DNA from: Candidatus Buchananbacteria bacterium
Lineage (GTDB): Bacteria; Patescibacteriota; Patescibacteriia; 2-01-FULL-39-33; JBAYJR01
Direction of reading: 5' to 3'
Assembly (NCBI GenBank): GCA_041665005.1
Contig: JBAYJR010000005.1
Coordinates: 16,312 to 80,311 of the forward strand
Length of the DNA stretch: 64,000 bases
In this document: in pieces, positions 1 through 64,000 of the stretch
Layout: every line of letters starts with the position of its first letter
How positions within the stretch are numbered: the first letter of the stretch is position 1
Notes under the pieces: generated by a model
What the model was told of the DNA's origin: nothing
The model's input: only the letters and a program-made list of their open reading frames with translations
Databases searched by the model: none
Program-made: the position numbers and the translations under genes

Positions 1-829
1 CTTTAGTCCAAGTTTGGCCACCGTCGGTAGTTTTTAATAGTCCGAATTTTGATAAACTAAACAAGGAATCGTTTTCGCTGGGGTTAAAAAAGACATCCGT
101 CACTTCTTTACTGCCGGCGTATTGACTGGTTAGATCGGATAAATTTTGCCAGACCGTTCCGGCGTCCGAAGTTTTATAAAGGCCTTTGCCAGTTAAGCCA
201 TAAATTATTTTGGAATCAGTGTCTGACAGTAATAATTTTTTGACTACACTGCCAAAGTTGTAAATTTTAGTCCAGCTTACCCCCCCATCCACGCTTTTTA
301 AAAAATCACCGGTGGTCATACCCGCATAAACAACTTCAGGATTAAAATAATCAACGGCTAAAGCGGTAATGGTTTGTTCAATTCTAGTGTCAAAATAAGT
401 AACTTTAAAACTGCGCGCGCAATCTTGCGATTTTAAGATTTTATTACCTTGGGAAGCATAAATTAAGCAATTAAATTTAGGATTGATTGCTAAATCGTTA
501 ACGCGTCCGGTTAAGCCTCGGGTTTGTTGCCAAGTGTTGGCGCCGTCATAAGTTACAAACAAGCCGCCTTGTTCGGCGATAACGTAGATAGTTTTGCTAT
601 CCAACGGATCAAATTGCATCTTGGCTACATTGACTTGACCTAAATTGGCCACGCCGGCAGCAGTGGGGAAAACAATTTTTTGTTGCCAAGTAGTGCCTAA
701 ATCAGTAGAAAGATAAATTCCACCGTCATTTTGGGTGGGCTGGCTGGCTGTCGGTTGAAAGGCACAACTAGCACCGGTTAAAATAATCACGGCGAGTAAC
801 GCGCTAAACAAAAAAACAGTTTTTTTCAT
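1..829 (-). CDS. BNR/Asp-box (Ycf48-like) beta-propeller repeat protein with N-terminal signal peptide; the C-terminus runs off the window start
   Basis: Manual translation of the minus strand from ATG (revcomp of 827-829) gives MKKTVFLFSALLAVIILTGASC... followed by at least 5 S-x-D-x-G-x-T-W BNR motifs (STDLGTTWQQ, TYDGANTWQQ, SVDGGVSWTK, TSDAGTVWQN, TTDGGQTWT). The ORF is open to position 1. Confidence 0.6.
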   Translation of the reverse strand, partial: MKKTVFLFSALLAVIILTGASCAFQPTASQPTQNDGGIYLSTDLGTTWQQKIVFPTAAGVANLGQVNVAKMQFDPLDSKTIYVIAEQGGLFVTYDGANTWQQTRGLTGRVNDLAINPKFNCLIYASQGNKILKSQDCARSFKVTYFDTRIEQTITALAVDYFNPEVVYAGMTTGDFLKSVDGGVSWTKIYNFGSVVKKLLLSDTDSKIIYGLTGKGLYKTSDAGTVWQNLSDLTSQYAGSKEVTDVFFNPSENDSLFSLSKFGLLKTTDGGQTWTK

Positions 830-837
830 ATAGTTAG

Positions 838-1893
838 TTAATAATTGATTAATAAATTTTCTAAAACTAATTGCGGTCCTAAATTGCGTTTTAAATAAAG
901 TTTAGCTAAATTAATCTGGTTAAAGAAATTTAGTAAATCGGTTAGCTGGGCGGTAGCGGCTAATTTAGCTAGATTGGCTTTAAGGTCTTGATGAAAAACC
1001 AAATCTTCGGCGCCGGCTTTTTGGATGATTAAATCGCGGGTAATTAATTGCCAACTATTTAAAATTTTAGTTAATTCGTCAACGGTTTGGCCACTATCTT
1101 TAAATTGTTTTAACAAATTTTTTATTTCTTTAAAACGTTCGTTTAAAGTTTGTTCTTTGAGATTTAAAAATCTTTCTAATAAAGCTAAATGTTCGGTTAA
1201 TTTTTCGGGGTCTAAAAAGTTTAAAGCTTGCCCGGGCCGGCCAATGGCCAGTTTGGCCAATTTAGCCGCTAAGTCGGGGTTAATCCCCTGAGTTTCCAGG
1301 CCTTGAACAATTGCTAACTGGGAAACCGAAAATAAATGAAAAGTTTGACAACGGGATAAAATGGTGGCCGGTAAACCAATGGTCGTTTTAGCTAATAAAA
1401 TAATAATGGATTTAGGAAAAGGTTCTTCCAAAGTTTTAAGTAAGGCGTTGTAAGCTTCTTCGTTTAAAGTTTCTGCTTCTTCAATCACGGCAAATTTAAA
1501 AGAATTAAGAAAAGGATGGAGGTTTAATTTTTCTTGCAATTCTCTAATCTGGCTGATTTTGGTATCTTGACTAAGTTTGCCGGTTTTTTCATTAATTTCC
1601 CGACGTAACCAAAAAACGTCCGGATGCAAACCTTTGGCTAATTGTTGGCAATGCTGGCAGACGCCACAAGGGATTTTTTCAGCTTGTGGATTTTGGTCAA
1701 AACAGTATAGAGAATTGAGAAATTTTTCGGCAATCGCCTGTTTACCGCTACCAGCCGGGCCGACAAATAAGTAGGCTTGGGAATATTTATTTTGACAAAT
1801 TGAGCTTTGTAAAAAATTAACTAAATTATGGTGACCAATAATGCCCCAAGGGAATTTTGCATTAGTTTTTTGATTAATTTTGAGTTGGGACAT
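838..1893 (-). CDS. holB: DNA polymerase III subunit delta' (clamp-loader AAA+)
   Basis: Degenerate Walker A (GPAGSGKQAIAEKF) and a CxxC zinc module (CGVCQHCQQ) with the AAA+ clamp-loader fold pattern. The ORF-track start at 1974 is a TTG; the likely true start is ATG 1891-1893 (MSQLKINQ...). Confidence 0.6.
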   Translation of the reverse strand: MSQLKINQKTNAKFPWGIIGHHNLVNFLQSSICQNKYSQAYLFVGPAGSGKQAIAEKFLNSLYCFDQNPQAEKIPCGVCQHCQQLAKGLHPDVFWLRREINEKTGKLSQDTKISQIRELQEKLNLHPFLNSFKFAVIEEAETLNEEAYNALLKTLEEPFPKSIIILLAKTTIGLPATILSRCQTFHLFSVSQLAIVQGLETQGINPDLAAKLAKLAIGRPGQALNFLDPEKLTEHLALLERFLNLKEQTLNERFKEIKNLLKQFKDSGQTVDELTKILNSWQLITRDLIIQKAGAEDLVFHQDLKANLAKLAATAQLTDLLNFFNQINLAKLYLKRNLGPQLVLENLLINY

Positions 1894-1967
1894 ATAGTAT
1901 AAAATAACATAAATGACGCTTTGGCGCAAGTAACTTTTGGTTGGCAAATTAGGGTTTAAACCCGGGG

Positions 1968-1996
1968 TTGACAAGACTAATAATTTATACTAGAGT
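1968..1996 (+). promoter_or_regulatory. sigma70-like promoter (TTGACA-17-TAGAGT) upstream of the PFK-like gene
   Basis: TTGACA at 1968-1973, a 17-nt spacer, TAGAGT at 1991-1996, and GGAGG at 2021-2025 placed 8 nt before the TTG start at 2034. Confidence 0.35.
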
Positions 1997-2033
1997 AAAA
2001 GCAAAAGTTAGTAAATTTAAGGAGGTATGTACT

Positions 2034-3080
2034 TTGAAAAAGAAAATTACAGTTTTGCCAATTGGCAGTTTTGCTGCTGGTGTTAACCCGTTTTTGCAAG
2101 CTTTAGTCAGGAATTTAGCTGATTATGACTTGCGTTATCTTAGATTTAATATGTGCAAGGAAAACCTGGTAATCAATCGTCAGTCTTTGTGGCGCCGACA
2201 TGTTCAGGAATTTAGTTTTAGTCCTGAAAATTATGTCTCTGGAAATTTTTTGGCTGATTCTAATGAAGAAAAAAGATTGTTGAAAGAGTTGGTCAGAAAG
2301 ACCACTTATCACAATTTGGCCGAGGAAGTGCTAATTGTAATTGGTGATGACAGCGCCATGCGATTAGCCATAACCTTGGTTGATTTAAACAATCCCGAGA
2401 TTAAGGTGATTGCCGTGCCAAGTCACACGGATATTAATTTTTTGGATGGCCAAATTTCACTAGGCCTAGATTCATATAACCAAAACTTGATTAATAAAAT
2501 TCCGGTTTGGTTGGAAAATTTGAAAGCTAGACGCTCCGTTGGTATTTTGCAATTACCAACGGACAATGATTATTCGGTGGCAGTGGTTGGTTTAGCCAGT
2601 GATGCACGGTATATAATTTTGCCACAGCAAGATTTTGCTCACCCAATAGATTTAAAACAACTGTTGGAAGTTTTAAAATCAGAGTATGCTGACGACAATC
2701 AGCATGCTTTAATAGTGATTGGCAATAAATCTTGGTTGCCCGAAACTTATCACCAAGAAAATGCCTTAAACCCGCTGAGATTTGAAAATTTTTTAGCAGG
2801 TTATATTAAAAAGGAGACTAATCGAAATACCCTGGTCATCCAGCCAGAAAAAGGATTTCCGGAAAGAATTTCGGTGTTTGATAGTCTGGTTGGTCTCCGT
2901 TTGGGTAAGATGGTGGCTGAGTTGATTCGTGAAGATCAATCAGGCCTGTTGACCCAGATTGACCCTGCTGGTAAAGTTTCCGTGGCAGAGTTTAAAAATC
3001 TCTATATGAGAGATTATAAACCCGATATTGCGTTTGAGTTACGTCAAGCCGTACTTGAACGCAATTCAGGAAAAATTTAA
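2034..3080 (+). CDS. divergent phosphofructokinase-like (PFK-A fold) protein, probably catalytically altered
   Basis: VLPIGSFAAGVNPFLQALV resembles the PFK nucleotide loop (vLtSGGdaPGMNaaIRavV), VLIVIGDDSAMRLA resembles the GGDGS motif, and IAVPSHTDINFLDG resembles GIPkTIDND. The in-frame start is TTG 2034 after GGAGG; the ORF-track start at 1968 is an upstream TTG inside the promoter. Confidence 0.4.
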   Translation: MKKKITVLPIGSFAAGVNPFLQALVRNLADYDLRYLRFNMCKENLVINRQSLWRRHVQEFSFSPENYVSGNFLADSNEEKRLLKELVRKTTYHNLAEEVLIVIGDDSAMRLAITLVDLNNPEIKVIAVPSHTDINFLDGQISLGLDSYNQNLINKIPVWLENLKARRSVGILQLPTDNDYSVAVVGLASDARYIILPQQDFAHPIDLKQLLEVLKSEYADDNQHALIVIGNKSWLPETYHQENALNPLRFENFLAGYIKKETNRNTLVIQPEKGFPERISVFDSLVGLRLGKMVAELIREDQSGLLTQIDPAGKVSVAEFKNLYMRDYKPDIAFELRQAVLERNSGKI

Positions 3081-3088
3081 TAATCAAG

Positions 3089-3125
3089 CCCCAAAGAAGA
3101 AACAATCTTCTTTGGGGCTTTTCTT
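3089..3125. terminator. bidirectional rho-independent terminator
   Basis: Hairpin AGCCCCAAAGAAG-aaacaat-CTTCTTTGGGGCT followed by TTTTCTT. It sits between two convergent genes. Confidence 0.5.
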
Positions 3126-3131
3126 AACCAA

Positions 3132-4235
3132 TTAGTTTTTTAAAATTTTAAAAGTGTTAAGGGCGCAGGTTGACCACTTAAAAGCTTTAACCCGCTCTAA
3201 CCCTTGCTCGGCCAGTTGCTTGGCTAAAACTTTATCAGTAATAATTTTGGTAATTGCATCGGCAATTACTTGGGGCTGTTGCGGATCAACTAATAATCCG
3301 GCTGAGCCGACTACTTCCGGTAAACTGGAATTATTGGCGGCGATAACCGGGGTGCCACAGGCCATGGCTTGTAAAACTGGCAAACCAAAACCCTCGTAAT
3401 TAGAAACAAAAATAAAAGCGCTAGCGGTATTGTATAAAATTGGCAAATCGGTTTCGGCTACATAGCCTAATTCGTGCACCTGGGAGTTTTTGATTTTTAA
3501 TTTTTCTTGGGCAATTTCGGCATAGCCCAATCCCCTATTACCAACCAAAACTAAGTCTAAATTTGGATTAGCTAATTGTTGCCAAGCTTTTAATAAATTA
3601 GCTAGATTTTTCTTTTTTTCTAAGCGTCCGACGTATAAAACAAAGGGCTTGGTTAATTGATATTTGTTGAGAGTGGTGTTAGTGACCGCTGGTTCATTTA
3701 GGACGCTATAACGGTCAAAATTGACCCCAGGGGCAATAACTACAAGCTTGCTAGGGTCAAGATTTGGCCTAAAATGAAGGATTTCTTGTTTGGTGAACTC
3801 ACTTATCACTATTATCTTATCCGCTCGGTGTAGGGCCAAATTTGAAGACCAGGTGTGGTACAGGCGCTCCCACAGGCTATAAAGCTCAGGGTGACGGAAA
3901 AACCCCACGTCGTGGATAGTGGCAATAGTTCTGTGTGGTAAAATTAAGGGAATAGTGTTGGCTGGAACTAATAAAACATCCGGTGGATTAATTAACATTT
4001 CCCAGCTTAACCGTAGTTGCTTCCAAAAATATTTAAGGGGCCAACCTAAAACTTGGCTAGTAAAATTTTTTGGTAAACCTGCTAAATCCCCTTGTAGTTT
4101 ATCCGGACTGTATAAAACAAATTCCGTGCCAGGCAAGTCAAGCTTTTTTAATTCTTGAATTAAATAATAAGAATACCATTCAGTGCCGGTGCGTTGAGGC
4201 GAATTAGCGAGTGAAGCTTCAAGACCAATTTTCAT
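3132..4235 (-). CDS. glycosyltransferase family 4 (GT-B, retaining)
   Basis: C-terminal GT4 signature EGFGLPVLQAMACGTPVIAANNSSLPEVVGSAGLLVDP. Confidence 0.75.
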   Translation of the reverse strand: MKIGLEASLANSPQRTGTEWYSYYLIQELKKLDLPGTEFVLYSPDKLQGDLAGLPKNFTSQVLGWPLKYFWKQLRLSWEMLINPPDVLLVPANTIPLILPHRTIATIHDVGFFRHPELYSLWERLYHTWSSNLALHRADKIIVISEFTKQEILHFRPNLDPSKLVVIAPGVNFDRYSVLNEPAVTNTTLNKYQLTKPFVLYVGRLEKKKNLANLLKAWQQLANPNLDLVLVGNRGLGYAEIAQEKLKIKNSQVHELGYVAETDLPILYNTASAFIFVSNYEGFGLPVLQAMACGTPVIAANNSSLPEVVGSAGLLVDPQQPQVIADAITKIITDKVLAKQLAEQGLERVKAFKWSTCALNTFKILKN

Positions 4236-4242
4236 AAATTAA

Positions 4243-4791
4243 TTAGGGCAAGAGCATGGCGGCGGCTACCACAGTTGTCCATTTGCCGTCTTTATTGCCT
4301 TCGGCAGATTGACAAAAATGAGTGGTGCGATAAATATGTCCGGAAGATTTATAAATTTTTTCCCGTTCATCCCAGGCGGTATCGGGATCAAATTCTATAC
4401 CCAAAGTGGTGGCTAGCATCGTGGCGGCTAAATCTTCGGCGTATTCTCCAGCAATATCTGCTTTTTCGCCAAAGGCATGGTGTTCCGATAAATACCCATA
4501 ATTATTTTCGGTATCGGCCGGCACGGCAATACCAATAGCGGCGGACATTAAGCGGTTGGGTTCGCGGGCTTCATTGCGAGCTAAAACACAAAAAGTAATT
4601 TCGCCAGCGTTTAAATATTTTAAACCTTCTTCTTTGCTGATAATTTTGCATTTGGGCGGTAAAATACTAGAAACGGTAACTAAGTTGCATTTTTCAATGC
4701 CGGCATCGCGTAGGGCTAGCTCAAAGGAGGCTAAGCGATCTTTGTGCACGCCAACGCCTTTAGTTAAAAAAAGTTTGGTGGGAATAAACAT
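4243..4791 (-). CDS. pdaD: pyruvoyl-dependent arginine decarboxylase proenzyme
   Basis: Matches the PdaD/AaxB family pattern [22 protein letters not shown] (Ser-Ser self-cleavage site); length 182 aa. Confidence 0.75.
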
Positions 4792-4814
4792 TTCTTTAGT
4801 GATTAGTTAATAGA

Positions 4815-5588
4815 TTATTTAAGATAAGATAAACGTCGTCTGATTTGTAAATTTTGTTTGCTGCGTAAATGACTAAATAACCAAATGGCGGCTAAAATAA
4901 CAATAATTAGCGCCAGCCAAATTTGGCCGTAAATTGCCAGTAAATTAAAACTGGCATGAATTACGATGGCAAAAAATAAGCCTTGATCCAAAATTTGACG
5001 CCAACGTTCTTGCTGAAAAAAAGCGCGACCCAAATGTAAACCCATAATACCAGAAGTAACGGTATGCATCAAGGTGGTAAATAAAAAGCGCATAGCAAAA
5101 ATTAACAAAAAAATGGCGCTGGTGGACCAATTAGTTAAAGCCGATGGTAAAGCAAAAAGCTGGTTGGCGCTAGCTAAGCCCCAGTTAGGAATTAAAAAAA
5201 TAGCAAAATAGACAAAATTTTCTACGGCCGCCAGGCCTAAACTTAGAGCAATGCTAAAAATGGGGCCGTCAATAATTTGCTCAATAACTTTTTCATGCCA
5301 AATTATTAAACGTGAAAATAGTAATTTAAGAGCTTCTTCAATGGCGGCAATAAATACGGTAGCCACCATAATATTTTTTAGCCAGTGCCAGCCGGTAAAA
5401 TTCGGTAAAATGACTAACAACGCCCCTTCAACTGCCACCACAATAAAAGCCAGGGCGGCGCCGGCAATAAAGACCGTTAAAATGGCTTTTTTGGGTTTAG
5501 GGTCTTCCCGATCCTCCCAGCGGTAGATGACTAACCAAAATAAACTTGGTGCTAGCGCTAAGGCAAAAGTTAATAAGTATAAATTCAT
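4815..5588 (-). CDS. PrsW-family intramembrane glutamic protease
   Basis: Polytopic membrane protein carrying the three PrsW signature motifs: EExxK (AAIEEALK), FxxxH (FTTLMH) and HxxxN (HASFN). Confidence 0.55.
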   Translation of the reverse strand: MNLYLLTFALALAPSLFWLVIYRWEDREDPKPKKAILTVFIAGAALAFIVVAVEGALLVILPNFTGWHWLKNIMVATVFIAAIEEALKLLFSRLIIWHEKVIEQIIDGPIFSIALSLGLAAVENFVYFAIFLIPNWGLASANQLFALPSALTNWSTSAIFLLIFAMRFLFTTLMHTVTSGIMGLHLGRAFFQQERWRQILDQGLFFAIVIHASFNLLAIYGQIWLALIIVILAAIWLFSHLRSKQNLQIRRRLSYLK

Positions 5589-5610
5589 GCTTTAATTTTA
5601 AATTAAAAAG

Positions 5611-5664
5611 CTAAAAAAAACAAGAAAAAAACTGACCCCGCGTTTGGCGAGGTCAGTTTTTTAT
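5611..5664. terminator. bidirectional rho-independent terminator
   Basis: Hairpin CTGACCCCGCG-tttg-GCGAGGTCAG flanked by an A-run 5' and a T-run 3' on the plus strand. Confidence 0.5.
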
Positions 5665-5672
5665 CTGATTAC

Positions 5673-8600
5673 TTATTTTTGATTGTCGTCTTCGTTTCTT
5701 TTTCTAAACCAGAGGAAGAACCAAATACCCAAGATAATAACGATTAACCAAAACCACCAAGCGCCTAAAATATTTTTTAGAACCGAGATAAAGCTACCAG
5801 TAACCGGACTATTGGTTGGAGTGGTTTCTGATGGTAAGGGCTGTTGGGTTTCTTCGCCAGCAACTTGACCTTCGGCAGCCGGTGTAGTGGCACCTTCAGT
5901 AATGGCTGGAGCGACTGCGCCTTCCGTTACGGTTCCACCAGTGGCTGGAGCGGGAGTTGGGGTTGGGGCGGGAGGAGTAATTACAGCCGGAGCTACTTCT
6001 TCGGTTAAAGTTTCGGTGCTAACTTCATCGCCAAACACTTCGGGTGAACCATGAGAAATTGGTCTAATATAGTATTTAGTTTTCGGTAACAAACCGGTTA
6101 GTGTAACCATATGAAAGGTTACTTTATTTTCGTCTTCAATAGTGGAATAAGCGTAGCCATAATTTGGCGGGGCGCCTAAACTAGAACCGCTATGAGGAAC
6201 GGTGTCATAAACTACACGACTAGTAGCGGCATGAGTAGTAAACCAAGTAACGATAATAGTTCTAGTTTGATTAGCATTGAAAGAAATGGTGTGAATAGCT
6301 AAAGGAATAATAGTACCACCGCCACCACCGCCACCGCCGCCTGGAGGTTGAGGAGGTGGAATTTGTTCTAAGGTACATTGAGCAGTGCAACGATTGCCTT
6401 CGGTTACTCCGGCTTCACCGTCGCATTGTTCTTCGTTATTTCTAATGTTATCTCCGCAATAAGGTAAATTAACTAGTACGCAACCTTCCATACAAGCCTG
6501 ATGCTCTCCTACGCCGTCAGCACCATCGCATTGTTCGTCGCCTTCTTTAACACTATTACCGCAAACTGGTCCAGTTTGTTCATTTTGACAGGTAGAACTG
6601 CAACCATCGCCGTTAGCAGTGTTTCCATCGTCGCATTGTTCGCCGGTTTCAGTTATTTGATTGCCGCAAATTGAAGTTGATTGACAAACAGTGTCATCTG
6701 AATCTACAAAACCATTACAATCATTATCTATTTGATCATTGCAAACTTCGGTACCAGTTATTCGACAATTAAAATTATCACAAGCGTTACCAAGACTATC
6801 TCCGTCATCATCTTCTTGACCTGCATTTGCAACACTCGCGCAATTATCACAAGAATTACCTATTTTGTCGTTGTCACTGTCAGCTTGGTCGGCATTAGCA
6901 GTATTTGCACAATTATCACAAACATTACCTATGCGATCGCCATCAACATCTTCTTGGGCTGGGTTGGCAATATAAGGACAATTATCAGTAGCATCAGCGA
7001 TGCCATCATTGTCAGCGTCAATAATTGTTTGAGGAATACAACGCAAACTAACTTCGTCTAAAAAAGTACCAATGGAGTTTGGAGTGCCAAGATCGGCAAA
7101 TTCAATTCGACTAGTAGCCGAAGCCGAAGTTAGATCGGTTTCGTAATTAGTCCAAGCGGTGTTGCTGTTAGTGGCGCCATCACTGGTTTTTGTGTCAATT
7201 AAACCGCCTTCCCATTTTACTTCTAAGATATTTTCCGCAGCAGAAGCACCCGGTCGTGGCGAGAAAGAATATTTAAGACGATATTTTTGGCCAGGTGTGG
7301 TGGCTAAATCTTGATAAATTTTTACCGAAGCAGCACCATTAACAAAGTTATTTTCCGAATTACGCCAATCGCTATCAAGTTCAGCATATTGACTGCCAGT
7401 GGCCGGTTGCCAGCCATTGACTCCGCGTTCTAATTCTAAATTAGCCACGGTTGGTCGACTAGCATCAGAGCTACCAGCGTACCATTCTACAAACCACTCT
7501 AAATCAGTAGTGCCGGAAGCAAAAACGTCCCAGTTGGTAGTATCGGTTACTACCGGGTTTTCAAAACCACCATTTTTAATTAATTCTATATTGGGGTCAC
7601 AAAGTAAAGTTTGGTTTTGTTCTAAAATACAATCGTCATTACAAAGATAACCAGTAATTACCCCGTCAGTACCGTCGCATTGTTCACCGGTTTCTTTTAT
7701 ACCATTGCCACAAACAGGTTCGGTTTGTTCGTTTTGACAGGCAGAACTACAACCGTCACCGTTTTGAATATTTCCATCATCACATTGTTCGCCAGTTTCA
7801 ATTGTATAATTGCCACAAACTGGGGCGGTTTGTTCGGTTTGACAAGTAGAACTGCAACCATCGCCATTTTGAGTGTTTGCGTCATCGCATTGTTCGCCGG
7901 TTTCAATATTTCCATTTCCGCAAACAGGACAACCGTTATTTACCACTCCGTCGCAGTCGTTATCTAAATTATCACTGCATACTTCTGAAGTTGGATAAAT
8001 TGTTTGAATACAACTACCCCAGTTACCATCAGCATCGCAGGTTTTGGAGCCAGTTGAACAAATTCCCGGTAAATCAATTCCGCATGATTCTGAATTGCCA
8101 GGTGTACAAATTGGTGTAAAAGTATTGGTAACGGTGCAAGTTTCTGGAACTCCGGCCGTTAAGGTAATTCTACCGTTTGTATCGCAAGAGCCACTAAAAG
8201 AAGAAACATAATTATAACTAACATTATTAGTTTCGGAAATTGTATGAGCACCAGCAGAAGTGGTTGTAGCTATGCCAGAGGTGATAGACATTCCATCAAG
8301 TTGTAATGGAAAATCAGAAAGATTCTTGGTTCCGCCAATAACCGTTTTAGTAACGGTTAAATCGCTGGTTGTTGGTGCTTCGGTGTAATAAATCTTTACT
8401 TGGATTTGGTCCAGGTTTACTGTTCCACTTTCACTTGAAGGTCGGCTAACCTTGACTCTGAAATTTGTGTTAGAAAAGTCACTAGCTGACCAGGTTCTGC
8501 TCCAAGTATTTGTTGAATCGCCAATAATTTTAGTGGTGTCAGTGTAATATACTAAATTACCAGTATTGCCAGCAGCAGTAAAATTAGTGCCACCGTTATG

Positions 8601-9164
8601 AGATAAGGAAATATTTAGAGTTCTGGTGTCATTATAGACTTTTTGTGCTTCAACGGCGACTGAAATGCCATTTATAGTGGCGCCGCTTGGGATACTTAAG
8701 TTAAAATCTTTATACTGAATTCTGTCATTATGATCATTAAAATCCGCTCGGTTATCATTAGAAGAATAGGCTTTTTGTGGTTCCCCTACGCTGTGATTAT
8801 CTGTGAAATCACTTGGTTGTTTCCATCCGCTATCAAAACTAGCGGCTATGGTGTGGTTGGTAGTAATGTTAGTAAAAGTGTAACTATTTATTCTACCTTG
8901 AGATGCGCCATCAACCAAGACGTCATTTACAATATATCCGGTACTGGGTGTTATGGTAAAAATCTGGTTTGCATTTTTAATAACCGATACCGAGCCAGAA
9001 GGACTGATACTGCCACCGGCACCGGCACTGGCGGTAATAATGTAGGTTGTTGGAGGTGTCACATGTGCCAAAGCGACATTTGGCAAAAAAGCAGCAACCC
9101 CAATCGACCAGAGAATGGTTGTGGTTGCGGTGAAGATTGTAAAAACTTTTTTAAGTTTTTGCAT
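5673..9164 (-). CDS. giant cell-surface protein: signal peptide, at least 6 Cys-rich CGNG..GEQCDDGN..NGDGCS..CQ.E repeats, thrombospondin type-3-like Ca-binding repeats, Gly9 and Pro/Thr linkers, C-terminal TM anchor
   Basis: N-terminal MQKLKKVFTIFTATTTILWSIGVAAFLPNVALA. Repeated CGNGNIETGEQCDDANTQNGDGCSSTCQTEQ units. DxDxDGxxDxxDNC repeats (DADNDGIADATDNCPY...). PPPQPPGGGGGGGGG. C-terminal hydrophobic segment followed by RKRNEDDNQK. Confidence 0.7.
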   Translation of the reverse strand: MQKLKKVFTIFTATTTILWSIGVAAFLPNVALAHVTPPTTYIITASAGAGGSISPSGSVSVIKNANQIFTITPSTGYIVNDVLVDGASQGRINSYTFTNITTNHTIAASFDSGWKQPSDFTDNHSVGEPQKAYSSNDNRADFNDHNDRIQYKDFNLSIPSGATINGISVAVEAQKVYNDTRTLNISLSHNGGTNFTAAGNTGNLVYYTDTTKIIGDSTNTWSRTWSASDFSNTNFRVKVSRPSSESGTVNLDQIQVKIYYTEAPTTSDLTVTKTVIGGTKNLSDFPLQLDGMSITSGIATTTSAGAHTISETNNVSYNYVSSFSGSCDTNGRITLTAGVPETCTVTNTFTPICTPGNSESCGIDLPGICSTGSKTCDADGNWGSCIQTIYPTSEVCSDNLDNDCDGVVNNGCPVCGNGNIETGEQCDDANTQNGDGCSSTCQTEQTAPVCGNYTIETGEQCDDGNIQNGDGCSSACQNEQTEPVCGNGIKETGEQCDGTDGVITGYLCNDDCILEQNQTLLCDPNIELIKNGGFENPVVTDTTNWDVFASGTTDLEWFVEWYAGSSDASRPTVANLELERGVNGWQPATGSQYAELDSDWRNSENNFVNGAASVKIYQDLATTPGQKYRLKYSFSPRPGASAAENILEVKWEGGLIDTKTSDGATNSNTAWTNYETDLTSASATSRIEFADLGTPNSIGTFLDEVSLRCIPQTIIDADNDGIADATDNCPYIANPAQEDVDGDRIGNVCDNCANTANADQADSDNDKIGNSCDNCASVANAGQEDDDGDSLGNACDNFNCRITGTEVCNDQIDNDCNGFVDSDDTVCQSTSICGNQITETGEQCDDGNTANGDGCSSTCQNEQTGPVCGNSVKEGDEQCDGADGVGEHQACMEGCVLVNLPYCGDNIRNNEEQCDGEAGVTEGNRCTAQCTLEQIPPPQPPGGGGGGGGGTIIPLAIHTISFNANQTRTIIVTWFTTHAATSRVVYDTVPHSGSSLGAPPNYGYAYSTIEDENKVTFHMVTLTGLLPKTKYYIRPISHGSPEVFGDEVSTETLTEEVAPAVITPPAPTPTPAPATGGTVTEGAVAPAITEGATTPAAEGQVAGEETQQPLPSETTPTNSPVTGSFISVLKNILGAWWFWLIVIILGIWFFLWFRKRNEDDNQK

Positions 9165-9364
9165 AGGTTTAAGTAGGTTAATTTTTGAAAGTTATATAAT
9201 AAAAAAATTACCAATTTTGGGTAAAATTAGCCGAAATTACTTGGTTACTGCCTTTGGAAGTAAACGTAAGTTTAATAAATATTAATTATAAGGCTTATAA
9301 TAAGCTAGTTTGTTTAAAAAGTCAAATAAACTTTTACACAGTTTGTCAACTTTTGTCAAGTGCC

Positions 9365-10366
9365 TTATTTGACCGCCAAAATGCTTCGTTTGTAGGCGTC
9401 TAAGTTTTCTAAAGCGATACCAGTGCCACGAACTACGCAAAGTAAGGGCTCGTCGGCAACATAAGCGGGTACGCCGGTAGCGTGAGAAACTAATTGATCA
9501 ATATTTCTCAATAAAGAAGAACCCCCAGACATAATCATGCCTTTATCAATAACATCGGCGGCTAATTCTGGTGGCGTGTTATGTAAAACATTTTTGACGG
9601 CATTAACAATCCCCTCTAGTTCATTCTGAATGGCTTCGGTGGCGTCGTTGGAAGAAACGGTAATGGTTCGCGGTAAGCCAGAAATTATATCGCGTCCTTT
9701 TACTTCCATGTATAATTTATCTTCTAAATAAACCGCCGAACCAACTGTAATTTTTATTTCTTCAGCCGTGCGTTCACCAATTGCTAACCCGTATTTACGT
9801 CTAATATGTTCAATAATTGCGGTATCAAATTTATTGCCGCCGATTCTAACCGAGGTGCTATTAACAATACCGCCCAAAGAAATTATAGCCACTTCGGAAG
9901 TGCCACCACCAATATCAATAATCATGTGCCCAGCGGCCGAACCAATGGGAATATTGGCGCCAATTGCCGCTACTACCGGTTCTTTGATAATATAAGCGGC
10001 TTTGGCTCCGGCCGCTAAAGTAGCGTCAATCACGGCGCGTTTTTCGGTTGAGGTAATGCCGGCCGGAACCGCCACCATTACTTCGGGCCGAAAGATTCTA
10101 ATCCCGCCCAGGGCTTTATTGATAAAATAGCGCATCATCGCTTCGGTGGTTTTATAATCGGCAATTACCCCGTCTTTAAGGGGTCGTCTAGCCACAATGG
10201 TGTCTGGAGTACGACCAATCATTTCTTTGGCTTCCCCGCCGACGGCTAAGATTTTTTTATCAATAGTAGAAATAGCCACTACCGATGGCTCATTGACGAC
10301 AATTCCTCTTTTGGGCACCCAAACCAGTACATTCGTGGTGCCTAAATCAATAGCAATTTTTTTCAT
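9365..10366 (-). CDS. mreB: rod-shape-determining actin homolog MreB
   Basis: MKKIAIDLGTTNVLVWV... with the actin/Hsp70 phosphate-1 and phosphate-2 motifs (DLGTTN, DIGGGTSE); 333 aa. Confidence 0.9.
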   Translation of the reverse strand: MKKIAIDLGTTNVLVWVPKRGIVVNEPSVVAISTIDKKILAVGGEAKEMIGRTPDTIVARRPLKDGVIADYKTTEAMMRYFINKALGGIRIFRPEVMVAVPAGITSTEKRAVIDATLAAGAKAAYIIKEPVVAAIGANIPIGSAAGHMIIDIGGGTSEVAIISLGGIVNSTSVRIGGNKFDTAIIEHIRRKYGLAIGERTAEEIKITVGSAVYLEDKLYMEVKGRDIISGLPRTITVSSNDATEAIQNELEGIVNAVKNVLHNTPPELAADVIDKGMIMSGGSSLLRNIDQLVSHATGVPAYVADEPLLCVVRGTGIALENLDAYKRSILAVK

Positions 10367-10440
10367 AAATATCTTTAAAAATAGGCTGTTTTGTAGTCAT
10401 CTTACAAAGTTTGTCGGTTTTTGTAAAGCCCTAGCAATTA

Positions 10441-11307
10441 TCAGTTTGGGTTGATATTTTGACGATAAAATTGGCTGGTGGGTTTTACAGTCTTGCCATA
10501 TTTGCCTAAATATTTTAGCCAATCAATAATGTGAATACGCGTGTAGCGTTGTTTTAAGCTTAGTAAACCAAAACTGTCGGCGGACTCGCGCCGATGCAGG
10601 TGAATAAATTTTGCTAAGGGATAAATCATTACGGCAAAACCATTTTCCCACAGTCGCCGACAAAGATCAATTTCTTGAAAATACAAAAAGAAACGTTCGT
10701 CGATTAAACCAATTTTTTCTAAACAACTTTTACGAATCATTACCGCTGAAGACATGGTCCAATCAACCGGATAAGGTTTTATACTGTTAGGTTGTAATAA
10801 ATTATATTTTGCTAACGCTTTTTTGCCCCAAGGAGTTTTGCCCAGTATGGTGCGACGGTAAGGCGGAATTAATAAATTAGGAAATTTAAAAACACTATTT
10901 TGTACAGTATGATCGGGGTTTAATAAATGCGGAGCGACTAAGCCAACTTGTGGGTTAGCTTCTAAATAATCGTAGAGCTGGTCAATGGAATTATCAAACA
11001 AAAAAATGTCTACATTGAACAAAACCACATACTTACCTTGGGCTTGTTTAAGGCCGGCATTGTTGCCTTTGACATAGCCGTAATTTTTGTCGTGATAAAT
11101 GACTTTAAGCGGCAAAGGTTGAGGTAATAAGCTATTTCGGGTTGCTGCCGTTAATTCCTGCAGTAGTTTTTTACTACCGTCGCTTGAGCCATTATCCACC
11201 ACAATCACCTCAAAAGAATGCTTGGGTGGGTGTTCGGCCAGGCTACGTAAAAAGTATTTTAATAAGCCTCGTTCGTTGTTGGTTAAAGTGATAATTGAAA
11301 GATCCAT
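10441..11307 (-). CDS. glycosyltransferase family 2
   Basis: GT-A fold with N-terminal VIVVDNGSSDGS and a DxD region. Confidence 0.7.
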   Translation of the reverse strand: MDLSIITLTNNERGLLKYFLRSLAEHPPKHSFEVIVVDNGSSDGSKKLLQELTAATRNSLLPQPLPLKVIYHDKNYGYVKGNNAGLKQAQGKYVVLFNVDIFLFDNSIDQLYDYLEANPQVGLVAPHLLNPDHTVQNSVFKFPNLLIPPYRRTILGKTPWGKKALAKYNLLQPNSIKPYPVDWTMSSAVMIRKSCLEKIGLIDERFFLYFQEIDLCRRLWENGFAVMIYPLAKFIHLHRRESADSFGLLSLKQRYTRIHIIDWLKYLGKYGKTVKPTSQFYRQNINPN

Positions 11308-11308
11308 A

Positions 11309-12334
11309 TTATTTAAACCATTTTTTTCTAAGTTCTTTAGGGGAAACAGTAGTGTAAATCATTTTTCTTTTTTTCAACGTCGGGCCAAGTTGTTTAATTA
11401 GCGCTGGCAAACAGGCCAAAGTTTTGGTTTCAAAAAATAATAAATAAAAAAACTTTTTTAGTTCATAAATTAAAATTGGTAGCCAGTCGGCGGTAAAGGT
11501 GGCTAAAGTTTCGTTTTTTAACAATAACAGCAAGTGATTTTTGTAAGAAAAATAATTACCAAACTTACGAGCTTTGCGTTCTCTGATTAATTCTTTTAAG
11601 CCGCGCCAAGAATAGCTAAAGTTTTTTTTGCTAGTGCGAAAATGATAAGCCACGGCCTCGGGAATAACCAGTGATGACCAACCGGCGCGGTGGAGTCGCC
11701 AACAAATATCAATATCTTCTTTATTGATTACAAAGTTTTCGTCAAAATATTCGCTGTGACCATTACTTAAAACCATTTTAACTCGTTCTAAAGCTTCACG
11801 GCGATAAAGTACCAAAGCGCCAGAAATTGCAAAAACTTCACAGGCTTTGTCGTATTGGCCAACATCTTCTTCGCCCGCTCCCCGCTCTTCAAAGTGCCGT
11901 TTACGACTGGCGCGAATACCCACCGTGTCAATCAAATTAGTTTTTTGGCTAATTCCCAATTCAGCATCTTGCCAAATTAAACGTAAAAGTTTACCGCTAA
12001 AAACAGCGTGCTGGGGATGGCTTTCAGCGGCGGCCATTAATTTAGCTAAAAAATCTGGTTCTAAGATAATATCCGGATTGGTTACCAAAACGTATTCAGT
12101 TTTTAGTAACTTAAAACCTTGGTTATGCGCTTTGGCGTAATAATTATTTTGATGATTGGTAAAAACCGTAACCTGCGGAAAGTTTTTCTTTATAAAATCA
12201 ACGGAATTATCTAAAGAATTATTATCAATAACCAAAACTTGAAAATCACGATAAGTTTGATTAAAAATTGAATCTAGGCAAAGCGGTAAATATTTTGCCG
12301 CGTTCCAGGTTACTAATTGAATGGTTAATTTCAT
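11309..12334 (-). CDS. glycosyltransferase family 2
   Basis: VLVIDNNSLDNS and a GT-A core. The start lies 1 nt downstream of the previous GT2 stop. Confidence 0.7.
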   Translation of the reverse strand: MKLTIQLVTWNAAKYLPLCLDSIFNQTYRDFQVLVIDNNSLDNSVDFIKKNFPQVTVFTNHQNNYYAKAHNQGFKLLKTEYVLVTNPDIILEPDFLAKLMAAAESHPQHAVFSGKLLRLIWQDAELGISQKTNLIDTVGIRASRKRHFEERGAGEEDVGQYDKACEVFAISGALVLYRREALERVKMVLSNGHSEYFDENFVINKEDIDICWRLHRAGWSSLVIPEAVAYHFRTSKKNFSYSWRGLKELIRERKARKFGNYFSYKNHLLLLLKNETLATFTADWLPILIYELKKFFYLLFFETKTLACLPALIKQLGPTLKKRKMIYTTVSPKELRKKWFK

Positions 12335-12337
12335 AAA

Positions 12338-13852
12338 TTAATTTACTTTTTTTTCGGTCACCCAAAAGCCTAAACGATATTTTCCGCCTAGCATTAGGCG
12401 GGTTTGGGCGTCGGTGGCTGGGATGGCGCCAAAAATTAATAAGGTTACTGGTACCACTATCCATTGTAGCATCATAGTAATATAATCATACCATTTGGTA
12501 TTTGGTTTGCGTGGTAATAAAAAAATATACAAACCGGTAATGACCATTAAACCCAACATGGAAAATTGCATTAATTTTTCTAAAGTATAGGGCGCGTTTT
12601 GTAATAACACTGTGGAACGAGCGGAATTATTGGCTACCCATAGTGGTAACCGGCCCAAGATAAAAATTAATAATGGTGCCGTGGCCCAAGAATAAACGCC
12701 TTCGGTTTGATTCCAAATGTAATAAATCTTTTTTAAAAAAGGAATTTTTTTATTACCATATTTACCCCAAAAATTTACTACCATAAACGGAAAATGTTCT
12801 ACCCCCCAGGCCCAACGTCGCATTTGTTTGTATTGGTTGAGGGCGCTGTGCCAAAATTTGCCAATGTAAACGGTGCACATAGAAACTGGAACATAAATTG
12901 GCACGACTGAATAATCACCGTCATAGCGCAATAAACCTTGCAAAAATAACCGAGAATCTTCGGTCACAATGGTTTTAGTATGCCAGCCAATATCTACTAA
13001 AGCGCGCCAGCTCATGGAATGCGAAGAAAAAGTAAATAGCCGTTCACTACGCGCCATATCGGTTAATAACCAAAAAGTGGTGGAAGAAGCGACCACGCGA
13101 ATAATGGGGTTGGATTGCCAAACATTGTTATTGTATAAAACTAGCGGTTGATAACTGCAACGGGTGGGATTGGGCACGGTTAAAAATTTATACATTAAGC
13201 AGGCAAAATATTGCGGATCTGGCCAAGTTTCAATATCAAAAAAAGAACAAATAATATTATCGTAAGGTAGTTGTAAGCGATCGATCATCTCTTGGGCGCG
13301 TTGATCTGCCCAGTGCATATTAGACCCCTTGCCCGGTAATTCTTCGGGTAAATTTTTAGGATGAACCGTGATTAAAAAACTAAAAAACTTGGAGGCAAAC
13401 TCGGCTTCAATTTTTTTAGCGAGTACTAAAAAATTTTCTTGATCCCGTTCTTCGCCGGCCAACACCACCATAAATTTATTCAGCGGATATTTAACCTCAC
13501 AGAGTTTAATAAAAGATTCGCGCACGACTTCATAAGGTTCTTTGTAAGTAGGATAAAAAACTAGATGATAGTAATTGGCTAAATTTTTGGGGCCGGATCG
13601 AGTTGGACCAAACTCAGTGTTTAATTTTTGCCACCAGTCAATTTTAAGATTTTTGCGATAATTAAACCAGGAATTAATAACATAAATTGATAAGTAGGCA
13701 ATCCGTAGCAACCAGTAAGTATCAAAAGCAATAATAAAATAGATGGTAGCTAGTGGGTAAATAAAAGAAAAAATAATTGCCAAACCCAAAGTTAACCAAA
13801 CGGCTAGACCGGGGACAGTTTCTAGTAAGCGATATTTTTTTTGATCAGTCAT
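12338..13852 (-). CDS. processive membrane GT2 (cellulose/chitin/hyaluronan-synthase-like) with QxxRW motif
   Basis: Multi-TM protein with TEDSRL (a TED-like motif) and QMRRW (QxxRW) in a cytoplasmic GT-A domain. Confidence 0.6.
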   Translation of the reverse strand: MTDQKKYRLLETVPGLAVWLTLGLAIIFSFIYPLATIYFIIAFDTYWLLRIAYLSIYVINSWFNYRKNLKIDWWQKLNTEFGPTRSGPKNLANYYHLVFYPTYKEPYEVVRESFIKLCEVKYPLNKFMVVLAGEERDQENFLVLAKKIEAEFASKFFSFLITVHPKNLPEELPGKGSNMHWADQRAQEMIDRLQLPYDNIICSFFDIETWPDPQYFACLMYKFLTVPNPTRCSYQPLVLYNNNVWQSNPIIRVVASSTTFWLLTDMARSERLFTFSSHSMSWRALVDIGWHTKTIVTEDSRLFLQGLLRYDGDYSVVPIYVPVSMCTVYIGKFWHSALNQYKQMRRWAWGVEHFPFMVVNFWGKYGNKKIPFLKKIYYIWNQTEGVYSWATAPLLIFILGRLPLWVANNSARSTVLLQNAPYTLEKLMQFSMLGLMVITGLYIFLLPRKPNTKWYDYITMMLQWIVVPVTLLIFGAIPATDAQTRLMLGGKYRLGFWVTEKKVN

Positions 13853-13894
13853 AAAAAGCTAAGCGGTTTAATTAGGAACGCGTGGTTATTAAAA

Positions 13895-15490
13895 TTAAAT
13901 TAAGGATCGCCCGGTCATTTCTGGCGGTTGTTGTAAGCCCATGATTTTTAAAATAGTCGGGGCTACATCAGATAAGACGCCAATTGGTTTAATTAAACTT
14001 AAGTCATTACCAATGCTATCGCTAAGTCCGGCTGTTTGCCCAAGCCAGTGTTGACCAACGATGATTAAGGGCACGGGATAAGTGGAATGTTCTTTGTCTA
14101 TTTGATTGGTCTGTAAATTGACCAACTCTTCGGCATTACCATGATCGGCAGTAACGATTAAAACCCCTTCTTTGGCTAAAACAGCTTCTTGTAGCCTTTT
14201 TAGGCACAAATCTATGGTTTCTACGGCTTTAATGGTGGCTTTAATGTTTGCTGTGTGGGCAACCATATCGGCATTGGCAAAGTTTAGCACAATAAAGTCA
14301 TACTTGTCAGCTAAAATAGCCTCTACTGTTTGTTTAGTAATTTCTTTGGCAGACATTTCTGGTTTTTGGTTGTAACTGGCCACTCGAGGCGAAGGAACTA
14401 AAATGCGGTCTTCCCCGGTAAATTTTTCTTCTTTACCGCCGTTAAAAAAGTAAGTAACATGCGCATATTTTTCGGTTTCGGCAATATGCAGTTGTTTAAG
14501 CCCGGCTTCGGCGATTACTTCGGCCAAAGTTTTGTTGATAGCTTCTGGCGGTAGCGCTACTTGAATTGGTAAATCTTTATCATATTCGGTCATGGTAACA
14601 AAAGTTAGGTTTGGTAAATAAGTTCGGGGAAATTTATCAAAGCCAGGTAAAACAAAAGCTTTGGTTAATTGTCGGGCGCGATCGGCGCGATAGTTGAAGA
14701 AAATAATGGAATCTTTCTCCCCCACCGTAGCGGTTGGTTTATTTTTTTCAGTAATGACGACGGGTAAAAATTCTTCGTCATAAATTTTTTTAGCATAAGA
14801 ACTTTCAATTGCCGCCACGGGATCCGAAAAATATTCTGTGCTTTTGCCTTCGGCAATTGCTTGATAAGCCAAAACCAATCTTTCCCAATGATTGTCTCGG
14901 TCCATGGCATAGTAGCGACCAGAAATAGTGGCAATTTTTCCTAATTTTAGTTCTTTACATTTGGCTAAAATTTTTTTAATAAAATCTAAACCCGAATTAT
15001 ATTGGGAATCCCGACCGTCTAAAAAAGCATGAATATAAACTTCTTTAAATTTTTCTTTTTTGCATAGTTCTAATAAAGCGAATAAATGTTCTAAAGAACT
15101 ATGAACATTGCCGTTGGAAGCTAAGCCGAGTATATGTAATTTACTTTGGTTGGCTTTGGCGTTTTTAACAGCGGCTAATAATGCGGGATTAAGAAAAAAT
15201 GAACCATCTTGAATGGTCTTATTTATCAAAGGTAAGTTTTGATAGATCAGCCGGCCGGAACCCAAGTTTAAATGGCCGACTTCGGAATTACCAATTTCTC
15301 CCCAAGACAAACCAACATTTTCACCCGAAGCTAAAATGGTCATGGCTGGATAATTGCTAATTAACGAATTAAAGGTTGGTAGTTTGGCCAAACTAATGAC
15401 ATTGGAAGAGGCCGGCGGGGCTACTCCCCAGCCGTCTAAAATAGCCAAAACTACTGGCTTGGGTCGGTTAATTTTTGGTTGTTCAGACAT
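13895..15490 (-). CDS. gpmI: 2,3-bisphosphoglycerate-independent phosphoglycerate mutase (iPGM), copy 1
   Basis: AILDGWG metal site and the phospho-Ser motif ILASGENVGL; alkaline-phosphatase-like core. The likely true start is ATG 15488-15490 (MSEQPK...). The track ORF runs further to 15568 only because the frame stays open into the neighbouring gene. Confidence 0.85.
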   Translation of the reverse strand: MSEQPKINRPKPVVLAILDGWGVAPPASSNVISLAKLPTFNSLISNYPAMTILASGENVGLSWGEIGNSEVGHLNLGSGRLIYQNLPLINKTIQDGSFFLNPALLAAVKNAKANQSKLHILGLASNGNVHSSLEHLFALLELCKKEKFKEVYIHAFLDGRDSQYNSGLDFIKKILAKCKELKLGKIATISGRYYAMDRDNHWERLVLAYQAIAEGKSTEYFSDPVAAIESSYAKKIYDEEFLPVVITEKNKPTATVGEKDSIIFFNYRADRARQLTKAFVLPGFDKFPRTYLPNLTFVTMTEYDKDLPIQVALPPEAINKTLAEVIAEAGLKQLHIAETEKYAHVTYFFNGGKEEKFTGEDRILVPSPRVASYNQKPEMSAKEITKQTVEAILADKYDFIVLNFANADMVAHTANIKATIKAVETIDLCLKRLQEAVLAKEGVLIVTADHGNAEELVNLQTNQIDKEHSTYPVPLIIVGQHWLGQTAGLSDSIGNDLSLIKPIGVLSDVAPTILKIMGLQQPPEMTGRSLI

Positions 15491-15492
15491 AA

Positions 15493-17067
15493 TTAGATTA
15501 AGGATTTGCCGGTCATTTCTTTGGGAATTGGCAATTGATAAAGTTTTAAAATAGTTGGTGCAATACAAGCTAGAGTTAACAAGGGTTGAACCGGTTTAAT
15601 TTTTTGACCTTTAAATTTTTTGTTTACAATTACTACCGGCACCGGAAAGGAAGAATGCTGGGTGTCGTTTTCGTTAGTTTTTAATTTAATCATTTCTTCG
15701 GCATTGCCGTGGTCAGCGGTAATAATCACCGTGCCATTTTTTTGCAAAACTGCGGCCACTAATTTTTTTAATTCTTGGTCAACCACCTTGATGGCTTTAA
15801 TAGTAGCTTCCAGGTTTCCAGTGTGACCAACCATATCAGCGTTGGCATAATTGATTGTAAAAAAATCAAATTCGTTTTGGCGAATGGCCTTCAGAACTCT
15901 TTGGGTAATTTTTTTAGCGGACATTTGTGGTTTTTGATCGTAAGAAATTACGTTGGGTGAGGGAATTAAAATACGCTTTTCGCCGTTAACCGGATTAGCA
16001 TAGCCGCCATTAAAAAAATAAGTAACATGAGCGTATTTTTCGTTTTCGGCGATGTATAGCTGTCTAATTTTAGCTAGTTCTATTGGCAAAGTGTGTTTAA
16101 CGTCAATACTAGGAAAAGCTGACAAAATAGAATCTAAATCGGGACCAAAATCAGTTAAGGCTACAAAACATAAGTTTTTTAAAACTTTTTTGCGTTTAAA
16201 ACTGCCGGGATTTAGTTGATTAAAATCTGGCTGGATAAAAGCTTTAGTTAATTGTCGGGCGCGGTCAGAGCGAAGATTAAAAAAAATAACGGCGTCATTA
16301 TCGCTGAGGCGAGGAACAGGCTTGTTGTTGTTAAATAAAACATAGGGCGGAATAAATTCGTCAGAAATTCCTTGATTGTAGCTTTGAGTAATGGCCGCTT
16401 GAGGGCTTCGCGCTACCAAGCCTTCGCCTAAAACTAAAGCATTGTAAGCTAATTCAGTCCGGGACCAGATTTTTTTACGATCCATACCATAAAAGCGACC
16501 CATAATTGTTCCGACCAATTCTTGATTATTCAAAGAACGCAATAGCGCTTCTAAGTATTGCAATGAAGAAAATTTTGGCGAATCACGGCCGTCGGTAAAT
16601 AAATGTAAATATACTTTATCTATTTTTTTTAATCGTGCCCAAGTTAGTAAAGCTAGTAAATGATCCGGGTCCACATGACCACTTTGAACGCCAGAAAGCA
16701 TTCCTAATAAGTGCAAAGCCGAATGATTTTTTTTAACGTGTTGATAAGCGCTTTCAAAGGCTTGATTTTTAAAAAAACTGCCGTCATTAATATCTTCCGA
16801 AATTCTAACCGAATCTTGCAAAACTACGCGGCCCGCACCAATATTAAGGTGTCCCGCTTCAGAATTACCGTCTTGAGTAGGTGGTAAACCAACACAACGG
16901 CCCGAGGCACATAATTCGGTATAAGGATAATTTTTAGTTAAAGATTCAAAGAATCTTGGTTTAGCCAAAGTAATAGCGTTACCGATATTAGGTTTAGCTA
17001 AGCCAAAACCATCTAAGACAACTAAAACCACCAGAGGCGGTTTAGCGGCAGATATTTTTTTGATCAT
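15493..17067 (-). CDS. gpmI: 2,3-bisphosphoglycerate-independent phosphoglycerate mutase (iPGM), divergent tandem paralog
   Basis: VVLDGFG and LCASGRCVGL are retained. About 40% identical to copy 1. The track start at 17088 is a TTG; the likely true start is ATG 17065-17067 (MIKKIS...). Confidence 0.8.
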   Translation of the reverse strand: MIKKISAAKPPLVVLVVLDGFGLAKPNIGNAITLAKPRFFESLTKNYPYTELCASGRCVGLPPTQDGNSEAGHLNIGAGRVVLQDSVRISEDINDGSFFKNQAFESAYQHVKKNHSALHLLGMLSGVQSGHVDPDHLLALLTWARLKKIDKVYLHLFTDGRDSPKFSSLQYLEALLRSLNNQELVGTIMGRFYGMDRKKIWSRTELAYNALVLGEGLVARSPQAAITQSYNQGISDEFIPPYVLFNNNKPVPRLSDNDAVIFFNLRSDRARQLTKAFIQPDFNQLNPGSFKRKKVLKNLCFVALTDFGPDLDSILSAFPSIDVKHTLPIELAKIRQLYIAENEKYAHVTYFFNGGYANPVNGEKRILIPSPNVISYDQKPQMSAKKITQRVLKAIRQNEFDFFTINYANADMVGHTGNLEATIKAIKVVDQELKKLVAAVLQKNGTVIITADHGNAEEMIKLKTNENDTQHSSFPVPVVIVNKKFKGQKIKPVQPLLTLACIAPTILKLYQLPIPKEMTGKSLI

Positions 17068-17175
17068 AAATAATAGCAAAGCAAACAAATTATAAGGTTA
17101 ATTATAATATAATTTGAGTTTTTTTTCAAATGGGTCGTAAGGTTAGGTATAAACTATTGAAACACTACAAATACT

Positions 17176-17203
17176 TGACAAATTATTATTTTTTTGTTAT
17201 ATT
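17176..17203 (+). promoter_or_regulatory. sigma70-like promoter TTGACA-17-TATATT
   Basis: TTGACA at 17175-17180 and TATATT at 17198-17203, followed by AAGGAGG 8 nt before ATG 17251. Confidence 0.4.
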
Positions 17204-17250
17204 GACATGAAATTAATATTCATTAATTTTAACAAACAAGGAGGCATTCA

Positions 17251-17502
17251 ATGGCAATCAGTAAAAAAGAAGCTTTGGCTAAGTTAACGCCAAAGCAACA
17301 AGAAGTATTTAATGAAATAGAAATAAAAATTGACCAAGCTCTGCGTGAGAAGTATGTCGAGGGCGGAGAAGTCGTAGTTTGTTTAGAAACTCAACCCGAA
17401 AAAAGAATTCAGAGTGAAATAGTTAAAAGGTATAAAGCGGTAGGATGGGAGAATGTTTTATTGCGTCGTGACCGAGATGGATTTTATGTAACTATTGGAT
17501 AG
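17251..17502 (+). CDS. small hypothetical protein (83 aa) expressed as a stand-alone unit
   Basis: Strong SD, its own promoter and its own terminator. It is the only plus-strand gene in a ~45-kb minus-strand block. Confidence 0.5.
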   Translation: MAISKKEALAKLTPKQQEVFNEIEIKIDQALREKYVEGGEVVVCLETQPEKRIQSEIVKRYKAVGWENVLLRRDRDGFYVTIG

Positions 17503-17516
17503 TATAATAATTTCAA

Positions 17517-17546
17517 AGAGCGTAAGTAATTACGCTCTTTTTTTCT
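17517..17546. terminator. rho-independent terminator
   Basis: Hairpin AGAGCGTAA-gtaa-TTACGCTCT followed by TTTTTTTC. Confidence 0.5.
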
Positions 17547-17562
17547 TGCCAGAAATTTTAGG

Positions 17563-18774
17563 TTAGTCAATAATGGTATTGGTTTCGGGAGTTTCGGCTA
17601 CTTGTAGTTCTGACATTTTTTGGCGACGGAAAAAAACAATGCCAAAAGCAATTAACATTAAAAAAGTGGTTAGCCAAAATGGCGCCGCGGTTTTTAAAGA
17701 AAATAGTTGCCCAGAAATTAAGGGGCCAACAATCATTCCTAAGGACATAATGGAGCTCATTACTCCCATTACTTCCCCTCTTTGATTTAACGGCGCCGTG
17801 CCAGCCGCTTGACTAGTTAGAATTACCCGCAGAACTGATTGACCAAAAACATTTAAAATCATGGCCAGGGCTAAAGTTATAAGCAGTGGCCAGCTAAACA
17901 AAAAGAAAGCTACGGCCATGGCTAAAAATAACCATAATTGCAAGGTTGGTTCGGAAAAATATTTTAACCAAAAATGCTTTAAGCCAATCCCCTGGTTTAA
18001 GGCAATTCCTAAACCTACTCCGGCCATAATCCAGCCGGTACCAGCGGTGCCGATGTTAAAAATCTTTAATAAATACAAGGCCATGATTGATTGCTGAATG
18101 GCAATAGCGACACTAAATAAAAACCAAATAGAAAATAAAGGTTTTAATTGTTGATTTTGCCAAGCCTTTATTAGTGGCCGTAAAGGCTGAATTTGTTGAC
18201 GCCAATTATTCGTTGCTAAATTTTTAGTTTGATTAGTTTCGGGAAAGAAAAAATAAACGGAAATTAAATTAATTGTTGATAAAGCAAAAGCAAACCAAAA
18301 CGGCGCATGCGGATGAGCCGCCCCCAAAAGGCCACCGATGGCTGGGCCAATAATAAAACCAATACCAAAAACTGCCCCCATTAAACCTAAATTATGCGTG
18401 CGTTCTTGAGGGGTTTTAGCCAGATCGGTCATAGCGCTATGAGCGGTAGAAATGTTTCCCGCCGCTAAACCGTCTACAATGCGTCCAATAAATAGCCAAA
18501 TCATTGTTGGGGCTAAAGAAAAAATTAACCAACCGACGGCCGAAGAAAAAATACTAATTAATAAAATCGGCCGACGACCATAACGGTCAGACAAAACTCC
18601 TAAAACTGGCGTGGAAAAGAAAGCACAAAAAGAAAAGACGGCAAAGAGCAAAGTTAGAATTGCCGGAGTAACGCCAAAATTTAAGACATAACTGGGTAAA
18701 GAAGGTATAACAATGCCAATACCAATAACATCTACTAAGGCGGTAATAAGTAGGGTTATTTTTTCTTTGGACAT
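17563..18774 (-). CDS. MFS transporter (drug:H+ antiporter-like)
   Basis: 12-TM hydropathy pattern and the MFS signature GVLSDRYGRRP between TM2 and TM3. Confidence 0.75.
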   Translation of the reverse strand: MSKEKITLLITALVDVIGIGIVIPSLPSYVLNFGVTPAILTLLFAVFSFCAFFSTPVLGVLSDRYGRRPILLISIFSSAVGWLIFSLAPTMIWLFIGRIVDGLAAGNISTAHSAMTDLAKTPQERTHNLGLMGAVFGIGFIIGPAIGGLLGAAHPHAPFWFAFALSTINLISVYFFFPETNQTKNLATNNWRQQIQPLRPLIKAWQNQQLKPLFSIWFLFSVAIAIQQSIMALYLLKIFNIGTAGTGWIMAGVGLGIALNQGIGLKHFWLKYFSEPTLQLWLFLAMAVAFFLFSWPLLITLALAMILNVFGQSVLRVILTSQAAGTAPLNQRGEVMGVMSSIMSLGMIVGPLISGQLFSLKTAAPFWLTTFLMLIAFGIVFFRRQKMSELQVAETPETNTIID

Positions 18775-18860
18775 AATAAAAAGATAAAACGTAACTAAAG
18801 AAAGTGCAGATAGTAATTATCTGCGCTTTCTGATCCTTTTGTCAAAGCTTTAGGGTTTAT

Positions 18861-19250
18861 TTATGTTTTAGATGATTTTATCTTTTGGATGATAACTTTT
18901 ATTCCCCAACCTAGAACTAAGCCGATTATTATTAAAATTATTTCTATTTTTAGTTCTTGCCAAGCACCTATTAATACACTAAAAAACAATATAGGTAAAA
19001 ATATACCAAAACAAAATGTTTTCCAGGGCTTTTTTAATAAAATATGGCATAAAAAACTAAAAATTAGATAATACGACAAAAAGAAGCCTTCAAAATATTC
19101 AGGATGACTAGGACCCCAAAAGGTATTAGTAATTGGCCCAAATTTAATATAATATAATTTGCCAAAAAATGGCATTAGTATAACTGTCAAGATAAAAGTT
19201 GTAATCCATAACCACAAAATATTATTTTTTGAATTTTTTACTTCTTCCAT
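18861..19250 (-). CDS. small hypothetical membrane protein
   Basis: 129 aa with 3-4 predicted TM helices. No recognisable motif. Confidence 0.35.
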   Translation of the reverse strand: MEEVKNSKNNILWLWITTFILTVILMPFFGKLYYIKFGPITNTFWGPSHPEYFEGFFLSYYLIFSFLCHILLKKPWKTFCFGIFLPILFFSVLIGAWQELKIEIILIIIGLVLGWGIKVIIQKIKSSKT

Positions 19251-19272
19251 AAATTTTTATTATTTTTTTAAT

Positions 19273-22056
19273 TTAGCGTGATAAATATTTAATTTGTGAA
19301 TATATTAAGTCATAAACCCAAGCATCCATATGTTGATTTCTAAAATTTTTAATTTTATTCCAAAAACCTTTGTGATTCTTACTATGTTTTAATTCTACCA
19401 TAAAACTAAGAAAAAATCCTTTAGGTTTTAGTAAGCCCAGGTGGTGATAATATTCAATGTTCTTTAAAAACGTAACTATGTTAGTATATAGTTTAAAGTT
19501 AACTTCTTGAGTGGCAATATTACCTGCCAAATCAACGGCTACAACTTTAAAGTTGTGATCACCTACGGTTAACAACGACAAATCTAAAGCTTGTTGGTTA
19601 GTTACTAATTTTCCATCTAAAGTGGCGGTGGTGCTGGCTAACCCAGAAAAAGCATCGGTAGCCACAAAACTAAGGGTAAAAGTGCCGGTATTAAGGTAAT
19701 TTTGGGCTAAAGGCCAATTAATTTGAATTTGCGGGGGCGTAGTGTCTTCGGGTTGTAATTGCACGAGTGGTTCAGTAGAAGTAGCAGAATAAGTTAAAGC
19801 AAAATTATGAATAGTATCAGCAGTAGTAGTGGCAACGAAGGTTTTGGTAAATTCTGCATTATCGGTTAAGTAGGTGGTTTCTAATTCATATTTACCAGCT
19901 CCGGTTCCTTGTGTTTGAATTTGATATTGGCCGGCCTGCGGATTGGGAATTATAATAAATTCCAAATCAGGGTCATAAAAGCTCTGAGAAATTTCCTGGG
20001 TGGTAGTATTGTTGATTAAATCATAACCGACTTTTTGACCATTTGGTGCGGTAATTAGTAAATTAACCGGCGAATGAACAGTAACAAATAAGGCGTTAAA
20101 GATTTTGCCATGATCAATGTAGTTGCTAGTTTCTTGATTGGTTAAAATTTTTATTATTTGTTGTTGAGCGACCGTATTCAAATCACTATGTTCAGCCGTT
20201 AGTTTTATAGAATTTATTTCCTGGCCACCGATAACTGTACTACTTCGTAATGGTACCGTGCCATCACCATTGCCCATCTCTAAGCCTACATTACTGCCCC
20301 CTTCATAAAAGTTTTCCGGATAACCGTCTAGCCATAAATTATTATAAGTTGAATTTACTATTTTGATAATATCATACGTTGACGAATTTCCTAAGTCACC
20401 AACAATGTTGTTGATTTTTGTATTGGTTAATAGTTTTTGTACTTTTGTGGTTTGATTTAGCAGTTCCAAAAATGAATTATAAGGCGAGGTTGGATATTTT
20501 TTTAGATTAAGCGTCTCTTGCTCGCGTAGATAATCATATACTGGCAAAAGCTGGCCGACAGTTGGGATCATATTTCGGACATACTGCGATAAATTTAGAT
20601 AGCCATTTTTTACGGCCTCTATTTTAAATATATATTTAAATAATTTACTTAGTTTATCTGGTCCAAATTCCCCTCCTTCCCAAATTAAGTAAGATTTAGT
20701 AGCTCCCTGATGTGGGGTGCCCAAAAAAATTATTTGGTCAACATCATCAGCATAATTATCGCTTTCAATGTATTCTCTAGCTATTAGACCTCCCATGCTA
20801 TGCGCTACTAAGTCAACTTTTTGACAATTACACAACTGCTTAACCGTAGCAATTTTTTGTTTTAGTAATTCTGCAGTCAAAACATTACCTTGTCGCCATT
20901 GATAAGGAAAACTAAACAGAGTTTTGCCTTCTTGGTAGCCCGCTTCTTTTAAGGCTTGATATAAATTATCATAAGTACCAAAAATTGGATCTAAACGCCA
21001 TTCGCCTTTAACTGGCCAACTACCCAAAATTCCGGGAATCAAAATGACGGGCTGGTCCAGAGAAATTTCTGGGCCTTGGTCTTTGTTTAACCAAGGATCA
21101 AATAAAACATTATCAGAAACTTTATCACCTTTACCGGTAGCATTTAAAACCGACTGATAAGGCCCACTGGGACTACCCCAGTCGTTATTAGTCGCTTCAA
21201 TAGTACTACTGGCTACGGCTTGGCTAACCTTCAAGCCAAAATTAGCATTGCCCTGAAATAAATTGTTTTTAATGGTGGCGGTGCGATTAGCAAAATCAAT
21301 CATTAGGCCAGTTTCACGATTTTCTAGAAATTGGTTGTTGGTTAGCTCTATGGGATTGCTAACTTGAAAATTTATACCGTTGGAGTTGTTCTTGAAAACA
21401 TTATTATCAATAACTAGTTTATTACTGTCTCCACCCCAACGCAGTAAAATTCCATCCGTGCGATTATTAGTGATTTGGCTATTAGTTAAACTGCCCTTAA
21501 AAAATCCATCAATGGCCGCCAAGCCAGGTCCAGGCGCGTTAGCTCCGGCATAGCGTATTTGAATAGAATTTAAAGTTGAGGTAGCGCTATCGGCAAAAGA
21601 CAAACCCTTCCAATCACCGGGTGTTGGCATAATTAAACCAAAATCGCCATCTGTGTCGCCACCAGCACTGTCATCGCGATAAGAAGTAAAGACAATCGGT
21701 TCCGCCGTGGTGCCGACTGCCTGCAAAGAACCTTTAATAATTAATTCGGTTGGCCAAGTGTACCAAGTGCCTTGAAAACGTGGGCCAAATTTTATAACCA
21801 CGCCCGGTTCAATAGTAACCGTGCCGTAACTTAAAATTGTCGCTGCATTTTCTACATAATACGGACTTAAAGCCTTAGTTAAAGTGGCGTTGCCAATTTG
21901 ACCGGCGGGCGACATCCAAGGAATACTGGGCCAAGCCGTGCAGGTTTGACACCAACTGGGCGCTCCCCAAACTTTAAGTGGCAAAAAAATTATAGCCACG
22001 AAAAAAACCACGGTTGAAACAACCTTGGTTAAATAAAAAAATCCTCCCTTTTTCAT
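19273..22056 (-). CDS. secreted multidomain protein: signal peptide, right-handed parallel beta-helix repeats, alpha/beta-hydrolase (lipase-like, GxSxG = AHSMGG) and C-terminal Ig-like domains
   Basis: N-terminal hydrophobic signal; NNxF(K/L)xNxxxGI repeats; VDLVAHSMGGLIAREYI nucleophile elbow; C-terminal region rich in beta strands. Confidence 0.6.
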   Translation of the reverse strand: MKKGGFFYLTKVVSTVVFFVAIIFLPLKVWGAPSWCQTCTAWPSIPWMSPAGQIGNATLTKALSPYYVENAATILSYGTVTIEPGVVIKFGPRFQGTWYTWPTELIIKGSLQAVGTTAEPIVFTSYRDDSAGGDTDGDFGLIMPTPGDWKGLSFADSATSTLNSIQIRYAGANAPGPGLAAIDGFFKGSLTNSQITNNRTDGILLRWGGDSNKLVIDNNVFKNNSNGINFQVSNPIELTNNQFLENRETGLMIDFANRTATIKNNLFQGNANFGLKVSQAVASSTIEATNNDWGSPSGPYQSVLNATGKGDKVSDNVLFDPWLNKDQGPEISLDQPVILIPGILGSWPVKGEWRLDPIFGTYDNLYQALKEAGYQEGKTLFSFPYQWRQGNVLTAELLKQKIATVKQLCNCQKVDLVAHSMGGLIAREYIESDNYADDVDQIIFLGTPHQGATKSYLIWEGGEFGPDKLSKLFKYIFKIEAVKNGYLNLSQYVRNMIPTVGQLLPVYDYLREQETLNLKKYPTSPYNSFLELLNQTTKVQKLLTNTKINNIVGDLGNSSTYDIIKIVNSTYNNLWLDGYPENFYEGGSNVGLEMGNGDGTVPLRSSTVIGGQEINSIKLTAEHSDLNTVAQQQIIKILTNQETSNYIDHGKIFNALFVTVHSPVNLLITAPNGQKVGYDLINNTTTQEISQSFYDPDLEFIIIPNPQAGQYQIQTQGTGAGKYELETTYLTDNAEFTKTFVATTTADTIHNFALTYSATSTEPLVQLQPEDTTPPQIQINWPLAQNYLNTGTFTLSFVATDAFSGLASTTATLDGKLVTNQQALDLSLLTVGDHNFKVVAVDLAGNIATQEVNFKLYTNIVTFLKNIEYYHHLGLLKPKGFFLSFMVELKHSKNHKGFWNKIKNFRNQHMDAWVYDLIYSQIKYLSR

Positions 22057-22145
22057 TTTCTTAAATTAATTTTTAAAATATTTAATCTTTTTTTATATTA
22101 TACTACCCTGTCAAAAAGATTTCAAATGATTTTTTAGATAAGTTG

Positions 22146-23015
22146 CTATTTGGAAATTAATCCAGCAGTAAGCACCAGTATTAAGCCTAAAAAATATACT
22201 GGTAGCAGTGCTTCGTGAAAAAATATAACGATTAAAACCGCCGCTAAAATTGGGGTTAAAAAAAGCAATGGTGCAATAAAGGAAGTTTTGGCGTAGCTTA
22301 AGCCTTTTAACCATAAAACATAAGAAAAGCCGTTAATGAAAATTCCATTAACTAAAATAAGTAGCCAAGAGTTTTTAGCCGGGAAAACAAAGTGAGAAAA
22401 AATAATCATACTAAAAAAGGAAAAGATCGTGGCAGAAATAAAGAAAATAGTAGTAGCTGAATAGGGTTCAAGATTAATTTTTTTACTAAGAACAGAAAAA
22501 AGACCAAAGACTAAAGCGGCAAGTAAAACAACTAAGTCAACGGCTAGGTTTCCTAAATAAATTTGATTGAATTCGCCTTTGGTTAATACTAGCAGCACCA
22601 CTAAAAAACCTAAAATAATAGCTATAATATTTTGATTTTTTATTTTTTCTTTAAGAAAAATTATGGAAAACAGCACAATAAATATCGGCCAAGTGTATTG
22701 AATAACTAAAACTTCCAGCCCGCGAGCCCTGGCGTAACCAAAATACAGTAAGAGATAATACAAAAAACAACCTAAAAATCCTAGGCCAAGAGCAGACCAT
22801 AGGTTGTGACCGGTATAATTTTTAAAATTTTTAAACTTTTTGGTTACTAAACAACTTGCCGCGAGAGCAAAAAACGATAATAAACTTGACCAAAATAAAA
22901 ATTGATAGTTATCTAAGCTTTGTTGGCCAAGCCGGGAAACCACGGGAATTAAAGCCCATAAGCCTATACAGACTAAGATATATATTAACGCTTTAGTTTT
23001 ATTTTCTTTTTCCAT
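22146..23015 (-). CDS. EamA/DMT-family transporter
   Basis: 10-TM profile with two EamA-like halves. Confidence 0.65.
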   Translation of the reverse strand: MEKENKTKALIYILVCIGLWALIPVVSRLGQQSLDNYQFLFWSSLLSFFALAASCLVTKKFKNFKNYTGHNLWSALGLGFLGCFLYYLLLYFGYARARGLEVLVIQYTWPIFIVLFSIIFLKEKIKNQNIIAIILGFLVVLLVLTKGEFNQIYLGNLAVDLVVLLAALVFGLFSVLSKKINLEPYSATTIFFISATIFSFFSMIIFSHFVFPAKNSWLLILVNGIFINGFSYVLWLKGLSYAKTSFIAPLLFLTPILAAVLIVIFFHEALLPVYFLGLILVLTAGLISK

Positions 23016-23040
23016 GTTTAGAATTATAACAAAAAGTCTA

Positions 23041-23691
23041 TTAGGTGACTATTGCTTTTATTCTTTTAATTGCCTTGGGCATATTTCTCATCCCCTGTCC
23101 CACTGGATAATAAACGGGGTAAACTTTGAACTTTTTGTCTTTGATGGTTAATATTTCGCTATTAGTTTCTTGATATTCAGAAACTTTAATATTTTTATTT
23201 AGCAAAATAGAGGAAACTTGATTACCAAAAGAAATAATATGATCGGGATTTATAAGGTATATTTCTTCCAAGGTGTTTCGCAAGTAATTTCTAAATACCT
23301 CGTTTTTTAGAGCCCTAGCATCTATTTGCGTGCATTTTGCAAGATTAGTAATATAAATGGATTTTTTACTTAAACTACTATATAATACGTTAACAAATTT
23401 TTCATTCCAAGCAGCTCGGTTATTGTTTTGAGTGGAGTCAAAAATATCTTTTTCTAAGAATCCCAAAGCAAAAAACATTTTCCAAATATTTTTTGTTCCT
23501 ATCCACGGAGCCCGTAATCCTTGCCAGCTAAACACCGCAGAATAATTTTTAGCGGTTGGATTCATAAATAAGAACAAATTTTGAGGATTTTTAAGACAAC
23601 CCGCTCCGTAAATGGCATAGTGTTTAGTACTACCATAATGCTTTTGTAGCTTATCAACTTCAGGCTTAAGGTGTTCTAATTGTAATTTCAT
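23041..23691 (-). CDS. uracil-DNA-glycosylase-superfamily protein (family-4-like, with an atypical motif 1)
   Basis: YITNLAKC matches the UDG family 4/5 motif (F/Y)ITN(L/V)VKC. FMNPTA sits where GEAPG/GMNPG would be. C-terminal SFGNQVSS region. Confidence 0.4.
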   Translation of the reverse strand: MKLQLEHLKPEVDKLQKHYGSTKHYAIYGAGCLKNPQNLFLFMNPTAKNYSAVFSWQGLRAPWIGTKNIWKMFFALGFLEKDIFDSTQNNNRAAWNEKFVNVLYSSLSKKSIYITNLAKCTQIDARALKNEVFRNYLRNTLEEIYLINPDHIISFGNQVSSILLNKNIKVSEYQETNSEILTIKDKKFKVYPVYYPVGQGMRNMPKAIKRIKAIVT

Positions 23692-23789
23692 CTATATATT
23701 TTAACAAAAAATTGCCTAACTGGCGATTTTAAATTTCTATAAGATGAAAAATGTTAAATGAGCTAAACAACATTTTAATTATTTTTGTA

Positions 23790-23824
23790 TAAAAAAGCGC
23801 CGTACCTTTTGGTCGGCGCATTTT
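23790..23824. terminator. rho-independent terminator
   Basis: GCGCCG-tacctttt-GGTCGGCGC hairpin flanked by A- and T-runs. Confidence 0.4.
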
Positions 23825-23833
23825 AAATCATTT

Positions 23834-25312
23834 TTACTGCCTAGAAAGATTTTTTAGCTTGTCCAATGCGGCAATTGGTACAGTGCCACCAAGCGCCTGA
23901 CACTTTTTGAAGTCAGCCCAAGCCTTATCATTTTCGCCCTTGGCTTGATAGGCAAAGCCACGATGCAAAAAAGATGAAGCATCTCCCCATAACTGCACGG
24001 TTTTAGACCAATCAGCAATTGCTCGGTCATAATCTCCCTTTGCGTAATATGGGAAACCGCGATCGCGATAAGCCTCAGAAAAACCAGGTTCTAATGCAAT
24101 AGCTTTAGTGTAATCAGTAATTGCTTGGTCAAGATCACCCTTCAGCTCGAAACATCTGCCCCGATAAATATAGGGCACACTAAAGATCGGCTCTAGTTCT
24201 ATGACTTTTGACCAATCGGCAATTGCTCGGTCATAAGCACTAATCTTATAGTACGTAAAAGCACGATTGTGATAAGCATCGTAATCTTTCGGATCTAACT
24301 CAATGGCTTTGGAGCAATCAGCGATAGCTTGCTCATAGTATCCTTTTTCATAAAAAGCCCGACCGCGATAATTGTATGCTTCAGCTAAAGTTGGATCTAA
24401 CTCAAGGGCCTTGGAACAATCAGCGATAGTCTTATCAAAGTTGCGTTCTTGACAGGCAGTCTCGGCCCGCCAAACAAACATCATCGCCTCTCGTGATTTA
24501 GGCTGCGCTGTAGGGGTGGTTGATTTTGCATCTGTTGCTGAATTATTCTTGTAATTTTCTTTACTTTCCAACCTCCAAGTCGTTCCCCCATCAGAGGTAC
24601 GAAAAATGTAAAGTAGCTTAGGGCCAACAAAAGCAGATCTATTCCATAAAATTTCACATTTAGAATCAGTCCAAATGCTTGCTGGAGGCATTATTAACCT
24701 GTAGTCACTAAAATTTCCTTCTAACAAGTTATTTTGTCTAACATACAGCGAAAGATTTTTTGCGCTTTCTTCTAAAGTTATACTACTTTGTCTGATTGCT
24801 TTGGTTTCTTCCCAAGAATGAAGTGATTTTAAGCTTTTATTTAGAACGCTCCAACCGCTAAAACAAATCAAGCCAAAAATAATTAGCGCACCCAATACTA
24901 TCGATAAAACTCCCGCATCGCTGATTTCGTTGCTTGTGCCTCCACTAGTCCAATTATCATCACCATAAGAACTTTCGTGATAACTTGGACTGCTTTCTGG
25001 TTCTGAGCTTTCATAATTTTCGTCGTCGCCATCAGTGTTACTTTCGCTACTAGGCTTTGAGTTATCATTGTCACCCCCAAAGCTGAACCAATCAGAACTG
25101 CTTTCGTCGGAACTAGGCTTAGATTTTCCTTCATAATAACTATCTGAGGGGTCAGCGTTTTTAAGATGAGAAAATGCGTCCCTATCGGCCTCTTCTTGAG
25201 TAAAACCAGCACCCCTACCAATATTTCCATCACGATCTTCTACTTTTGCATTGCAAACTCCCAAAACAGCACCAAAGATATCCGTTGTGTTTGTTGTCTT
25301 ATAATCTCCCAT
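23834..25312 (-). CDS. membrane-anchored TPR-repeat protein with an acidic Ser/Asp/Glu-rich low-complexity N-terminal region
   Basis: One TM helix (ISDAGVLSIVLGALIIFGLICF). At least 5 TPR units (AEAYNYRGRAFYEKGYYEQAIADCSKAIELDP...). Confidence 0.7.
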   Translation of the reverse strand: MGDYKTTNTTDIFGAVLGVCNAKVEDRDGNIGRGAGFTQEEADRDAFSHLKNADPSDSYYEGKSKPSSDESSSDWFSFGGDNDNSKPSSESNTDGDDENYESSEPESSPSYHESSYGDDNWTSGGTSNEISDAGVLSIVLGALIIFGLICFSGWSVLNKSLKSLHSWEETKAIRQSSITLEESAKNLSLYVRQNNLLEGNFSDYRLIMPPASIWTDSKCEILWNRSAFVGPKLLYIFRTSDGGTTWRLESKENYKNNSATDAKSTTPTAQPKSREAMMFVWRAETACQERNFDKTIADCSKALELDPTLAEAYNYRGRAFYEKGYYEQAIADCSKAIELDPKDYDAYHNRAFTYYKISAYDRAIADWSKVIELEPIFSVPYIYRGRCFELKGDLDQAITDYTKAIALEPGFSEAYRDRGFPYYAKGDYDRAIADWSKTVQLWGDASSFLHRGFAYQAKGENDKAWADFKKCQALGGTVPIAALDKLKNLSRQ

Positions 25313-25389
25313 AATATTCCTCCTTTTTTGAAATTATTGATATTATATCAACATCTTAGCTTAAACCCAAAGTAAAAACCTGTCAAGCC

Positions 25390-25418
25390 AAAAAAGTCGC
25401 CAGTTAGGCGACTTTTTT
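25390..25418. terminator. bidirectional rho-independent terminator
   Basis: AAAAAAGTCGCC-agtta-GGCGACTTTTTT. Confidence 0.5.
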
Positions 25419-25429
25419 AAATAAGGATG

Positions 25430-26689
25430 TTATTTTTTTAATTCCCCTTCAATTTCCATTACGCGATTATATTTAGCCACTCGTTCGGAACGGGATAAAC
25501 TTCCGGCTTTAAGATAATCAGCGTTAACGGCTACGGCTAGGTCGGCGATAAAAGTATCTTCGGTTTCGCCGGAGCGATGAGAAATAATTACTTTATAGCC
25601 ATGTTTTTTTGCTAAACGAATCGCGGTTAAAGTTTCGGTTAAACTACCAATTTGATTAACTTTAATCAAAATCGCATTTGCTACCTGGTTATCAATTCCC
25701 TGTTGTAAACGTTTAGGATCGGTGGTAAATAAATCGTCGCCTACTAAATGTACTTTTTTTCCTAAAACTTTAGTTAATTTTTGCCAAGTCGACCAATCAT
25801 CTTCCGCCAACGGATCTTCTAAAGAAATTATGGGATATTTGGCCACCAATTGTTCCAAATATTTAATAAACTCTTCGCCACTTAATTTACGACCGGCATT
25901 TTTTAGCTCGTATTGATTAGTTTGGCTGTTAAAAAATTCTGAAGAAGCTAAATCAATGGCGATGGCCACCTCTCGACCAGCCCGGTAGCCGGTTTCTTTA
26001 ATGGCAGTCATTAACAAATCTAATGAGTCTTCGGCAGTTTTGAGTTGTGGCGCAAACCCACCTTCATCACCCACGGCAGTGTTTAATTTTTTAGCTTTTA
26101 AAATCTTTTTTAAAGTTTGAAAAATTTCTGAGCCGCAACGAACGCGCTCGGCAAAAGTTGCTTGTTGTGGCACCAACATAAATTCTTGCCAATCCGCAGC
26201 CCAATTAGCGTGGGCGCCACCATTTAAAACATTCATCATCGGTTTAGGTAATTTCCAAGCAGTTTCTTTTAGACCAGAAAGTTGACGTAAATATTTAAAC
26301 AATGAAATTTTTTTACTGTTCGCGGCCGCTTGGGCGCAAGCTAAAGAAACTGCTAAAATCGCATTAGCACCAAGTTTGTTTTTATTAGGCGTGCCGTCTA
26401 ATTCTAGCATTAATTGATCTAAACCGGATTGTTTCGTTACTTCAAAGCCTTTTAATTTTGGGGCAATTTTTTTGTTAACATTAGCAACAGCCTTTAAAAC
26501 GCCCTTACCATGATAGCGTTTAATATTACCATCACGTAGTTCTAGGGCTTCGTGAACGCCCGTAGAAGCGCCACTAGGCACCATGGCTTGACCAATTGTT
26601 CCATCACTAAGTAAAACTTTGGCGGCAATAGTCGGGTTACCGCGAGAATCAACTATTTCTCGCGCGGTAATATTTTTTATTTTTGGCAT
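25430..26689 (-). CDS. eno: enolase (phosphopyruvate hydratase)
   Basis: AREIVDSRGNPT and ILIKVNQIGSLTET motifs. The track start at 26701 is a TTG; ATG 26687-26689 (MPKIKNI...) is the likely start. Confidence 0.9.
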   Translation of the reverse strand: MPKIKNITAREIVDSRGNPTIAAKVLLSDGTIGQAMVPSGASTGVHEALELRDGNIKRYHGKGVLKAVANVNKKIAPKLKGFEVTKQSGLDQLMLELDGTPNKNKLGANAILAVSLACAQAAANSKKISLFKYLRQLSGLKETAWKLPKPMMNVLNGGAHANWAADWQEFMLVPQQATFAERVRCGSEIFQTLKKILKAKKLNTAVGDEGGFAPQLKTAEDSLDLLMTAIKETGYRAGREVAIAIDLASSEFFNSQTNQYELKNAGRKLSGEEFIKYLEQLVAKYPIISLEDPLAEDDWSTWQKLTKVLGKKVHLVGDDLFTTDPKRLQQGIDNQVANAILIKVNQIGSLTETLTAIRLAKKHGYKVIISHRSGETEDTFIADLAVAVNADYLKAGSLSRSERVAKYNRVMEIEGELKK

Positions 26690-26708
26690 AGTTTTTTGCA
26701 ATTAGTTA

Positions 26709-26993
26709 TTATTGTTCTAAGGAAAATTCTCGTTCTTCTTTTTCGCTAATTAAAGTTTTTAAAAGCTCAATTAATTCTTCAGTCTGAGTTGAGGTTAATG
26801 AATCTAATCCCCGAGCCTCTAGGCCATCATTGATGTTTCGGGTTATTTCTTCGGCGCTAATTCCCGCTTCATATTCTTCATGCATAATGTCGGCATCTTC
26901 TTGGGTAATGCCAAAATCGTTAGCAATGTCAATTAAACGTTGATCAGTTTTGCCGCTAACGGCGTAATTTTGGGTTTCTCTTAGTTCGGACAT
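26709..26993 (-). CDS. small acidic hypothetical protein
   Basis: 94 aa, Glu/Asp-rich, lying between pgk and eno. Confidence 0.35.
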   Translation of the reverse strand: MSELRETQNYAVSGKTDQRLIDIANDFGITQEDADIMHEEYEAGISAEEITRNINDGLEARGLDSLTSTQTEELIELLKTLISEKEEREFSLEQ

Positions 26994-27000
26994 AAATAAT

Positions 27001-28119
27001 TTAGTTAATAATTAACTTTTTTAAACCTGGCAAGGTTTGACCAGAAAAAAATTCTAGCATCGCTCCTCCACCAGTGGACACAAATATATTATTTTTAATT
27101 TTTAAACCTTTAAGCGCCGTTAAAGTTTCTCCACCGCCCAAAACAGCTTTAGCGGAACTAGTAGTGATTGCCCGGGCAATTGTTTTAGTCGCCCGTGCAA
27201 ACTGAGGCTGTTCAAAATAACCCAGCGGACCATTCCAAATAATACTTTTAGCAGATTTAATTAGTTGACAATATTGTTTAATGGTTTTGGGCCCAAGATC
27301 TAAAATCATTTCTTGATTATTTAGTTTACCAAAAATATAATCTTGAGGAATAATAATTTTTTTGTTGGCTAATAATTTTTTAGCCAAGTTTAGTTGTTTT
27401 GGTTCAATTAAAGATTGTTTAATATCAAAACCTTTGGCGGCTAAAAAGTTGTTAGCCAAAGCGCCGCCCAATAGTAAGTAATCATATTTGGTTAATAAGT
27501 TTTTGATGATTAAAATTTTGTCAGAAATTTTAGCCCCGCCAATAATAGCCACGGCTGGATGTTTGGGGTTTAAAGCTTGACTTAAATTTTTTGCTTCTTT
27601 AATTACCAATAAACCAGCGTAGCTTGGTAGATAATGGGTAATTTTTTCTGTGGAGGCCTGCGCTCGGTGAATAGTACCAAAGGCATCCATTACAAATAGC
27701 TCGGCTAAACCGGCTAAAAGTTTGGCTAGCTTGGGACTGTTTTTTTCTTCTTCGGGATAAAATCTAATATTTTCTAGCAAACTTAGGGATTGACCGGCGA
27801 GTTGTTTTTTAGCAAAATCAAAATTTTTAATTAAATCGGTTTGGATAAAAGCAACCGGTTGCTTAAGCAGTCGCGCCAACTCATTAGCGACTGGTCGTAA
27901 AGAAAATTCTTTAACTTTATGACCATTAGGGCGACCTAAGTGTGAACAAAGAATAATTTTAACTCCCTTTTTTTGGAGTAGTTTAATGGTTGGCAAAGAT
28001 TCAACAATTTTTTGATTATTAACCACCCGATCCCCTTTTAATTTGACGTTAAAATCTACTCGCACCAGAGCAGTTTGACCAGCTAAATTTTTAATACTTT
28101 GAATTGACCGAATATTCAT
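27001..28119 (-). CDS. pgk: phosphoglycerate kinase
   Basis: VRVDFNV N-terminal motif and the GGGA/GGGE nucleotide-binding region; 372 aa. Confidence 0.9.
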   Translation of the reverse strand: MNIRSIQSIKNLAGQTALVRVDFNVKLKGDRVVNNQKIVESLPTIKLLQKKGVKIILCSHLGRPNGHKVKEFSLRPVANELARLLKQPVAFIQTDLIKNFDFAKKQLAGQSLSLLENIRFYPEEEKNSPKLAKLLAGLAELFVMDAFGTIHRAQASTEKITHYLPSYAGLLVIKEAKNLSQALNPKHPAVAIIGGAKISDKILIIKNLLTKYDYLLLGGALANNFLAAKGFDIKQSLIEPKQLNLAKKLLANKKIIIPQDYIFGKLNNQEMILDLGPKTIKQYCQLIKSAKSIIWNGPLGYFEQPQFARATKTIARAITTSSAKAVLGGGETLTALKGLKIKNNIFVSTGGGAMLEFFSGQTLPGLKKLIIN

Positions 28120-28194
28120 AAAAGTTATTTTATTATAACACGACTTTTATTTTAAAAAAAGTGGCTTAATTTTGTGGATTAAGCCAGATTAATT

Positions 28195-28773
28195 TTAGTG
28201 CAAATCTCCCAGGACTTCGCCAATCGTAACCTTGTCTCCTAAAGCGATAGTTAAGCTTACCCTATCGGCTGGTAATGTAATCATTACCAGGCTACCAAAA
28301 CAGATTAAACCCAATTCTTGTCCGGCTTCACAGACTTGGTCCAAAGTTAGATAGTTAATAATTCTTCTTGGTAGGTAGCCACTATATTGGGTGATACTGT
28401 AGGTCCAGTTACTGACCTCAATAGTGGTGACAAGGCGATTTTGTTTTCTAATTATTCGCCCCAGTTTTCTTAGGGTAGTGCTAGTGTTAACAATTTGGTA
28501 TTCGCCGGGAATTCTTTCTAAACTGATTACTCGGCCAGCCAGGGGCACATATTGCCGATGAACATTAAAGAGGTTTAACAAAATATACACCTCTATATAT
28601 GTATCAGTTTTATTAATTGGCTGGTCGTAGCAAATTTTTACAATTTTACCCTCAGCTGGCGAAATTAACTTGCCGGGCTTAATTGTATAAACAAGCGGGT
28701 GGCGAAAAAATACAATCAGAAACAATATCACTAAAACTACTACGGTAATTAAACTTGTGAGTAAAAGGTACAT
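28195..28773 (-). CDS. psd: phosphatidylserine decarboxylase-family proenzyme (short, archaeal-type)
   Basis: N-terminal TM helix, ISPAEGKI (SPADG-like), VHRQYVPL (catalytic His region) and an FGS motif (CFGSLV) at the pyruvoyl-forming serine. Confidence 0.55.
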   Translation of the reverse strand: MYLLLTSLITVVVLVILFLIVFFRHPLVYTIKPGKLISPAEGKIVKICYDQPINKTDTYIEVYILLNLFNVHRQYVPLAGRVISLERIPGEYQIVNTSTTLRKLGRIIRKQNRLVTTIEVSNWTYSITQYSGYLPRRIINYLTLDQVCEAGQELGLICFGSLVMITLPADRVSLTIALGDKVTIGEVLGDLH

Positions 28774-28784
28774 GAGATACCCTC

Positions 28785-29039
28785 CTATTTTCCTTCAATT
28801 GATACAACAGTCCAAGTATGCCCGGTTATTGACTTAATGTCAATAGTCAAGCCTTCCGCCAAGGTATTTTTAGCCAATAATCTAAGATTAAACTTTAAAT
28901 TAGCAGGCTTAATTAATTCTCCATGTTCCATTAAGTCACCCAAAGTAAGCTTAAGCTTAGTGATTTTATGTAAGTTATTTTTTTGAGCTTGTTCTAAAAT
29001 AACTTTTATAATTTTATTAGCTTCGTGTAAATCGTGCAT
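28785..29039 (-). CDS. hypA: HypA-like hydrogenase nickel-insertion protein, N-terminal Ni-binding domain only (no Zn-finger)
   Basis: The MHDLHEAN...KITKLKLTLGDL...TLAEGLTIDI pattern matches HypA (MHE Ni site, TxAEGAxLxI). The protein ends before the CxxC...CxxC zinc module. Confidence 0.45.
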   Translation of the reverse strand: MHDLHEANKIIKVILEQAQKNNLHKITKLKLTLGDLMEHGELIKPANLKFNLRLLAKNTLAEGLTIDIKSITGHTWTVVSIEGK

Positions 29040-29098
29040 AATATTAATTTAAAAATTAAAATGCAAAATTCAAAATTTTTATTTAATTAAATTCTGTT

Positions 29099-29800
29099 CT
29101 AATTTTTATTTTTGATATTTACATTTTGAATTAATTTAAGGTACAGCCAATAGGCCAACAAAGCCACGGCGACGCCAGAAAGGACATCAATAAAATAGTG
29201 ATACCTTAAATACATTGTAGACAACCAAACGCTAAGAACAAAAGGTAGTAACCACCAAAAAATAAATCTTTTACGACGCCAACAAAAAAATAAAATCACT
29301 GCGGTATGCGCCACGTGCATACTAGGAAAAGTGTCCCGAGGTGCCCGAACTAAGCTAATTATAAAATTTTCTAGCTTAAAAATTGGCCCACCGATGATTG
29401 ACTGGATAAATTTATCACTCAAATAGCTATCCGGACCAACGGCCGGTAAAATTATATACCCCGTTAAACCAATAATTGAAGTTAGACAAATTAAGATGGT
29501 TATTTTTCGGTATAATTGTTTGTTGTGTAAATAAAAATATAAGGGCGCGACAATTAACAAAGGAAGATATAATAGATAAATTAAGCTAAACCATTCAGTT
29601 AGCCAATAATTATTCCAGCTTTGGATCATTAAGGTTGGTAGTTGACCCCAAAAAAGCCAACGATCAATCGCTGTAAGTAACCAATCAAAACTTTTAATCT
29701 GCCAAAAATCAGCCAGGTAATGAATATTTTGATAAAAAAAGGCCAGCACTAGGTAAGGTGACCAGTCCAGTATAATTTGGTGAAATTTTTTTAAATTCAT
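29099..29800 (-). CDS. PAP2-family lipid phosphatase/phosphotransferase
   Basis: Membrane protein with PSMH (PSGH-like) and LRYHYFIDV (SRx5Hx3D-like) motifs. The likely start is ATG 29798-29800; the track start at 29815 is a GTG. Confidence 0.55.
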   Translation of the reverse strand: MNLKKFHQIILDWSPYLVLAFFYQNIHYLADFWQIKSFDWLLTAIDRWLFWGQLPTLMIQSWNNYWLTEWFSLIYLLYLPLLIVAPLYFYLHNKQLYRKITILICLTSIIGLTGYIILPAVGPDSYLSDKFIQSIIGGPIFKLENFIISLVRAPRDTFPSMHVAHTAVILFFCWRRKRFIFWWLLPFVLSVWLSTMYLRYHYFIDVLSGVAVALLAYWLYLKLIQNVNIKNKN

Positions 29801-29801
29801 A

Positions 29802-31091
29802 TTAATGCGTCGCACAACTAATACAAGGGTCGTAGGCGCGGATTAGGGCGCGAATTTTAATCTGGCGATCATGAGGTTTTAGTTTGGTAATATTTGGCAA
29901 GTAAACCTTAATGTCTTCTTCGATATTATCTAAAAATTGTACGGTTGGGGTGATAATATCGGCCTGTTCAATAATACCGTCGCGATTAATTAGATAATGA
30001 TGATAAAGGGTGCCTCGAGGCGCTTCAATCGCCCCTACTCCGGCAGTGGTTTTGCCCAAAGGATTAGCCCAACCGATTAATTTTAGTTTCTGTGCTTGGC
30101 TCACTTCTACTTTAAGGCCTTGAGTATTAAAATTGTTCAGTAGTTTTTGGCACTCTTCTAACAAGTGAACAATTTCAATTGCCTGAGCTGGAATATTCAT
30201 AAAAGTATTATAAACCGGAAAATCCCAAGCTAAGGAGCGCAAAAGTTTTTTGGCTAGTGGATTTAATTGTTGATGATTGTTATTTATTCTGGCCAAAGCA
30301 CCAACCATAAAGGTACCACCAAGATACTCGGCGCGTTTAGCTGCTTCATAAGGTTTTTGTATTTCTTTAATAACCTGGGCATATTTTTCGGCTGGAATAT
30401 GTAAAGCATTAGTTGAAACCAGATCGCCTTGATAAATTGCGTATTCAGTTTTATCTTTCAATGCAATAAATTCGGTGTGACGTTTAATTACCGGATACTT
30501 GATTTTTTGGGTTAAATTAAAAATATTTTTGGCGTCAGTTAATAACTCGGGAATTTGTTGATTTAAATTTTTTAGTTTAGCTAAGTCCGGATATTTTTTA
30601 AAACCACCTACTTCCGAAGCAATCGGATGAATCGCCCGCCCACCAATTAGCGCTAAAAGTTTTAAACCAAAATCTCGTAAGCGCATCGCCGCTTGAGTTT
30701 CGACTGGATATTTTTTAACAAATTTTAAATCATTATTAAGATCAAAAAAATCCGGCAACGATAAAAAAAATAAGTGCAAGCCGTGGCTATGAATAATCTG
30801 ACCATATTGCATTAGCTTGCGTAATAAAATAGTTTGGTTGGTTGGTTGTAAGCCCAGAGCATTTTCAATTGCTTTAATGCTAGTCAAATTATGCACCACC
30901 GGACAAATGCCGCAAATTCTAGCCGTAATAATTGGTGCATCATAATAGTGCCGACCGACCAACAAGCCCTCAATTAAGCGCGAACCTTCAGTGGTAATGA
31001 ATTTAGCCTGCTTAACGTTATTACCTAAAATTTGGGCCACAAAATCAGTGTGTCCTTCCATCTTGCCAATATGATTTACTTGAATTTTCAT
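29802..31091 (-). CDS. hydA: [NiFe]-hydrogenase large (alpha) subunit, cytoplasmic group-3-type
   Basis: N-terminal RICGICP (RxCGxC) and C-terminal DPCISCATH (DPCxxCxxH) Ni-Fe ligands. The protein terminates exactly at the His, so there is no cleavable C-terminal extension. Confidence 0.85.
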   Translation of the reverse strand: MKIQVNHIGKMEGHTDFVAQILGNNVKQAKFITTEGSRLIEGLLVGRHYYDAPIITARICGICPVVHNLTSIKAIENALGLQPTNQTILLRKLMQYGQIIHSHGLHLFFLSLPDFFDLNNDLKFVKKYPVETQAAMRLRDFGLKLLALIGGRAIHPIASEVGGFKKYPDLAKLKNLNQQIPELLTDAKNIFNLTQKIKYPVIKRHTEFIALKDKTEYAIYQGDLVSTNALHIPAEKYAQVIKEIQKPYEAAKRAEYLGGTFMVGALARINNNHQQLNPLAKKLLRSLAWDFPVYNTFMNIPAQAIEIVHLLEECQKLLNNFNTQGLKVEVSQAQKLKLIGWANPLGKTTAGVGAIEAPRGTLYHHYLINRDGIIEQADIITPTVQFLDNIEEDIKVYLPNITKLKPHDRQIKIRALIRAYDPCISCATH

Positions 31092-31092
31092 A

Positions 31093-31884
31093 TTATTTTT
31101 TGGTTTTTTTACTTTCTTTGATTAACTCCACTTGAAGGCTGTCACGAACACCAAAAACTTCCAGTACTTTACTTATTTCTTCTGAGGAATGTTGGCTAAG
31201 TAATTTTTTCATCAAATTCTTGGTTTTGTGGGTTTTTTGGCTATCCTTAATTAAACCCCGACAACCCCAACAACCTTGGCCACTTTTTAAACAAATTGCC
31301 TGGCAGCCCGCCAAAGTAACTGGCCCCAAACAAATTTCACCTTGCTGTAACAAACAGTCATAACCTCGCAACTGACATTCATTACAAACCGGCTGTTGGG
31401 CAATTTTTGGTAAAACCCCCTCAATCAGCTTATTGGCAATTGTCATAAACTCTTCCCCATCAATTGGACAACCGGGAACAACTAAATCCACCTTAACAAA
31501 ATTAGCAACTTCCTTGATGATTGGATTAGCAATTCCGCGAATATCTTTATAAACCTCGTGGATAGTTTTTTTCTTTAATTGATAATTTTTTATTTCTGGT
31601 ACCCCACCTAAGGCCGCACAATTACCAATTACTACCAACCAGCGACAATGCTTTCTTAAATTTTGTAACAACTCAACGTTGGCCGGAGTAATCGGGTTGC
31701 CTTCAATAAAAACAATGTCATAATTTTCGTTCTGCTTTGAGGTTTCGGCTAGTAATCTAAATTCAGCCAAAGAAACTTTAGTCAGCCAAGCTAAAAATTT
31801 TTGACCTTGATCAAGCATAGAAAATTGACAGCCTTCGCAGGAAGTTAAGCCGATAATAGCAATTTTAGGTTTAATTTTTTCCAT
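31093..31884 (-). CDS. hydD: [NiFe]-hydrogenase small (delta) subunit, group-3-type
   Basis: IAIIGLTSCEGCQ N-terminal proximal-cluster motif and additional Cys clusters; 263 aa. Confidence 0.8.
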   Translation of the reverse strand: MEKIKPKIAIIGLTSCEGCQFSMLDQGQKFLAWLTKVSLAEFRLLAETSKQNENYDIVFIEGNPITPANVELLQNLRKHCRWLVVIGNCAALGGVPEIKNYQLKKKTIHEVYKDIRGIANPIIKEVANFVKVDLVVPGCPIDGEEFMTIANKLIEGVLPKIAQQPVCNECQLRGYDCLLQQGEICLGPVTLAGCQAICLKSGQGCWGCRGLIKDSQKTHKTKNLMKKLLSQHSSEEISKVLEVFGVRDSLQVELIKESKKTKK

Positions 31885-32341
31885 AATTTAGTAATTTTTT
31901 AGCTTCGGTAATTTTATCAATCAAAATTTGCGGTTGATTGCAAGTCAAATAAAAATGCCCAACTACAGTTTTTAAATCAATAGACCGATGCCCCTTGGCT
32001 AAATAAACGGTCTGATGGCCAGTTAAACGTCTAATACCAACGGCAGTTATTTTTTTATCACTTAGATCGGCTGTTTGCCAGTAAAAAATATTGGCCAAAG
32101 GAATTTTTTTAGAAAATAAACCAAAACCAAAGTTTAGCTGTTGCGGGGTTAAAGTAATTGTTAAGTGATTAAAATTTATTAGGTAAAACAAATTGACTAT
32201 GGCTACTAACAAACACAGGTTGCCCTTAAAGGTATAACCTAATTGATAATGATAAGCCAAATAAAGAGGAACTATTATCAAAACCACAAAGACCCCAGTT
32301 AAACCAGGATAAGTTAATTGGCGAGTGCGATATAAAATCAT
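31871..32341 (-). CDS. hypothetical membrane protein inserted in the hydrogenase operon
   Basis: 156 aa with 3 TM helices. No motif. Confidence 0.35.
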   Translation of the reverse strand: MILYRTRQLTYPGLTGVFVVLIIVPLYLAYHYQLGYTFKGNLCLLVAIVNLFYLINFNHLTITLTPQQLNFGFGLFSKKIPLANIFYWQTADLSDKKITAVGIRRLTGHQTVYLAKGHRSIDLKTVVGHFYLTCNQPQILIDKITEAKKLLNYGKN

Positions 32342-33096
32342 ATAGTTAAATTAGCAATGGCTAAGTTATCAGCGGTAATTTTTTTTAAGTACTGCAACTG
32401 TTTAAGGGTTAATTTGTCACAAAACCAATTCCAATGAAAAGAAACATAATCCCCTACTTTAACTTCTAAACTTAGATTCTTTTCGGGCTGAGCTTTAAAA
32501 ATCTTTTTTATAGTAGTTAAACCAAAGTCTAGTTCGCCATCAATTAGCGCCAAAGGCTGGGTACTAACTGAAAAGCTGTCGCCATTATCGGCCACTACTT
32601 GCCCCCAGGAAATTTTACAATTATCCATGGTTTCTAAGGTATGTTCTAAAGTAAAATGTCCAGTGCGAATAAAAACATTAAAGACATGCCAGCTATGATG
32701 TGGCCAAGGTCGTAAGTTAATTTTATCAGTAATTTCGTTCCACAAATTATTTTTTATTTTTTTATTAAGTTGTAGATCGTCACGTAAAAAATTATATAAA
32801 CTATTTTGTGAAACTTTAGTTAATAATTTATTACCAAGCCAATAGGCTTCTACTACCGAAGCAGCAAAGGGATCAGAAATTTTATTAGCCTCAGCAATTA
32901 ATTTTAAATAAGGATGCATGGTGTTAAATTCTTTTAACAACTCAACCAAACCTAAATCCGCAACTTTTTCCGCGCTGTAGGCTAAAATCTCCTTAGGATT
33001 ATCACCACCACAGTATTTTAACCAATTAGGCGGTAAAGCATAGCGACTACAAAGCAATAGCCCAGCTTGATTAGATTTTGTTAAGGATAGGGTCAT
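32338..33096 (-). CDS. hypothetical protein inside the hydrogenase locus
   Basis: 252 aa, soluble, no recognised motif. Confidence 0.35.
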   Translation of the reverse strand: MTLSLTKSNQAGLLLCSRYALPPNWLKYCGGDNPKEILAYSAEKVADLGLVELLKEFNTMHPYLKLIAEANKISDPFAASVVEAYWLGNKLLTKVSQNSLYNFLRDDLQLNKKIKNNLWNEITDKINLRPWPHHSWHVFNVFIRTGHFTLEHTLETMDNCKISWGQVVADNGDSFSVSTQPLALIDGELDFGLTTIKKIFKAQPEKNLSLEVKVGDYVSFHWNWFCDKLTLKQLQYLKKITADNLAIANLTI

Positions 33097-33976
33097 AGTT
33101 ATTATTGTAATTAGAGCGATATTTTACCACTAAAAAAACTCCTATAATAAATATACCATAAATAATACCTTGTTTAATTACAAAATTGTGAGTAACAAAA
33201 ATTGTTTGTAAAATAGTAGTAATTGGCGAAGCCACAACCAAAATTGTGCTAACTGTGGTAACTGATAAGTTTTTTAAAGCTAAATACCAAGTACTAATAA
33301 ACAGCGCTAACAAAACTCCCGTTAGACCTAGCCACAGCCACTGATTAAGATTAAATTGCCAGATTAACAAATTTTTTGGCGAAACAAATAAAGCAATCAA
33401 CGGTAAACCAATCAGTAGCCTACTAAAACCAACCATTAGAGGCGAATAATTAGCTAATAAATTTTTGGCTAGGATAAATTCTACAGCCCAAATTAACGTA
33501 GCCAAAAACACCAAATAATCACCAGGTTGGTTAAGCCAAGTAAACTGACCAAACAATAAATAATTACCACCAAACAATATCGCCAAACCGGCATATTGTT
33601 GCCAGTTAATTTTTTCTTTTAGCCAAAATACTGCCAAGCAAGCAATCCAAACGAATAAAGTTTTGTGAATAAAGGAAGCGTTAATGGCGCTGGTTTGCGC
33701 TAGGCCCTTAAAATACCATATAAAAGCTAAGCCACCCCCGCCCAAGCCAATTAGCAAAAATTTAATCCAGGGCAAATTTTTAGTAGTACCAAGTTTAAAA
33801 TTTTTCAAGCTGGGATAAATTAAGGCAAATAAACAGATAACCGCAACTAAATTTTTTAAAAAAGTATATTGTACTGGGTCGGCAAAATTATTTAAAGCTA
33901 GTTTATTAACAAAATTGGCCAGACCGGAAATTACTGCTGCTAAAACGGCTAAAGCTAAATATTTATATTTTTTCAT
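33071..33976 (-). CDS. EamA/DMT-family transporter
   Basis: 10-TM protein with an EamA-like duplication. Confidence 0.65.
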   Translation of the reverse strand: MKKYKYLALAVLAAVISGLANFVNKLALNNFADPVQYTFLKNLVAVICLFALIYPSLKNFKLGTTKNLPWIKFLLIGLGGGGLAFIWYFKGLAQTSAINASFIHKTLFVWIACLAVFWLKEKINWQQYAGLAILFGGNYLLFGQFTWLNQPGDYLVFLATLIWAVEFILAKNLLANYSPLMVGFSRLLIGLPLIALFVSPKNLLIWQFNLNQWLWLGLTGVLLALFISTWYLALKNLSVTTVSTILVVASPITTILQTIFVTHNFVIKQGIIYGIFIIGVFLVVKYRSNYNNNYDPILNKI

Positions 33977-34178
33977 GTTGATTTAAAATTTTTAAAATCT
34001 CTTTAGCTTCTTTGGCGGTAATTTTACTTAAAGCCAAATTAGCGTTTGTTAGTAACCAATCCCCTGTTTTTACTTTAGCTAATAATAAATTTTTGACTTG
34101 ATAAATCTTTTTACCATTTTTCACGGTCAGCTCATTATTTTTTATTTTAATTATTTGTACCGGAGTAGTTAAACACAT
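33963..34178 (-). CDS. hypC: [NiFe]-hydrogenase maturation chaperone HypC/HupF
   Basis: The N-terminus MCLTTP matches the invariant MC(L/I)(A/G)(I/V)P motif; 71 aa. Confidence 0.7.
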   Translation of the reverse strand: MCLTTPVQIIKIKNNELTVKNGKKIYQVKNLLLAKVKTGDWLLTNANLALSKITAKEAKEILKILNQHEKI

Positions 34179-34182
34179 AAAA

Positions 34183-34989
34183 TTAGATGGCTTCGGGAAT
34201 ATTTTTTAATTGTTCATAAGTAAACACTGGACCATCTTTACAAACATAATAGGGACCAATCGCACAATGCTGACAAACTCCTAAACCGCAATACATTTTT
34301 CTTTCAAGCGACAAATAAATATTACTTGGTAAAACTTTTTTAGCTAACAAGGATTTTAAAACAAATTTATACATCAGCGGTGGGCCAACCATAATTATTT
34401 TGGTGGTTAAAGAAATTTGAGTCTGGTTTAATAATTCAGTAATTAACCCTTGTTTACCGGGCCACGAACCTTCTGGTTGCTCTAAAATTACTTTAAAGTC
34501 ACTTTTAGCCTGCCAAGTAGCTTGTTCCTTGGTAAATAATAGTGCCCTTTGATTTTTACAGCCATAAATTGTTTGCAAAGATTTTAATGGTAATTTACCG
34601 GCTGTGTAGTCTAAAATAATTGGCCGCAAAGGAATAAAGCCGCAGCCACCACCAATTAGTAACACTGATTGATTAAGTAACTCTTTAGCCAGGCCATTAC
34701 CAAAAGGGCCCCGAATAAATAGGTTATTTCCAGGTTTTAGCTGTTGTAATTTGGTGGTTAAGCCACCAACTTGGCGCACGGCCACGGCTAAAGTATTTTT
34801 AATTTCCGGTGAAGAAGTAAGGCTCAAAGCGGCCTCGCCCCAACCCGGTAAGCCAGCCATAATAAACTGTAAGTATTTAAAATCAAACCTGGTAGCACGA
34901 GGTAACTGTAAGGTTAATAACTTTGTATCCGCCGAGACTGCTTGGCTGCTTAAAATTTTTACCGCTAAAGGTAGATAAGGATTATTCAT
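34183..34989 (-). CDS. hydG: hydrogenase gamma subunit (FAD/NAD(P)-binding reductase with C-terminal [2Fe-2S] motif, PyrK-like)
   Basis: Ferredoxin-reductase-like fold and C-terminal CGLGVCQHCAIGPYYVCKDGPVF. Confidence 0.7.
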   Translation of the reverse strand: MNNPYLPLAVKILSSQAVSADTKLLTLQLPRATRFDFKYLQFIMAGLPGWGEAALSLTSSPEIKNTLAVAVRQVGGLTTKLQQLKPGNNLFIRGPFGNGLAKELLNQSVLLIGGGCGFIPLRPIILDYTAGKLPLKSLQTIYGCKNQRALLFTKEQATWQAKSDFKVILEQPEGSWPGKQGLITELLNQTQISLTTKIIMVGPPLMYKFVLKSLLAKKVLPSNIYLSLERKMYCGLGVCQHCAIGPYYVCKDGPVFTYEQLKNIPEAI

Positions 34990-34990
34990 A

Positions 34991-35965
34991 CTATTTTTTT
35001 GTCGTTGGTTTTTTTAGTTCCGCTAAAACTTTTCTAATATCAATTCCTACCGGACAAACCTGGTAACAACGTAAACAACTTATACAGCCTGGCACCGCGT
35101 ATTTATATTGCTGCGGAATTCGCACAAATTTATGGGTATACCAAAAAAAGATTCTTTGTTTAATGGTTTCTTGAAAATTATTACCACCGGCCACTAGGCC
35201 AAAATCTGAATTAAAACAATTGCCCGCTACCCGGCAACGGCTACAATTTTTTTCAGTCAAATCAAAGCAATAACAAGTTGGACAAACCGCCGAGCATTTA
35301 CCACAGGCTAAGCAAGTTTTGGCTAATTTTTCCCAAACGGGATGATTAACTGATTTACTTATCAACCCCGCCAATTCTTGAGCTTTAATTGAGCCTTCTT
35401 TGGCCGGGCCAATAAAGGCTACGTGTTGGTAATCAGTAATTCCCTGATTTTCCAAAAATTGTTGCCCCCTTTTGGTACCGGTATAAAAAATAAAATTAGC
35501 GCCATGTTTAATAATAAAAACATCAAAGACTAAATGTTCTAATAAATTATCTTCCAATTCTAAGGCAAAATTTTTGTAATGTTTAGCACTAACAGCGTCG
35601 GCTGGGTGAAAACCAATCACTAAAATTTGACGGCGACGAGCTTGGTAATAAGGATCTTTGGCAAAAACTTGTTCATACAAGGTTAATGCCTTTAAATCTA
35701 AGACGTTCAAACCCCAGGCAATAATGTTTTTTGCTTCTTGATTAATTACGGTTTCCACCTTAGTTTTTTGATAAGTAATTATTTCTTGTTCGGCTGGTAA
35801 AAATATTTCTTTAAAAGAGTTTTGCGGCAGCTTACCAGAATAATCTACGGTTTTAACTTGCGTAATTTTTTGCACCAAAATTTGACGTTTAATTACCACG
35901 GGTCCGTAAATTATAAAACTACCTAATAACTTCTTTAGCCATTTGTCTAAATCTTTTTTTAGCAT
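34991..35965 (-). CDS. hydB: hydrogenase beta subunit (AsrA-like, 2x[4Fe-4S])
   Basis: CLACGKCSAVCPTCYCF and CISCLRCYQVCPVG ferredoxin motifs. The likely start is ATG 35963-35965 (MLKKDLDKW); the track ORF over-extends into the upstream gene. Confidence 0.7.
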   Translation of the reverse strand: MLKKDLDKWLKKLLGSFIIYGPVVIKRQILVQKITQVKTVDYSGKLPQNSFKEIFLPAEQEIITYQKTKVETVINQEAKNIIAWGLNVLDLKALTLYEQVFAKDPYYQARRRQILVIGFHPADAVSAKHYKNFALELEDNLLEHLVFDVFIIKHGANFIFYTGTKRGQQFLENQGITDYQHVAFIGPAKEGSIKAQELAGLISKSVNHPVWEKLAKTCLACGKCSAVCPTCYCFDLTEKNCSRCRVAGNCFNSDFGLVAGGNNFQETIKQRIFFWYTHKFVRIPQQYKYAVPGCISCLRCYQVCPVGIDIRKVLAELKKPTTKK

Positions 35966-35969
35966 AAAA

Positions 35970-36977
35970 TTAACGCCAAGTTGGTTGCCATAATTTTTTT
36001 GTTTCTTGCCAAAAAGTATTATCCCCCGACAATTTACGCCAATACATCCACTCCGCTCCCCAAAGATAATATTCCGTAAAGCCGGTTTTTTTAGCGTAAC
36101 TAATTGTCTCACTTAAGCGCGTCAAATTCATAGAGTTGTTTTGTTCGTCTTTGCTCATTTCTTTCATCGGTTTCCAAGTCCAGGGCTCGGCTTGTAATTC
36201 GGTAACAATTATCTTTTTTTGTCCGTAAAGTTTTTGCACCACATAGGCATGTAAACGATAAAGGGCTGGTGGAAGATGATAAGACCAAAAACCTAAATAT
36301 TTATTCCAAACTATGCGATACATAGTGGTGCCCAAATAATCAGACAGTGAAGCCACTCTAAACCAACCGGATAATTCTCCTGAATCGGTTAAATAGACTG
36401 GTCGCGGGTCTAAAGATTGAATTAGGGCGTATTCCTCGGCCAAAAAAGCCTTATCTGGTTTAGGGCAAACGCCAAACAATGAAAGCAAAGGCTCATTTTC
36501 TAGTTGCCAAGCCTTAATATTGTGATAGTTTTTAAAATGTTCTAACTCTACGCGTAGTAATTGCAAAACTTTGGCTTGACTTTCGGTTTCGGGAAAATTT
36601 TTTAGCCAGGCCGGATCGTGACATTCTGGCCAACGCGGTTGCCGACGACCCAAAGTCAAAATTACTTGCACCCCTCGCCTATCAGCTTCCTGTAATTGCC
36701 AATCAATATCTTTAAAATCATATTGGCCGGGAGCTTTTTCTATTTCTGACCAATAATTAGATAAGCGTAAATTATTTACTTTTAAATCATCTAAAATTGC
36801 CAAATAAGTTTGCCGCCAATTTAAACCCAATTGTTCCGCGTAAGGTTTAGAAAAAGAAACCCCCCAGCTAATATTAGCTTTAGTGTAATCTTGCTGATAA
36901 ATAATATAAATTAACAAAATTGCGATAATAACGACTAACCAGCCAGTGCGACTTTTAAAAAAATTATAAAATTTCAT
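35970..36977 (-). CDS. membrane-anchored TIM-barrel glycoside hydrolase (GH-A clan / GH5-like)
   Basis: N-terminal TM helix, VQVILTLG, and WQLENEPL (the NEP catalytic-acid motif). Confidence 0.45.
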   Translation of the reverse strand: MKFYNFFKSRTGWLVVIIAILLIYIIYQQDYTKANISWGVSFSKPYAEQLGLNWRQTYLAILDDLKVNNLRLSNYWSEIEKAPGQYDFKDIDWQLQEADRRGVQVILTLGRRQPRWPECHDPAWLKNFPETESQAKVLQLLRVELEHFKNYHNIKAWQLENEPLLSLFGVCPKPDKAFLAEEYALIQSLDPRPVYLTDSGELSGWFRVASLSDYLGTTMYRIVWNKYLGFWSYHLPPALYRLHAYVVQKLYGQKKIIVTELQAEPWTWKPMKEMSKDEQNNSMNLTRLSETISYAKKTGFTEYYLWGAEWMYWRKLSGDNTFWQETKKLWQPTWR

Positions 36978-36979
36978 AG

Positions 36980-37552
36980 TTAACTGCGCTTAATTCTTCT
37001 TACGTAAGGCTCAATCAAAATAATTAGGATAGTAAAAAAAGCAAATAAAGTAAAGGTCATGGTCCATTTTAGTAGACCAATTGGCCAATGTTCATAAGCG
37101 ACCGGCAAATAACACAGTAAAGACATGGCGACGCCAAAATAATAATCAACCGGAAAAATACCTAGCCATTCTTTATGAATTATTTTGGCTTCAGTTTTAA
37201 AATTATTAAGATCAATATGAGGATTAATCACAAACCACAAAAAATCCCACAAAACAATAAACAAAAAAAAGATTGAAAGAATTTCTAAAAAGTTTATTAA
37301 AGTAAACGGCACACCAAATTCAAAGGGTAACATAAAAAATAAAAAAATTAAGCCAAAAACGTGTAAATGATAACCAGTCAATTCCTTGCCGTGCATCATT
37401 TTTTTAAAAAATTTGGCATACCACTCATCTTCCGCCGGCCGCCAAGTTGGTAATTTTTTAGCCCAACCGTAAGCCCCTTCTATTTCCACTTCTAACGAAG
37501 CTAAAATAAAAGCCAATAAGCATAAATAAAGATCCGCCCAAAGATTAATCAT
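36980..37552 (-). CDS. hypothetical polytopic membrane protein
   Basis: 190 aa with 5 TM helices. Confidence 0.35.
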   Translation of the reverse strand: MINLWADLYLCLLAFILASLEVEIEGAYGWAKKLPTWRPAEDEWYAKFFKKMMHGKELTGYHLHVFGLIFLFFMLPFEFGVPFTLINFLEILSIFFLFIVLWDFLWFVINPHIDLNNFKTEAKIIHKEWLGIFPVDYYFGVAMSLLCYLPVAYEHWPIGLLKWTMTFTLFAFFTILIILIEPYVRRIKRS

Positions 37553-37556
37553 AGGG

Positions 37557-38441
37557 TTATTTAATAACTAAATATAAACCACCAGAAATTATAATAATCG
37601 CTAATATTTTTTGTAATAAAATTTTTTTGTTAACCGCCTCTTTAAAAATTTGCGGCGCTTTAAGCGAAATAACTACCGTAATAATTAGTAAAAAAGCATA
37701 TTGCACGCCTTGCATGGCGTTGATCAAACTAACACTACCTAAAGAAATGGCATAATTGATTAAGAAAAAGCCAATTGCTCCTAAAGCCTGGTTGGTTAAA
37801 AACAAAAATTGCGTTTTTTTCGGTAAGGGCTGGCTTTTGGCAAAAATCGCTGTTCGATATTTGGCAAAAAATAAAAATGGCACAACTGCTAAAAAAGCCC
37901 CAACTGACCGCCAAATAAAAGCACACAAAAATCCTAGTTCGTTGTAGGAATACTTGGAAACAGCGTAAGAAGCGGCAAACAAAAAAGTAGAAGTAGTTGC
38001 CAAGATTAAAGCCTTAGTATTAACTTTTTTACCTTCACTGGTAATTAGCAAACTACCTAAAACTAATAACTCAAATGCGACCAATTGCCAAGTAGTTAAA
38101 CGTTCGCCTACCAAAAAATAGGCAAACGCAAAAACAAAAATTGGCTGTAAGCCCCCGATATAAGGAACAATTCGTGAAGCTTCTTCCACTTTTAAAGCAC
38201 TGAAGAAGGCCAATAAAGCCAAAGAATACAAAACCCCGGAAGCCAAGGCAATAATTAATTGCCAAGCACTGGGCAAATACAGTCCCCAGGGGGCCGCTAA
38301 CAAGATAATTAAACCTAAAGTTGCAATATAAAAAGTATAAACTACCGGCCGAGAAATTTGCTTGGTTAATAAATACTTATCTATTACAAAAACAATAGCA
38401 TTTAAAAATTGAGCAATGATTACTAAAAAAAGCCAAATCAT
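37557..38441 (-). CDS. EamA/DMT-family transporter
   Basis: 10-TM protein; the third EamA paralog in the window. Confidence 0.65.
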   Translation of the reverse strand: MIWLFLVIIAQFLNAIVFVIDKYLLTKQISRPVVYTFYIATLGLIILLAAPWGLYLPSAWQLIIALASGVLYSLALLAFFSALKVEEASRIVPYIGGLQPIFVFAFAYFLVGERLTTWQLVAFELLVLGSLLITSEGKKVNTKALILATTSTFLFAASYAVSKYSYNELGFLCAFIWRSVGAFLAVVPFLFFAKYRTAIFAKSQPLPKKTQFLFLTNQALGAIGFFLINYAISLGSVSLINAMQGVQYAFLLIITVVISLKAPQIFKEAVNKKILLQKILAIIIISGGLYLVIK

Positions 38442-38478
38442 ATGGTTATATTATAACACATTTTGCTTAACTAAAAAA

Positions 38479-39207
38479 CTATTCCAAGAGAGTAATAATA
38501 AAAATCATTAACATGCCACCTAAAGTGGCAAAAATTAAAGCCCAAGAACTGTGTTCGTGATGAGCTTCGGGCAATAAATCGGCGGCGCCTAAATAAATAA
38601 AGGACCCGGCAAAGATTGCTAGTATAATGGCTAAAATATAAATTGGTAATAGAACAAAATAACCCAAAGTAGCCCCTAATAACGGCGCCAAGGCCACAGC
38701 TAACAGCCAAAAATAACTTTGACTCAAGGTTTGGTGGTGAAACAAGGAGATAGAAACAGTAGTAATGCCATCAGCTAATTTATGAAAAATAATTGCCACC
38801 GCCAAACTTAAACCTAAAGCCACTGAAACTTTAAAACCTAAACCAATAATTAAACCATCAAAAAAACTATGCAAGATTAAACTAAAAATTTTAGTTGTGC
38901 CCAAATGTTGATGTTGGGCTCGTGAGCATTTTTCACCTTCTGGGCAACTGTGCAAAATAGCCAAGCGTTGTAACAAAAATAACAGCACAAAACCTAGCAT
39001 AATCCCCCAACTTAAGTAATCATTATTAAGTTTGGTCAGATTGCTTAAATTATAACTTTCGGGAATTAAATCAAAAATTGCAACAGCGATTAAACTACCC
39101 GCCGAAAAAGCTAGCACATAATGCAACTGCTGAGAAAATTTAGTGGCTAAATAGCCACCAAGTAAAGTAGCTAAAACTGTAGCCAAGGTTAACAAAAAAA
39201 TAGTCAT
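38479..39207 (-). CDS. ZIP-family divalent metal transporter (ZupT-like)
   Basis: 8-TM protein with the His-rich loop HHEH and AIIFHKLADG (HNxxEG-like) in TM4/5. The track start at 39219 is a TTG; ATG 39205-39207 is the likely start. Confidence 0.65.
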   Translation of the reverse strand: MTIFLLTLATVLATLLGGYLATKFSQQLHYVLAFSAGSLIAVAIFDLIPESYNLSNLTKLNNDYLSWGIMLGFVLLFLLQRLAILHSCPEGEKCSRAQHQHLGTTKIFSLILHSFFDGLIIGLGFKVSVALGLSLAVAIIFHKLADGITTVSISLFHHQTLSQSYFWLLAVALAPLLGATLGYFVLLPIYILAIILAIFAGSFIYLGAADLLPEAHHEHSSWALIFATLGGMLMIFIITLLE

Positions 39208-39227
39208 AAATAAATTCAAATTATAAT

Positions 39228-40277
39228 TTAAAGAATATTCACTGCAAAACGGCCGGAACAGCCAGAATCGGGATAGTCCAGATTGATCCGATTCAAACTG
39301 ACCAGCGCACGACCTAGGTAGAAACTAGCACGCGGCACGTAGCCAGATTTAAAATAACTATTAAGTAAATAACAAGTTTTACCCAAGTCTTCCCAGTTAT
39401 CAATCACTTGATCGGTTTGGGCTAAATGGGTTAGGGCATAAACTAGCCATGATTCTAGGGTTAAGCCTTGTTCACCTTTATACTGAAGGTCGGTTTGAAG
39501 TTGTTTAAGATAATCATTGGGTGATTGGTTAGCTTCTGGTTGCTGACGATGAGCGATGATTTTACCTTGTCCTATATCTGGAAGGCTAGGCAAGTCTTCA
39601 AGTAGTAGAACCTGCCAGGCTTGAGTGGGTAAAAGTTCTTGCTTGGTTTTACCTTGATGATTAGTTTTGGAGTATTCTTGGGGGAAATATACTAAATCCC
39701 CTTTTTCATCGGCCTTTGCGTATCCAGTCCCATCCCAAATAGACACTTCCCTAAGCTCCAAAGGTCGATTTTGAATGTCTAATAACTTACCTTGTTGATG
39801 GTGCTTGAATAGAGTATTGCCATAAGCCTTAATTAGGGAATCTAGCGGTAAGCCAAAGGGAACAATAATTAGTTTTATAAAGCCTTGTGGGATTTTAGTT
39901 TCTAAGAACTTGCGTTTTTCTAGCATCATTTCTTCAATCTGTTCTAAGGTGGGTATGGGATATTCTTGCTTATCGATTGCTTCGATGCCTAATTCGCCAG
40001 TGGCGAGGGTTTTTAGGAGGCCTGAGTTTAGAAGAAGGTTCTTCTGAAATTCATATTGGGCTTTAAGACTTTCTTGGCCTATTTCAAGAGTTTCTAGCCA
40101 TATTTTGTTTTGGAGGTCTTGGAGGGGTTGTTCTAATTTAGTTTTTGCTTCTCTGACCAAAGCCAAGTCCTCTGTCTTACCTGTTTGAGGTAGGCTAAAT
40201 AATTCTAAATCAAACTGTTGTTTGAGTTGTTTGAGAAAGTCTAGCTTAGTGGTAAGTTCGGGGCAAAGTTGAGGCAT
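39228..40277 (-). CDS. paralog 1 of a novel 5-gene family (shared N-terminal CPEL coiled-coil module plus a conserved ~290-aa core)
   Basis: MPQLCPELTTKLDFLKQLKQQF... N-terminus. The core carries YPIPTLEQI, GFIKLIIVPFGLPLDSL, LLPTQAWQVLL and YLKQLQTDLQYKGEQGLTLESWLVYAL. Confidence 0.5.
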   Translation of the reverse strand: MPQLCPELTTKLDFLKQLKQQFDLELFSLPQTGKTEDLALVREAKTKLEQPLQDLQNKIWLETLEIGQESLKAQYEFQKNLLLNSGLLKTLATGELGIEAIDKQEYPIPTLEQIEEMMLEKRKFLETKIPQGFIKLIIVPFGLPLDSLIKAYGNTLFKHHQQGKLLDIQNRPLELREVSIWDGTGYAKADEKGDLVYFPQEYSKTNHQGKTKQELLPTQAWQVLLLEDLPSLPDIGQGKIIAHRQQPEANQSPNDYLKQLQTDLQYKGEQGLTLESWLVYALTHLAQTDQVIDNWEDLGKTCYLLNSYFKSGYVPRASFYLGRALVSLNRINLDYPDSGCSGRFAVNIL

Positions 40278-40298
40278 ATTTTTATAATAACAAAGAAA

Positions 40299-41042
40299 TT
40301 AAACAACTACCGCGCGGGCGCACAAATTAGTATCGCATCTATCATAACGACACATATCAATGCGTATCACTGGATTTGTCCTACCAATAGATCTTACATA
40401 GGGCGTCGTAATCAGAGGCGGCACCTTGCTTCCATCTTTAAAATATGAACCGGCGCAAAGAGTACCGGCGAGAGTATCTAAATTATAACCAGTTTCTTTA
40501 AAATATTTTAATCCGTGAAGTAGCCGTTCTTCCAAAGTTTCTGTAACCAGTCCTTGATCTTTAATCTCTTTAGCGGACAAACCATCAAATTCCACGTCAA
40601 CTTCTTCATCGCGTACCCAAAAGGCGTAAGGGGCTACCGTGGTGCGATCAGAAATAAAGCTATTAATAGCAGTCAGAGCGGGATTAGGTGCTCGTCCATT
40701 AAGTCTTTGAGTGACAGAAAACAACAGATAAGCAGCTAAACCCTGAGCCATAATTAACAAGCGATCAAAACCTTCCTTTTTTTCGGGAATTACTACCTTG
40801 GAAAAGTCACACTCAAGATCAAAAATTTTTTTATAAAAATCTTGCCAATCAATCTTTTTCATTATTTCCTGAAATTCTCTGAGTTCTAACTCCAATTTAA
40901 TTTTAATATCTCTGGCCAAAGCCAAATCATCAGACTTTTTAGAGTCCGAGCTTTCTTGCTTCGCTAATTCCAAATCAAACTCTTTTTTAAGTGCTTCGAG
41001 AGATTTTAGTTTAGTGGTGAGTTCAATGCAAGATTGAGGCAT
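40299..41042 (-). CDS. paralog 2 of the family: shared N-terminal module with an unrelated C-terminal domain
   Basis: MPQSCIELTTKLKSLEALKKEF... N-terminus. The C-terminal ~180 aa show no similarity to paralogs 1, 3 or 5. Confidence 0.45.
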   Translation of the reverse strand: MPQSCIELTTKLKSLEALKKEFDLELAKQESSDSKKSDDLALARDIKIKLELELREFQEIMKKIDWQDFYKKIFDLECDFSKVVIPEKKEGFDRLLIMAQGLAAYLLFSVTQRLNGRAPNPALTAINSFISDRTTVAPYAFWVRDEEVDVEFDGLSAKEIKDQGLVTETLEERLLHGLKYFKETGYNLDTLAGTLCAGSYFKDGSKVPPLITTPYVRSIGRTNPVIRIDMCRYDRCDTNLCARAVVV

Positions 41043-41065
41043 AAAATTATTTAGAAAGATAAAAA

Positions 41066-42091
41066 TTATATAACCTTTACCGCGGTACGAACAGAAAAGT
41101 TAGGGTTATTAGTTGCCGGATGATTCCAATATAACTGGGCTTGATAATACCCAGGAGTATAGAGTTGATTCTGTATTACAAAATAACAATCAAGTAGATG
41201 ATAACCATAATAATTATCAACTATTTGATTTTTTTGTTCTAAATTACTTAAAGCGTAAGTTAGCCAAGATTCTGGAGTTAAGCCTTGTTCACCTTGGTAT
41301 TGCGGATCAGTCTGTAATTGCTTTAAATATTCAATTGGGTTTTTGCCAATTTCAAATTCTTTACGACCAAAAACAACTTGTCCTGTATAAGGAAATTCTG
41401 ATGAATTTTTAAATAATAACGCTTGCCAAGCTTGAGTGGCCAAAAGTTCTGGTTTAGCTTTATCCGGATTATTACCTTCAAAAAAATTTTGGGGGTGATA
41501 AAATAAAAATCCCTCACTATCCCCCTCAAGGTATCTGGTATCATGGTCCGTAAAAAATTCGTCTTTTAGCTCTATTCGTTGTTTGTCAGTGGCCAAAAGC
41601 TCTTTTTTTTCATTAATTTTTACTACTTTTTCACGATAAACCTTGTCTAACAGGGCCGCTGGTAAGCCAAAGGGAACCATAACTAATTCTACAAAACCTT
41701 GTTTAATTTTAGTTTTAAGCAACTCTCGATTTTTTAGCAATCCTTCCTTAACTTGTTCCAAGGTGGGCATTGGATATTCTAAACCATCAATCGCGTGAAT
41801 ACCAAACTCCCCAGTTGACAAAAATTTCAATAAGCCATTTTCTATTAAAATGTCTCTTTGAATATCATATTGGTTTTCAAAATATTCTTCGCTAAATTCT
41901 GGTAGACCAAACCAAGCTTCATTTTGCAAGTCCTTAAGTTCTGATCCTAATTTTTCTTTTATCTTTTCAAGCATAACTAAATCTTCTAGCTTACCGGATG
42001 GTGGCAAATTAGACAGTTCCTGATTAAGCTGGCTTTTAAGAACTTTTATGGCTTCTAGTTTAACAGCAAGTTCGGGGCAGGTTTTTAACAT
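41066..42091 (-). CDS. paralog 3 of the family (full-length type)
   Basis: MLKTCPELAVKLEAIKVLKSQL...; YPMPTLEQV, GFVELVMVPFGLPAALL, LLATQAWQALL and YLKQLQTDPQYQGEQGLTPESWLTYAL. Confidence 0.5.
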   Translation of the reverse strand: MLKTCPELAVKLEAIKVLKSQLNQELSNLPPSGKLEDLVMLEKIKEKLGSELKDLQNEAWFGLPEFSEEYFENQYDIQRDILIENGLLKFLSTGEFGIHAIDGLEYPMPTLEQVKEGLLKNRELLKTKIKQGFVELVMVPFGLPAALLDKVYREKVVKINEKKELLATDKQRIELKDEFFTDHDTRYLEGDSEGFLFYHPQNFFEGNNPDKAKPELLATQAWQALLFKNSSEFPYTGQVVFGRKEFEIGKNPIEYLKQLQTDPQYQGEQGLTPESWLTYALSNLEQKNQIVDNYYGYHLLDCYFVIQNQLYTPGYYQAQLYWNHPATNNPNFSVRTAVKVI

Positions 42092-42119
42092 AAAATATTA
42101 AATTCATTGATCACTTTAT

Positions 42120-43364
42120 TTAATTCACTTTCTCACCATCCCAGATTCTAACAATACCATCTTTGCCAGCAGTAACGATTTTACCGTCAGCTAACATTTG
42201 GAACATACAGTCAGTACTAGTAAATTGTTCAGCTTCTTGATAATCACCTTGCTTGTCTGGTTCTAATATTTTAATCTTGTCATCTCCACTAGCAACAATC
42301 CGATTATCAGGTAAAATTTGTAAACACTCCACCGGTTTTTCGTCAAAGCATTTAATTATTTTGGATTTACTTATTTTAGATTCTTTAAACAGAATTTCCC
42401 CGGTACGATTACCAATAATAACTTGACCATCTGACATGATTTGACTGCTCTTTAAGGAAGCATTTCTACTATCAATATGGCCACTAAAGCTTAAAAAATC
42501 TTGCTTGAAATTACTTCTTTGCTCTTTTAATTCAACATAGTTGCCCTTATCATCCATTTGCCAAATTTTAATCATAGTATCATCGTTGCGCATTTTGTGC
42601 AATGAAACAACCTGGTTATTAGTTAAAATTTTTAGTTCGTCAGGCCATTCATCGTCATAACTACTATGAATATGCTGATTTGGCTGACCATCAGCATCTA
42701 GCAAAAATTTACCTTCGGCGTCTGGCTGCCAAAGTTTAATCTCGGTAGTAGCGCTACCAGCGATAATTCGGCCGTCAGAAAAAACCTGCAAACAAGTAAC
42801 CCAACAAACGGCATGTTTATTATAAAATCCTCTAAAGGTTTGGTTTTGGTAACCACCCTGTTGATCTAAAGTCCAGATGTTGATAATACCATATTGACCA
42901 CCTGAGACAATTTGACCATCAGGTAAAACTTGTAATTTATAATTAGTACCCGATCTTTTTTCAAAAACTTTGTTTTTAAGAACTTTTACCTGATAATCAC
43001 CCTGCTGATCCGGCTGGCAAATTGTAACAGTATTTTCAGTACCACAAACAATCCGACCATCAGGTAAAACTTGCAGAGCATAAATATTTCCATCGTCAAT
43101 TTTAAAGCTTTTTACTTCGTGATAATTTTTTTTCTTTTCTACCGATTCCAGCTCTTTGAAATAAAGATAGGTTTTTTCAACTCGTCGCCAAGCCTCTTGT
43201 GCTAAATTAACTTGTTGCTCTAATTTATTTTTAATATCTCTAGCCAAAATTAAATATTCCGGTTTACCAGTTGATGGCAAATTAGACAGTTCCTGATTAA
43301 ATTGTCTCTGAAGCTCTTTTAGATTACCTAGCTTAATGGAGAGTTCGGGGCAAAGTTGAGACAT
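42120..43364 (-). CDS. paralog 4 of the family: shared N-terminal module fused to a ~7-bladed WD40-like beta-propeller
   Basis: MSQLCPELSIKLGNLKELQRQF... N-terminus, then repeated LQVLPDGRIV.G....I.IW blades (LQVLPDGRIVCG, LQVLPDGQIVSGG, LQVFSDGRIIAG, QIMSDGQVIIG, LQILPDNRIVASG, FQMLADGKIVTAG). Confidence 0.5.
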   Translation of the reverse strand: MSQLCPELSIKLGNLKELQRQFNQELSNLPSTGKPEYLILARDIKNKLEQQVNLAQEAWRRVEKTYLYFKELESVEKKKNYHEVKSFKIDDGNIYALQVLPDGRIVCGTENTVTICQPDQQGDYQVKVLKNKVFEKRSGTNYKLQVLPDGQIVSGGQYGIINIWTLDQQGGYQNQTFRGFYNKHAVCWVTCLQVFSDGRIIAGSATTEIKLWQPDAEGKFLLDADGQPNQHIHSSYDDEWPDELKILTNNQVVSLHKMRNDDTMIKIWQMDDKGNYVELKEQRSNFKQDFLSFSGHIDSRNASLKSSQIMSDGQVIIGNRTGEILFKESKISKSKIIKCFDEKPVECLQILPDNRIVASGDDKIKILEPDKQGDYQEAEQFTSTDCMFQMLADGKIVTAGKDGIVRIWDGEKVN

Positions 43365-43394
43365 AAAATTATAATAACATTAACAACGTAAAAA

Positions 43395-44480
43395 TTATAT
43401 CACACTAATCGCCGAGCGGGTACCAGGAGGCCAAATAAGATCCTTAACCCCTTTATGTGTCGTAAATCTAATTTCAAAATTGCTTCTATTAAAGAATACA
43501 AGCGGTATTGATTTATCATGAACAAAAAAACTACTCAATAACAAACAAGGCACCTTTGAAGCAGCGCTATAAATTTGAAGTTCGGCATCAATGTCGTCTA
43601 TAAATTGATTAGTAGTTTGTAAATGCGTCAAGGCATAAGCTATCCAAGACTCTGGGGTTAAACCTTGTTCACCTTGATACTGTGGATTAGTCTGAAGTTG
43701 TTCAAGATACCAATCAGGTTCCTTGCCAGTTTTTGCCTCTAATTGTTTTCTACCATTAAGAGTTTGGCTTCGGCCTTCTGCCGGTAAATTTGATAAGTCT
43801 TCCACCAATAGCACCTGCCAAGCTTGGGTGGGTAAAAGCTCTAACTTGGTTTTACCTTGATGGTTGGTTTTAGAAAATTTCTTAGGAAAATAAACCAATT
43901 GATCTTTTCCTTGATAATTTTGATCTCGGTTATTTGGCTGGATTTCGCTAATTGGAAAGTGTTTATTGTTGACATCAAAAAGTTTGTTTTGTCGGTGATG
44001 TTCAACCAAAGCTTCACTATAGGCATAAGTTAAACTATCTAAAGTTAAACCAAAGGGAATCATAATCAATTTGGTAAAACCCTGCTTAATTTTAGTTTCA
44101 AAAAATTCTTTTTGCTCAACAAGTTGTTCGCTAATTTGCTTCAAAGTTGGTATAGGATATTCTTTATTATCAATTGCCTGAATTCCTAATTCGCCAATAG
44201 ACAAAGGGTGTATTAAATGAGCCTTTAATAGGATATCAATTTGATTGTCATATTGAACCTTAAGATTTTCTTCGCTAAATTCTGGGGTATCAAGCCAGAG
44301 TTCGTTTTGGAGGTCTTGGAGGGTTTGGTTTAGGTTAAATTTTATATCCCTAACTAAAACCAAATCCTCTGGTTTATTAGGACTTAGACTTTGCGCTTTG
44401 GTTAATTCTTGACCAAACTGTCCTTGGAGCTCTTTTAAAGCTTCTAACTCAGTGGTAAGTTCTAGACAACTTTTTCTCAT
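43395..44480 (-). CDS. paralog 5 of the family (full-length type)
   Basis: MRKSCLELTTELEALKELQGQF...; YPIPTLKQI, GFTKLIMIPFGLTLDSL, LLPTQAWQVLL and YLEQLQTNPQYQGEQGLTPESWIAYAL. Confidence 0.5.
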   Translation of the reverse strand: MRKSCLELTTELEALKELQGQFGQELTKAQSLSPNKPEDLVLVRDIKFNLNQTLQDLQNELWLDTPEFSEENLKVQYDNQIDILLKAHLIHPLSIGELGIQAIDNKEYPIPTLKQISEQLVEQKEFFETKIKQGFTKLIMIPFGLTLDSLTYAYSEALVEHHRQNKLFDVNNKHFPISEIQPNNRDQNYQGKDQLVYFPKKFSKTNHQGKTKLELLPTQAWQVLLVEDLSNLPAEGRSQTLNGRKQLEAKTGKEPDWYLEQLQTNPQYQGEQGLTPESWIAYALTHLQTTNQFIDDIDAELQIYSAASKVPCLLLSSFFVHDKSIPLVFFNRSNFEIRFTTHKGVKDLIWPPGTRSAISVI

Positions 44481-44571
44481 ATTAACAAAGTCAATATTAA
44501 TACCTTGATAATACCAAAAATCCCCTTTTTAATCAAAAATTGTCTTTAATTGGGCTGTTTATCTCTAAAAG

Positions 44572-44603
44572 ATAAAAAAAGAAGAAGACTGTTGTCTTCT
44601 TCT
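44572..44603. terminator. rho-independent terminator
   Basis: AAAAAAAG-AAGAAGAC-tgtt-GTCTTCTTC. On the minus strand the hairpin is followed by TTTTTTTAT. Confidence 0.5.
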
Positions 44604-44877
44604 AGGATCTTTGTTTACTTTTAAAAATACTTTTAAACTCCTCCACGGCGATCTTAATAATTACCTTAATGAACCACAGCCAGACCAGAAAAGCCACTAT
44701 ACTTCCTAAAGCTAATAGTCCAATCACTGTGTGCATCTCAGGTTCTTGTACCTCTGGCAAACTAAGGGCTGGAATTGTAAAATGTATAAACATGCAACCA
44801 CATACCCACACACCAAATAGCCAAAACACCAGCGCCGCAACCGTTCCAAGCAGCCATTTTACAAAATTAATTGTCAT
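44602..44877 (-). CDS. small hypothetical membrane protein
   Basis: 91 aa with 2 TM helices. It has its own terminator. Confidence 0.4.
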   Translation of the reverse strand: MTINFVKWLLGTVAALVFWLFGVWVCGCMFIHFTIPALSLPEVQEPEMHTVIGLLALGSIVAFLVWLWFIKVIIKIAVEEFKSIFKSKQRS

Positions 44878-44965
44878 CTTTTAGCTACCTCCTTTATGTA
44901 CTTTATTAATTACCACAAGCAATACTAAAACAATTTAATCATTAATCCTAAAAATTGTCAATACT

Positions 44966-44998
44966 AAAAGGCCGTAAGCAGAACTTACGACCTTTTAT
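44966..44998. terminator. probable terminator downstream of ppdK
   Basis: GGCCGTAAG-cagaa-CTTACGACC (one mismatch) followed by TTTTAT. Confidence 0.3.
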
Positions 44999-45024
44999 AA
45001 TCTTATCACTTTTATTTCTATTCT

Positions 45025-47694
45025 CTATTTAGAGGTGTAACTAATCTTTAATTTTTCTTCCACGGCTGCTTGAGCGGCGGCTAACCTAGCAATCGGTACG
45101 CGGTAAGGTGAGCAAGAAACATAATTCATACCCACGCGATGACAAAATTTAACGGAATCTGGGTCGCCACCGTGTTCACCACAAATGCCAATCTTTAAAT
45201 CTTTTTTAACCGACCGACCTAAATTAATACCCATTTGCACTAATTTACCAACGCCGGCTTGGTCTAAAGTTTGAAACGGATCGGCTTTTAAGATTTTCTT
45301 TTCTAAATACACCTTAATAAATTTACCAGAATCGTCACGTGAAAAGCCCATTCCCATTTGCGTTAAGTCATTAGTACCAAAGGAGAAAAAGTCGGCTTCG
45401 GCGGCAATTTCATCAGCCGTCACCGCCGCGCGCGGCACTTCAATCATCGTACCAATCTTGTAAGGCAACTTAACGCCATACTTCTTTAAAGTCTGTTCCG
45501 CAATCGTAATCACTAATTCTTTTTGATTTTTTAATTCGCTAACATTGCCAACCAAGGGAATCATAATTTCGGGCACTACTTTTATTTTGTCTTCTTTATA
45601 CAATTCACAGGCCGCGGAAATTATGGCTTCGGTTTGCATTTCGGTAATTTCGGGATAAGTAATACCTAAGCGACAACCGCGGTGCCCCAACATGGGATTA
45701 AATTCGTGCAGTTCATTGGACTTAGCCCAAATCTTTTCGGCTGGCACGCCAATTTTCTTGGATAAAATTTCTGCTTCTTCCTTGGTCTTGGGCACAAATT
45801 CATGCAACGGTGGATCTAAAAATCTAATGGTCACCGGAAAGCCCTTCATTTCTTTAAACAAACCTTTAAAATCGTTTTTTTGGAACGGTAATAACTTGGC
45901 CAAGGCTTTGCGGCGATCTTCCACTTTTTCCGCAATAATCATTTCTTGCATAAACGGTAAACGTTCTTCGGCAAAAAACATATGTTCCGTGCGACATAAG
46001 CCGATTCCTTCAGCCCCAAAGCTTTTGGCAACTTTAGCATCGCGAGGAATGTCGGCATTAGCGCGCACGCCAATCTTTTTTATTTCATTGACCCACTTCA
46101 TAAACACACCAAATTCGCCGGTCATTTGCGGTTCCACCGTGGCTACTTTACCAATAATTACTTCACCGGTAGAACCATTGATGGTTAAATAATCCCCTTC
46201 GCTTAAAGTTTGACCGTTCAAGATTAATTTTTTTGTATGTTCATTAACTTTAATTTCTTCGCAACCCGCTACGCAACATTTACCCATCCCCCGCGCTACC
46301 ACCGCCGCATGCGAAGTCATGCCTCCGCGTGCTGTCAAAATACCTTGGGCGGCATCCATACCATGAATGTCGTCTGGACAAGTTTCGGTGCGTACTAAAA
46401 TAACTTTTTCTGTTTCGCCTAATTCTACCGCCCGGTCCGAAGTAAAGACAATTTTACCCACCGCCGCACCAGGTGAAGCCGGTAAACCTTTGGCCGCCAC
46501 GCTGTATTTGGCTTTAGGGTCAATAATGGGATGTAATAATTGATTTAATTGTTCAGGCTCCACGCGCATAATCGCCTCTTGTTTGGTAATCAATTTTTCC
46601 TTAACCATATCTACCGCTAATTTCACCGCGGCTTGCGCGGTGCGCTTGCCCGTGCGAGTTTGCAACATATACAACACATCTTGTTCAATGGTAAATTCAA
46701 AATCTTGCACATCACGATAATGCTTTTCTAATTTTTTGGTAATGGTATGTAGTTGTTTAAAAGCTTTGGGCATTTCTTTGGCCAAATTAGCAATTGGTCG
46801 TGGAGTACGAATACCGGCCACCACATCTTCACCTTGAGCGTTAGTTAAATATTCACCATAAAACACATTATCACCATTAGCCGGGTTACGGGTAAAACCC
46901 ACCCCCGTGGCGCAATCTTCGCCCATATTACCAAACACCATGGCTTGCACATTAACCGCCGTGCCTAAATTATCTGCAATTTTATTTAAGCGACGATAAG
47001 TAATGGCTCGCGGATTCATCCAACTATTAAACACGGCATTACGGGCCATTTCTAATTGTTTAATTACTTCTTGCGGAAACTCTTTACCAGTCCGTTCTTT
47101 AACTAAAGTTTTATATTCTTTAATAATGCTTTGCAAATCTTCGGCGCGTAATTCGGTGTCTAATTTAATTTTTAAACTTTCTTTTTTGGCGGTTAAAATT
47201 TCTTCAAATTCTTCTTTAGCAATTTCTAACACCACATTACCAAACATTTGAATAAAACGACGATAAGCATCATAACCAAACCGTGGATTGTTGGTTTTAG
47301 CAATTAGACCTTTGACCGTTTCATCATTTAAACCTAAATTTAAAATAGTATCCATCATGCCAGGCATGGAAAATTTTGCGCCCGAACGAACAGATAGTAA
47401 TAACGGATTTTTAATCTCACCAAGCTTTTTACCAGTCGCCTTTTCTACCTTAGTTAAGGCCGCCAACATTTGACCATTTAATTCTTTGGGTAATTTTTGT
47501 TTATTAGCATCATAATAATTACAAACTTCAGTGGTGATAGTAAAACCTGGAGGCACGGGTACACCCGTGTTGGTCATTTCGGCTAAACCGGCACCCTTAC
47601 CGCCTAATAAATCTTTCATTTGTCCATTGCCTTCAGCCCGACCGTGGCCAAAAAAATAAACAAACTTACCTTTTTTGGAAGAACTTTTTTTCAT
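45025..47694 (-). CDS. ppdK: pyruvate, phosphate dikinase
   Basis: 889 aa. N-terminus KFVYFFGHG...LLGGKGAGLAEM; central phospho-His swivel (GGMTSHAAVVARGMG); C-terminal PEP/pyruvate TIM barrel (RFLDPPLHEF..GTNDLTQ). Confidence 0.9.
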   Translation of the reverse strand: MKKSSSKKGKFVYFFGHGRAEGNGQMKDLLGGKGAGLAEMTNTGVPVPPGFTITTEVCNYYDANKQKLPKELNGQMLAALTKVEKATGKKLGEIKNPLLLSVRSGAKFSMPGMMDTILNLGLNDETVKGLIAKTNNPRFGYDAYRRFIQMFGNVVLEIAKEEFEEILTAKKESLKIKLDTELRAEDLQSIIKEYKTLVKERTGKEFPQEVIKQLEMARNAVFNSWMNPRAITYRRLNKIADNLGTAVNVQAMVFGNMGEDCATGVGFTRNPANGDNVFYGEYLTNAQGEDVVAGIRTPRPIANLAKEMPKAFKQLHTITKKLEKHYRDVQDFEFTIEQDVLYMLQTRTGKRTAQAAVKLAVDMVKEKLITKQEAIMRVEPEQLNQLLHPIIDPKAKYSVAAKGLPASPGAAVGKIVFTSDRAVELGETEKVILVRTETCPDDIHGMDAAQGILTARGGMTSHAAVVARGMGKCCVAGCEEIKVNEHTKKLILNGQTLSEGDYLTINGSTGEVIIGKVATVEPQMTGEFGVFMKWVNEIKKIGVRANADIPRDAKVAKSFGAEGIGLCRTEHMFFAEERLPFMQEMIIAEKVEDRRKALAKLLPFQKNDFKGLFKEMKGFPVTIRFLDPPLHEFVPKTKEEAEILSKKIGVPAEKIWAKSNELHEFNPMLGHRGCRLGITYPEITEMQTEAIISAACELYKEDKIKVVPEIMIPLVGNVSELKNQKELVITIAEQTLKKYGVKLPYKIGTMIEVPRAAVTADEIAAEADFFSFGTNDLTQMGMGFSRDDSGKFIKVYLEKKILKADPFQTLDQAGVGKLVQMGINLGRSVKKDLKIGICGEHGGDPDSVKFCHRVGMNYVSCSPYRVPIARLAAAQAAVEEKLKISYTSK

Positions 47695-47732
47695 AAGTTA
47701 TTTTATTAATATTTATTTTAATTATTTAGCAA

Positions 47733-47766
47733 ACAAAAAAGCTGAAGTTAATTGCAGCTTTTTTAA
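47733..47766. terminator. bidirectional terminator
   Basis: AAAAAAGCTG-aagttaattg-CAGCTTTTTT. Confidence 0.35.
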
Positions 47767-47781
47767 AAAATAGCTGACCAG

Positions 47782-48048
47782 TTATAATTTGTCTTGAGAA
47801 TTATTTTTAAGCAAGATACTGGAAATTATTACCACTAAAACGGTTACTAAAATTGCGTAAATTAATTTAGCCACCCAATTAGTACCCAAGGGAAAAATCG
47901 CTTCAATAATACTCTTAATGGCATCATTCCAAGCTAAGCCGGCCACAAAGCCCAAAGCGGCCATAATGTAACCCAAGGTTTGCTTGCGCACCTCTTGCTT
48001 CAACCGTTTGGCTTCGGTAGTTACATTTGTTAATCCCAAATTTTCCAT
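47782..48048 (-). CDS. small hypothetical membrane protein
   Basis: 88 aa with 2 TM helices. Confidence 0.4.
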   Translation of the reverse strand: MENLGLTNVTTEAKRLKQEVRKQTLGYIMAALGFVAGLAWNDAIKSIIEAIFPLGTNWVAKLIYAILVTVLVVIISSILLKNNSQDKL

Positions 48049-48179
48049 ATGACATTATTATAATAGATAATAGTTTAAGGTGCAAGAGGGTGTAATCTTT
48101 CTAAGATAACAAATAGAGATTGCCGCGCTACGCTCGTAATGACAGCTAGGGATAACAGTTTGCCGACTGTGCACAGTTC

Positions 48180-48208
48180 TTGACAAAATTCAAAAAGTGT
48201 GCTATGTT
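48180..48208 (+). promoter_or_regulatory. array-A promoter copy 1 (TTGACA-aaattcaaaaagtgtgc-TATGTT)
   Basis: The 23-nt core TTGACAAAATTCAAAAAGTGTGC is repeated verbatim at 49117. Confidence 0.45.
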
Positions 48209-48275
48209 TAAATATCTATAATAAACTAAGGTTTATTAAGATAAATTTTTTAATACCCACAAGGAGGGTAAAAAA

Positions 48276-49055
48276 ATGAGTAGCACATTAAAAATCTTCG
48301 TCGCCTGCTTTTCAGGCGGAATTATCGGCGGTTTGGTTGCTCTGCAACTCCACCCCGAAATTTGGTGGCTTGGTATGGTGGTCGGTTTTTTAACTGGCTA
48401 CCTAACTTATGACTTCAAGCAAGTCATAAGCGCAGTAAAATATGTGGGAAAAAGTTATATACCTGCGTATTTCAGAACCTTACCCATTCGGTATAAATTT
48501 TTTAAATACGCCCTGGTTGCTGTCGCTACTATTTATAACGGTATAATGGCCGGCTGTATAATTATGTATGGCTTAATAGGCTTGGCGGCACCATCCCAGC
48601 CAAAAGTTTTAAAGACTATAATGGAACTTGCAGAGATGGTTATTGCTATGAACTCAGCTCCCTTAATATTGGTAGCCATTTTTTCCTTAGTGGGATCTTT
48701 TCCTCACTTTAGTGAAATTAAAGATGCCAAACGAAGAGCAAAAGAAATTAACCCCATTGCTATCACTAAATCATGTGTCCGGTGGGGATTAAAAATTGCC
48801 CGCAACACCCCAGAATTTTTTAATAAGTGTTTAACATTTATTAAAATTTTCTGCCAAATCATAACAAAAGTTTTCCGGATAATTCATTCGGATAACCGGC
48901 TGATTTGCGGAGTTTATTCCGCAATTGCTGCCAGTATCTGTTTCTTCACCGGCAACGCGTTGATTGGCGCACTGATTGGCGCAGTACTCGGCGTGATCAG
49001 TAAAAAAACAATCGGCTATTGGCTTGCAAAAAACCCGATAGCAATCAAATCCTAA
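48276..49055 (+). CDS. array-A gene 1: polytopic membrane protein (259 aa), hypothetical
   Basis: GGAGGG SD 8 nt before the ATG; at least 6 TM helices. Confidence 0.5.
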   Translation: MSSTLKIFVACFSGGIIGGLVALQLHPEIWWLGMVVGFLTGYLTYDFKQVISAVKYVGKSYIPAYFRTLPIRYKFFKYALVAVATIYNGIMAGCIIMYGLIGLAAPSQPKVLKTIMELAEMVIAMNSAPLILVAIFSLVGSFPHFSEIKDAKRRAKEINPIAITKSCVRWGLKIARNTPEFFNKCLTFIKIFCQIITKVFRIIHSDNRLICGVYSAIAASICFFTGNALIGALIGAVLGVISKKTIGYWLAKNPIAIKS

Positions 49056-49076
49056 TCTTATTGCAAAATCAACCAG

Positions 49077-49110
49077 CAGATGAACCAAAAATTCATCTGC
49101 TTTTTATTTT
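49077..49110 (+). terminator. array-A terminator copy 1 (GCAGATGAA-ccaaaaa-TTCATCTGC + T-run)
   Basis: An identical 25-nt hairpin recurs at 49558 and 50059. Confidence 0.55.
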
Positions 49111-49116
49111 GAACTA

Positions 49117-49145
49117 TTGACAAAATTCAAAAAGTGTGCTATATA
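49117..49145 (+). promoter_or_regulatory. array-A promoter copy 2 (TTGACA-17-TATATA)
   Basis: Same -35 and spacer as copy 1. Confidence 0.45.
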
Positions 49146-49172
49146 TAAACTAAATAATAAGGAGGAAAAACT

Positions 49173-49544
49173 ATGCTATACCTAAAAATATCCATGTGTT
49201 TAGCAGCCGCATTAGTCATTGCTTGTGGTGCAATGCTAGTGGTTATAGGAGTTGGTCTACATACTGGGCTAGATATGACTCAGGTAATAAATGAAAATAT
49301 AATGAGTATTTTTACGTTTATTTTTTGCATTATCACAGGAATCATTTTAGCATTGCTCGACTCCTATCTATTTAAAAAAGGAGCCGTCAAGGATAACCGC
49401 AGGTATTTAATGATTCTGGCAACGCTTGTTTTTTTTGTTGCCAGCGTATTGTCGCTCCGTTATGGTAAAGTTATACCAGTAATTTTAATACTCACGATTA
49501 TTGCTTTAAATGGAGTGGTAATAAAGAGTTGGTTTAAAAAATAG
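49173..49544 (+). CDS. array-A gene 2: small 4-TM membrane protein (123 aa)
   Basis: AGGAGG SD; hydrophobic. Confidence 0.5.
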   Translation: MLYLKISMCLAAALVIACGAMLVVIGVGLHTGLDMTQVINENIMSIFTFIFCIITGIILALLDSYLFKKGAVKDNRRYLMILATLVFFVASVLSLRYGKVIPVILILTIIALNGVVIKSWFKK

Positions 49545-49557
49545 CGCGCAATCCATT

Positions 49558-49592
49558 GCAGATGAACCAAAAATTCATCTGCTTTTTTATTT
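49558..49592 (+). terminator. array-A terminator copy 2
   Basis: Identical hairpin GCAGATGAACCAAAAATTCATCTGC followed by TTTTTT. Confidence 0.55.
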
Positions 49593-49599
49593 AATACTC

Positions 49600-49628
49600 T
49601 TGACAAAATTAAAGTACAATGCTATAAA
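49600..49628 (+). promoter_or_regulatory. array-A promoter copy 3 (TTGACA-17-TATAAA)
   Basis: TTGACAAAATT... is a variant of the copy 1/2 core. Confidence 0.4.
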
Positions 49629-49662
49629 TTTATTAAATCTACAAATAAAAGGAGGGATTAAT

Positions 49663-50049
49663 ATGTTAGAAAGGCCGAGCATTGCTTTAACAGAAGAAGA
49701 ACCCTGGTCCTGGTTAAAAATAATTATTGCATTCACAGTAGTGTTGACCTGTATTTCTTCTTATATCTATGGCGCAGCCGCAAAACTAAGCATGGTTTCT
49801 TTATTACTTGCTCTGGTTTTTATTACCATTAGCTGTGTAATAGACGACCTGAAAAGTATAAAAAGAGGAAACTATGGATTCAGAAGACATTCTATATTTT
49901 CTATAATGTTTTTTGTGTTTGCAATTGTGGCTGGCTATAGAATTAGCGGGATTATTTCCGCAATTATATTTGTTCCTATGATCCCCTATTTTTATGGGCT
50001 CGTTAAGAACAAGTTTATGAACCGGGATATCCGCGAAAACCCCACCTAA
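49663..50049 (+). CDS. array-A gene 3: small 4-TM membrane protein (128 aa)
   Basis: AAAGGAGGG SD, then ATG at 49663. The track ORF begins at an upstream TTG inside the promoter. Confidence 0.5.
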   Translation: MLERPSIALTEEEPWSWLKIIIAFTVVLTCISSYIYGAAAKLSMVSLLLALVFITISCVIDDLKSIKRGNYGFRRHSIFSIMFFVFAIVAGYRISGIISAIIFVPMIPYFYGLVKNKFMNRDIRENPT

Positions 50050-50058
50050 AAAACAACA

Positions 50059-50093
50059 GCAGATGAACCAAAAATTCATCTGCTTTTTATTTA
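50059..50093 (+). terminator. array-A terminator copy 3
   Basis: Identical hairpin followed by TTTTTATTT. Confidence 0.55.
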
Positions 50094-50217
50094 ATATGGA
50101 AGTGGATTGCTTTTTTATCCCCCTCTCTTAAGGTAAGAGAGGGCTGGGGGTGAGTTATGAGCGATTACATAATTATAACCCCTCCTTGATCCTCCCCTTA
50201 TATTAAGGGGAGAAATA

Positions 50218-51246
50218 TTATTTGCCAACAAATTTCCTGTTGTTTCGCTTTTTCCCCGCCAACTGGCCACAGGCTCCGGCCACTTCTGGCCCGTAACTTT
50301 GCCGCACCGTGGCGCGAATTTTATTACGTAGTAAAATTACGGCAAACTTTTTAATTCTCGCTTCGTCGCTTGGTTGATATTTGCCGGTAATATTATAAGG
50401 AATTAAGTTAACCATAAACAAACTTCTTGGTAGCACCGACAATGCTTCGGCCAATCGCCCGGCTTGTTCAGCGCCGTCGTTAAAATCTTTAATCATAATA
50501 TATTCAATCATCACTTTGCGAGTAGTCAGATCTAAATATTCTTTAACCGCCTCTAGCACCATTTCTATACTATATTTTTTATTGATTGGAATTATTTGTG
50601 AGCGCAGTTCATCGGTGGGTGCGTGTAAGGAAATGGCTAAATTTATTTGTCGTGGCTCTTTGGCAAATTTTCTAATCTCGGGTACCAAACCCACAGTGGA
50701 AACGGAAATGTGCCTGGCACCAATATTAAACTTGTCCGCGTCATTAAGCATGGCAATGGCTTTCATCACCTGATCATAATTTAAAAATGGCTCGCCCATG
50801 CCCATAAAGACCACGCTATCAATCCGTTCGTTTTTTTGTTTTAAATATCGGGCGAATAATAAGGCTGGTAAAATAATTTCTTCGGCCGTTAAATTACGTT
50901 TAAAACCCATTTGGCCAGTAGCGCAAAAACTACAACCCAAGGGGCAGCCGATTTGCGAAGATAAACAAACCGTGTTACGTTTTTCGTGTATCATTAACAC
51001 CGCTTCAAATTGATTACCGTCCGCTAACTTAATTAACACCTTGGCGGTGGTTTTGGGTTTATCCCAAAGCCATTTAGCGTCTAGCTCTAACGGAAAATAT
51101 TTGGTTAACTTTTCTTGCAGAGCTTTGGATAAATTTGACGCCTTAGCCCAATCATCAATTAGATTATGAAAAATCGCCGCTTGCACCTGCTGTAAGCGGT
51201 ATTTTGGTTCGTCTTTTAAAATCTCGGGTAATTTAGAGAGGTTCAT
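50218..51246 (-). CDS. rlmN: 23S rRNA (A2503-C2) methyltransferase, radical SAM (RlmN/Cfr family)
   Basis: CPLGCSFCATG (CxxxCxxC), MGMGEP, and the C-terminal Cys of the family. Confidence 0.8.
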   Translation of the reverse strand: MNLSKLPEILKDEPKYRLQQVQAAIFHNLIDDWAKASNLSKALQEKLTKYFPLELDAKWLWDKPKTTAKVLIKLADGNQFEAVLMIHEKRNTVCLSSQIGCPLGCSFCATGQMGFKRNLTAEEIILPALLFARYLKQKNERIDSVVFMGMGEPFLNYDQVMKAIAMLNDADKFNIGARHISVSTVGLVPEIRKFAKEPRQINLAISLHAPTDELRSQIIPINKKYSIEMVLEAVKEYLDLTTRKVMIEYIMIKDFNDGAEQAGRLAEALSVLPRSLFMVNLIPYNITGKYQPSDEARIKKFAVILLRNKIRATVRQSYGPEVAGACGQLAGKKRNNRKFVGK

Positions 51247-51301
51247 TTAATTAAAAGTGTAAAGTTAAAAGTTATAAAGTAGGAAGTAAATACATATTTA
51301 G

Positions 51302-51685
51302 CTACTTAGTTTTTGAGTTATTTTTTCTAAACTTATACCACCCCACAATAATTGGTAAAATAAAAGTTAAGGCGTAGTAAAAATAAACATCTAATTTATA
51401 ATAATTAGTTGAGCCCAGTAGTTTGACAATACCAAAATAATCCATCGCTACGGCGATGACGGTCCAAATTACACCAACGCCAAAATAGCACATTAATTGT
51501 TCGCGTTCGATTTTTTTAATTAACACCCATAAAGTGACAACTAAACCGAAGGGCATAATTGCCCAACCAAGATACTGTTGCGGGATGAAGGCGTAAAAAA
51601 TAAAGCCGAGAATGTAGCCAAAGAGCCACAGGGCCAAGCCCCATAAAATGTTGTTTAATAAAATCTTTCCTTTGTTGGTTGGCAT
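51302..51685 (-). CDS. hypothetical 4-TM membrane protein
   Basis: 127 aa, hydrophobic. Confidence 0.35.
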   Translation of the reverse strand: MPTNKGKILLNNILWGLALWLFGYILGFIFYAFIPQQYLGWAIMPFGLVVTLWVLIKKIEREQLMCYFGVGVIWTVIAVAMDYFGIVKLLGSTNYYKLDVYFYYALTFILPIIVGWYKFRKNNSKTK

Positions 51686-51737
51686 AAAAATAGAGATTAG
51701 AGATAAGAGATAAGAGATATGAGATTAGGGATTTAAA

Positions 51738-51890
51738 TTATTCAACTTTTTTGGGAATAAAATAAATAAACCAAATTATCCAAACCAACCAAAGTGTATC
51801 TAACCAATCTTTAGTAAAAACTCCTGGTATGCCTAATAAGAATAAAAAACCTAAGAAACCCAAGTACCAATTTTTTTGTAGTTTTTTCAT
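51738..51890 (-). CDS. possible small membrane peptide (50 aa)
   Basis: ATG-initiated sub-ORF (MKKLQKNWYLGFLGFLFLLGIPGV...) of the track ORF 51738..51977, whose listed start is a TTG. Confidence 0.25.
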   Translation of the reverse strand: MKKLQKNWYLGFLGFLFLLGIPGVFTKDWLDTLWLVWIIWFIYFIPKKVE

Positions 51891-51982
51891 AGGAGTAAAG
51901 ATTAGAGATAAAATTGCTTCGTCTCCGCCAGCTGGCGGATCCTCGCAATGACATAAAAAGAGAGGTCGGGATGACAAAAAGA

Positions 51983-52711
51983 TTATCTCAAAGTCCAGCC
52001 GCCGTCGACGACGATTACTTGACCGGTGATGTAACTGGATTTGGGTGAAGCTAAAAATACCACCGCGTTAGCAATGTCGGCCGGTTGACCTAAGCGAGCT
52101 AAAGGAATTTGTGATTCGGTTTGTTTAATAACCTCGGGGTCGGCTTTGGCAAAAGCGCCAGGCGTAAAAATGGCGCCGGGGGCAACGGCGTTAACGGTAA
52201 TTTGCTGTGGCGCTAATTCTACGGCTAAAGCGCGGATAAAACCATTCATCCCGGCTTTGGAAGCACAATAATGTGAAAGCGCGGGAAAAGCGACCAAGGA
52301 AGCAATGGAAGAAATAGTAATAATTCGTCCACCATTGGGTAAATATTTAGATGCTTCTTTGCAAGTTAAAAAAGTCCCCTTTAAATTGACATCAATTACC
52401 TTGTCCCAATCTTCTTCGGTCATTTGCGCAAAAGGTTTATACGGATAAATACCAGCGTTATTTACTAAGACATCGATTTGACCTAATTCGGCTTTAACCT
52501 GGCTAAACATCGCTTGGACGGCTTCAGCGTTAGCCACATCGCAAACCACCGCGATGGCTTGGCCGCCCTGGGCTTTAATTTTTTCAATGGTATCTTGGCA
52601 ATCTGCGGCCACTAAATCGGCTGCGGCGACGGTGTAGCCGGCTTCGGCTAAAGCTAAAGCAATTCCTTGACCAATACCTTGTTTGGCACCGGTGACGATG
52701 GCGATGGGCAT
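51983..52711 (-). CDS. SDR-family oxidoreductase (FabG-like 3-oxoacyl reductase)
   Basis: [12 protein letters not shown] Rossmann motif, NNAG, and the S...YxxxK catalytic triad (YCASK). Confidence 0.8.
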
Positions 52712-52872
52712 AAGATTATGAAGTTAAAAGTTAAAAAGTATAAAGTTGAAAGTAAGGACTAAACGAGGGATAAAGTTAAAAGTTAAAAAGTTTAAAGTAA
52801 ATAATACAACTATATTTTCTCACTTTTCGGCTATAATGTCAAAAGAAGAGATTGGCACGTTAATCCGGTTAT

Positions 52873-52900
52873 TGACAAAATTTTAAAAACCAGTTATGCT
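52873..52900 (+). promoter_or_regulatory. array-B promoter 1 (TTGACA-16-TATGCT)
   Basis: Followed by AGGAGG and ATG 52939. Confidence 0.4.
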
Positions 52901-52938
52901 GAGTTTGAAAATTATAAAATTTTTAGGAGGAAATCGCA

Positions 52939-53295
52939 ATGACTGCGAAAAAAACCACTTTACAAAAAGAGTTTTTAGAAAAAAAGGTTGGGGAATTTAC
53001 AGTTACTTTTACAAAAAAAATGATTGCCCCAAAAAATACGAGGATACCGTTAACGGTATCCCATGGAAAACGTAAAAACAAAACTCACATAACACTGGGG
53101 CTGATAGTTGCACCCAGGCCAGGAGTTTTTAAGCAAAAAATACTTTGTGGCATGATTGATGAAATCATCGTCACTAAAAAAGCGGAAGTAAGTTTTATTG
53201 TCGCTTTTGCTTTCATTGAACAAGACGGCAACATCGTTAATCGGCAACTACCGATGCGATATGACCAGCTAGTTGCTAAACAATCGAGAAGCTGA
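52939..53295 (+). CDS. array-B gene 1: small hypothetical protein (118 aa)
   Basis: Strong SD, its own promoter and its own terminator. Confidence 0.5.
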   Translation: MTAKKTTLQKEFLEKKVGEFTVTFTKKMIAPKNTRIPLTVSHGKRKNKTHITLGLIVAPRPGVFKQKILCGMIDEIIVTKKAEVSFIVAFAFIEQDGNIVNRQLPMRYDQLVAKQSRS

Positions 53296-53306
53296 ACATC
53301 TCTAAG

Positions 53307-53340
53307 CCCTAATCAATAAGATTAGGGTTTTTTTATTTAA
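53307..53340 (+). terminator. array-B terminator copy 1 (CCCTAATC-aataa-GATTAGGG + T7)
   Basis: An identical 21-nt hairpin recurs at 54061, 54727 and 55358. Confidence 0.55.
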
Positions 53341-53387
53341 ATCAATTCCCCTACTTTTTTGTGCTTACAACAATAAAAAACAGATGG

Positions 53388-53416
53388 TTGACATTGATAG
53401 GTAAAAGTGTTAAGGT
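53388..53416 (+). promoter_or_regulatory. array-B promoter 2 (TTGACA-17-TAAGGT, weak -10)
   Basis: AGGAGG at 53435, ATG at 53449. Confidence 0.35.
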
Positions 53417-53448
53417 TTTAATAATTTACAACAAAGGAGGAAAAAATT

Positions 53449-54036
53449 ATGAACACAACTTGGCAGTTTGAAGAACAGGAAAAAAGAGAAAAAGCCGAGG
53501 CGGAATTACTGGCTGAACAAACCATCGCCAAAGAGCAAATAACTAAACTTTGGGAAAAATTTTTAGAGTTGAACAATCAACTAATTCCTAGCTTAAAATT
53601 AACTATTCAAAAAAGAGATTTTGGTTTTATTCTTGGTTATGACGATCCTGGCTATCATAGTTATAGAGATTTAATAGCTATTACTATCTATACGGACGAA
53701 TTACTGAGTAAGCCCGGTAACGAATCATGTATGCAAATATGCGGCGATTACCCGATACGCTACCGGGACAACCTAAAAATGTTTGAAATACAGAACAATG
53801 ACTATCACTCTATGTTTTTCAAACTCGATGATCAAGTCTTAATTGAAGAATTTTTTCGTTTAATCATCTGCAATCCTAGAGGAATAAGTGATCTTATCAA
53901 AAGTAAATGGCAAGAAGCAAAAAGTATTGAAGCGCCTGAAAGCCCTGGTCTTACGCTATATCTTCCGCAAGAACCGGTTAGCCTGTGGGAATCATTCAAA
54001 AATATGATGAATGATTTTTTTAATTTTTTTAAATAA
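53449..54036 (+). CDS. array-B gene 2: hypothetical protein (195 aa), distant paralog of genes 3 and 4
   Basis: Shared motifs LWEKFLELNNQL and YHSMFFKLDDQVLIEEFFRLIICN. Confidence 0.5.
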   Translation: MNTTWQFEEQEKREKAEAELLAEQTIAKEQITKLWEKFLELNNQLIPSLKLTIQKRDFGFILGYDDPGYHSYRDLIAITIYTDELLSKPGNESCMQICGDYPIRYRDNLKMFEIQNNDYHSMFFKLDDQVLIEEFFRLIICNPRGISDLIKSKWQEAKSIEAPESPGLTLYLPQEPVSLWESFKNMMNDFFNFFK

Positions 54037-54060
54037 AATTATCCGTCTAAAGAACCCAAA

Positions 54061-54094
54061 CCCTAATCAATAAGATTAGGGTTTTTTTATTTAA
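54061..54094 (+). terminator. array-B terminator copy 2
   Basis: Identical hairpin followed by TTTTTTTATTT. Confidence 0.55.
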
Positions 54095-54135
54095 ATCAAC
54101 TCCCCGCCTTTTTGTAGTGTGGCTAAATTAATCGG

Positions 54136-54164
54136 TTGACAGTTACCAAAAATAATGCTATGGT
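54136..54164 (+). promoter_or_regulatory. array-B promoter 3 (TTGACA-17-TATGGT)
   Basis: GGAGGG at 54184, ATG at 54196. Confidence 0.4.
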
Positions 54165-54195
54165 GTAAATAATTAAAACCAATGGAGGGACAAAA

Positions 54196-54711
54196 ATGAA
54201 CCAAAGATATAACGACGCCACCAGGTATAAACTTTACAGAATTGAGATACTTTGGAAAAAATTTTTACAACTAAACGAAAAAATGGAACCGGCAAAAAAA
54301 TTGAAGTGCATTAACGAACCTTGTTTCTGGCTAAACGAATTTTCGCCGGAACAACTAATACGAGGAAAGCCGGATTTAAAAAAATTAGATTTTGTTTTAA
54401 AACTAATAAAGCCCAGAAACAACGATGCCGAACCGGCAATCCAGCTAGAAGTGGGGTTTATTAATTACTCAATCTCGAGAAACTGCTACCACTTTGAGAT
54501 TCCCGATCATCCAACGATTTCGCATTATTTTTTCCTGATTGAAAATACCGAGTTTGTTGCCGGATTATTTAATTGTATTGTGGCTGGTGATTTTATAAAC
54601 TTACCAGCACCACCAGTTTTACCAGCCAAGGCCAAGCCAGACAGCCTTTTAACCAAATTTAAATTTTGGCTAAAGGATTATAAGGACTGGCTCAAAAGCA
54701 TACTTTGCTAA
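54196..54711 (+). CDS. array-B gene 3: hypothetical protein (171 aa), paralog of genes 2 and 4
   Basis: ILWKKFLQLNEKM and ISHYFFLIENTEFVAGLFNCIVAG. Confidence 0.5.
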   Translation: MNQRYNDATRYKLYRIEILWKKFLQLNEKMEPAKKLKCINEPCFWLNEFSPEQLIRGKPDLKKLDFVLKLIKPRNNDAEPAIQLEVGFINYSISRNCYHFEIPDHPTISHYFFLIENTEFVAGLFNCIVAGDFINLPAPPVLPAKAKPDSLLTKFKFWLKDYKDWLKSILC

Positions 54712-54726
54712 TTATGCAAACCAAAA

Positions 54727-54755
54727 CCCTAATCAATAAGATTAGGGTTTTTATT
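54727..54755 (+). terminator. array-B terminator copy 3
   Basis: Identical hairpin followed by TTTTT. Confidence 0.55.
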
Positions 54756-54770
54756 ACATCTAAGATTAGA

Positions 54771-54799
54771 TTGACATTCTTGCCCTAAGTTGTTAAAAT
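54771..54799 (+). promoter_or_regulatory. array-B promoter 4 (TTGACA-17-TAAAAT)
   Basis: GAGGAGG at 54817, ATG at 54831. Confidence 0.4.
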
Positions 54800-54830
54800 C
54801 TTGATAATTTACAATTGAGGAGGAAAAACG

Positions 54831-55370
54831 ATGGAAATAAGTGCTAAGAGTATTCAAAAACAAAAAGAAAAGGAAGAAATTATTAAGGCCAAACAGAAAG
54901 CCATAAAAGAGGCTATTTTGTGGCTGTGGTCCAGGATTCCGCATTTTTGTGAGCAACTCGACAACTACAAACTGGATGGGGTTTGTCCACCAGGCTATAT
55001 TCAATGTTACATTTGTCGTCAACGATTTGACGTACCTGACTATGCTCTATGGCTGAATATAAGAAATGATACGGGTGGAATATATTATTGTATTGAAATT
55101 GGTGACCGCATTATGCATTTACAAGGATGTATCAAATACGATCCACGAAAAGAAAGGTTTGAGCTCTATTGCTATTATCACCCCAAACATAAAGTACATT
55201 ATTTTAATTTTCAAGATAATGCCTTTATTAAAACCTTAATTGAGGGAATTGCCTTAAACAAAAAAGTTGACGATCTCTATCATGATTTGGATGCGCTAGC
55301 CCCACCCTTGAAAATTTTTGTTTTTTTTAAAAAAATAAAAAAACTTTTTACCAAAAACCCTAATCAATAA
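54831..55370 (+). CDS. array-B gene 4: Cys/His-rich hypothetical protein (179 aa), paralog of genes 2 and 3
   Basis: VHYFNFQDNAFIKTLIEGIALN and several C/H pairs (CPPGYIQCYICRQ...HLQGC...CYYHPKH). The stop codon lies in the loop of the terminator hairpin. Confidence 0.5.
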   Translation: MEISAKSIQKQKEKEEIIKAKQKAIKEAILWLWSRIPHFCEQLDNYKLDGVCPPGYIQCYICRQRFDVPDYALWLNIRNDTGGIYYCIEIGDRIMHLQGCIKYDPRKERFELYCYYHPKHKVHYFNFQDNAFIKTLIEGIALNKKVDDLYHDLDALAPPLKIFVFFKKIKKLFTKNPNQ

Positions 55371-55388
55371 GATTAGGGTTTTTTATTC
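55358..55388. terminator. array-B terminator copy 4 (bidirectional with the GerMN gene)
   Basis: Identical hairpin followed by TTTTTTATTC. Confidence 0.55.
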
Positions 55389-55406
55389 TATAAAGAAAAC
55401 AAAAAA

Positions 55407-56408
55407 TTACGGCTGTAAAATATCTTCGGAACGGCCGTTGATGGAAATAACAACAGATTTAATAGTCGGAAATTGTAATAAAGTTTGAGTAATTTGCCCA
55501 CGAATATTCGCCACGCGACAAGAACCACCAACTTGAAAATCTAACTGATCACTAAAATCTGCCTTAGCTACGCCTTGATCGGTAATTTCTATTTTTTGTA
55601 ACTTAGTTGCACTAGGAATATTAGTAAAATACCCTGCCGTCTTTTCCTCGGCGGTAATCCCCTTTAGTAATTCCGTAATCGCCGCTTTAGCGGTGGCAAC
55701 AGTATAAGGAATAACGCGTTCGACGGCAAAAACTTTTTGACAATCCAGCATTTCCGAATCCTTGATAGTATTAGCAAAAAATATTTTGACGGTTAAATCT
55801 TGTGGAACAATGTTTGGTACAATCGTAACCGGCAGACTAAAAGTTTGATCATTTTGTGGTAAGCCAGAAGGATTGTCTTTACTAAAGACTAACAGGCCAG
55901 TAGTAGTAGTGGTAACTTTAAATTCTATGGCGCCCTTAAACCGGACATAGCCAGTTTGCATCCAATCATCTATCGCCTGCACATAGCTTTGAGCCAGCAC
56001 TTGATTATTTTGACCAATTAGTTTAACCGGAAAAGAACCTTCAAAAAACCACGAGCCCAAGGCCCGGCCAGTTAAGTTTAGCGGACTGCTAATTGAATCG
56101 TTGGCTTTTAGGCCGTCTAAAATTACCGGCAAATCTTCTACAAAAGTTTTATCTTCAAAACGACACTGGCGCGGATAAGTTTCCATCACCGGCAAACCTA
56201 GCGCCGCACATTCGGTAAAATTTGTTACCGCTTTGACCTCGCCACAACCAGTTAGGGGTGGCGTAGCATTTGGCTTACCATGTTTAACCCAGGCACCATT
56301 TTGACACAACCAAGTATCTTCATCACCGCTAAGTAGCCGTAAACCGATGATGATTAAAATTAAAATAATTAAAATTGTAACCAAACCAATAAACCAAGAT
56401 TTTTTCAT
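55407..56408 (-). CDS. membrane-anchored GerMN-domain protein
   Basis: N-terminal TM helix (FIGLVTILIILILIIIGL) and a C-terminal GerMN-like region ending in VISINGRSEDILQP. Confidence 0.5.
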   Translation of the reverse strand: MKKSWFIGLVTILIILILIIIGLRLLSGDEDTWLCQNGAWVKHGKPNATPPLTGCGEVKAVTNFTECAALGLPVMETYPRQCRFEDKTFVEDLPVILDGLKANDSISSPLNLTGRALGSWFFEGSFPVKLIGQNNQVLAQSYVQAIDDWMQTGYVRFKGAIEFKVTTTTTGLLVFSKDNPSGLPQNDQTFSLPVTIVPNIVPQDLTVKIFFANTIKDSEMLDCQKVFAVERVIPYTVATAKAAITELLKGITAEEKTAGYFTNIPSATKLQKIEITDQGVAKADFSDQLDFQVGGSCRVANIRGQITQTLLQFPTIKSVVISINGRSEDILQP

Positions 56409-56417
56409 AAAAAAATA

Positions 56418-57245
56418 TTAATCTAACTTAATTTTGTTATCCCCATACAATAAATAATCTTTATTATCTTCGGTTAATAGTTTGATCGGCTGTGTTTCAG
56501 TAATCATTTGTCCGCCCAATTTATCGTAACCTTTCACATCCACTTTTCCTTTATTACCCAAATAGACAGCCAGAACATCTAAATTCCAACTGTGGCCAAC
56601 GGCGCCAATAATTACTTCTCTATCTGGTAAAAATTTATGGACAAAGTCACTCAATCTTTTGATACCTTGTAATTGTTTTTCCGCTATTTCCTGAGGCTTA
56701 GGGCCCACTAAATTGTCTAGCTGGCCTTGATTGTCTAGCCAGTCACGCAAGGCTGCTTGTTCGTCGTTATTATTCTTTTCTAATAATTTAGCGGCATAAG
56801 CCGTCAAATTACCTTCCTTAGTAAACCAAGTATTATTATTAAGAGCAAATTCTTTTATAAACATTGGAAAATCAATCATTACTTTTTTATCGGCATTATC
56901 CTGAATTTGTTTAACTAACCAATCTACTTTCTTGTTTTGCCCCTCCTTGGTGTCAAAGTCATTTCTATCAAAAACCATCACATCAATAATCCCCTTTTGC
57001 TCCACTAAATCCTTAAGTTCATCGCCATAAACTTCGGCTGTTGATTTGGTTCTAATTTGGTTAGAAACAGCACCCAGCAACATTACCGTGCCGGGTTTTT
57101 CTTGTTGCAAATCAGCCAACAACTCCGTGGCTCGCTCCTTAGCTAATTCCACACCCTTTTCAGAAATTCCCTGATATTTTTGGCTGGGTAAATCCTCGCC
57201 TTTAGGTTTAATGGAGTGTCGCGTCGCAAAAAACTTTTCTGGCAT
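56418..57245 (-). CDS. histidine-phosphatase-superfamily (PGAM-like) protein, divergent
   Basis: N-terminal ATRHS (RHG-like catalytic His) and C-terminal IIGAVGHSWNLDVLAVYL (the second His motif of branch-1 His phosphatases). Confidence 0.4.
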   Translation of the reverse strand: MPEKFFATRHSIKPKGEDLPSQKYQGISEKGVELAKERATELLADLQQEKPGTVMLLGAVSNQIRTKSTAEVYGDELKDLVEQKGIIDVMVFDRNDFDTKEGQNKKVDWLVKQIQDNADKKVMIDFPMFIKEFALNNNTWFTKEGNLTAYAAKLLEKNNNDEQAALRDWLDNQGQLDNLVGPKPQEIAEKQLQGIKRLSDFVHKFLPDREVIIGAVGHSWNLDVLAVYLGNKGKVDVKGYDKLGGQMITETQPIKLLTEDNKDYLLYGDNKIKLD

Positions 57246-57271
57246 AAATATTATTTTAAAATCAAATTTGC

Positions 57272-57871
57272 TTAATAATTATTTTTCATCTCTTCTAATT
57301 TTTTGCGGGCGATCTCTTTAAATTGTGGATCAAAAAATGTTTCTAACCCCTTTTCAAGCATTGACCACATTTTATTTTTATCCGGGAAGGATTTTTCCAT
57401 TTTTCTTAACCGTTCTAAATTATACCGATCCATGCAATCAATATCGTGAAATATCCTCTTATTTTGAGTATTGTATACTCTTGACACATCAGTCCCCTCA
57501 AGCTGATCGGAATCATGCATACTAATAATATCAATAATTTCTTCAATCTTATTTTTATCATATTCAATTGACTCTAGTAGGTCCTTGGCTATTTTTGCTC
57601 CAGCCAGCATATGCACCAACTTTCCGTTAGCTACTCGTTCTCCACCAGTAATATATTTAAAATGTTCCGGCAAAATAGCAGAATGGCCAATATCATGCAT
57701 AATTGCCACTGGTGTTAAAATATCTAAATCAATATCTTTATTACCACAATTGATTACGAATTCTGCCACTTCCACAGCATGGGTGTCATCACCTGGCCGA
57801 CCCTGCTGTAAAATTGGCAAACATTTATCCCATAATTTTTGGTATTTTTCTGGAAGATTTTTTATTTCCAT
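57272..57871 (-). CDS. HD-domain metal-dependent phosphohydrolase
   Basis: H...HD motif (VAIMHDIGHS) plus downstream His/Asp ligands; 199 aa. Confidence 0.65.
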   Translation of the reverse strand: MEIKNLPEKYQKLWDKCLPILQQGRPGDDTHAVEVAEFVINCGNKDIDLDILTPVAIMHDIGHSAILPEHFKYITGGERVANGKLVHMLAGAKIAKDLLESIEYDKNKIEEIIDIISMHDSDQLEGTDVSRVYNTQNKRIFHDIDCMDRYNLERLRKMEKSFPDKNKMWSMLEKGLETFFDPQFKEIARKKLEEMKNNY

Positions 57872-57881
57872 ATTTTTATAA

Positions 57882-60800
57882 TTATTTATTAATAATTCTA
57901 ACTATCCCCTTGCCGCCATCTACTTCTACTAGATCCCCATCATGCAAAACTTTAGTGGCAATTTTAGTCCCAATCACACAAGGAATGCCCAATTCGCGGG
58001 AAATAATTGCCGCATGAGAAGTTATTCCTCCCTCATCCGTAATAACAGCGACCGCTTTTTTCATTAGAGGAACAAACTCCGGCCGAGTCATACCCGTTAC
58101 CAATATTTCACCAGTTTTAAAATTATCAAATTCCATCTTTTTTAGAATAATTTTAATTTTACCTCGGGCTTGCCCAGCCGAGGCTCCCTCGCCTTTAATT
58201 ATATCCTCATCCTTATCTGGATCTGCTGTAGCATTTTGAGCCAAAAGTCTTTGGTCTAAAACCTTAAGCTCCTTTGGTGATTCACCAATTTTTTCTTCAT
58301 ATTCATCATGACCAAAATAAATTACCGATACCTCTTCCGCCCGGGCCATAATTTGAGATCTGTGATCTAAAATATACTGTTTGCCTTTCAAAACCTCGGG
58401 GATAAAAGAAAGCGTAACTAGCGCTTGATCAATTCCCCACCGTCGATAAAGATCCTTAGTAATATCAAAAATTAACGCATCACCCTTATTAATAGCTACC
58501 TTCCGATCATCTCTAAGAAAACCAGACCAATCAATAAATTCCAGGATTTGACGTTCCAATTTATTTAAATTGCGTGCTTGTTTGATCTTTATTTTTTTAT
58601 TCTCCAACATCACCTTTTTGCTAGCCGCTAATTTAGTGGAGGCGGCCTTAATATCAATTGACTTGATAGTGGTTTTTATTTCATCCAGCGATGGAACATG
58701 GGTATAGTTGGTATAAATATATTGCAATTTACTAAGATCGCCCTGATTTTTAACAGTAGCAATAATCTCCTCGTTGTTATGCTGTTCAAATGATAAAAAA
58801 TCTAAAATCTGCGAGGCTGCCCAAATTTTATCGAGATCAACTCTTAATTTTTTTTGTTTCAAAGTCTCACTAATAATTCGCTGATCTAAAGTGTCTAAAA
58901 ATAGAGTTTGGGCCACCAATTCTTTTAGACAGCCGTAGACGTTTTTAAGTTCAAAAAGTAAACCATCTTCAGTGATAAATTTTTTGGCAAAATACGAATC
59001 ATAAGACTTATTAATTGCCTGATTAAGTAGCTGATAGCTCCTCATGGCCTTTTTAATAGTAAATTTACCCTTCAAAAACTGCGAAAAAACTATCTTAGGA
59101 ACACCATTGTATTTAGTAAAACTTACATAAGCTCTAACAAAGGCTCCTTTTTTATGACAAAAATAGGGATAAATATCTTCACTCAACTTATTATTACTAT
59201 CATAATAATTAAACCAATCCAAAACCACCAACAATGGCAAAAAATCTGCCTCAAAGGTCATCAACTGCTCGTGGCCCTTAAGAGCTAAAAACTTTTGTAC
59301 CAACGAATTAGCCTTGTTATTTTCTTCCTTGCCCTGTTTAGTTTCTAAAATTTTTACTATCCCCTTATTAGCGTCTACTTCCACCAAATCACCATCCTGC
59401 AAAACTTGAGTGGCAATTTTAGTGCCGATAACGCAAGGTTTTTTCATTTCTCTAGCGACAATCGCCGCGTGACAAGTAATCCCGCCCTCATCTGTCACAA
59501 AAGCCGCCGCTTTTTTCATCGCCGGTAGATATTCCGGTCTAGTCATCGGGGAAACCAAAACATCTCCGCTCTCAATTTTAACTAAATCTTTGACAGTAAA
59601 AACAATTTTTGCTTTTCCCTTTATACTGCCTCGATAAGCGATAGTACCAGACACCTCTCCGTTTTTGTTGCTTACCACCGTAGCTGTCAACTGAATATCA
59701 TGTTCAACAAAAAAATTCTTAAACTTCTGACCAGCAAAAACTTGATCGCGATAATAAATATAGCCCAAAGCTCGCTCTTTTAATTGTTTAATAATTTTTT
59801 GATCAACTTTCTGTTTAAAAACTTCTTTTGGCAACAAAAATTTTACCTGATCACCTAGTTTTGAAAAAAGTCTTTTTAGATTAACAATAAACAACTGGTC
59901 TCTTTTGGAAGAATATTTCTCAGTGGCTTCACGCGCCGCTAAGGCTGCCTTACGCAACGATGCGGGTATACTTGTTAATCCCGGTATTACCCATACATAA
60001 GCAATGCCCTCATAAAACCGCAAAAACAATTCATACAAATCTTTTAATTCCTTAATATTTTTTACATACCTCTCTTCATTTAAATAGGGCAGAATATTTT
60101 TTAAGGCGAAATTAAAATCCCTGATAATTTTTTCTACAAATTTTTTATCTTGCGCTTTTTTAGCAATTGCGGCAAACATCCCTTTAATCTCGGCTGGTTC
60201 ATGATAAGTTTCTACCAATTCTTGGGATAAAAATAATTCATTCTCCATCTGGCAACCAAATTTTTGATTAGTTAGTTTTAAAATTTCGCTATAAGCCGCA
60301 ATATGAAACAATGAATATTCACGGCTATGTTCTTTTACTAGAAGCAACTTTTTGTTTTCCTTCTTGCCCTGTTTAATTTCTAATATTTTAACTATTCCCT
60401 GATTAGCATCTACTTCTACCAAATCATTATCTTTTAAAATACTAGTGACAAATTTAGTGCCTACAATACAAGGAATATTAAATTCTCTAGCTACAATAGC
60501 AGCGTGGCTCATCAAACCACCCTCGTCAGTAATAATGGCAGCCGCCTTTCTAATAGCCGGTAATAATTCTGGGCCGGTCGTATCAGAAACTAAAATGTCT
60601 CCTCGCTCCATTTTGCCCAAATATTTTTTAGGATCAAGAGAAAGAGGAATAATTTTAACTCGTCCCTGAGCCTTACCTCGACAAGCCACTACGCCCTTAA
60701 CCTCTGTTTCTGTATAATTACTCTGGAGTAAATTTATTTTTTCTTTAGCCTCTTTTCCGGAAACTATTTTAATACCATTTTCGTAGGTAATATACGAGTA

Positions 60801-62444
60801 TTCATTTCTCGCTGAAACATCGGGAATATCTTTTTCCTTAGACAAACATTTTTTAACTTCTAGCAAGGTCATGGACAATATATCATTTCGGCCAGTCCTT
60901 CTTATTAATTGCAAAAAAACGTTATTAATCAAAGACTCTTCACCCATCAAAGTTTCATTAATAACCTTTCTTAACTCAAATTTCAAATGCTGCATATTAA
61001 TCATATAGTCAGCCAGCCTCCTAATATGCGGAGGGTATTTTTTTAGGCTACCTTTCTTAGCTAAAACTTTTTGCAAGTCCTCTCCTAAAAAAGTTTTTAA
61101 TTCCTGCTCGATTTTTATAAAATAGGTATATTCAGTTATCCTGTAATCTTTTACAAATCTCTCGCCGACTGCAAATAATTTATCCAAAAATAAAATAAAT
61201 TTAGCATCAGATAAAATTCCTAAATTTATTTTGGCAAGCTGTCTAAATTCCCTACCCTCACCTAAAGATCGTTTTTTAAAATTTTCAAAAAAACCTTTCT
61301 GGCTCGCATAAATATAACCAAGTTCTGCTAATTCTTGTTGCCGATTTTCTGAAAGATAAAATATCCATTTACTATCAACTATCGTGACCAAGGGGCCTAA
61401 TTCTCGATAAGCCAAAAAAAAGAAATCTGTCATTAAAACATTGTACTCGGCAAATTTAAAAATTGGCTGATACTGGTTTGCTTCTACCACGGGCTTTTTG
61501 GTCTGTAGTGTAGTAATCGGCCGGCTTTGGACAATATAAAACTTTCCTTTTTCAAAAGCCCATTCAATATCACAAGGGAAGCCATAATGCTTTTCAATTT
61601 GGATAATAATATCGGAAAGCTTAAGAATTTGTTGATTAGTTAGGGTTTGTTTTTTACCTTCGCCTGACGAAATATCACGCCACTCATTGCCGCCCCCATT
61701 AATCCTAAATAAGCCTCTTTCTTGGTGGCTAACATTAATATCAATAATTTTACGGGGCTGCTTTTCTAAGACATAACTATCTGGCGTGATTTGACCGGAC
61801 ACTATCGCCTCACCTAGGCCTAAGCCAGCCTCAATGATCATTTGGTTATAATCTTGAGTAACTGGATGCACCGAAAAAGCAATACCCGATATTTCTGACT
61901 CTACCATTTTTTGTATTACTACAGCTACGGAAATTTTTTGGCCATGCAAGCCCTTTTCAAAACGATAAAAAATCGCCCGCGGGGTAAATAGAGAGGCCCA
62001 ACAACGCTTAACGTTTTCTAAAAGTTTTTTTTCAGTGGTATTAAGAAAACTATCCAGCTGACCTGCCCAAGCGGCGCTAGCCGAATCTTCGGCGGTTGCA
62101 CTGGATCGAACTGCTACATACTTACTGTTCAGCTTTTTAAATTCTTGCATAACCAGCCGCTCAATCGATGGAGGCATCTTAGCCAACAAAATCAAAGCTT
62201 GAATTTTTTCCGAAGCCGCCTCCACTTCGCCAACTTCTTGGTGGTTAACCTTATCCAAAATAGACTCCAATTCTACCTGGAGATGTGTTTGTTTGATAAA
62301 TTCTTCAAAAGCCTGAGCTAAAATTACAAAACCAGGAGGCACCGGAATACCGGCTTGAGTCATTTCACCCAAGGAAGCGCCTTTACCACCGGCAATCGCC
62401 GCGTTATTACGATTTAGTCTTTCAAATTTTTTAATAAAATCCAT
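57882..62444 (-). CDS. giant PEP-synthase/PPDK-family phosphotransferase: N-terminal ATP-binding (PPDK_N) domain followed by three X-domain + phosphohistidine 'swivel' domain modules
   Basis: aa 1-315 match the PPDK_N ATP-grasp region (AIAGGKGASLGEM...VQSRPIT). Three PEP-utilizer His domains: ITDEGGLMSHAAIVAREF (H647, codon 60504-60506), VTDEGGITCHAAIVAREM (H992, 59469-59471) and ITDEGGITSHAAIISREL (H1477, 58014-58016). Each is followed by CV(I)GTK...DGDLVEVD...GIV. Confidence 0.75.
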   Translation of the reverse strand: MDFIKKFERLNRNNAAIAGGKGASLGEMTQAGIPVPPGFVILAQAFEEFIKQTHLQVELESILDKVNHQEVGEVEAASEKIQALILLAKMPPSIERLVMQEFKKLNSKYVAVRSSATAEDSASAAWAGQLDSFLNTTEKKLLENVKRCWASLFTPRAIFYRFEKGLHGQKISVAVVIQKMVESEISGIAFSVHPVTQDYNQMIIEAGLGLGEAIVSGQITPDSYVLEKQPRKIIDINVSHQERGLFRINGGGNEWRDISSGEGKKQTLTNQQILKLSDIIIQIEKHYGFPCDIEWAFEKGKFYIVQSRPITTLQTKKPVVEANQYQPIFKFAEYNVLMTDFFFLAYRELGPLVTIVDSKWIFYLSENRQQELAELGYIYASQKGFFENFKKRSLGEGREFRQLAKINLGILSDAKFILFLDKLFAVGERFVKDYRITEYTYFIKIEQELKTFLGEDLQKVLAKKGSLKKYPPHIRRLADYMINMQHLKFELRKVINETLMGEESLINNVFLQLIRRTGRNDILSMTLLEVKKCLSKEKDIPDVSARNEYSYITYENGIKIVSGKEAKEKINLLQSNYTETEVKGVVACRGKAQGRVKIIPLSLDPKKYLGKMERGDILVSDTTGPELLPAIRKAAAIITDEGGLMSHAAIVAREFNIPCIVGTKFVTSILKDNDLVEVDANQGIVKILEIKQGKKENKKLLLVKEHSREYSLFHIAAYSEILKLTNQKFGCQMENELFLSQELVETYHEPAEIKGMFAAIAKKAQDKKFVEKIIRDFNFALKNILPYLNEERYVKNIKELKDLYELFLRFYEGIAYVWVIPGLTSIPASLRKAALAAREATEKYSSKRDQLFIVNLKRLFSKLGDQVKFLLPKEVFKQKVDQKIIKQLKERALGYIYYRDQVFAGQKFKNFFVEHDIQLTATVVSNKNGEVSGTIAYRGSIKGKAKIVFTVKDLVKIESGDVLVSPMTRPEYLPAMKKAAAFVTDEGGITCHAAIVAREMKKPCVIGTKIATQVLQDGDLVEVDANKGIVKILETKQGKEENNKANSLVQKFLALKGHEQLMTFEADFLPLLVVLDWFNYYDSNNKLSEDIYPYFCHKKGAFVRAYVSFTKYNGVPKIVFSQFLKGKFTIKKAMRSYQLLNQAINKSYDSYFAKKFITEDGLLFELKNVYGCLKELVAQTLFLDTLDQRIISETLKQKKLRVDLDKIWAASQILDFLSFEQHNNEEIIATVKNQGDLSKLQYIYTNYTHVPSLDEIKTTIKSIDIKAASTKLAASKKVMLENKKIKIKQARNLNKLERQILEFIDWSGFLRDDRKVAINKGDALIFDITKDLYRRWGIDQALVTLSFIPEVLKGKQYILDHRSQIMARAEEVSVIYFGHDEYEEKIGESPKELKVLDQRLLAQNATADPDKDEDIIKGEGASAGQARGKIKIILKKMEFDNFKTGEILVTGMTRPEFVPLMKKAVAVITDEGGITSHAAIISRELGIPCVIGTKIATKVLHDGDLVEVDGGKGIVRIINK

Positions 62445-62460
62445 AGTATATTTTTTTATA

Positions 62461-62880
62461 TTATATTGCGACTAACACCGCGCCGATAGTTAAAATTATA
62501 ATGCCAAAAACTTTTAGCCAGGTTAATTTTTCGGCTAGAAATAAAGCGGCAAAAATTAAAACAAACACCACACTTAAACGATCAAGGGCTGCTACACCCG
62601 AAGCTGGGCCTTTTTGTAGAGCATAAAAATAAAACAACCAAGACAGCGCTCCGGCAACACCAGACAAAATAATAAATAGCCAGGCCTTACTATGGATACT
62701 ATTAAATAATTCCCATTTACCAACCACTAAAGAAGTTAAAGTTAAAAATAGTGCCATAATAATTACTCGGACCGTGGTGGCTAAAGTGGAATCAACACTG
62801 CTAACACCAATTTTACCAAAAATAGCCACTAAAGCGGCAAAAATTGCGGAAAACAAAGCGTAAATAATCCATTGGGGCAT
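62461..62880 (-). CDS. small 4-TM EamA-like (single-domain DMT/SMR-like) transporter
   Basis: 139 aa, four TM helices, EamA-like. Confidence 0.5.
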   Translation of the reverse strand: MPQWIIYALFSAIFAALVAIFGKIGVSSVDSTLATTVRVIIMALFLTLTSLVVGKWELFNSIHSKAWLFIILSGVAGALSWLFYFYALQKGPASGVAALDRLSVVFVLIFAALFLAEKLTWLKVFGIIILTIGAVLVAI

Positions 62881-62949
62881 ACGAATAGTTTAAAATTGAA
62901 AATGCAAAGTTAAAAATTAACACAAAAGGCAAAATAAAACCATAAACTA

Positions 62950-63507
62950 TTACTGATACTTATTAGCTAACTCCACCGTGGCAAAAATTAAAGTTTTTAA
63001 GCTCTCTAAATTTTTAGCTTCTACAAAACTACCATCTGAATTAAAGGCTTTTTGACCAAAGGCCAGATGTACTTGTGGTTGGGAAACAAATTTAGCATTT
63101 AAACAAGCCAGGATTTGTCGTAAATGAGGTTGCATCCGCACGGTGCCAAATGAACCAGCGCTGGCGCCGAAAAAAGCAACTACTTTATTATTCCAAGCGT
63201 TGGTTTGGCGCGAAGTCCAATCAATTAAATTTTTTAAACCACCAGGAAGAGAATGATTATATTCCGGTGAAGCGATTAAAACCAAATCACTAGCCACAAT
63301 TTGGTCATAAATTTTTTGCACCGCCTCTGGCACTCCAACCGCTTCAATATCTTCGTCAAAAATTGGTAGCTGCAAATCTTTAGGTTTAATTTCTGTTACT
63401 TCAGCTCCAGTTTCTGCTACAATTTTTTCCGCAATTTTTAAGGCTAAATAGTTAGTTGATTTTTCGCGCAAACTACCACAAATTGCTAAAACTTTTAAAT
63501 TAGCCAT
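62950..63507 (-). CDS. NAD(P)H-dependent FMN reductase (flavodoxin-like)
   Basis: MANLKVLAICGSLREKSTN N-terminal motif of the NADPH-dependent FMN reductase family; 185 aa. Confidence 0.7.
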   Translation of the reverse strand: MANLKVLAICGSLREKSTNYLALKIAEKIVAETGAEVTEIKPKDLQLPIFDEDIEAVGVPEAVQKIYDQIVASDLVLIASPEYNHSLPGGLKNLIDWTSRQTNAWNNKVVAFFGASAGSFGTVRMQPHLRQILACLNAKFVSQPQVHLAFGQKAFNSDGSFVEAKNLESLKTLIFATVELANKYQ

Positions 63508-63508
63508 A

Positions 63509-64000
63509 TCACTTTACAATTAATTTACCTTTCATGCTAGTCTGTCCAGCACCACAGTAGACAGCGCAAAAAAACGGAAACTCCCCAACTTTATTGGCGG
63601 TAAACTCAACCACCACTGGCACGTTTGGTTCTAAGGCTTTATTAATATTATAATCCGGCAAGTAAAAACTGTGCTTAACATCAACACTGGTTACGGTAAT
63701 TTTTACTTGATCACCACGATTAACCGCAATCACCGCTGGTTCAAAAGCAAATCGGCGGGCATTAACCGTAAAAACTCTTAGCTGTGGTGTAGTGCTGGCC
63801 AAGGAGTCGTTGGGTTGATTGGCCAATTTTACTTCGGTGGCCGTAAACAACACTGCTACTACTTTATCATTTTCCCTAACCGGCAAATCATCAGCGGCTA
63901 AAAAATAACCGTCCTTGTTATCTTGACGTAAAATGGCTAAATATTGAGCATTGGGTGTTAGTTCGGCGGTGACAATTTCTACATTTTGACTTTTACCAGT
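63509..64000 (-). CDS. cupredoxin-domain (CuA/COX2-like) protein; N-terminus runs off the window end
   Basis: C-terminal FFCAVYCGAGQTSMKG follows the C-x3-C-G-x2-H-x2-M CuA pattern but has Gln in place of the second His. The ORF is open upstream to 64000; the track start at 63886 is a TTG. Confidence 0.45.
   Translation of the reverse strand, partial: TGKSQNVEIVTAELTPNAQYLAILRQDNKDGYFLAADDLPVRENDKVVAVLFTATEVKLANQPNDSLASTTPQLRVFTVNARRFAFEPAVIAVNRGDQVKITVTSVDVKHSFYLPDYNINKALEPNVPVVVEFTANKVGEFPFFCAVYCGAGQTSMKGKLIVK

Follow-up and report, generated by a model that had tools for sequence, protein, structure and literature searches.

A 'hyd1'-type, group 3b-like [NiFe]-hydrogenase locus of CPR bacteria with a putative reduced maturation set

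Organization of the locus

How is the metal center of a [NiFe]-hydrogenase built when its subunit genes are interleaved with transporter and lipid genes and few of the usual maturation genes lie nearby? The question is raised by positions 28785-35965 of the window, the whole 64 kb stretch of DNA that was analyzed. On the minus strand, this locus reads hydB, hydG, hypC, EamA, DUF6390, a 156-aa membrane protein, hydD, hydA, PAP2, and HypA, and the 84-aa HypA gene is followed downstream by a psd-like gene and then pgk. Gene content and order agree with the original prediction for 12 of 12 genes, all at the predicted coordinates and on the minus strand. Reading of the ORFs revealed no frameshifts or internal stops in the locus genes.

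34991..35965, minus strand: hydB, β subunit, 324 aa; AsrA-like iron–sulfur electron-transfer subunit of the diaphorase module
34183..34989, minus strand: hydG, γ subunit, 268 aa; AsrB-like, predicted to bind FAD, NAD(P)H, and [2Fe-2S]
33963..34178, minus strand: hypC, 71 aa; iron-moiety chaperone with N-terminal Met-Cys and no equivalent of the canonical His51
33071..33976, minus strand: EamA/DMT transporter, 301 aa; opens the conserved EamA-DUF6390 cassette
32338..33096, minus strand: DUF6390 protein, 252 aa; PF19927 at 190 bits, candidate maturation factor
31871..32341, minus strand: predicted membrane protein, 156 aa; no family, window-specific passenger
31093..31884, minus strand: hydD, δ (small) subunit, 263 aa; full-length, like 'hyd1' small subunits
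29802..31091, minus strand: hydA, α (large, catalytic) subunit, 429 aa; NiFeSe_Hases, C-terminus at the His of DPCISCATH
29099..29815, minus strand: PAP2-superfamily membrane protein, 238 aa; PAP2_3 9e-21, PAP2 1.5e-11, lipid phosphatase/transferase type
28785..29039, minus strand: mini-HypA, 84 aa; HypA nickel-binding domain with the zinc-finger module deleted internally
28195..28773, minus strand: phosphatidylserine decarboxylase-like (psd-like) protein, 192 aa; PS_Dcarbxylase 2.8e-24
28162..28186, no strand assigned: terminator-like inverted repeat and T-run (minus strand), stem of 9-11 pairs, tail CTTTTTTTAA; a match to the consensus only

From hydB through PAP2, each gene either shares up to 26 nt with the next or lies 1-4 nt away from it. 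The terminator-like hairpin follows the psd-like gene, which is the last gene before it, and probably marks the 3′ end of the transcription unit. Judged by gene spacing and this consensus hairpin, the locus appears to be a tightly packed operon. It encodes a cytosolic, NAD(P)-linked [NiFe]-hydrogenase of the CPR 'hyd1' type that is group 3b-like. An interrupted operon layout with a nearby hypC is already known for CPR 'hyd1' hydrogenases from Jaffe et al. 2020 (PMC7304191).

Subunits and group assignment

The enzyme would be composed of a catalytic α subunit, a small δ subunit, and an AsrA/AsrB-like βγ diaphorase. HydB matches Fer4_22 in Pfam (1.1e-19) as well as the ShyB (5e-33), HydB (2e-24), and AsrA (7e-23) profiles, all below the equivalog cut-offs. 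Its ATG is codon 50 of a longer ORF that starts at 36112, and alignments with its relatives begin at residue 1 of the chosen start. The γ subunit harbors FAD_binding_6, NAD_binding_1, and DHODB_Fe-S_bind domains and matches PRK08345 (4e-54) and ShyC (4e-45). HydD is recognized by Oxidored_q6 (1.1e-21), ShyD (1.1e-44), and HydD (3.3e-41), and HydA by ShyA (6.5e-74) and HydA (3.4e-73). The best PDB matches of HydA are the α subunit of Pyrococcus furiosus sulfhydrogenase I (220 bits) and Thermococcus kodakarensis HyhL (216 bits), compared to 168 bits for MvhA, 126 for HoxH, and 119 for Frh. With these closest solved structures and the ShyA/HydA profiles, the earlier group 3b-type call holds. HydA carries the motifs RICGICPVVH and DPCISCATH; both CxxC pairs are strictly conserved, and the metal-ligand motifs are intact in 120 homologs. 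The enzyme's most likely reaction is electron exchange between NAD(P)H and H2, and its role is probably the disposal of glycolytic reductant, with an inferred direction of catalysis.

The group 3b enzymes of Thermococcales (P. furiosus sulfhydrogenase I, PDB 9e1j and 9nez; T. kodakarensis Hyh, 5yxy) contain the same four subunit types and have the L1 and L2 CxxC motifs in common with HydA. In the window, however, the subunit genes are not contiguous, the maturation genes differ, and the NCBIfam scores stay far under the equivalog cut-offs (249 versus 700), which places this enzyme on a distant branch. The locus matches the description of the CPR-specific, 3b-related 'hyd1' clade in PMC7304191, which includes a full-length small subunit, β and γ genes that are sometimes separated, and a hypC-like family in the vicinity. 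The searched passages of that paper make no mention of a tail-less large subunit, a zinc-less HypA, DUF6390, an EamA cassette, or partners of the radical SAM type, and the word "radical" has 0 occurrences in them.

A large subunit without a C-terminal tail

In hydA, the stop codon directly follows DPCISCATH. The predicted lack of a C-terminal extension was confirmed, as 119 of the 120 closest homologs end at the same His, which also rules out a sequencing error in front of a real tail. HydA would be synthesized in its "processed" form, with the His that follows the last Cys ligand as its final residue. No C-terminal endopeptidase step would then be needed, and proteolysis would be absent from its maturation.

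The suggestion that no endopeptidase is required is further supported by gene neighborhoods, since tail-less loci never have a HycI-like neighbor. The hyd1-type loci from metagenomes (13 of 80 loci) contain 0 HycI-like genes, and their large subunits end at the His in 7/7 cases. Unlike this clade, the CPR sister clade hyd2 has retained both tail and HycI-like gene: a HycI-like ORF lies directly after DUF6390 in 32 of 34 loci, and the large subunits are extended by 7-20-aa tails of the form FLKVxWx. The HycI-like proteins match Pfam HycI below threshold in 19 of 26 cases and have an invariant GN...D...D...HD pattern, in the order of the metal-binding residues of known hydrogenase endopeptidases.

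Thermococcales precursors, in contrast to the window HydA, possess a 4-residue tail (428 versus 424 aa), which is removed by a protease. Naturally tail-less [NiFe] large subunits are found in the regulatory hydrogenase HoxC/HupV, in CooH, and in EchE. Their last residue is the His or Arg behind the last Cys ligand, or lies close to it, and no endopeptidase is required. These proteins belong to groups 2b and 4, whereas the loci described here show tail loss as a fixed trait of a group 3b-type clade.

The EamA-DUF6390 cassette

The four genes between γ and δ had been regarded as unrelated to the hydrogenase, which is mostly wrong. HypC is encoded by a maturation gene, EamA and DUF6390 form a conserved hydrogenase-linked cassette, and only the 156-aa protein is without a counterpart in any related locus. 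The EamA protein (EamA family, 1.8e-35, 122.6 bits) scores 135-171 bits against its orthologs beside DUF6390 at other loci. The two further EamA genes of the window reach 0-32 bits and are not orthologous to it, and the protein appears to represent a dedicated subfamily. It is present in 51 of the 64 DUF6390 loci with at least 1 kb upstream. No metal-binding motifs were found in the window EamA sequence.

Of 18 well-flanked metagenome loci, 17 have a [NiFe]-hydrogenase beside DUF6390, and a hydrogenase also adjoins it in 8 of 10 contexts inspected one by one; in two DUF6390 contexts (L022 and L023), none was found within 7 kb. EamA and DUF6390 are linked to hydrogenases in many CPR lineages and recur beside the hydrogenases of two deeply separated CPR clades. 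DUF6390 often has hypC on one side and the HycI-like gene on the other.

DUF6390 consists of a Cys/His-rich helical domain (1-160), a HypC-like β-barrel (163-229), and a C-terminal helix; all 45 sequences compared have C29, H134, H137, C160, H221, W222, and C226. Foldseek comparison of its AlphaFold2 model (pLDDT 92) with the PDB returned the HypC structures 2z1c and 3vyr as best matches (E about 1e-2), and hhalign aligned it with HypC at E 1.6e-4 (probability 50% over 30 columns), so the predicted resemblance is modest. The C-terminal domain resembles HypC in three respects: the predicted fold, a Cys at the beginning of strand 1, and a His in the 'GDxVxxH' strand. In contrast to HypC, the Cys of DUF6390 is internal and not N-terminal, and the protein has an extra 160-residue helical domain without detectable relative. 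We infer that DUF6390 takes part in the assembly or handover of the active-site iron moiety.

HypC and mini-HypA

HypC scores 53.2 bits with HupF_HypC (cut-off 28.5) and 48.1 with TIGR00074 (cut-off 48). The window protein shares Met-Cys and the OB fold with HypC/HupF chaperones (HypC-HypD scaffold 3vyr and 3vys), but differs in the missing His51 equivalent and in that no HypD was found. When the CPR HypC profile is aligned with T. kodakarensis HypC 2z1c (3e-17), the His of 'VIVH' is matched by Thr or Asn.

Mini-HypA begins with MHD, contains no cysteine, and reaches 36.2 bits with Pfam HypA (cut-off 28.9) and 40.8 with TIGR00100 (cut-off 88.1). The predicted loss of the zinc module stands, but the gene is not truncated. 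Alignment shows that the zinc finger was excised internally while the C-terminal strand was kept, and the gap of only 11 nt to the psd-like gene is too short to hold a zinc module in another frame. Orthologs of 84-86 aa occur in 12 related loci, after hydA and shortly before pgk, and the whole family comprises about 70 clusters of 79-87 aa without a CxxC. All 53 sequences compared keep M1 and H2.

The AlphaFold2 model (pLDDT 89) superimposes on T. kodakarensis HypA 3a43 with a TM-score of 0.88 and an rmsd of 1.8 Å. Canonical HypA (T. kodakarensis 3a43, 5aun, and 5yxy; Helicobacter pylori 2kdx and 6g81) shares with it the Met-His nickel motif, the α/β fold of the nickel domain, and the location in a hydrogenase operon downstream of hydA. 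Compared to canonical HypA, mini-HypA has lost about 35-45 residues, which make up the whole zinc module and include both CxxC pairs, and no HypB partner gene lies nearby. It has gained a conserved four-residue 'EHGE' loop, at which some homologs carry His-rich expansions. The retained N-terminal Met-His site may serve nickel delivery.

Maturases and sister loci

The genes hypB, hypD, hypE, and hypF are absent from the window, as had been predicted. When all ORFs were read, unassigned ORFs were searched with Pfam, and tblastn and a motif scan were applied, none of HypB, HypD, HypE, HypF, HycI, HydE, or the maturase HydG was detected in the 64 kb. The same holds for about 2.7 kb past one window end on its own 82,510-bp contig, of which all but about 14 kb was covered, and for about 1.7 kb that a second contig with the same genes adds beyond the opposite end. 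When the 1.13 Mb surrounding 100 loci of this kind were scanned for motifs only, no HypB, HypD, HypE, or HypF signature was detected, nor are these proteins present in the Pfam-annotated loci L107 and L108.

In sister hyd1 loci, the EamA-DUF6390 slot holds a HypC-HydE fusion (TIGR03956 257 bits, cut-off 254.6), sometimes followed by HydG (TIGR03955 518-595 bits, cut-off 312), and never DUF6390. These [FeFe]-hydrogenase maturases occupy the slot there, whereas tblastn found neither in the window. To our knowledge, [NiFe]-hydrogenase operons, and a fusion to HypC within them, are not a known context of HydE and HydG.

Passenger genes

Only the 156-aa protein, PAP2, and the psd-like protein are window-specific passengers. 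Neither Pfam nor NCBIfam assigns the 156-aa protein to a family, and tblastn found no match to it in any related locus; its gene overlaps its neighbors by 4 nt (start) and 14 nt (stop), and DUF6390 directly abuts hydD in L001, L012, and L014. PAP2 has no homolog at the same position in related loci, from which the psd-like gene is also absent. All three may be lineage-specific insertions at operon slots that vary among relatives. In other hyd1 loci, the same slots contain methyltransferases, a PLP enzyme, a CDP-alcohol phosphatidyltransferase, and Mur ligases.

Competing interpretations

The locus is likely a hyd1-type, 3b-like operon with a reduced built-in maturation set, no proteolytic step, and lineage-specific passengers. 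The set would consist of HypC, then the EamA transporter and DUF6390, plus mini-HypA. Such a conserved companion cassette suggests that the metal center of the enzyme is built in a non-standard way in these ultra-small (CPR) bacteria. Canonical HypB, HypD, HypE, and HypF elsewhere in the genome could make the cassette merely accessory. There is a minor chance that an ordinary HypB/C/D/E/F set encoded elsewhere matures the enzyme, while EamA-DUF6390 serves its physiology, for example in the transport or carriage of sulfur compounds or in regulation. Only about 68 kb of the genome were examined, and polysulfide is a substrate that characterized 3b enzymes reduce (Ma et al. 1993, cited in PMC7304191). 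EamA-family proteins are metabolite carriers, the conserved cysteines of DUF6390 could carry sulfur, and DUF6390 adjoins NifS and NifU in L022. However, DUF6390 is typically flanked by the maturation genes hypC and, in hyd2 loci, the HycI-like gene, and its HypC-like domain keeps a Cys/His pair that is partly lost by the neighboring CPR HypC. The cofactor-biosynthesis enzymes in the sister-locus slot and the negative HypB/D/E/F searches around related loci likewise point toward maturation.

That the cluster is eroding in a reduced genome, with unrelated insertions between γ and δ and around hydA and a decaying HypA, is improbable. The three passengers of the window would fit such a process, as would the missing hypB, hypD, hypE, and hypF and the passengers taken up by other hyd1 loci (Mur ligases in L108, CDP-alcohol phosphatidyltransferase in L002 and L107). 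Against it stand the cassette beside hydrogenases in two deeply separated clades, the conservation of full-length mini-HypA, the intact metal-ligand motifs of HydA, and the uninterrupted reading frames. It is more improbable still that the protein is a hydrogenase-like redox enzyme with another role that does not need normal maturation. The group 4-related 'Ehr' proteins of CPR bacteria, which are without metal-binding cysteines according to Jaffe et al. (PMC7304191), offer a precedent, and the canonical maturation machinery was not found nearby. Both CxxC pairs of HydA are nevertheless strictly conserved, HypC and the HypA nickel domain are retained beside hydA, and HydA is strongly similar over its full length to structurally characterized 3b enzymes.

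Operon layout and classification of the hydrogenase

The hydrogenase genes and their neighbors form an unbroken run on the minus strand (ORF listing, window 26000-39000), and the coordinates of the original prediction were confirmed for them.

Genes of the hydrogenase run (window coordinates)
34991-35965, minus: hydB, beta subunit; Fer4_22, ShyB/AsrA-like (Pfam, NCBIfam)
34183-34989, minus: hydG, the diaphorase gamma subunit and not the radical SAM enzyme HydG; FAD, NAD, and 2Fe-2S binding, AsrB-like
33963-34178, minus: hypC; HupF_HypC
33071-33976, minus: EamA transporter; EamA
32338-33096, minus: DUF6390 protein; PF19927, 190 bits
31871-32341, minus: ORF of 156 aa; matches no family
31093-31884, minus: hydD, small (delta) subunit
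29802-31091, minus: hydA, large (alpha) subunit
29099-29815, minus: PAP2; PAP2 superfamily
28785-29039, minus: HypA of 84 aa (mini-HypA)
28195-28773, minus: psd-like gene; phosphatidylserine (PS) decarboxylase-like
27001-28119, minus: pgk, phosphoglycerate kinase

From hydB through PAP2, adjacent genes overlap by at most 26 nt or are spaced by 1-4 nt, and a terminator-like hairpin lies 3' of the psd-like gene (28162-28186). The stretch from hydB to the psd-like gene therefore looks like a single transcription unit.

Both metal-ligand motifs of HydA, RICGICPVVH and DPCISCATH, are present and are kept across 120 homologs. In a phmmer comparison with all PDB chains, HydA scores highest with the alpha subunit of P. 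furiosus sulfhydrogenase I (220 bits) and with T. kodakarensis HyhL (216 bits). The other groups follow with 141-168 bits for 3c (MvhA 168), 126 bits for the 3d enzyme HoxH, at most 119 bits for 3a Frh, and at most 91 bits for group 1 enzymes. The NCBIfam models point in the same direction, with 247-249 bits for ShyA/HydA versus 143 bits for FrhA/VhuA, all of them under the equivalog cut-offs; ShyA and HydA take the top ranks for all four subunits, though far under these cut-offs. The genes of the AsrA-like iron-sulfur beta subunit and the AsrB-like FAD/NAD(P) gamma subunit share the operon with hydA, and together these genes encode a predicted heterotetramer. The group 3b-type assignment made originally is supported by the 3b enzymes as nearest PDB relatives and by the AsrA/AsrB-like beta and gamma subunits.

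The window hydrogenase matches the CPR-specific "hyd1" clade of Jaffe et al. 2020 (PMC7304191). According to that paper, the hyd1 beta and gamma genes are not always next to the small subunit and a hypC-like family occurs nearby. The hydrogenase type, the scattered gene layout, and the proximity of hypC are already published for CPR (PMC7304191).

Large-subunit C terminus and endopeptidase

The stop codon of hydA directly follows the histidine of the terminal DPCISCATH. The same end is found in 119 of the 120 closest HydA homologs, which terminate at the histidine of DPCxxCxxH, the remaining one being cut short. The absence of a C-terminal extension that had been read from the window alone is thereby confirmed. 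The related loci gathered for comparison (L001-L108) include 80 metagenome loci with a DUF6390 gene (L025-L104), and the DUF6390 neighborhoods led to a second CPR clade, the "hyd2" of Jaffe et al., whose small subunits are truncated (162-175 aa) and whose large subunits carry C-terminal tails, e.g., FLKVKWA. The tail-less hyd1 and the tailed hyd2 large subunits separate into two deep clades in a neighbor-joining tree. For comparison, the tail of Thermococcales 3b precursors comprises just four residues (428 versus 424 aa).

The tails, which have the form FLKVxWx, are accompanied by an additional gene. In 32 of the 34 hyd2-type metagenome loci, an ORF of 120-140 aa directly follows DUF6390 at its 3' side. 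ORFs of this kind, termed HycI-like here, occur at L016:8729-9094, at L018:8729-9142, and in 44 of the 80 metagenome loci. No HycI-like gene is found in the window or in any of the 13 hyd1-type metagenome loci, in which all seven complete large subunits terminate at the histidine. Of 26 family members, 19 give a sub-threshold match to Pfam HycI, the best at 8.6e-4, and the invariant GN, D15, D53, and H79-D80 of the family are ordered along the chain like the metal-binding residues in known hydrogenase endopeptidases. A search of the family profile against PDB sequences did not find an endopeptidase. From the recurrent sub-threshold matches and the motif order, the hyd2 ORF is tentatively assigned as probably a very divergent hydrogenase endopeptidase. 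The earlier proposal that the window enzyme needs no endopeptidase is supported by this comparison, because absence of the tail and absence of the protease gene correlate across the hyd1 and hyd2 loci.

Mini-HypA and HypC

The 84-aa mini-HypA was originally described as a truncated HypA without the zinc module. The second part of this description holds and the first does not: both CxxC pairs are missing, but the C-terminal strand is kept, the deletion is internal, and the family is conserved. The protein matches Pfam PF01155 with 36.2 bits (cut-off 28.9) and TIGR00100 with 40.8 bits (cut-off 88.1), and it contains no cysteine at all. It begins with MHD, the nickel-binding motif of the HypA alpha/beta nickel domain, and all 53 sequences compared share M1 and H2. 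In the alignment, the internal zinc finger of 35-45 residues is gone and a four-residue EHGE loop is gained, and the final strand W-x-L-x-x-I-E-G-E is retained and lines up with the C-terminal strand of canonical HypA. The psd-like gene begins 11 nt further on, too close for a frameshifted zinc module in between.

In 12 related genome loci, an ortholog of 84-86 aa follows hydA and closely precedes pgk. When 1.8 billion representative proteins were searched exhaustively, a family of ~70 clusters with 79-87 aa, no CxxC, and mostly no cysteine emerged, and canonical HypA (111-131 aa, CxxC pairs) was reached only at E ~1e-4. The AlphaFold2 model (pLDDT 89) superimposes on T. kodakarensis HypA 3a43 with a TM-score of 0.88 and an rmsd of 1.8 Å, and its 14 best Foldseek PDB matches are all HypA. 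In the phmmer search against the PDB, polyubiquitin repeats outscored the true HypA match and were disregarded as spurious. Some homologs, among them P0284, P0299, P0320, and P0329, harbor His-rich insertions, e.g., HNHKHDNQDNSCH and HAGHDHHSLH, exactly at the position of the EHGE loop. These expansions suggest a second metal-binding site and fit with a metal-binding role.

The window HypC begins with MCLTTP and thus has the N-terminal Met-Cys. It scores 53.2 bits with HupF_HypC PF01455 (cut-off 28.5) and 48.1 bits with TIGR00074 (cut-off 48), and a profile of CPR HypC proteins matches the HypC structure 2z1c at 3e-17, in line with the OB fold. All 12 CPR HypC sequences have Thr or Asn at the position of His51 (E. 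coli HypC numbering).

The EamA-DUF6390 cassette

The genes between the gamma and delta subunits had been taken as unrelated to the hydrogenase. This view has to be revised, since hypC is a maturation gene, and EamA and DUF6390 recur beside hydrogenases. A hydrogenase is present in 17 of the 18 DUF6390 metagenome loci with at least 3 kb upstream and at least 5 kb downstream, and DUF6390 adjoins a [NiFe]-hydrogenase of either type in eight of ten individually inspected contexts. Its homologs span many CPR phyla. The EamA gene is found in 51 of the 64 DUF6390 metagenome loci with at least 1 kb upstream, and the usual gene order is hypC, EamA, DUF6390, and, where there is one, the HycI-like gene. 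By type, 13 of the 80 metagenome loci are hyd1 and 34 are hyd2. The window EamA protein matches PF00892 at 1.8e-35 in two stretches and has the two repeats and ~300 aa that characterize EamA/DMT transporters. The EamA proteins of the cassettes are orthologs of one another (135-367 bits) and unrelated to the two other EamA genes of the window (0-32 bits).

DUF6390 matches PF19927 over residues 9-250, far above the cut-off of 25 bits. Its invariant residues are C29, H134, H137, C160, H221, W222, and C226. In the AlphaFold2 model (pLDDT 92), a helical domain (1-160) is followed by a beta-barrel (163-229) and a C-terminal helix. The best PDB folds retrieved by Foldseek are the HypC structures 2z1c and 3vyr, with TM-scores of 0.66-0.80 on HypC length and E ~1e-2. 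In the alignment of DUF6390 with HypC by hhalign, "VKVGDYVSFHW..." falls on the "GDWVL..." strand of HypC (E 1.6e-4, probability 50%, 30 columns). DUF6390 is not recognized by the Pfam HupF_HypC model, and a search of the DUF6390 profile against PDB sequences returned only a chance match. On the predicted fold and this alignment, C160 and H221 would sit at the positions of HypC Cys2 and His51, at the start of strand 1 and in the GDxVxxH strand of the HypC-like region (residues 160-250), with the difference that the cysteine is internal in DUF6390 and N-terminal in HypC.

In a further related locus (L022:2732-7786), one DUF6390 gene is oriented divergently from its neighbors NifS, NifU_N, NifU, a ferredoxin (Fer4_15), and a reductase (Pyr_redox_2). 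The latter two are usual hyd2 partners, and no hydrogenase lies within 7 kb of this DUF6390.

HypC-HydE fusion and HydG in sister loci

Among 14 related hyd1 genome loci, 10 have hypC as the N terminus of a protein of ~420 aa whose remainder is HydE (TIGR03956, 257 bits; cut-off 254.6). The radical SAM gene HydG comes next after the fusion in L004, L007, and L010, and L108 has a HydG-like radical SAM gene in this place; three of these four were scored with TIGR03955 and give 518-595 bits (cut-off 312).

Loci with HypC-HydE, in some with HydG, inside [NiFe] operons
L002:5175-6455
L004:6593-9101
L007:170-4537
L010:6242-8880
L108:9719-12667

The fusion is widespread, and at least 118 of its 120 best-matching protein clusters carry both PF01455 and PF04055. 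Existing annotation, including the NCBI names, calls the protein simply HydE or biotin synthase, and the HypC part goes unmentioned.

The two modules exclude each other in the loci compared. HydE or HydG occurs in none of the 80 DUF6390 loci, DUF6390 in none of the 10 HydE loci, and neither HydE nor HydG is found in the window. Within the hyd1 portion of the HydA tree (neighbor-joining, no support values), DUF6390-type and HydE-type loci intermingle, a pattern that resembles repeated exchange at a single operon position. This suggests, but does not prove, that the DUF6390 module and the HypC-HydE/HydG module serve the same step.

Proposed maturation pathway

The route through HypA, B, C, D, E, and F and an endopeptidase is regarded as nearly universal for [NiFe]-hydrogenase maturation. 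The original prediction had noted that hypB, hypD, hypE, and hypF are missing from the window, and this extends to flanks of ~4.4 kb: none of the four was found in the window, in ~2.7 kb past one window end on the same contig, or, past the other end, in ~1.7 kb of a second contig on which these genes also occur. They were likewise not found in the Pfam-annotated loci L016-L024, L107, and L108, or in 1.13 Mb of related loci scanned with regular expressions for signature motifs, which is a weak test. The structural genes form a complete conserved set with intact ligands, and HypC, mini-HypA, and EamA-DUF6390 are conserved alongside.

The enzyme would couple NAD(P)H and H2. The hypA-pgk-enolase-iPGM synteny is conserved in relatives, which fits a role in the disposal of glycolytic reductant. 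During maturation, DUF6390 may handle the iron moiety together with HypC, and, as a guess, EamA could import the precursor. Nickel would be delivered by mini-HypA through Met1, His2, and possibly His39, and HydA would mature without proteolysis. A broader scheme, which we consider rather unlikely, is that CPR [NiFe] maturation proceeds without HypD, HypE, and HypF. EamA-DUF6390 and HypC-HydE with HydG would then be interchangeable suppliers of the iron-carbonyl-cyanide part. The latter would derive CO and CN from tyrosine through [FeFe]-type radical SAM enzymes, whereas the former would rely on a precursor taken up by import and on a new scaffold resembling HypC; in the same scheme, nickel would be inserted by the zinc-less HypA without HypB.

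The window operon and more than 100 related ones present a stripped-down and partly unfamiliar maturation set: a HypA without zinc domain, a HypC without the conserved histidine, a large subunit that would need no cleavage, and DUF6390, with its HypC-like domain and invariant Cys and His, accompanied by its own transporter. If these components replace HypD, HypE, and HypF, they would constitute a minimal maturation pathway of use for heterologous hydrogenase production, the biosynthesis of both hydrogenase classes would be linked, and DUF6390 would gain a function. If they do not, the loci still offer three natural "deletion experiments" that bear on the roles of the HypA zinc domain, HypC His51, and the C-terminal tail. 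In the searchable literature, whose coverage excludes subscription journals, nothing was found on the tail/protease correlation, on a family of zinc-less HypA proteins, on EamA-DUF6390 as a cassette, or on the occurrence of HypC-HydE and HydG in [NiFe] operons. Searches of the searchable literature for HypC with radical SAM in Patescibacteria and for HydG with CPR/Patescibacteria gave nothing relevant.

Passenger genes

The 156-aa protein, PAP2, and the psd-like protein have no counterparts in any related locus compared. The same slots hold other passengers in relatives, namely small methyltransferases, a PLP enzyme, and a CDP-alcohol phosphatidyltransferase. The 156-aa protein was considered as a counterpart of the HycI-like ORF that follows DUF6390 and was rejected, as the two show no similarity. 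In relatives, pgk and enolase are separated by a gene for a SIMPL/DUF541 protein, and the identification of this gene as triose-phosphate isomerase was rejected.

Phospholipid head-group genes recur in hydrogenase operons, with PAP2 and the PS decarboxylase-like gene in the window (28195-29815) and a CDP-alcohol phosphatidyltransferase at L002:6520-7077 (minus) and L107:11343-11903 (minus). Their recurrence may reflect coincidence or a loose neighborhood. A SAM-methyltransferase-like gene of 170-185 aa (cluster c6; L002:4474-4986, with paralogs in L004-L012) occupies two hyd1 slots, after hydG and after hydA, and is missing from the window. The structural genes are split to an extreme in the Parcubacteria locus L108, where two Mur ligase genes lie between hydD and hydA (13996-16705).

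A second, unrelated EamA gene and a ZIP-family metal transporter are located 1.6-3.3 kb upstream of hydB (37557-39219, minus). The ZIP transporter, 2.5 kb upstream, was considered as part of the hydrogenase system and rejected, as the upstream EamA/ZIP pair is not conserved in related loci, which leaves a link of the pair to metal supply unsupported.

Other genes in the window

Two tandem paralogs of cofactor-independent phosphoglycerate mutase with overlapping ORFs are found at 13895-17088 (minus), and relatives keep the duplicated pair at a site 3' of enolase (cluster c2; L107). Five tandem paralogs of 247-414 aa at 39228-44480 (minus) share the N terminus MPQLCPELTTKL...; one has WD40-type repeats, and none of the three that were scanned matches another Pfam family. 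A protein of 1520 aa (57882-62444, minus) combines a PPDK_N domain with three PEP-utilizing mobile domain repeats, and an ordinary pyruvate phosphate dikinase of 889 aa (45025-47694, minus) is encoded ~10 kb away. An NADPH-dependent FMN reductase adjoins a cupredoxin-domain protein at 62950-63886 (minus) and at L105:1936-2691, a redox pair that is not expected in a fermentative CPR genome.

What the first reader, a model, noticed from the sequence alone, without database searches (positions are those of the whole stretch)
48170..50095. Array A: three small membrane-protein genes with a verbatim-repeated promoter and an identical 25-nt terminator hairpin
GCAGATGAACCAAAAATTCATCTGC followed by T5-6 occurs identically at 49077, 49558 and 50059. 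The promoter core TTGACAAAATTCAAAAAGTGTGC is identical at 48180 and 49117 and related at 49600. The three products (259, 123 and 128 aa) are all polytopic membrane proteins with no obvious mutual similarity. The layout matches array B 3 kb downstream: same orientation, own promoter, SD and terminator per gene, but with a different hairpin sequence. Two independent arrays built on the same design suggest a general mechanism in this organism that packages small accessory genes as autonomous cassettes.
Basis: seen in the sequence. Interest (0 to 1): 0.7.

Follow-up and report, generated by a model that had tools for sequence, protein, structure and literature searches.

The report
ORFan gene array sharing terminator–promoter modules
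Three unrelated small membrane-protein genes in an uncultured Candidatus Buchananbacteria genome each carry a copy of the same promoter and the same terminator hairpin, a layout so far described in T4-type phages, but whether the units move cannot be tested with the data available.

Summary
The 25-nt hairpin occurs three times exactly (49076, 49558, 50059; 0 expected). The 23-nt promoter core occurs twice exactly, with a third related copy. Array B has four genes and four copies of a different hairpin.

The three array A genes are single-gene transcription units: a near-consensus sigma-70 promoter, AGGAGG, the coding sequence, then a hairpin and U-run. They sit head-on inside a housekeeping chromosomal block of a Ca. 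Buchananbacteria MAG. No ORF of 110 aa or more in the 64 kb matches a recombinase, transposase or phage family.

A2 and A3 have no homologue in 5.8 billion proteins. A1 belongs to a small, scattered, non-syntenic family. The three coding sequences are unrelated by every sequence test run, yet A1 and A2 share 26/26 promoter bases, and all hairpins are 25/25 inside unalignable flanks. So the regulatory modules spread independently of the genes.

The closest known analogue is the PeSL composite terminator/promoter cassette that flanks ORFans in T4-type phages. Here the setting is chromosomal and each array has its own hairpin.

A "general mechanism" is not shown. The hairpins occur nowhere else in about 66 kb of this contig or in the public collections. 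No close relative exists for comparison. Mobility is untested.

The parts
48180..48208 (+). Promoter P_A1: -35 TTGACA, 17-nt spacer AAATTCAAAAAGTGTGC (TGn extended -10), -10 TATGTT
   Evidence: It is 26/26 identical to P_A2 from the -35 box to TAT.
48276..49055 (+). A1, a 259-aa polytopic membrane protein (NCBI MFA6428427.1, WCW02_02675). AGGAGG lies at 48263-48268.
   Evidence: There are 13 distant homologues (25-33% identity over most of the length, or 42-46% over only 21-26% of the query) with conserved N- and C-terminal parts and a hypervariable middle. No Pfam, PDB or fold match was found.
49075..49105 (+). Terminator T1: 10-bp stem, 7-nt loop CCAAAAA, then T5. Predicted dG is -12.8 kcal/mol.
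49117..49145 (+). Promoter P_A2: TTGACA, N17, TATATA, with TGn. It starts 16 nt after the T1 hairpin, so T1 and P_A2 form one composite junction of about 70 nt.
49173..49544 (+). A2, a 123-aa protein with about 4 TM segments and no homologue (MFA6428428.1). AGGAGG lies at 49160-49165.
49558..49588 (+). Terminator T2: 9-bp stem, the same loop, then T6. Predicted dG is -11.8 kcal/mol.
49600..49628 (+). Promoter P_A3: TTGACA, N17 (11/17 versus P_A1 and P_A2), TATAAA, with TGn.
49663..50049 (+). A3, a 128-aa protein with about 4 TM segments and no homologue (MFA6428429.1). AGGAGG lies at 49650-49655.
50058..50088 (+). Terminator T3: 10-bp stem, the same loop, then T5. It faces the convergent rlmN gene.
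52872..53337 (+). Array B unit 1: an A-type promoter (TTGACAAAATT), B1 (118 aa, 52939-53295), and a B-type hairpin at 53304-53330 followed by T7.
53388..54091 (+). Array B unit 2: promoter, B2 (195 aa, 53449-54036), hairpin at 54058-54084.
54136..54753 (+). Array B unit 3: promoter, B3 (171 aa, 54196-54711), hairpin at 54723-54750.
54771..55389 (+). Array B unit 4: promoter, B4 (179 aa, 54831-55370), hairpin at 55353-55383. The B4 reading frame runs into the hairpin, and its stop codon TAA (55368-55370) lies in the loop.

Best explanation
Array A is a lineage-specific cluster of three independently transcribed accessory genes for small polytopic membrane proteins. It lies head-on inside a housekeeping chromosomal block of a Candidatus Buchananbacteria (Patescibacteria/CPR) MAG.

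Each unit has a near-consensus sigma-70 promoter (TTGACA, N17, TGn-TATxxx), a 20-60-nt leader, AGGAGG 7 nt before the ATG, the coding sequence, and a 9-10-bp stem with a 7-nt loop followed by U5-6, which is an intrinsic terminator. Between genes, the terminator and the next promoter form one composite junction module of about 70 nt. This module insulates each gene and stops read-through into the convergent rlmN gene. The anatomy is read directly from the sequence. The promoter and terminator functions are predicted in silico.

The junction modules were copied between unrelated coding sequences. I infer that this happened by homologous or slipped-strand recombination, or by gene conversion, among the 26-37-nt identical segments. 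This is the mechanism proposed for the PeSL composite terminator/promoter cassettes of T4-type phages. Crossing over between two modules deletes or duplicates a whole expression unit and always restores an intact junction. A circle carrying one module could re-insert at another module. The array would then act as a small, integrase-free shuffling site for ORFan genes, and continued exchange would keep the hairpins identical.

The biochemical role of the three membrane proteins remains unknown.
For: Anatomy:
- Exact repeats at the stated positions.
- All seven array promoters have a 6/6 TTGACA box and a 17-nt spacer.
- Hairpin dG ranges from -11.8 to -16.1 kcal/mol, with z-scores of -4.3 to -6.8 against shuffles.
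- The annotated frame is the best of six by codon statistics for all seven genes.

Accessory, lineage-specific nature:
- A2, A3 and B2 match only themselves.
- A1 has 13 distant homologues in unrelated contexts.
- Codon scores of A1-A3 (0.04-0.08) lie more than 3 SD below the native genes (0.316 +/- 0.076).
- All other ORFs of 110 aa or more, except PFK, are on the opposite strand.
- Every neighbouring ORF that matches a Pfam family is housekeeping or metabolic.
- In five distant relatives rlmN lies within about 1.5 kb of the Germane-domain gene (adjacent in L005 and L017), with no array between them.

Modules moved independently of the coding sequences:
- The A1 family profile against A2 and A3 gives hhalign probabilities of 3.4% and 0.1%.
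- No DNA or frameshifted similarity exists among the three coding sequences.
- Shuffle z-scores are 1.1-3.3, no better than against an unrelated membrane protein.
- Even so, P_A1 equals P_A2 over 26/26 bases, and T1, T2 and T3 are 25/25, while the 20 nt upstream of each hairpin match at only 1-8/20.
- The identities are mosaic. P1 equals P2, but the flanks of T1 match those of T3 (36 nt exact). B1 combines an A-type promoter with a B-type terminator.
- In B4 the hairpin module supplies the stop codon.

Rarity:
- 84 other loci (1.2 Mb, mostly Patescibacteria) contain no locally repeated exact 18-mer with 3 or more copies. Only two of them hold a 2-copy terminator-like hairpin.

Precedent:
- PeSLs are composite sigma-70 promoter plus stem-loop terminator motifs placed immediately upstream of ORFans, and they mediate modular shuffling (PMC2839356 and PMC4122927).
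Against: - No event of recombination, excision or cassette variation has been observed. No close relative or strain variant could be found: rlmN relatives reach at most 54% identity, and the Germane-gene search found nothing in metagenomes.
- Only 3 and 4 copies exist, each hairpin private to its own array. PeSLs number about 50 per phage genome.
- In P_A3 the conservation falls exactly on the functional elements (-35, TGn, -10), with the spacer at 11/17. That pattern also fits old duplication under purifying selection.
- B2, B3 and B4 are true paralogues (z = 7.1, 4.3, 3.3). Whole-unit duplication certainly operates next door.
- A2 and A3 have the same size and a similar 2+2 TM layout, so extreme divergence from one ancestor is not excluded.
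- Identity of 25-37 nt is at the lower limit for RecA-dependent exchange (general knowledge, not tested here).
Confidence: 0.45

Rival explanations
1. Whole-unit tandem duplication followed by extreme divergence. One promoter-gene-terminator unit was duplicated twice. The coding sequences then diverged beyond recognition through diversifying selection or relaxed constraint on head-on, rapidly evolving membrane proteins. The promoter boxes and the terminator were held by purifying selection.
For: - B2, B3 and B4 in the neighbouring array are detectable paralogues at about 25% identity that kept identical hairpins.
- A2 and A3 are the same size, each with about 4 TM segments and a central basic loop.
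- P_A3 differs from P_A1 and P_A2 mainly in the spacer, like a phylogenetic footprint.
Against: - A1 belongs to an old family whose members in other organisms are stand-alone genes with other promoters and terminators. Its profile does not match A2 or A3, yet A1 shares a 26/26 promoter, spacer included, with A2.
- Terminator function does not require a fixed loop or fixed stem letters. Even so, all 7 loop bases and all stem bases are invariant in 3 copies, and 21/21 in the 4 copies of array B, while adjacent bases are at background identity.
- There is no residual DNA or frameshifted similarity among the coding sequences.
Confidence: 0.25
2. Sequence-specific cis-regulatory sites. The identical promoter spacer is an operator, and the identical hairpin is a binding or processing site for an RNA-binding protein or RNase. 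The sequences would then be kept identical by selection for co-regulation of a small regulon, not by recombination.
For: - The invariant loop and the invariant promoter spacer in P_A1 and P_A2 exceed what generic promoter and terminator function requires.
- In L001 an A1 homologue is flanked by repeated modules that carry a palindrome (TTTGCCGAAATAGGCAAA) next to the promoter. This shows that operator-type repeats occur around this family elsewhere.
Against: - Two adjacent arrays use two different hairpins. That would need two dedicated trans-factors in what is expected to be a very small genome.
- The P_A1/P_A2 spacer is not palindromic, and P_A3 does not keep it.
- No regulator gene lies beside the arrays.
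Confidence: 0.12
3. Short dispersed palindromic repeats (REP- or MITE-like) that happen to have landed after neighbouring genes and double as terminators.
For: - Repeated hairpins after genes do occur in Patescibacteria. L020 has three copies of a hairpin element after housekeeping genes.
- Another palindromic repeat type is present at 48116 and about 51914 in this window.
Against: - All 3 copies of hairpin A and all 4 copies of hairpin B lie inside their own array, always 3-22 nt after a stop codon or overlapping it. None lies elsewhere in about 66 kb.
- The public collections searched contain no copy.
- No RAYT or IS200-type family was matched by any ORF of 110 aa or more in the window.
- The promoters are repeated too, which REP elements do not explain.
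Confidence: 0.08
4. Site-specific recombination cassettes (integron-like), with the hairpin acting as an attC-type site.
For: The array is same-orientation, made of unrelated small genes, each followed by an inverted repeat.
Against: - No tyrosine recombinase or any other recombinase family was matched in 64 kb.
- The hairpin is a perfect 25-nt palindrome. It has no R/L boxes, no GTTRRRY core and no extrahelical bases (read).
- Every gene has its own strong promoter, unlike integron cassettes.
Confidence: 0.03

Closest known systems
PeSL (promoter-early stem-loop) composite terminator/promoter cassettes of T4-type phages (Arbiol et al. 2010, PMC2839356; Comeau et al. 2014, PMC4122927)
   Same: - An intergenic composite of a strong sigma-70-type promoter and a stem-loop terminator, ending at the SD and start codon of the next gene.
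- Placed immediately upstream of small ORFans of unknown function in a variable region.
- The repeated modules flank unrelated genes.
- One PeSL subclass has the stem-loop upstream of the -35 box, as here.
   Different: - The host is a bacterial chromosome (Ca. Buchananbacteria), not a phage. No phage genes or phage similarity were found.
- There are only 3-4 copies per family, strictly local, and each array has its own hairpin. PeSLs number about 50 per phage genome.
- The hairpins are A/T-rich perfect palindromes rather than polyG/polyC stems.
- Recombination, indels between relatives and mini-circles were shown for PeSLs. None of these could be tested here.
Tandem paralogue clusters diversified by recombination at a short conserved segment, such as the S. 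aureus lpl cluster (Tsuru & Kobayashi 2008, PMC2568036)
   Same: - A same-orientation tandem array of small envelope-associated proteins.
- A short, highly conserved DNA segment repeated once per unit amid variable sequence, proposed as the homologous-recombination site.
- Array B (B2-B4) is a true tandem paralogue cluster.
   Different: - In lpl the conserved segment lies inside the ORF and the genes are clear paralogues.
- Here the conserved segments are the intergenic terminator and promoter, and the array A coding sequences are unrelated.
Integron gene-cassette arrays
   Same: Same-orientation unrelated small genes, each followed by an inverted repeat, with many ORFans.
   Different: - No integrase and no attI.
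- The hairpin lacks attC features.
- Each gene has its own promoter and a Rho-independent terminator.
REP/BIME-type extragenic palindromes
   Same: A palindrome of 25-27 nt just downstream of stop codons that can terminate transcription or stabilise transcripts.
   Different: - Not dispersed within the DNA available.
- Perfect rather than imperfect palindromes.
- Coupled to a repeated promoter.
- No RAYT-type transposase family matched.

Membership tests
PeSL regulatory cassettes (T4-type phages) | Intergenic composite of a sigma-70-like promoter and a stable stem-loop | tested here: met
   TTGACA-N17-TGnTATxxx starts 16 nt after a 9-10-bp hairpin at both internal junctions of array A. Array B has the same arrangement.
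PeSL regulatory cassettes (T4-type phages) | Placed immediately upstream of ORFans or genes of unknown function in a plastic region | tested here: met
   A2, A3 and B2 match only themselves. A1 belongs to a rare family. None of the seven genes hits Pfam, PHROGs, NCBIfam or PADLOC.
PeSL regulatory cassettes (T4-type phages) | Resides in a T4-like phage genome, about 50 copies concentrated in hyperplastic regions | tested here: not met
   The context is chromosomal and housekeeping (MreB, glycolysis, rlmN, PPDK). No phage match was found. There are 3 and 4 copies, each confined to one array.
PeSL regulatory cassettes (T4-type phages) | Promoter and terminator activity shown experimentally | not testable with these tools
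   Only in-silico support is available: consensus boxes and dG of -11.8 to -12.8 kcal/mol with a U-run.
PeSL regulatory cassettes (T4-type phages) | Recombination between modules produces indels between close relatives and mini-circles | not testable with these tools
   No close relative exists in the collections. The only evidence is indirect mosaicism: P1 equals P2, the T1 flanks match the T3 flanks, and B1 combines an A-type promoter with a B-type terminator.
Integron cassette array | Adjacent intI tyrosine recombinase and attI | tested here: not met
   Pfam scans of all other ORFs of 110 aa or more that do not overlap a longer ORF matched no recombinase family. The seven array genes were scanned, also with no such hit.
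Integron cassette array | attC sites (57-141 nt, R''-L''/L'-R' boxes, GTTRRRY core, extrahelical bases) | tested here: not met
   The hairpin is a 25-nt perfect palindrome with a 7-nt loop and no GTTRRRY (read).
Integron cassette array | Cassettes mostly promoterless, expressed from Pc | tested here: not met
   Each gene has its own consensus promoter and terminator.
REP/BIME or MITE-type dispersed repeat | Many copies dispersed through extragenic space genome-wide | tested here: inconclusive
   There are no copies outside the arrays in about 66 kb of the 82.5-kb contig, and none in the public collections searched. The rest of the MAG could not be read.
REP/BIME or MITE-type dispersed repeat | Associated RAYT/IS200-type transposase, or terminal inverted repeats with target-site duplication | tested here: not met
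   No such family was matched in the window. No TIR or TSD surrounds the junction modules.
Tandem paralogue cluster | Member genes are homologous to one another | tested here: not met
   For array A, shuffle z-scores are 1.1-3.3 (a control pair gives 2.7), hhalign probabilities are 3.4% and 0.1%, and tblastx and blastn find nothing. The feature is met for B2, B3 and B4 in array B.

The most novel reading that the evidence does not exclude
A RecA- or slippage-driven, integrase-free gene-cassette system operates in a CPR bacterial chromosome. Composite terminator-promoter junctions, a chromosomal counterpart of phage PeSLs, let whole ready-to-express ORFan units be excised as circles, duplicated, lost or inserted. 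This would create local 'ORFan nurseries' on the lagging strand, in which new or foreign small proteins are tried out without disturbing neighbouring operons.
Probability: 0.2. Interest if true: 0.75.

Novelty: new variant of a known kind. Interest (0 to 1): 0.45.

Why it matters
CPR/Patescibacteria genomes are small and contain many genes of unknown function. How such ORFans arise, are expressed and turn over is poorly understood. Composite terminator-promoter modules that travel independently of coding sequences would give a simple recombination-based route, needing no dedicated enzyme, for adding and removing insulated single-gene units in a streamlined chromosome. Until now this route has been documented only in T4-type phages. 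If the arrays are instead static, the locus is just a small lineage-specific gene cluster with locally duplicated regulatory DNA. It would still be useful as a source of defined CPR promoter and terminator parts.

Tried and rejected
- Genome-wide census. Hairpin A gave 0 hits in genome contigs, metagenome contigs and viral contigs. The hairpin B core gave 0 hits in viral contigs. The source contig itself is not in the first two collections, so this shows only that the hairpins are not widespread elsewhere.
- Extending beyond the window. Only about 2.2 kb at one end (L086) and about 0.9 kb at the other (L087) could be added. About 15.4 kb of the 82.5-kb contig and the rest of the MAG stayed out of reach.
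- Synteny in relatives. The best rlmN relative in GTDB representatives is only 54% identical. There are no A or B homologues near rlmN, and gene order is poorly conserved. The Germane-protein search of metagenomes found nothing.
- Function of the proteins. Pfam, PHROGs, PADLOC and NCBIfam gave only sub-threshold hits of the kind hydrophobic segments produce, to holin, glycine-zipper, TauE and SLATT families. PDB sequence searches found nothing. The AF2 model of A1 (pLDDT 74) had no Foldseek match in the PDB (best E = 0.43, TM = 0.18). The afdb50 library was unavailable.
- B2's single database hit (P0019) is spurious: a 25-aa match multiplied by a tandem repeat.
- Frameshifted paralogy among A1, A2 and A3 was tested with tblastx. 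None was found.
- Phage or plasmid origin. No protein or DNA match to 50,697 phage records. Plasmids were not searched.
- Known RNA families and tRNA genes. Rfam and ARAGORN found nothing in the window.
- An A1-family search of viral contigs failed because the alignment has no stretch conserved enough to search with.
- Assembly artefact. Rejected on the basis of the independent Logan contig L004.
Full report
**What is in the sequence**

The 25-nt palindrome GCAGATGAACCAAAAATTCATCTGC occurs three times, exactly, on the + strand at 49076, 49558 and 50059. No further copy appears even with three mismatches, and no shuffle of the window gives a match. Each copy is followed by T5 or T6. Each folds into a 9-10-bp stem with a 7-nt loop, with dG of -11.8 to -12.8 kcal/mol and z-scores of -4.3 to -6.8 against shuffles.

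TTGACAAAATTCAAAAAGTGTGC is exact at 48180 and 49117. The identity actually runs 26 nt, from the -35 box through the whole 17-nt spacer into the -10 box. The third promoter, at 49600, keeps TTGACAAAATT, the TGn motif and TATAAA, but only 11/17 of the spacer.

Each promoter is followed by AGGAGG 7 nt before an ATG. The three ORFs are 259, 123 and 128 aa. The 149-aa mechanical ORF for A3 starts at the TTG of its own -35 box, so the 128-aa form, which NCBI also calls, is the sensible one. Hydropathy windows give 5-6 hydrophobic segments in A1 and about four each in A2 and A3.

Array B (52872-55389) repeats the design with four genes of 118, 195, 171 and 179 aa, none with a hydrophobic segment in the hydropathy scan. 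It carries four copies of a different hairpin, whose 21-nt core is identical in all copies.

An independent Logan assembly of run SRR6484324 contains A2, the middle hairpin and A3 at 100% identity. That contig ends inside hairpins 1 and 3, which I read as assembly breaks at a repeat. The array is therefore not a mis-assembly.

**Context**

A1 is identical to MFA6428427.1 (WCW02_02675) of a Candidatus Buchananbacteria MAG, on an 82,510-bp contig. Of the 59 ORFs of 110 aa or more in the window, all but four long genes or gene sets lie on the - strand. The exceptions are PFK, array A and array B, apart from two short ORFs nested inside longer genes.

I scanned with Pfam every ORF of 110 aa or more that does not overlap a longer ORF. 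Those that match a family are housekeeping or metabolic: DNA polymerase III delta', MreB, glycosyltransferases, iPGM, enolase, PGK, PPDK, a hydrogenase, EamA transporters, RlmN, an SDR and a Germane-domain protein. Several match nothing. None matches an integrase, transposase or phage family.

There are no tRNA genes and no Rfam hits. GC content across the arrays is unremarkable. The arrays are small, head-on insertions in a core chromosomal block.

**The genes**

- A2 and A3 match only themselves among 5.8 billion clustered proteins.
- B2 matches only itself in a full HMMER pass over 1.8 billion representatives. The one other hit is a repeat artefact.
- A1 has 13 distant homologues. Most align at 25-33% identity over most of their length; three match at 42-46% over only 21-26% of the query. 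The family has a conserved N-terminal part of about 55 aa, a conserved C-terminal part of about 60 aa (H204, S205, R208 and C211 invariant) and a hypervariable middle.
- The A1 homologues sit as stand-alone genes in unrelated neighbourhoods, with their own different promoters and terminators.
- None of the seven array proteins hits Pfam, PHROGs, PADLOC or NCBIfam above noise. The PDB sequence searches run for A1, A2 and A3 found nothing.
- An AlphaFold model of A1 (pLDDT 74; above 90 in the conserved ends) has no Foldseek match in the PDB.
- Codon statistics pick the annotated frame as the best of six for all seven genes. However, A1-A3 score 0.04-0.08 against 0.316 +/- 0.076 for the native genes, and against 0.20-0.38 for two native small membrane proteins.

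The genes therefore look like real coding sequences that are compositionally atypical, which fits young, foreign or fast-evolving genes.

**The key contrast**

The three array A coding sequences are unrelated by every sequence test I could run:
- Local-alignment z-scores against shuffles are 1.1-3.3, no better than A2 against the unrelated DUF5654 protein (2.7).
- The A1-family profile against A2 and A3 gives hhalign probabilities of 3.4% and 0.1%.
- tblastx and sensitive blastn find nothing in any frame.

Yet P_A1 and P_A2 are 26/26 identical, including a spacer that has no generic functional constraint. The three hairpins are 25/25, including all seven loop bases, while the 20 nt immediately upstream of the hairpins match at only 1-8/20.

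Array B shows the same thing more sharply. Its promoter spacers are at background identity (4-8/17), but the hairpin core is 21/21 in all six pairwise comparisons. The B2-B3-B4 proteins are nonetheless true, old paralogues (z = 7.1, 4.3, 3.3; about 25% identity).

The identities are also mosaic:
- P1 equals P2, whereas the flanks of T1 match those of T3 (36 nt exact) rather than T2.
- B1, which is unrelated to B2-B4, carries an A-type promoter. TTGACAAAATT occurs only four times in the window, at A1, A2, A3 and B1. The B1 promoter region is 18/21 identical to that of P_A1, and B1 ends with a B-type terminator.
- The B4 frame runs into its hairpin and uses a TAA in the loop as its stop codon.

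Together these points indicate that the promoter and terminator modules have histories separate from the coding sequences they flank.

**How unusual is it?**

I examined 84 other loci: 80 rlmN neighbourhoods, mostly Patescibacteria, plus four contigs carrying A1 homologues, 1.2 Mb in total. No locus has three or more locally spaced copies of any exact 18-mer. Only two carry a two-copy terminator-like hairpin. One of these, L020, is a REP-like element placed after housekeeping genes.

The layout is therefore not a generic CPR feature. Hairpin A is absent from 185,579 representative genomes, from the JGI metagenome collection and from IMG/VR. Hairpin B is absent from IMG/VR, the only collection searched for it.

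**Mechanism**

The transcriptional reading is straightforward and well supported in silico. There are three monocistronic units driven by near-consensus extended -10 promoters. Each is closed by an intrinsic terminator, and the terminator plus the next promoter form a junction of about 70 nt. This junction insulates the units and protects the convergent rlmN gene.

For the origin of the repeats, I favour local propagation of the junction modules by homologous or slipped-strand exchange, or by gene conversion. The direct repeats are 26-37 nt long and spaced 0.5-0.9 kb apart. Exchange between them would delete or duplicate a whole unit and regenerate an intact junction. A single crossover with a circle carrying one module would insert a unit and duplicate the module. 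Continued exchange would also explain why the hairpins stay letter-perfect.

This is the mechanism proposed, and partly demonstrated, for PeSLs. PeSLs are composite sigma-70 promoter and stem-loop terminator motifs that sit upstream of ORFans in the hyperplastic regions of T4-type phages (PMC2839356, PMC4122927). In the searchable literature PeSLs are reported only in phages.

I could not observe any recombination product. No close relative or strain variant exists in the collections: rlmN relatives reach at most 54% identity, and the Germane-gene search found nothing. About 15.4 kb of the contig and the rest of the MAG were out of reach. I put this explanation at 0.45.

**Rivals**

- Whole-unit duplication with extreme divergence and purifying selection on the regulatory boxes (0.25). 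It is supported by B2-B4, by the similar size and topology of A2 and A3, and by the footprint-like pattern in P_A3. It does not explain why A1, a member of an old independent family, shares a spacer-perfect promoter with A2, or why loops and stems never vary.
- Sequence-specific cis-regulatory roles for the spacer and the hairpin (0.12). This would explain the invariance but needs separate factors for two private hairpins.
- A dispersed REP-like repeat (0.08). This is disfavoured by the strictly local distribution but needs the full genome to exclude.
- An integron-like system (0.03). It fails on integrase, attC features and promoterless cassettes.

**Verdict**

- The genes are accessory ORFans with shared portable regulatory modules.
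- The arrays are not independent of each other.
- Part of array B is plain tandem paralogy.
- No recombination machinery or recombination site is visible.
- A "general mechanism" rests on a single locus.

I classify this as a new variant of a known kind: PeSL-like composite terminator-promoter cassettes in a CPR chromosome, with array-private hairpins. Interest is moderate.

Noticed in passing
window 48116-48144 and about 51914-51954: Two palindromic repeat elements in the same orientation: GAGATTGCCGCGCTACGCTCGTAATGACA and ATTGCTTCGTCTCCGCCAGCTGGCGGATCCTCGCAATGACA. One lies just upstream of P_A1. The other lies inside the 5' part of the mechanical ORF 51738-51977, whose real start is probably the internal MKKLQKN. 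Together they bracket array A, rlmN and two small membrane-protein genes. From memory, they resemble a widespread short-repeat type whose translations appear in many MAG 'hypothetical proteins'.
   Followed up: partly
window 51254-51299, 51690-51735, 52720-52817: Short-period purine-rich repeats (AAAGTTAAAAGT... and GAGATAAGAGATAAGAGATA...) lie directly upstream, on the - strand, of rlmN, the 127-aa membrane-protein gene and the SDR gene. They may be leader or UP-element-like motifs shared by these - strand genes.
   Followed up: no
window 1-64000: Strand bias is extreme. Apart from PFK (1968-3080) and the two arrays, and two short ORFs nested inside longer genes, every ORF of 110 aa or more is on the - strand. 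The + strand GC skew is negative overall (-0.038) and over most of the 40-60 kb profiled. The arrays therefore probably face replication head-on.
   Followed up: partly
window 55347-55383: The B4 reading frame continues into the terminator hairpin (…FTKNPNQ*). Its TAA stop codon (55368-55370) is part of the hairpin loop, so the terminator module supplies the end of the gene.
   Followed up: yes
window 52868-52900: The promoter of B1, the first gene of array B, is of the array A type: GTTATTGACAAAATTTTAAAA against GTTCTTGACAAAATTCAAAAA, 18/21. B1's terminator is of the array B type, so this unit combines one module from each array.
   Followed up: yes
L001 5490-5760 and 6880-7150 (ENA ERZ27247591 k141_1815152): The A1 homologue P0007 is flanked by two copies of a 146-nt module (85% identical). 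The module holds the palindrome TTTGCCGAAATAGGCAAA, a TTGACA…TGCTATAAT promoter and a short reverse-strand ORF (MKKVRTWIDENYL…) that differs by synonymous changes. The palindrome region occurs 5 times in 4 kb. Neighbouring genes encode HEPN, PDDEXK/Cas4-like, SDH-protease and pentapeptide proteins, which looks like a defence island.
   Followed up: partly
L020 6450-6495, 6815-6860, 7800-7850: Three copies of an element that combines TGTGGATAA (the reverse complement of a DnaA-box consensus) with the hairpin GGTCAAGGCCNGGCCTTGACC. The first and third follow a 150-aa ORF of unknown function and a gene that looks like a cysteine synthase; the middle copy lies in the intergenic region between them. 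The host is an uncultured Patescibacteria-like genome.
   Followed up: no
window 39228-44480 (- strand): Four adjacent genes (349, 341, 414 and 361 aa; one hits WD40/beta-propeller models) share exact repeats of 18-26 nt. This suggests another tandem paralogue family just upstream of the PPDK gene.
   Followed up: no
window 13895-17088 and 45025-47694 / 57882-62444: Central-metabolism genes are duplicated. Two adjacent iPGM paralogues (557 and 531 aa) are present. A canonical PPDK (889 aa) is accompanied by a 1520-aa protein with a PPDK_N domain and three PEP-utilizer mobile-domain stretches.
   Followed up: no

Follow-up and report, generated by a model that had tools for sequence, protein, structure and literature searches.

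How did four consecutive small genes of a Candidatus Buchananbacteria MAG (Patescibacteria) come to carry the same terminator hairpin, letter by letter? We refer to these genes as array B (proteins MFA6428434–37) and to the whole stretch of 64 kb that was analysed as the window. For the host, 67.6 kb of DNA were examined in total, ~3.6 kb of which were added by extending the source contig. Array B probably arose by local duplication within a gene family, with recombination keeping the terminators identical.

Layout of array B and its hairpin

Array B can be described as a lineage-private tandem array of four predicted monocistronic units, each with a sigma-70-type promoter, a Shine-Dalgarno sequence (SD), an ORF and an intrinsic terminator. 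Its parts are the following:

52872..52900, + strand: B1 promoter, TTGACA-17-TATGCT, starting with the 11-mer TTGACAAAATT
52939..53295, + strand: B1, 118-aa orphan ORF (MFA6428434.1), with AGGAGG at 52925-52930; unrelated to B2-B4
53304..53359, + strand: T1 terminator module and spacer tract; hairpin 53307-53327, T7; the tract is 93% identical to the one after T2
53388..53416, + strand: B2 promoter, TTGACA-17-TAAGGT
53449..54036, + strand: B2, 195-aa orphan ORF (MFA6428435.1), paralogue of B3
54058..54113, + strand: T2 terminator module and conserved spacer tract; hairpin 54061-54081, T7
54136..54164, + strand: B3 promoter, TTGACA-17-TATGGT, with TG upstream of the -10 box
54196..54711, + strand: B3, 171-aa orphan ORF (MFA6428436.1), Shine-Dalgarno TGGAGGG
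54724..54752, + strand: T3 terminator module; hairpin 54727-54747, T5
54761..54769, + strand: extra partial hairpin 3' arm TAAGATTAG, 9 nt, abutting the B4 -35 box, 14 nt past T3
54771..54799, + strand: B4 promoter, TTGACA-17-TAAAAT, 11/12 consensus positions
54831..55370, + strand: B4, 179-aa orphan ORF (MFA6428437.1), marginal paralogue of B2/B3
55353..55383, unstranded: T4 terminator module; hairpin 55358-55378 with flanks A5 and T5-6; symmetric
55407-56408, - strand: Germane-domain gene, convergent with B4; 24 nt separate its 3' end from T4

The same four ORFs (118–195 aa) were called by independent gene callers, and in each of them frame 0 alone scores as coding. All are preceded by TTGACA, a 17-nt spacer and TAnnnT, then by GGAGG 7-8 nt before the ATG. 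The sequence-only reading had given spacers of 16 or 17 nt and AGGAGG for every gene; both promoter boxes were confirmed in 4/4 cases, all the spacers are of 17 nt, and B3 has the SD listed above, not AGGAGG. Perfect promoters of this type number 10 on both strands of the 64 kb.

The hairpin CCCTAATCAATAAGATTAGGG occurs exactly four times in the window, at 53307, 54061, 54727 and 55358, always on the + strand, with 0 occurrences expected by chance. These are the four mismatch-free copies with a T-run that had been picked out by eye, and no further match was found in the window with up to 3 mismatches. The hairpin is a perfect palindrome, CCCTAATC-N5-GATTAGGG, that begins with CCCTAATC and is preceded by an A-tract; the stem is of 8 bp (11 bp with A/U pairs), the loop of 5 nt, and T5-7 follow. 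Its fold of -13.8 kcal/mol (z about -5; 0/200 shuffles as stable) gives it the structure of an intrinsic terminator. As had been noted, it lies right after each ORF: 11 nt past the stop of B1, 24 nt past that of B2 and 15 nt past that of B3. The B4 stop (55368-55370) does fall inside the hairpin loop (55366-55370), and the last four B4 codons plus the stop are encoded by the 5' arm and the loop. The next -35 box follows the hairpin at 60, 54 and 24 nt, and no promoter lies downstream of the last copy.

Copies 2-4 also have in common ACC(C/A)AAA(A) upstream and T5-7ATT downstream and, as they are alike on both sides of the hairpin, the conserved unit is the whole terminator. T4 is probably bidirectional, since it is symmetric and lies 24 nt from the end of the convergent Germane-domain gene. 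Judged from these letters, each gene would be transcribed singly, ending at its A-tract/8-bp-stem/U-tract hairpin, and the last hairpin would also end the convergent Germane-domain operon.

The identity would be unremarkable if the hairpin were the standard terminator of the genome, an objection that the sequence-only reading had raised against itself. In the 67.6 kb only the four array copies were found. Precisely, a covariance model run over this DNA gave scores of 58-66 bits to the four copies and of no more than 18.7 bits to anything else (E of at least 0.1), and the window's nine further terminator-like hairpins are all different. Within the 67.6 kb examined, the array B hairpin is not a general terminator of the organism. 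As for other genomes, a repeated terminator hairpin was present in 0/82 comparison loci (1.2 Mb, mostly Patescibacteria), the exact word of the array B hairpin had 0 matches in GTDB species-representative genomes. No Rfam family reached its gathering score, the sub-threshold matches being noise. A single match in a JGI metagenome (L001) was discarded: it has no T-run, its context is unrelated and the number of matches is about that expected by chance for the database size. A generic literature search on identical terminators gave nothing relevant.

Identity and divergence among the units

The proteins present the opposite picture to the hairpin. Among 5.8 billion protein clusters, each of the four array B proteins stands alone, every array protein being a one-member cluster from one contig, and the query itself was the sole match both for B1, B3 and B4 (word-indexed search) and for B2 (exhaustive phmmer). 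Searches of Pfam, NCBIfam, PHROGs and PADLOC gave no significant match and no immunity, defence or phage family, in agreement with the earlier failure to place these proteins in any known immunity family. Two candidate matches were rejected: the protein P0003, a spurious homologue with 12-fold tandem repeats whose match covers one 27-residue stretch, and a HEPN toxin for B2 (PDB sequence search, E = 0.24), a match absent for B3 and B4. B2 has no TM segment, and its C-terminal end is a Pro-rich linker followed by an amphipathic helix. Single-sequence AlphaFold2 gave a pLDDT of 41.5 for B3 and of 34.7 for B1, too low for either model to support a function.

Proteins 2, 3 and 4 had been described as distant paralogs and protein 1 as unrelated. 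B2-B3 paralogy holds (Smith-Waterman z = 7.5, 0/500 shuffles), and the two genes share a coding block at the LW motif (28 nt, 82% DNA identity). The case for B4 against B2/B3 is marginal (z = 4.6 and 3.1), and it stays among shuffled decoys when scored with a B2+B3 profile (rank 789/2001), two-sequence profile tests being unstable; B1 shows no relation to B2-B4. On these comparisons, true paralogy can be claimed for B2 and B3, is marginal for B4 and does not extend to B1.

At the DNA level, perfect identity is limited to the terminator module, about 27-39 nt of hairpin and A/T tracts (exact runs of 29-39 nt). The J1 and J2 spacers share 39 nt exactly and 56 nt at 93%, and at T3 and T4 identity falls away within a few bases of the module. 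Once the -35 and -10 boxes are set aside, the promoters of B2-B4 match one another at 38-62%, where the background is roughly 25-45%. At third codon positions the identity is 35-39%, compared with a random expectation of 27%, i.e., the coding DNA is near saturation. The description of the flanks as perfectly homogenised was therefore too strong, the terminator module alone being identical and the promoters having diverged. Of the proposed cassette duplication with conversion of the regulatory shell, what survives is the derivation of B2, B3 and probably B4 from one unit; the shell is not homogenised beyond the terminator.

A sister array of the same design, array A, lies in the same window:

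48180..50083, + strand: array A, three orphan membrane-protein genes
48276-49055, + strand: gene A1
49173-49544, + strand: gene A2
49663-50049, + strand: gene A3
48180, 49117 and 49600, + strand: array A promoters with TTGACAAAATT
49076, 49558 and 50059, + strand: private hairpin of array A, GCAGATGAACCAAAAATTCATCTGC

Each hairpin type is limited to its own array over the 67.6 kb. The promoter of B1 falls in with those of array A, and the three array A promoters hold the only other occurrences of its TTGACAAAATT. Between the promoters of A1 and A2, 26 nt are the same, including the whole of the spacer, which is normally unconstrained. In A1, holin-like matches (E = 0.007) were weak and judged compositional, and a 13-nt inverted hairpin piece at the 3' end of this gene was within the shuffle background. 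The longer identical tracts are restricted to neighbouring units (the J1-J2 spacers of array B, the promoters of A1 and A2 in array A), and this restriction fits local homogenisation.

We consider as the most likely reading, with roughly even chances of being right, a tandem duplication of self-contained units, followed by fast protein divergence and by short-tract homogenisation of the terminators. B2-B4 would come from tandem duplication of the whole unit, as is demonstrated for B2-B3 and probable for B4; B1 would be a chimeric addition, its array-A-type promoter and array-B-type terminator being both in evidence; and the proteins would have diverged very fast, the ORFs having demonstrably stayed open and coding. 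The terminator module (~30-40 nt) would owe its identity to short-tract gene conversion, or unequal exchange, acting repeatedly between neighbours, a case of concerted evolution. Against conversion counts the fact that 21-39 nt are at or below the usual minimum for efficient RecA-dependent exchange. No copies of the hairpin in an intermediate or partly converted state were seen. Moreover, simple duplication cannot explain every unit, as the homology of B4 is marginal and B1 is unrelated.

Exchange between neighbours explains expansion, loss and homogenisation in the S. aureus esaG and lpl and the S. mitis tipC arrays (PMC9484751). Array B resembles them in having non-identical tandem paralogues, here B2-B3, and a conserved block over the gene end and the downstream intergenic region. 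It shares DNA blocks as they do (terminator 100%, J1/J2 56 nt 93%, LW-motif 28 nt 82%), but these are far shorter than those of esaG. In the esaG/lpl/tipC arrays there are long, highly similar coding blocks, whereas in array B the coding DNA is saturated and the sole perfect block is the ~30-40-nt terminator; array B also differs in having no toxin/secretion locus nearby, no known protein family and a consensus promoter for each unit.

The same pattern could arise if the primary sequence of the hairpin were itself selected, being both the terminator and the binding site of a trans-acting factor that co-regulates the array units. We regard this as possible but unlikely, and the same applies to the candidate factors, i.e., an RNA-binding protein or RNase at 3' ends or a dimeric DNA-binding protein on the palindrome, with array A having its own factor and site. 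Selection would account for the invariance of 21/21 positions in the four copies, the 5-nt loop included, beside saturated neutral sites, as the loop and the specific base pairs are not fixed by terminator function alone. It is also consistent with the covariance search, which drops off a cliff with no diverged copies, as strict constraint predicts, and with the lack of a visible long conversion tract at T3 and T4. However, no candidate regulator gene adjoins either array, and copying accounts better for the J1/J2 and A1p/A2p tracts, which lie in spacer DNA with no apparent function. Nor is the hairpin likely to act as an operator, given that the distance to the -35 box varies and the last copy has no downstream promoter.

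Genomic setting and possible outside origins

Arrays A and B are + strand islands in a region of ~60 kb whose housekeeping genes lie on the - strand. From 3.1 to 64 kb, the + strand holds array genes only (considering ORFs of at least 110 aa, not nested in a longer gene), and array B sits between two - strand housekeeping operons, in opposite orientation to them. From RlmN to the Germane-domain gene there are 4.1 kb here, array B included, and 0.4-1.3 kb in two relatives (L015 and L036); array B is missing from 80/80 RlmN-anchored loci of relatives. The GC content is 0.34-0.38 for the array and 0.39 for the genome, and the codon usage of the array proteins is atypical, with a log-likelihood ratio of 0.09-0.34 per codon against at least 0.365 in 20/20 reference genes. 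No tRNA, integrase or flanking direct repeat was found for the array, and no toxin or secretion genes were seen within the window.

This setting bears on an en bloc horizontal transfer of moron-like units whose donor would be an unsampled phage, a plasmid or the genome of another of the Patescibacteria, the identical terminators being the donor's design or the result of recent amplification there, an origin that we hold to be improbable. The predicted units, each a single ORF between its own promoter and terminator, fit the definition of phage morons, many of which encode small proteins without assigned function (PMC3594210). Like morons, they are autonomous within a differently oriented or regulated context, and their opposite strand, their atypical codon usage, their absence from the 80 loci of relatives and the orphan state of all the proteins go in the same direction. 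Unlike morons, they have no prophage context and stand in tandem arrays of four and three with an identical terminator within each array and a host-like GC, so close to the genome value that it speaks against transfer. There are no phage genes nearby, the neighbours being housekeeping genes, and the searches with PHROG, phage-collection DNA and viral-contig hairpins were all negative for array B (0 exact matches in viral contigs, as for the array A hairpin). The missing tRNA, integrase and direct repeat argue likewise against transfer, as does a promoter consensus that is the same as that of the host's own genes. Transfer would also leave unexplained an identical hairpin beside saturated coding sequence.

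We give a still lower probability, as decidedly improbable, to hairpins acting as boundaries or recombination sites at which units are inserted, swapped or excised, either in an integron/CALIN-like or rAID-like way, or by terminator-targeting insertion, or by local REP/MITE-like spread of a palindrome. In its favour are one terminator common to unrelated ORFs (B1 and B2-B4), the joining of an array-A-type promoter with an array-B-type terminator in B1, the extension of the B4 ORF into the hairpin, the extra 9-nt copy of the 3' arm after T3, and again the orphan proteins, codon usage and opposite-strand islands. As in integron/CALIN and Bacteroidales rAID-1 systems (10.1101/471110), the genes are small and often orphan, and the repeated intergenic element is homogeneous per array. 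In contrast with these systems, array B has no IntI/XerD-type recombinase and no attC architecture, its repeat is of 21-31 nt, its cassettes have their own promoters and at least two units are in-situ paralogues. We considered as attC a site of about 57-141 nt with R''-L''/L'-R' boxes, a GTTRRRY core and extrahelical bases, and found a perfect palindrome of 21-31 nt followed by GTTTTTT rather than GTTRRRY, without R/L boxes or a GTAG head. An integron would further have IntI, attI, Pc and promoterless cassettes; the window has no recombinase, and each unit has TTGACA-17-TAnnnT. A rAID-1 array would be headed by a conserved XerD-family recombinase and hold homologues of T6SS or other immunity genes; here there was no recombinase and no match in Pfam, NCBIfam or PADLOC.

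REP/BIME elements are short palindromes just past stop codons that can terminate or stabilise transcripts, and REPs come in tens to hundreds of dispersed copies, frequently paired as inverted doublets that carry a GTAG head, and have a RAYT transposase. The array B hairpin is likewise a short perfect palindrome after a stop codon but occurs as 4 single copies within 2.1 kb, with no exact or diverged copy elsewhere in the 67.6 kb, and neither a RAYT (Y1 transposase) gene nor a GTAG-type head was found within the window. More generally, neither hairpin type strays outside its own array in the 67.6 kb, the fragment in A1 is at background level, the only exact match outside (GTDB representatives, viral contigs, metagenomes) is the chance-level metagenome one, and the paralogy of B2-B3 points to an in-situ duplication. 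Nothing speaks for the proposed cassette replacement or landing pad: the window and the adjoining called genes hold no integrase, tyrosine or other recombinase, Y1 or other transposase, attC-like site or phage gene. No evidence of a mobile cassette system was found.

A bolder variant, which we rate as a long shot, takes the private palindromes as sites of an unrecognised mechanism without adjacent recombinase, either a trans-encoded enzyme or replication template-switching at hairpins, that builds and reshuffles arrays of autonomous cassettes. Its footprints would be the chimeric B1, the cut of the cassette boundary into the B4 ORF and the stray half-arm in J3, and the locus would be an orphan-gene nursery in streamlined Patescibacteria, functionally analogous to an integron.

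Finally, we considered as extremely unlikely that the repeats are an assembly artefact caused by chimeric joining at a short repeat. One break does fall within hairpin T2, in the Logan assembly of SRR6484324, but the repeats (21-56 nt) are shorter than k = 141 (contig name k141_918023) and the assembler should therefore resolve them. In addition, a Logan contig exactly matches the B3-T3-B4-T4-Germane region, and every copy lies in a unique, coherent ORF/promoter/SD context.

Implications

The locus is a real but modest curiosity, and its significance is modest for now, its basis being one MAG contig. We speculate that array B encodes small non-secreted proteins, with a C-terminal amphipathic helix in B2-B4, and array A small polytopic membrane proteins, and, equally speculatively, that the array proteins may be fast-evolving and envelope-associated, in conflict or host interaction. 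Repeats of this kind fragment assemblies made with a short k. They are also markers of proteins that are lineage-specific and probably fast-evolving and envelope-associated; such proteins could be candidates for host or phage interaction, in organisms whose genes of this sort are mostly uncharacterised.

If duplication with local homogenisation is the true reading, conservation would be inverted here, a noncoding terminator staying letter-perfect while the proteins that it serves diverge past recognition, and the locus would be a compact natural case of concerted evolution acting on a regulatory element of ~30-40 nt. A tiny, one-strand-biased genome of a candidate phylum would then both host and amplify orphan genes, each an insulated unit, on its opposite strand.

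Array B and its terminator hairpin

Array B is formed by four small genes on the + strand (B1-B4), each followed by a hairpin terminator (T1-T4, respectively). The whole analysis comes from one MAG contig, whose units and termination are predicted from sequence. Public gene calls give the same four ORFs:

52939-53295, + strand, B1, ORF of 118 aa
53449-54036, + strand, B2, ORF of 195 aa
54196-54711, + strand, B3, ORF of 171 aa
54831-55370, + strand, B4, ORF of 179 aa

The four identical hairpins that the sequence-only reading had described after small ORFs were recovered as four exact copies of the 21-mer CCCTAATCAATAAGATTAGGG in the 64-kb window (at 53307, 54061, 54727 and 55358), in every case on the + strand. 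A search that tolerated up to 3 mismatches added no match in the window, where none is expected by chance. Every copy has an A-tract before it and 5-7 T after it. In the RNA fold the hairpin has an 8-bp stem (11 bp including the A/U extension) and a 5-nt loop, AATAA, with an energy of -13.8 kcal/mol that was equalled by 0 of 200 shuffles. The distance from the stop codon to the hairpin is 11 nt for B1, 24 nt for B2 and 15 nt for B3, and the TAA stop of B4 (55368-55370) lies inside the hairpin loop, as that reading had also noticed. The T4 copy is fully symmetric (A5-hairpin-T5) and located 24 nt past the end of a convergent Germane-domain gene; judging from this arrangement, it probably terminates transcription in both directions.

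Upstream of all four genes we found TTGACA, a 17-nt spacer, TAnnnT and GGAGG at 7-8 nt from the ATG, each being one of only ten perfect combinations of promoter and Shine-Dalgarno site in the window, both strands counted. The earlier description of this region had to be amended in its details: the promoter motif occurs in all four cases, with every spacer of 17 nt and none of 16, and AGGAGG does not precede each ORF, the Shine-Dalgarno site of B3 being TGGAGGG. Under a codon model derived from 20 long window genes, frame 0 alone had a coding score in each of B1-B4. The four units look autonomous.

At 54761-54769, 14 nt past T3, there is an extra 9-nt copy of the hairpin 3' arm and loop end, TAAGATTAG, directly adjoining the B4 -35 box; the B3/B4 junction in which it lies is the shortest of the array. 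Slippage or illegitimate recombination may have left the extra copy and the short junction behind.

The window belongs to an 82.5-kb contig, ENA ERZ27249449 k141_918023; it is also present in an NCBI MAG of Candidatus Buchananbacteria under locus tags WCW02_02710-02725, and the proteins of this MAG include MFA6428427-37. We searched 67.6 kb (the window and extensions of ~3.6 kb) for exact CCCTAATCAATAAGATTAGGG and obtained only the four copies. A covariance model of the terminator module gave 58-66 bits for these copies and 16-32 bits for their reverse strands, and its best match elsewhere in the 67.6 kb scored at most 18.7 bits (E >= 0.1); such weak matches are generic terminators. The hairpin is therefore confined to the array within the 67.6 kb examined, where it is not the standard terminator. 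Nine other terminator-like hairpins occur in the window, no two of them alike.

As an outside control we considered 80 RlmN-anchored loci, a metagenome contig carrying the 21-mer (L001) and a Logan contig of SRR6484324 (L002), that is 82 loci and 1.2 Mb, mostly from Patescibacteria. A terminator hairpin was used twice within a locus in 0 of the 82, against two sets of reused hairpins in the window. There is no statistical doubt that the feature is real, and against this 1.2-Mb control it is unusual. The word CCCTAATCAATAAGATTAGGG was absent from GTDB representative genomes and from viral contigs, and metagenomes gave one match (L001, ERZ891418 NODE-2354, 4802-4822). Here the 21-mer is inside a longer, G-C-closed stem, without a T-run; given this unrelated context and a frequency of about chance for one match, we rejected L001 as a relative of array B. 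The L001 21-mer adjoins tandem repeats of ~120 nt (4840-5230) and a tRNA-like sequence.

That the repetition was created by faulty assembly has a negligible probability, since an independent assembly has B3-T3-B4-T4 exactly. In the Logan assembly of SRR6484324 there is a break within hairpin T2 (L002 position 1 corresponds to ~54070 of the window). Short identical terminators fragment small-k assemblies, so such arrays could be under-represented in that data.

Extent of the identity and relationships of the proteins

The flanks had been described as perfectly homogenised, which holds for the terminator module (100% identity) and does not hold for the promoters. From the -35 box to the Shine-Dalgarno site the promoters of B2-B4 share 67-72% identity overall, which becomes 38-62% without the -35 and -10 boxes, the background being ~25-45% for unrelated consensus promoters of the same window. 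Perfect identity is limited to the terminator module, with pairwise exact runs of 29-39 nt; T2-T4 also have in common ACC(C/A)AAA(A) upstream and T5-7ATT downstream. A longer tract (56 nt, 93%), reaching apparently non-functional spacer, is common to the B1/B2 and B2/B3 junctions only. Third codon positions of the paralogues are 35-39% identical, against a random expectation of ~27%, and are hence near saturation while the terminator is invariant. The contrast is real and narrower than had been claimed, because identity is confined to the terminator module and the promoters have diverged: one element of ~30-40 nt is letter-perfect, loop included, and not the whole shell.

Sequence-specific selection on the hairpin, as a putative binding site for a trans factor, would account for the invariant loop; we consider it unlikely, since there is no regulator nearby and the spacing from hairpin to next promoter varies (60, 54 and 24 nt).

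Each of B1-B4 matched only itself among 5.8 billion protein clusters, where each is a single-member cluster from one contig only. Exhaustive phmmer with B2 against 1.84 billion representatives gave B2 itself and one tandem-repeat protein, discarded as spurious. Searches in Pfam, NCBIfam, PHROGs, PADLOC and PDB sequences gave nothing consistent for the array B proteins, and AlphaFold2 single-sequence models were unusable (pLDDT 41.5 and 34.7).

Proteins 2, 3 and 4 had been proposed as paralogues and protein 1 as unrelated. For B2 and B3 a common origin is evident: sequence comparison makes their paralogy solid (Smith-Waterman z = 7.5, 0 of 500 shuffles; BLASTP E = 3.6e-5), and their coding DNA shares a 28-nt block of 82% identity over the LW(E/K)KFL(E/Q)LN motif. 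Paralogy of B4 with them appears marginal (z = 4.6 and 3.1), a profile of B2 and B3 not separating B4 from shuffled decoys. B1 is indeed unrelated by this measure (z < 1). No transmembrane segment was found in B2-B4. At the C terminus of all three, a proline-rich linker leads into an amphipathic helix rich in aromatic residues and lysine, which suggests, by inference only, peripheral membrane association.

The sister array and the genomic setting

Array A lies 2.8 kb upstream of array B, at 48180-50083 on the + strand (48164-50092 in wider bounds), and consists of three orphan genes for polytopic membrane proteins:

48276-49055, + strand, A1
49173-49544, + strand, A2
49663-50049, + strand, A3

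Their products have 4-5 transmembrane segments each and are single-member clusters at 90% identity. Each gene has an TTGACAAAATT promoter and a Shine-Dalgarno site, and the array has its own hairpin, GCAGATGAACCAAAAATTCATCTGC, different from that of array B, in three exact copies (49076, 49558 and 50059; -12.8 kcal/mol). The A1 and A2 promoters share 26 identical nt, including the whole 17-nt spacer; in both arrays, longer identity tracts join adjacent units only. There are exactly four copies of the 11-mer TTGACAAAATT in the window, in the three array A promoters and in that of B1. B1 is therefore a chimera, its promoter being of the array A type and its terminator of the array B type.

A 13-nt inverted fragment of the array B hairpin, CCTAATCTTATTG, is found at 49051-49063, where it overlaps the A1 stop codon and precedes the array A hairpin by 13 nt; matches of this length fall within the shuffle background, and as a sign of shared history of the two arrays it is a weak lead. 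Between the end of array A and the RlmN 3' end (50120-50212) there are two G+C-rich hairpins, CCCTCTCTTAAGGTAAGAGAGGG and CTCCCCTTATATTAAGGGGAG, for which Rfam gave only sub-threshold noise. A third autonomous unit was found elsewhere:

17175-17540, + strand, unit with an 83-aa singleton ORF (17251-17502, MFA6428394.1)

It has two overlapping consensus promoters (17175 and 17202), AAGGAGG and a private terminator, AAAGAGCGTAAGTAATTACGCTCTTT, at 17515-17540.

Three features suggest a cassette or mobile-palindrome system: B1 is chimeric, the B4 ORF extends into the hairpin, and a stray half-arm is present at 54761-54769. Integron and rAID-1 arrays resemble array B in having small orphan genes with a palindrome, uniform throughout the array, between them; however, they need a recombinase and a repeat architecture (10.1101/471110), both absent here, and every testable feature of attC, REP or rAID membership fails. 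We consider such a system improbable, and a hairpin-based cassette-building mechanism in Patescibacteria very improbable.

From 3.1 to 64 kb, the + strand has no ORF of at least 110 aa besides the array genes, once those nested in a longer - strand gene are set aside. The remaining genes are housekeeping (PPDK, RlmN, SDR, enolase, PGK, iPGM, MreB, hydrogenase subunits, EamA transporters), and no integrase, recombinase, transposase, phage gene or tRNA was found in the 64-kb window. The Germane-domain gene is 4.1 kb from RlmN here, array B included, and 0.4-1.3 kb from it in two distant relatives; the 80 RlmN-anchored loci contained no relative of any array protein. Array genes fit the codon model with 0.09-0.34 bits per codon, against at least 0.365 for all 20 reference genes, and their GC content is near the genome value.

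En-bloc horizontal acquisition of moron-like units is compatible with this codon usage and with the orphan status. By their predicted promoter and terminator the units fit the definition of a phage moron (PMC3594210), but they are located outside any phage, and acquisition leaves the maintenance of hairpin identity unexplained; we regard it as improbable.

GC skew is negative over 20-64 kb. Cumulative skew peaks at ~19-20 kb (window ~19000-21000), positive before and negative after, with gene orientation unchanged; the peak could mark a compositional boundary or a switch of polarity linked to replication. Other repeated features of the window were the following:

52718-52746 and 52770-52798, 29-nt direct repeat (93%), ATRAAGTTAAAAGTTAAAAAGTWTAAAGT, in the divergent SDR-B1 intergenic region
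39228-44480, - strand, five-gene cluster: three paralogues of ~341-361 aa without Pfam match, one of 247 aa and one 414-aa WD40 protein; an 81-nt 5'-end block is common to four genes (69-77% identity)
57882-62444, - strand, 1520-aa protein of unusually long architecture, with a PPDK_N domain and three internally repeated PEP-utilizer segments (279 nt, 67-73% identity), ~10 kb downstream of the canonical 889-aa PPDK (45025-47694)
13895-17088, - strand, two tandem cofactor-independent phosphoglycerate mutase paralogues (557 and 531 aa) whose ORF predictions overlap

Parallels and proposed origin

[quoted passage not shown] In contrast to these, the array B block is about tenfold shorter, the coding regions have almost no DNA similarity in common, and a toxin or secretion locus is absent.

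We propose, with belief and doubt about evenly balanced, that array B is a tandem array of autonomous orphan-gene units whose private terminator undergoes concerted evolution. Each gene would be transcribed singly and end at its own hairpin, and tandem duplication presumably gave rise to the units. Gene conversion over short tracts, or unequal exchange, would act repeatedly among neighbours and preserve the terminator unchanged in spite of rapid protein divergence. For genes that run against the prevailing direction, and also against replication if negative GC skew reflects the leading strand, being in short insulated units may be an advantage. More speculatively, the products may be associated with the envelope, evolve fast and take part in conflict or host interaction.
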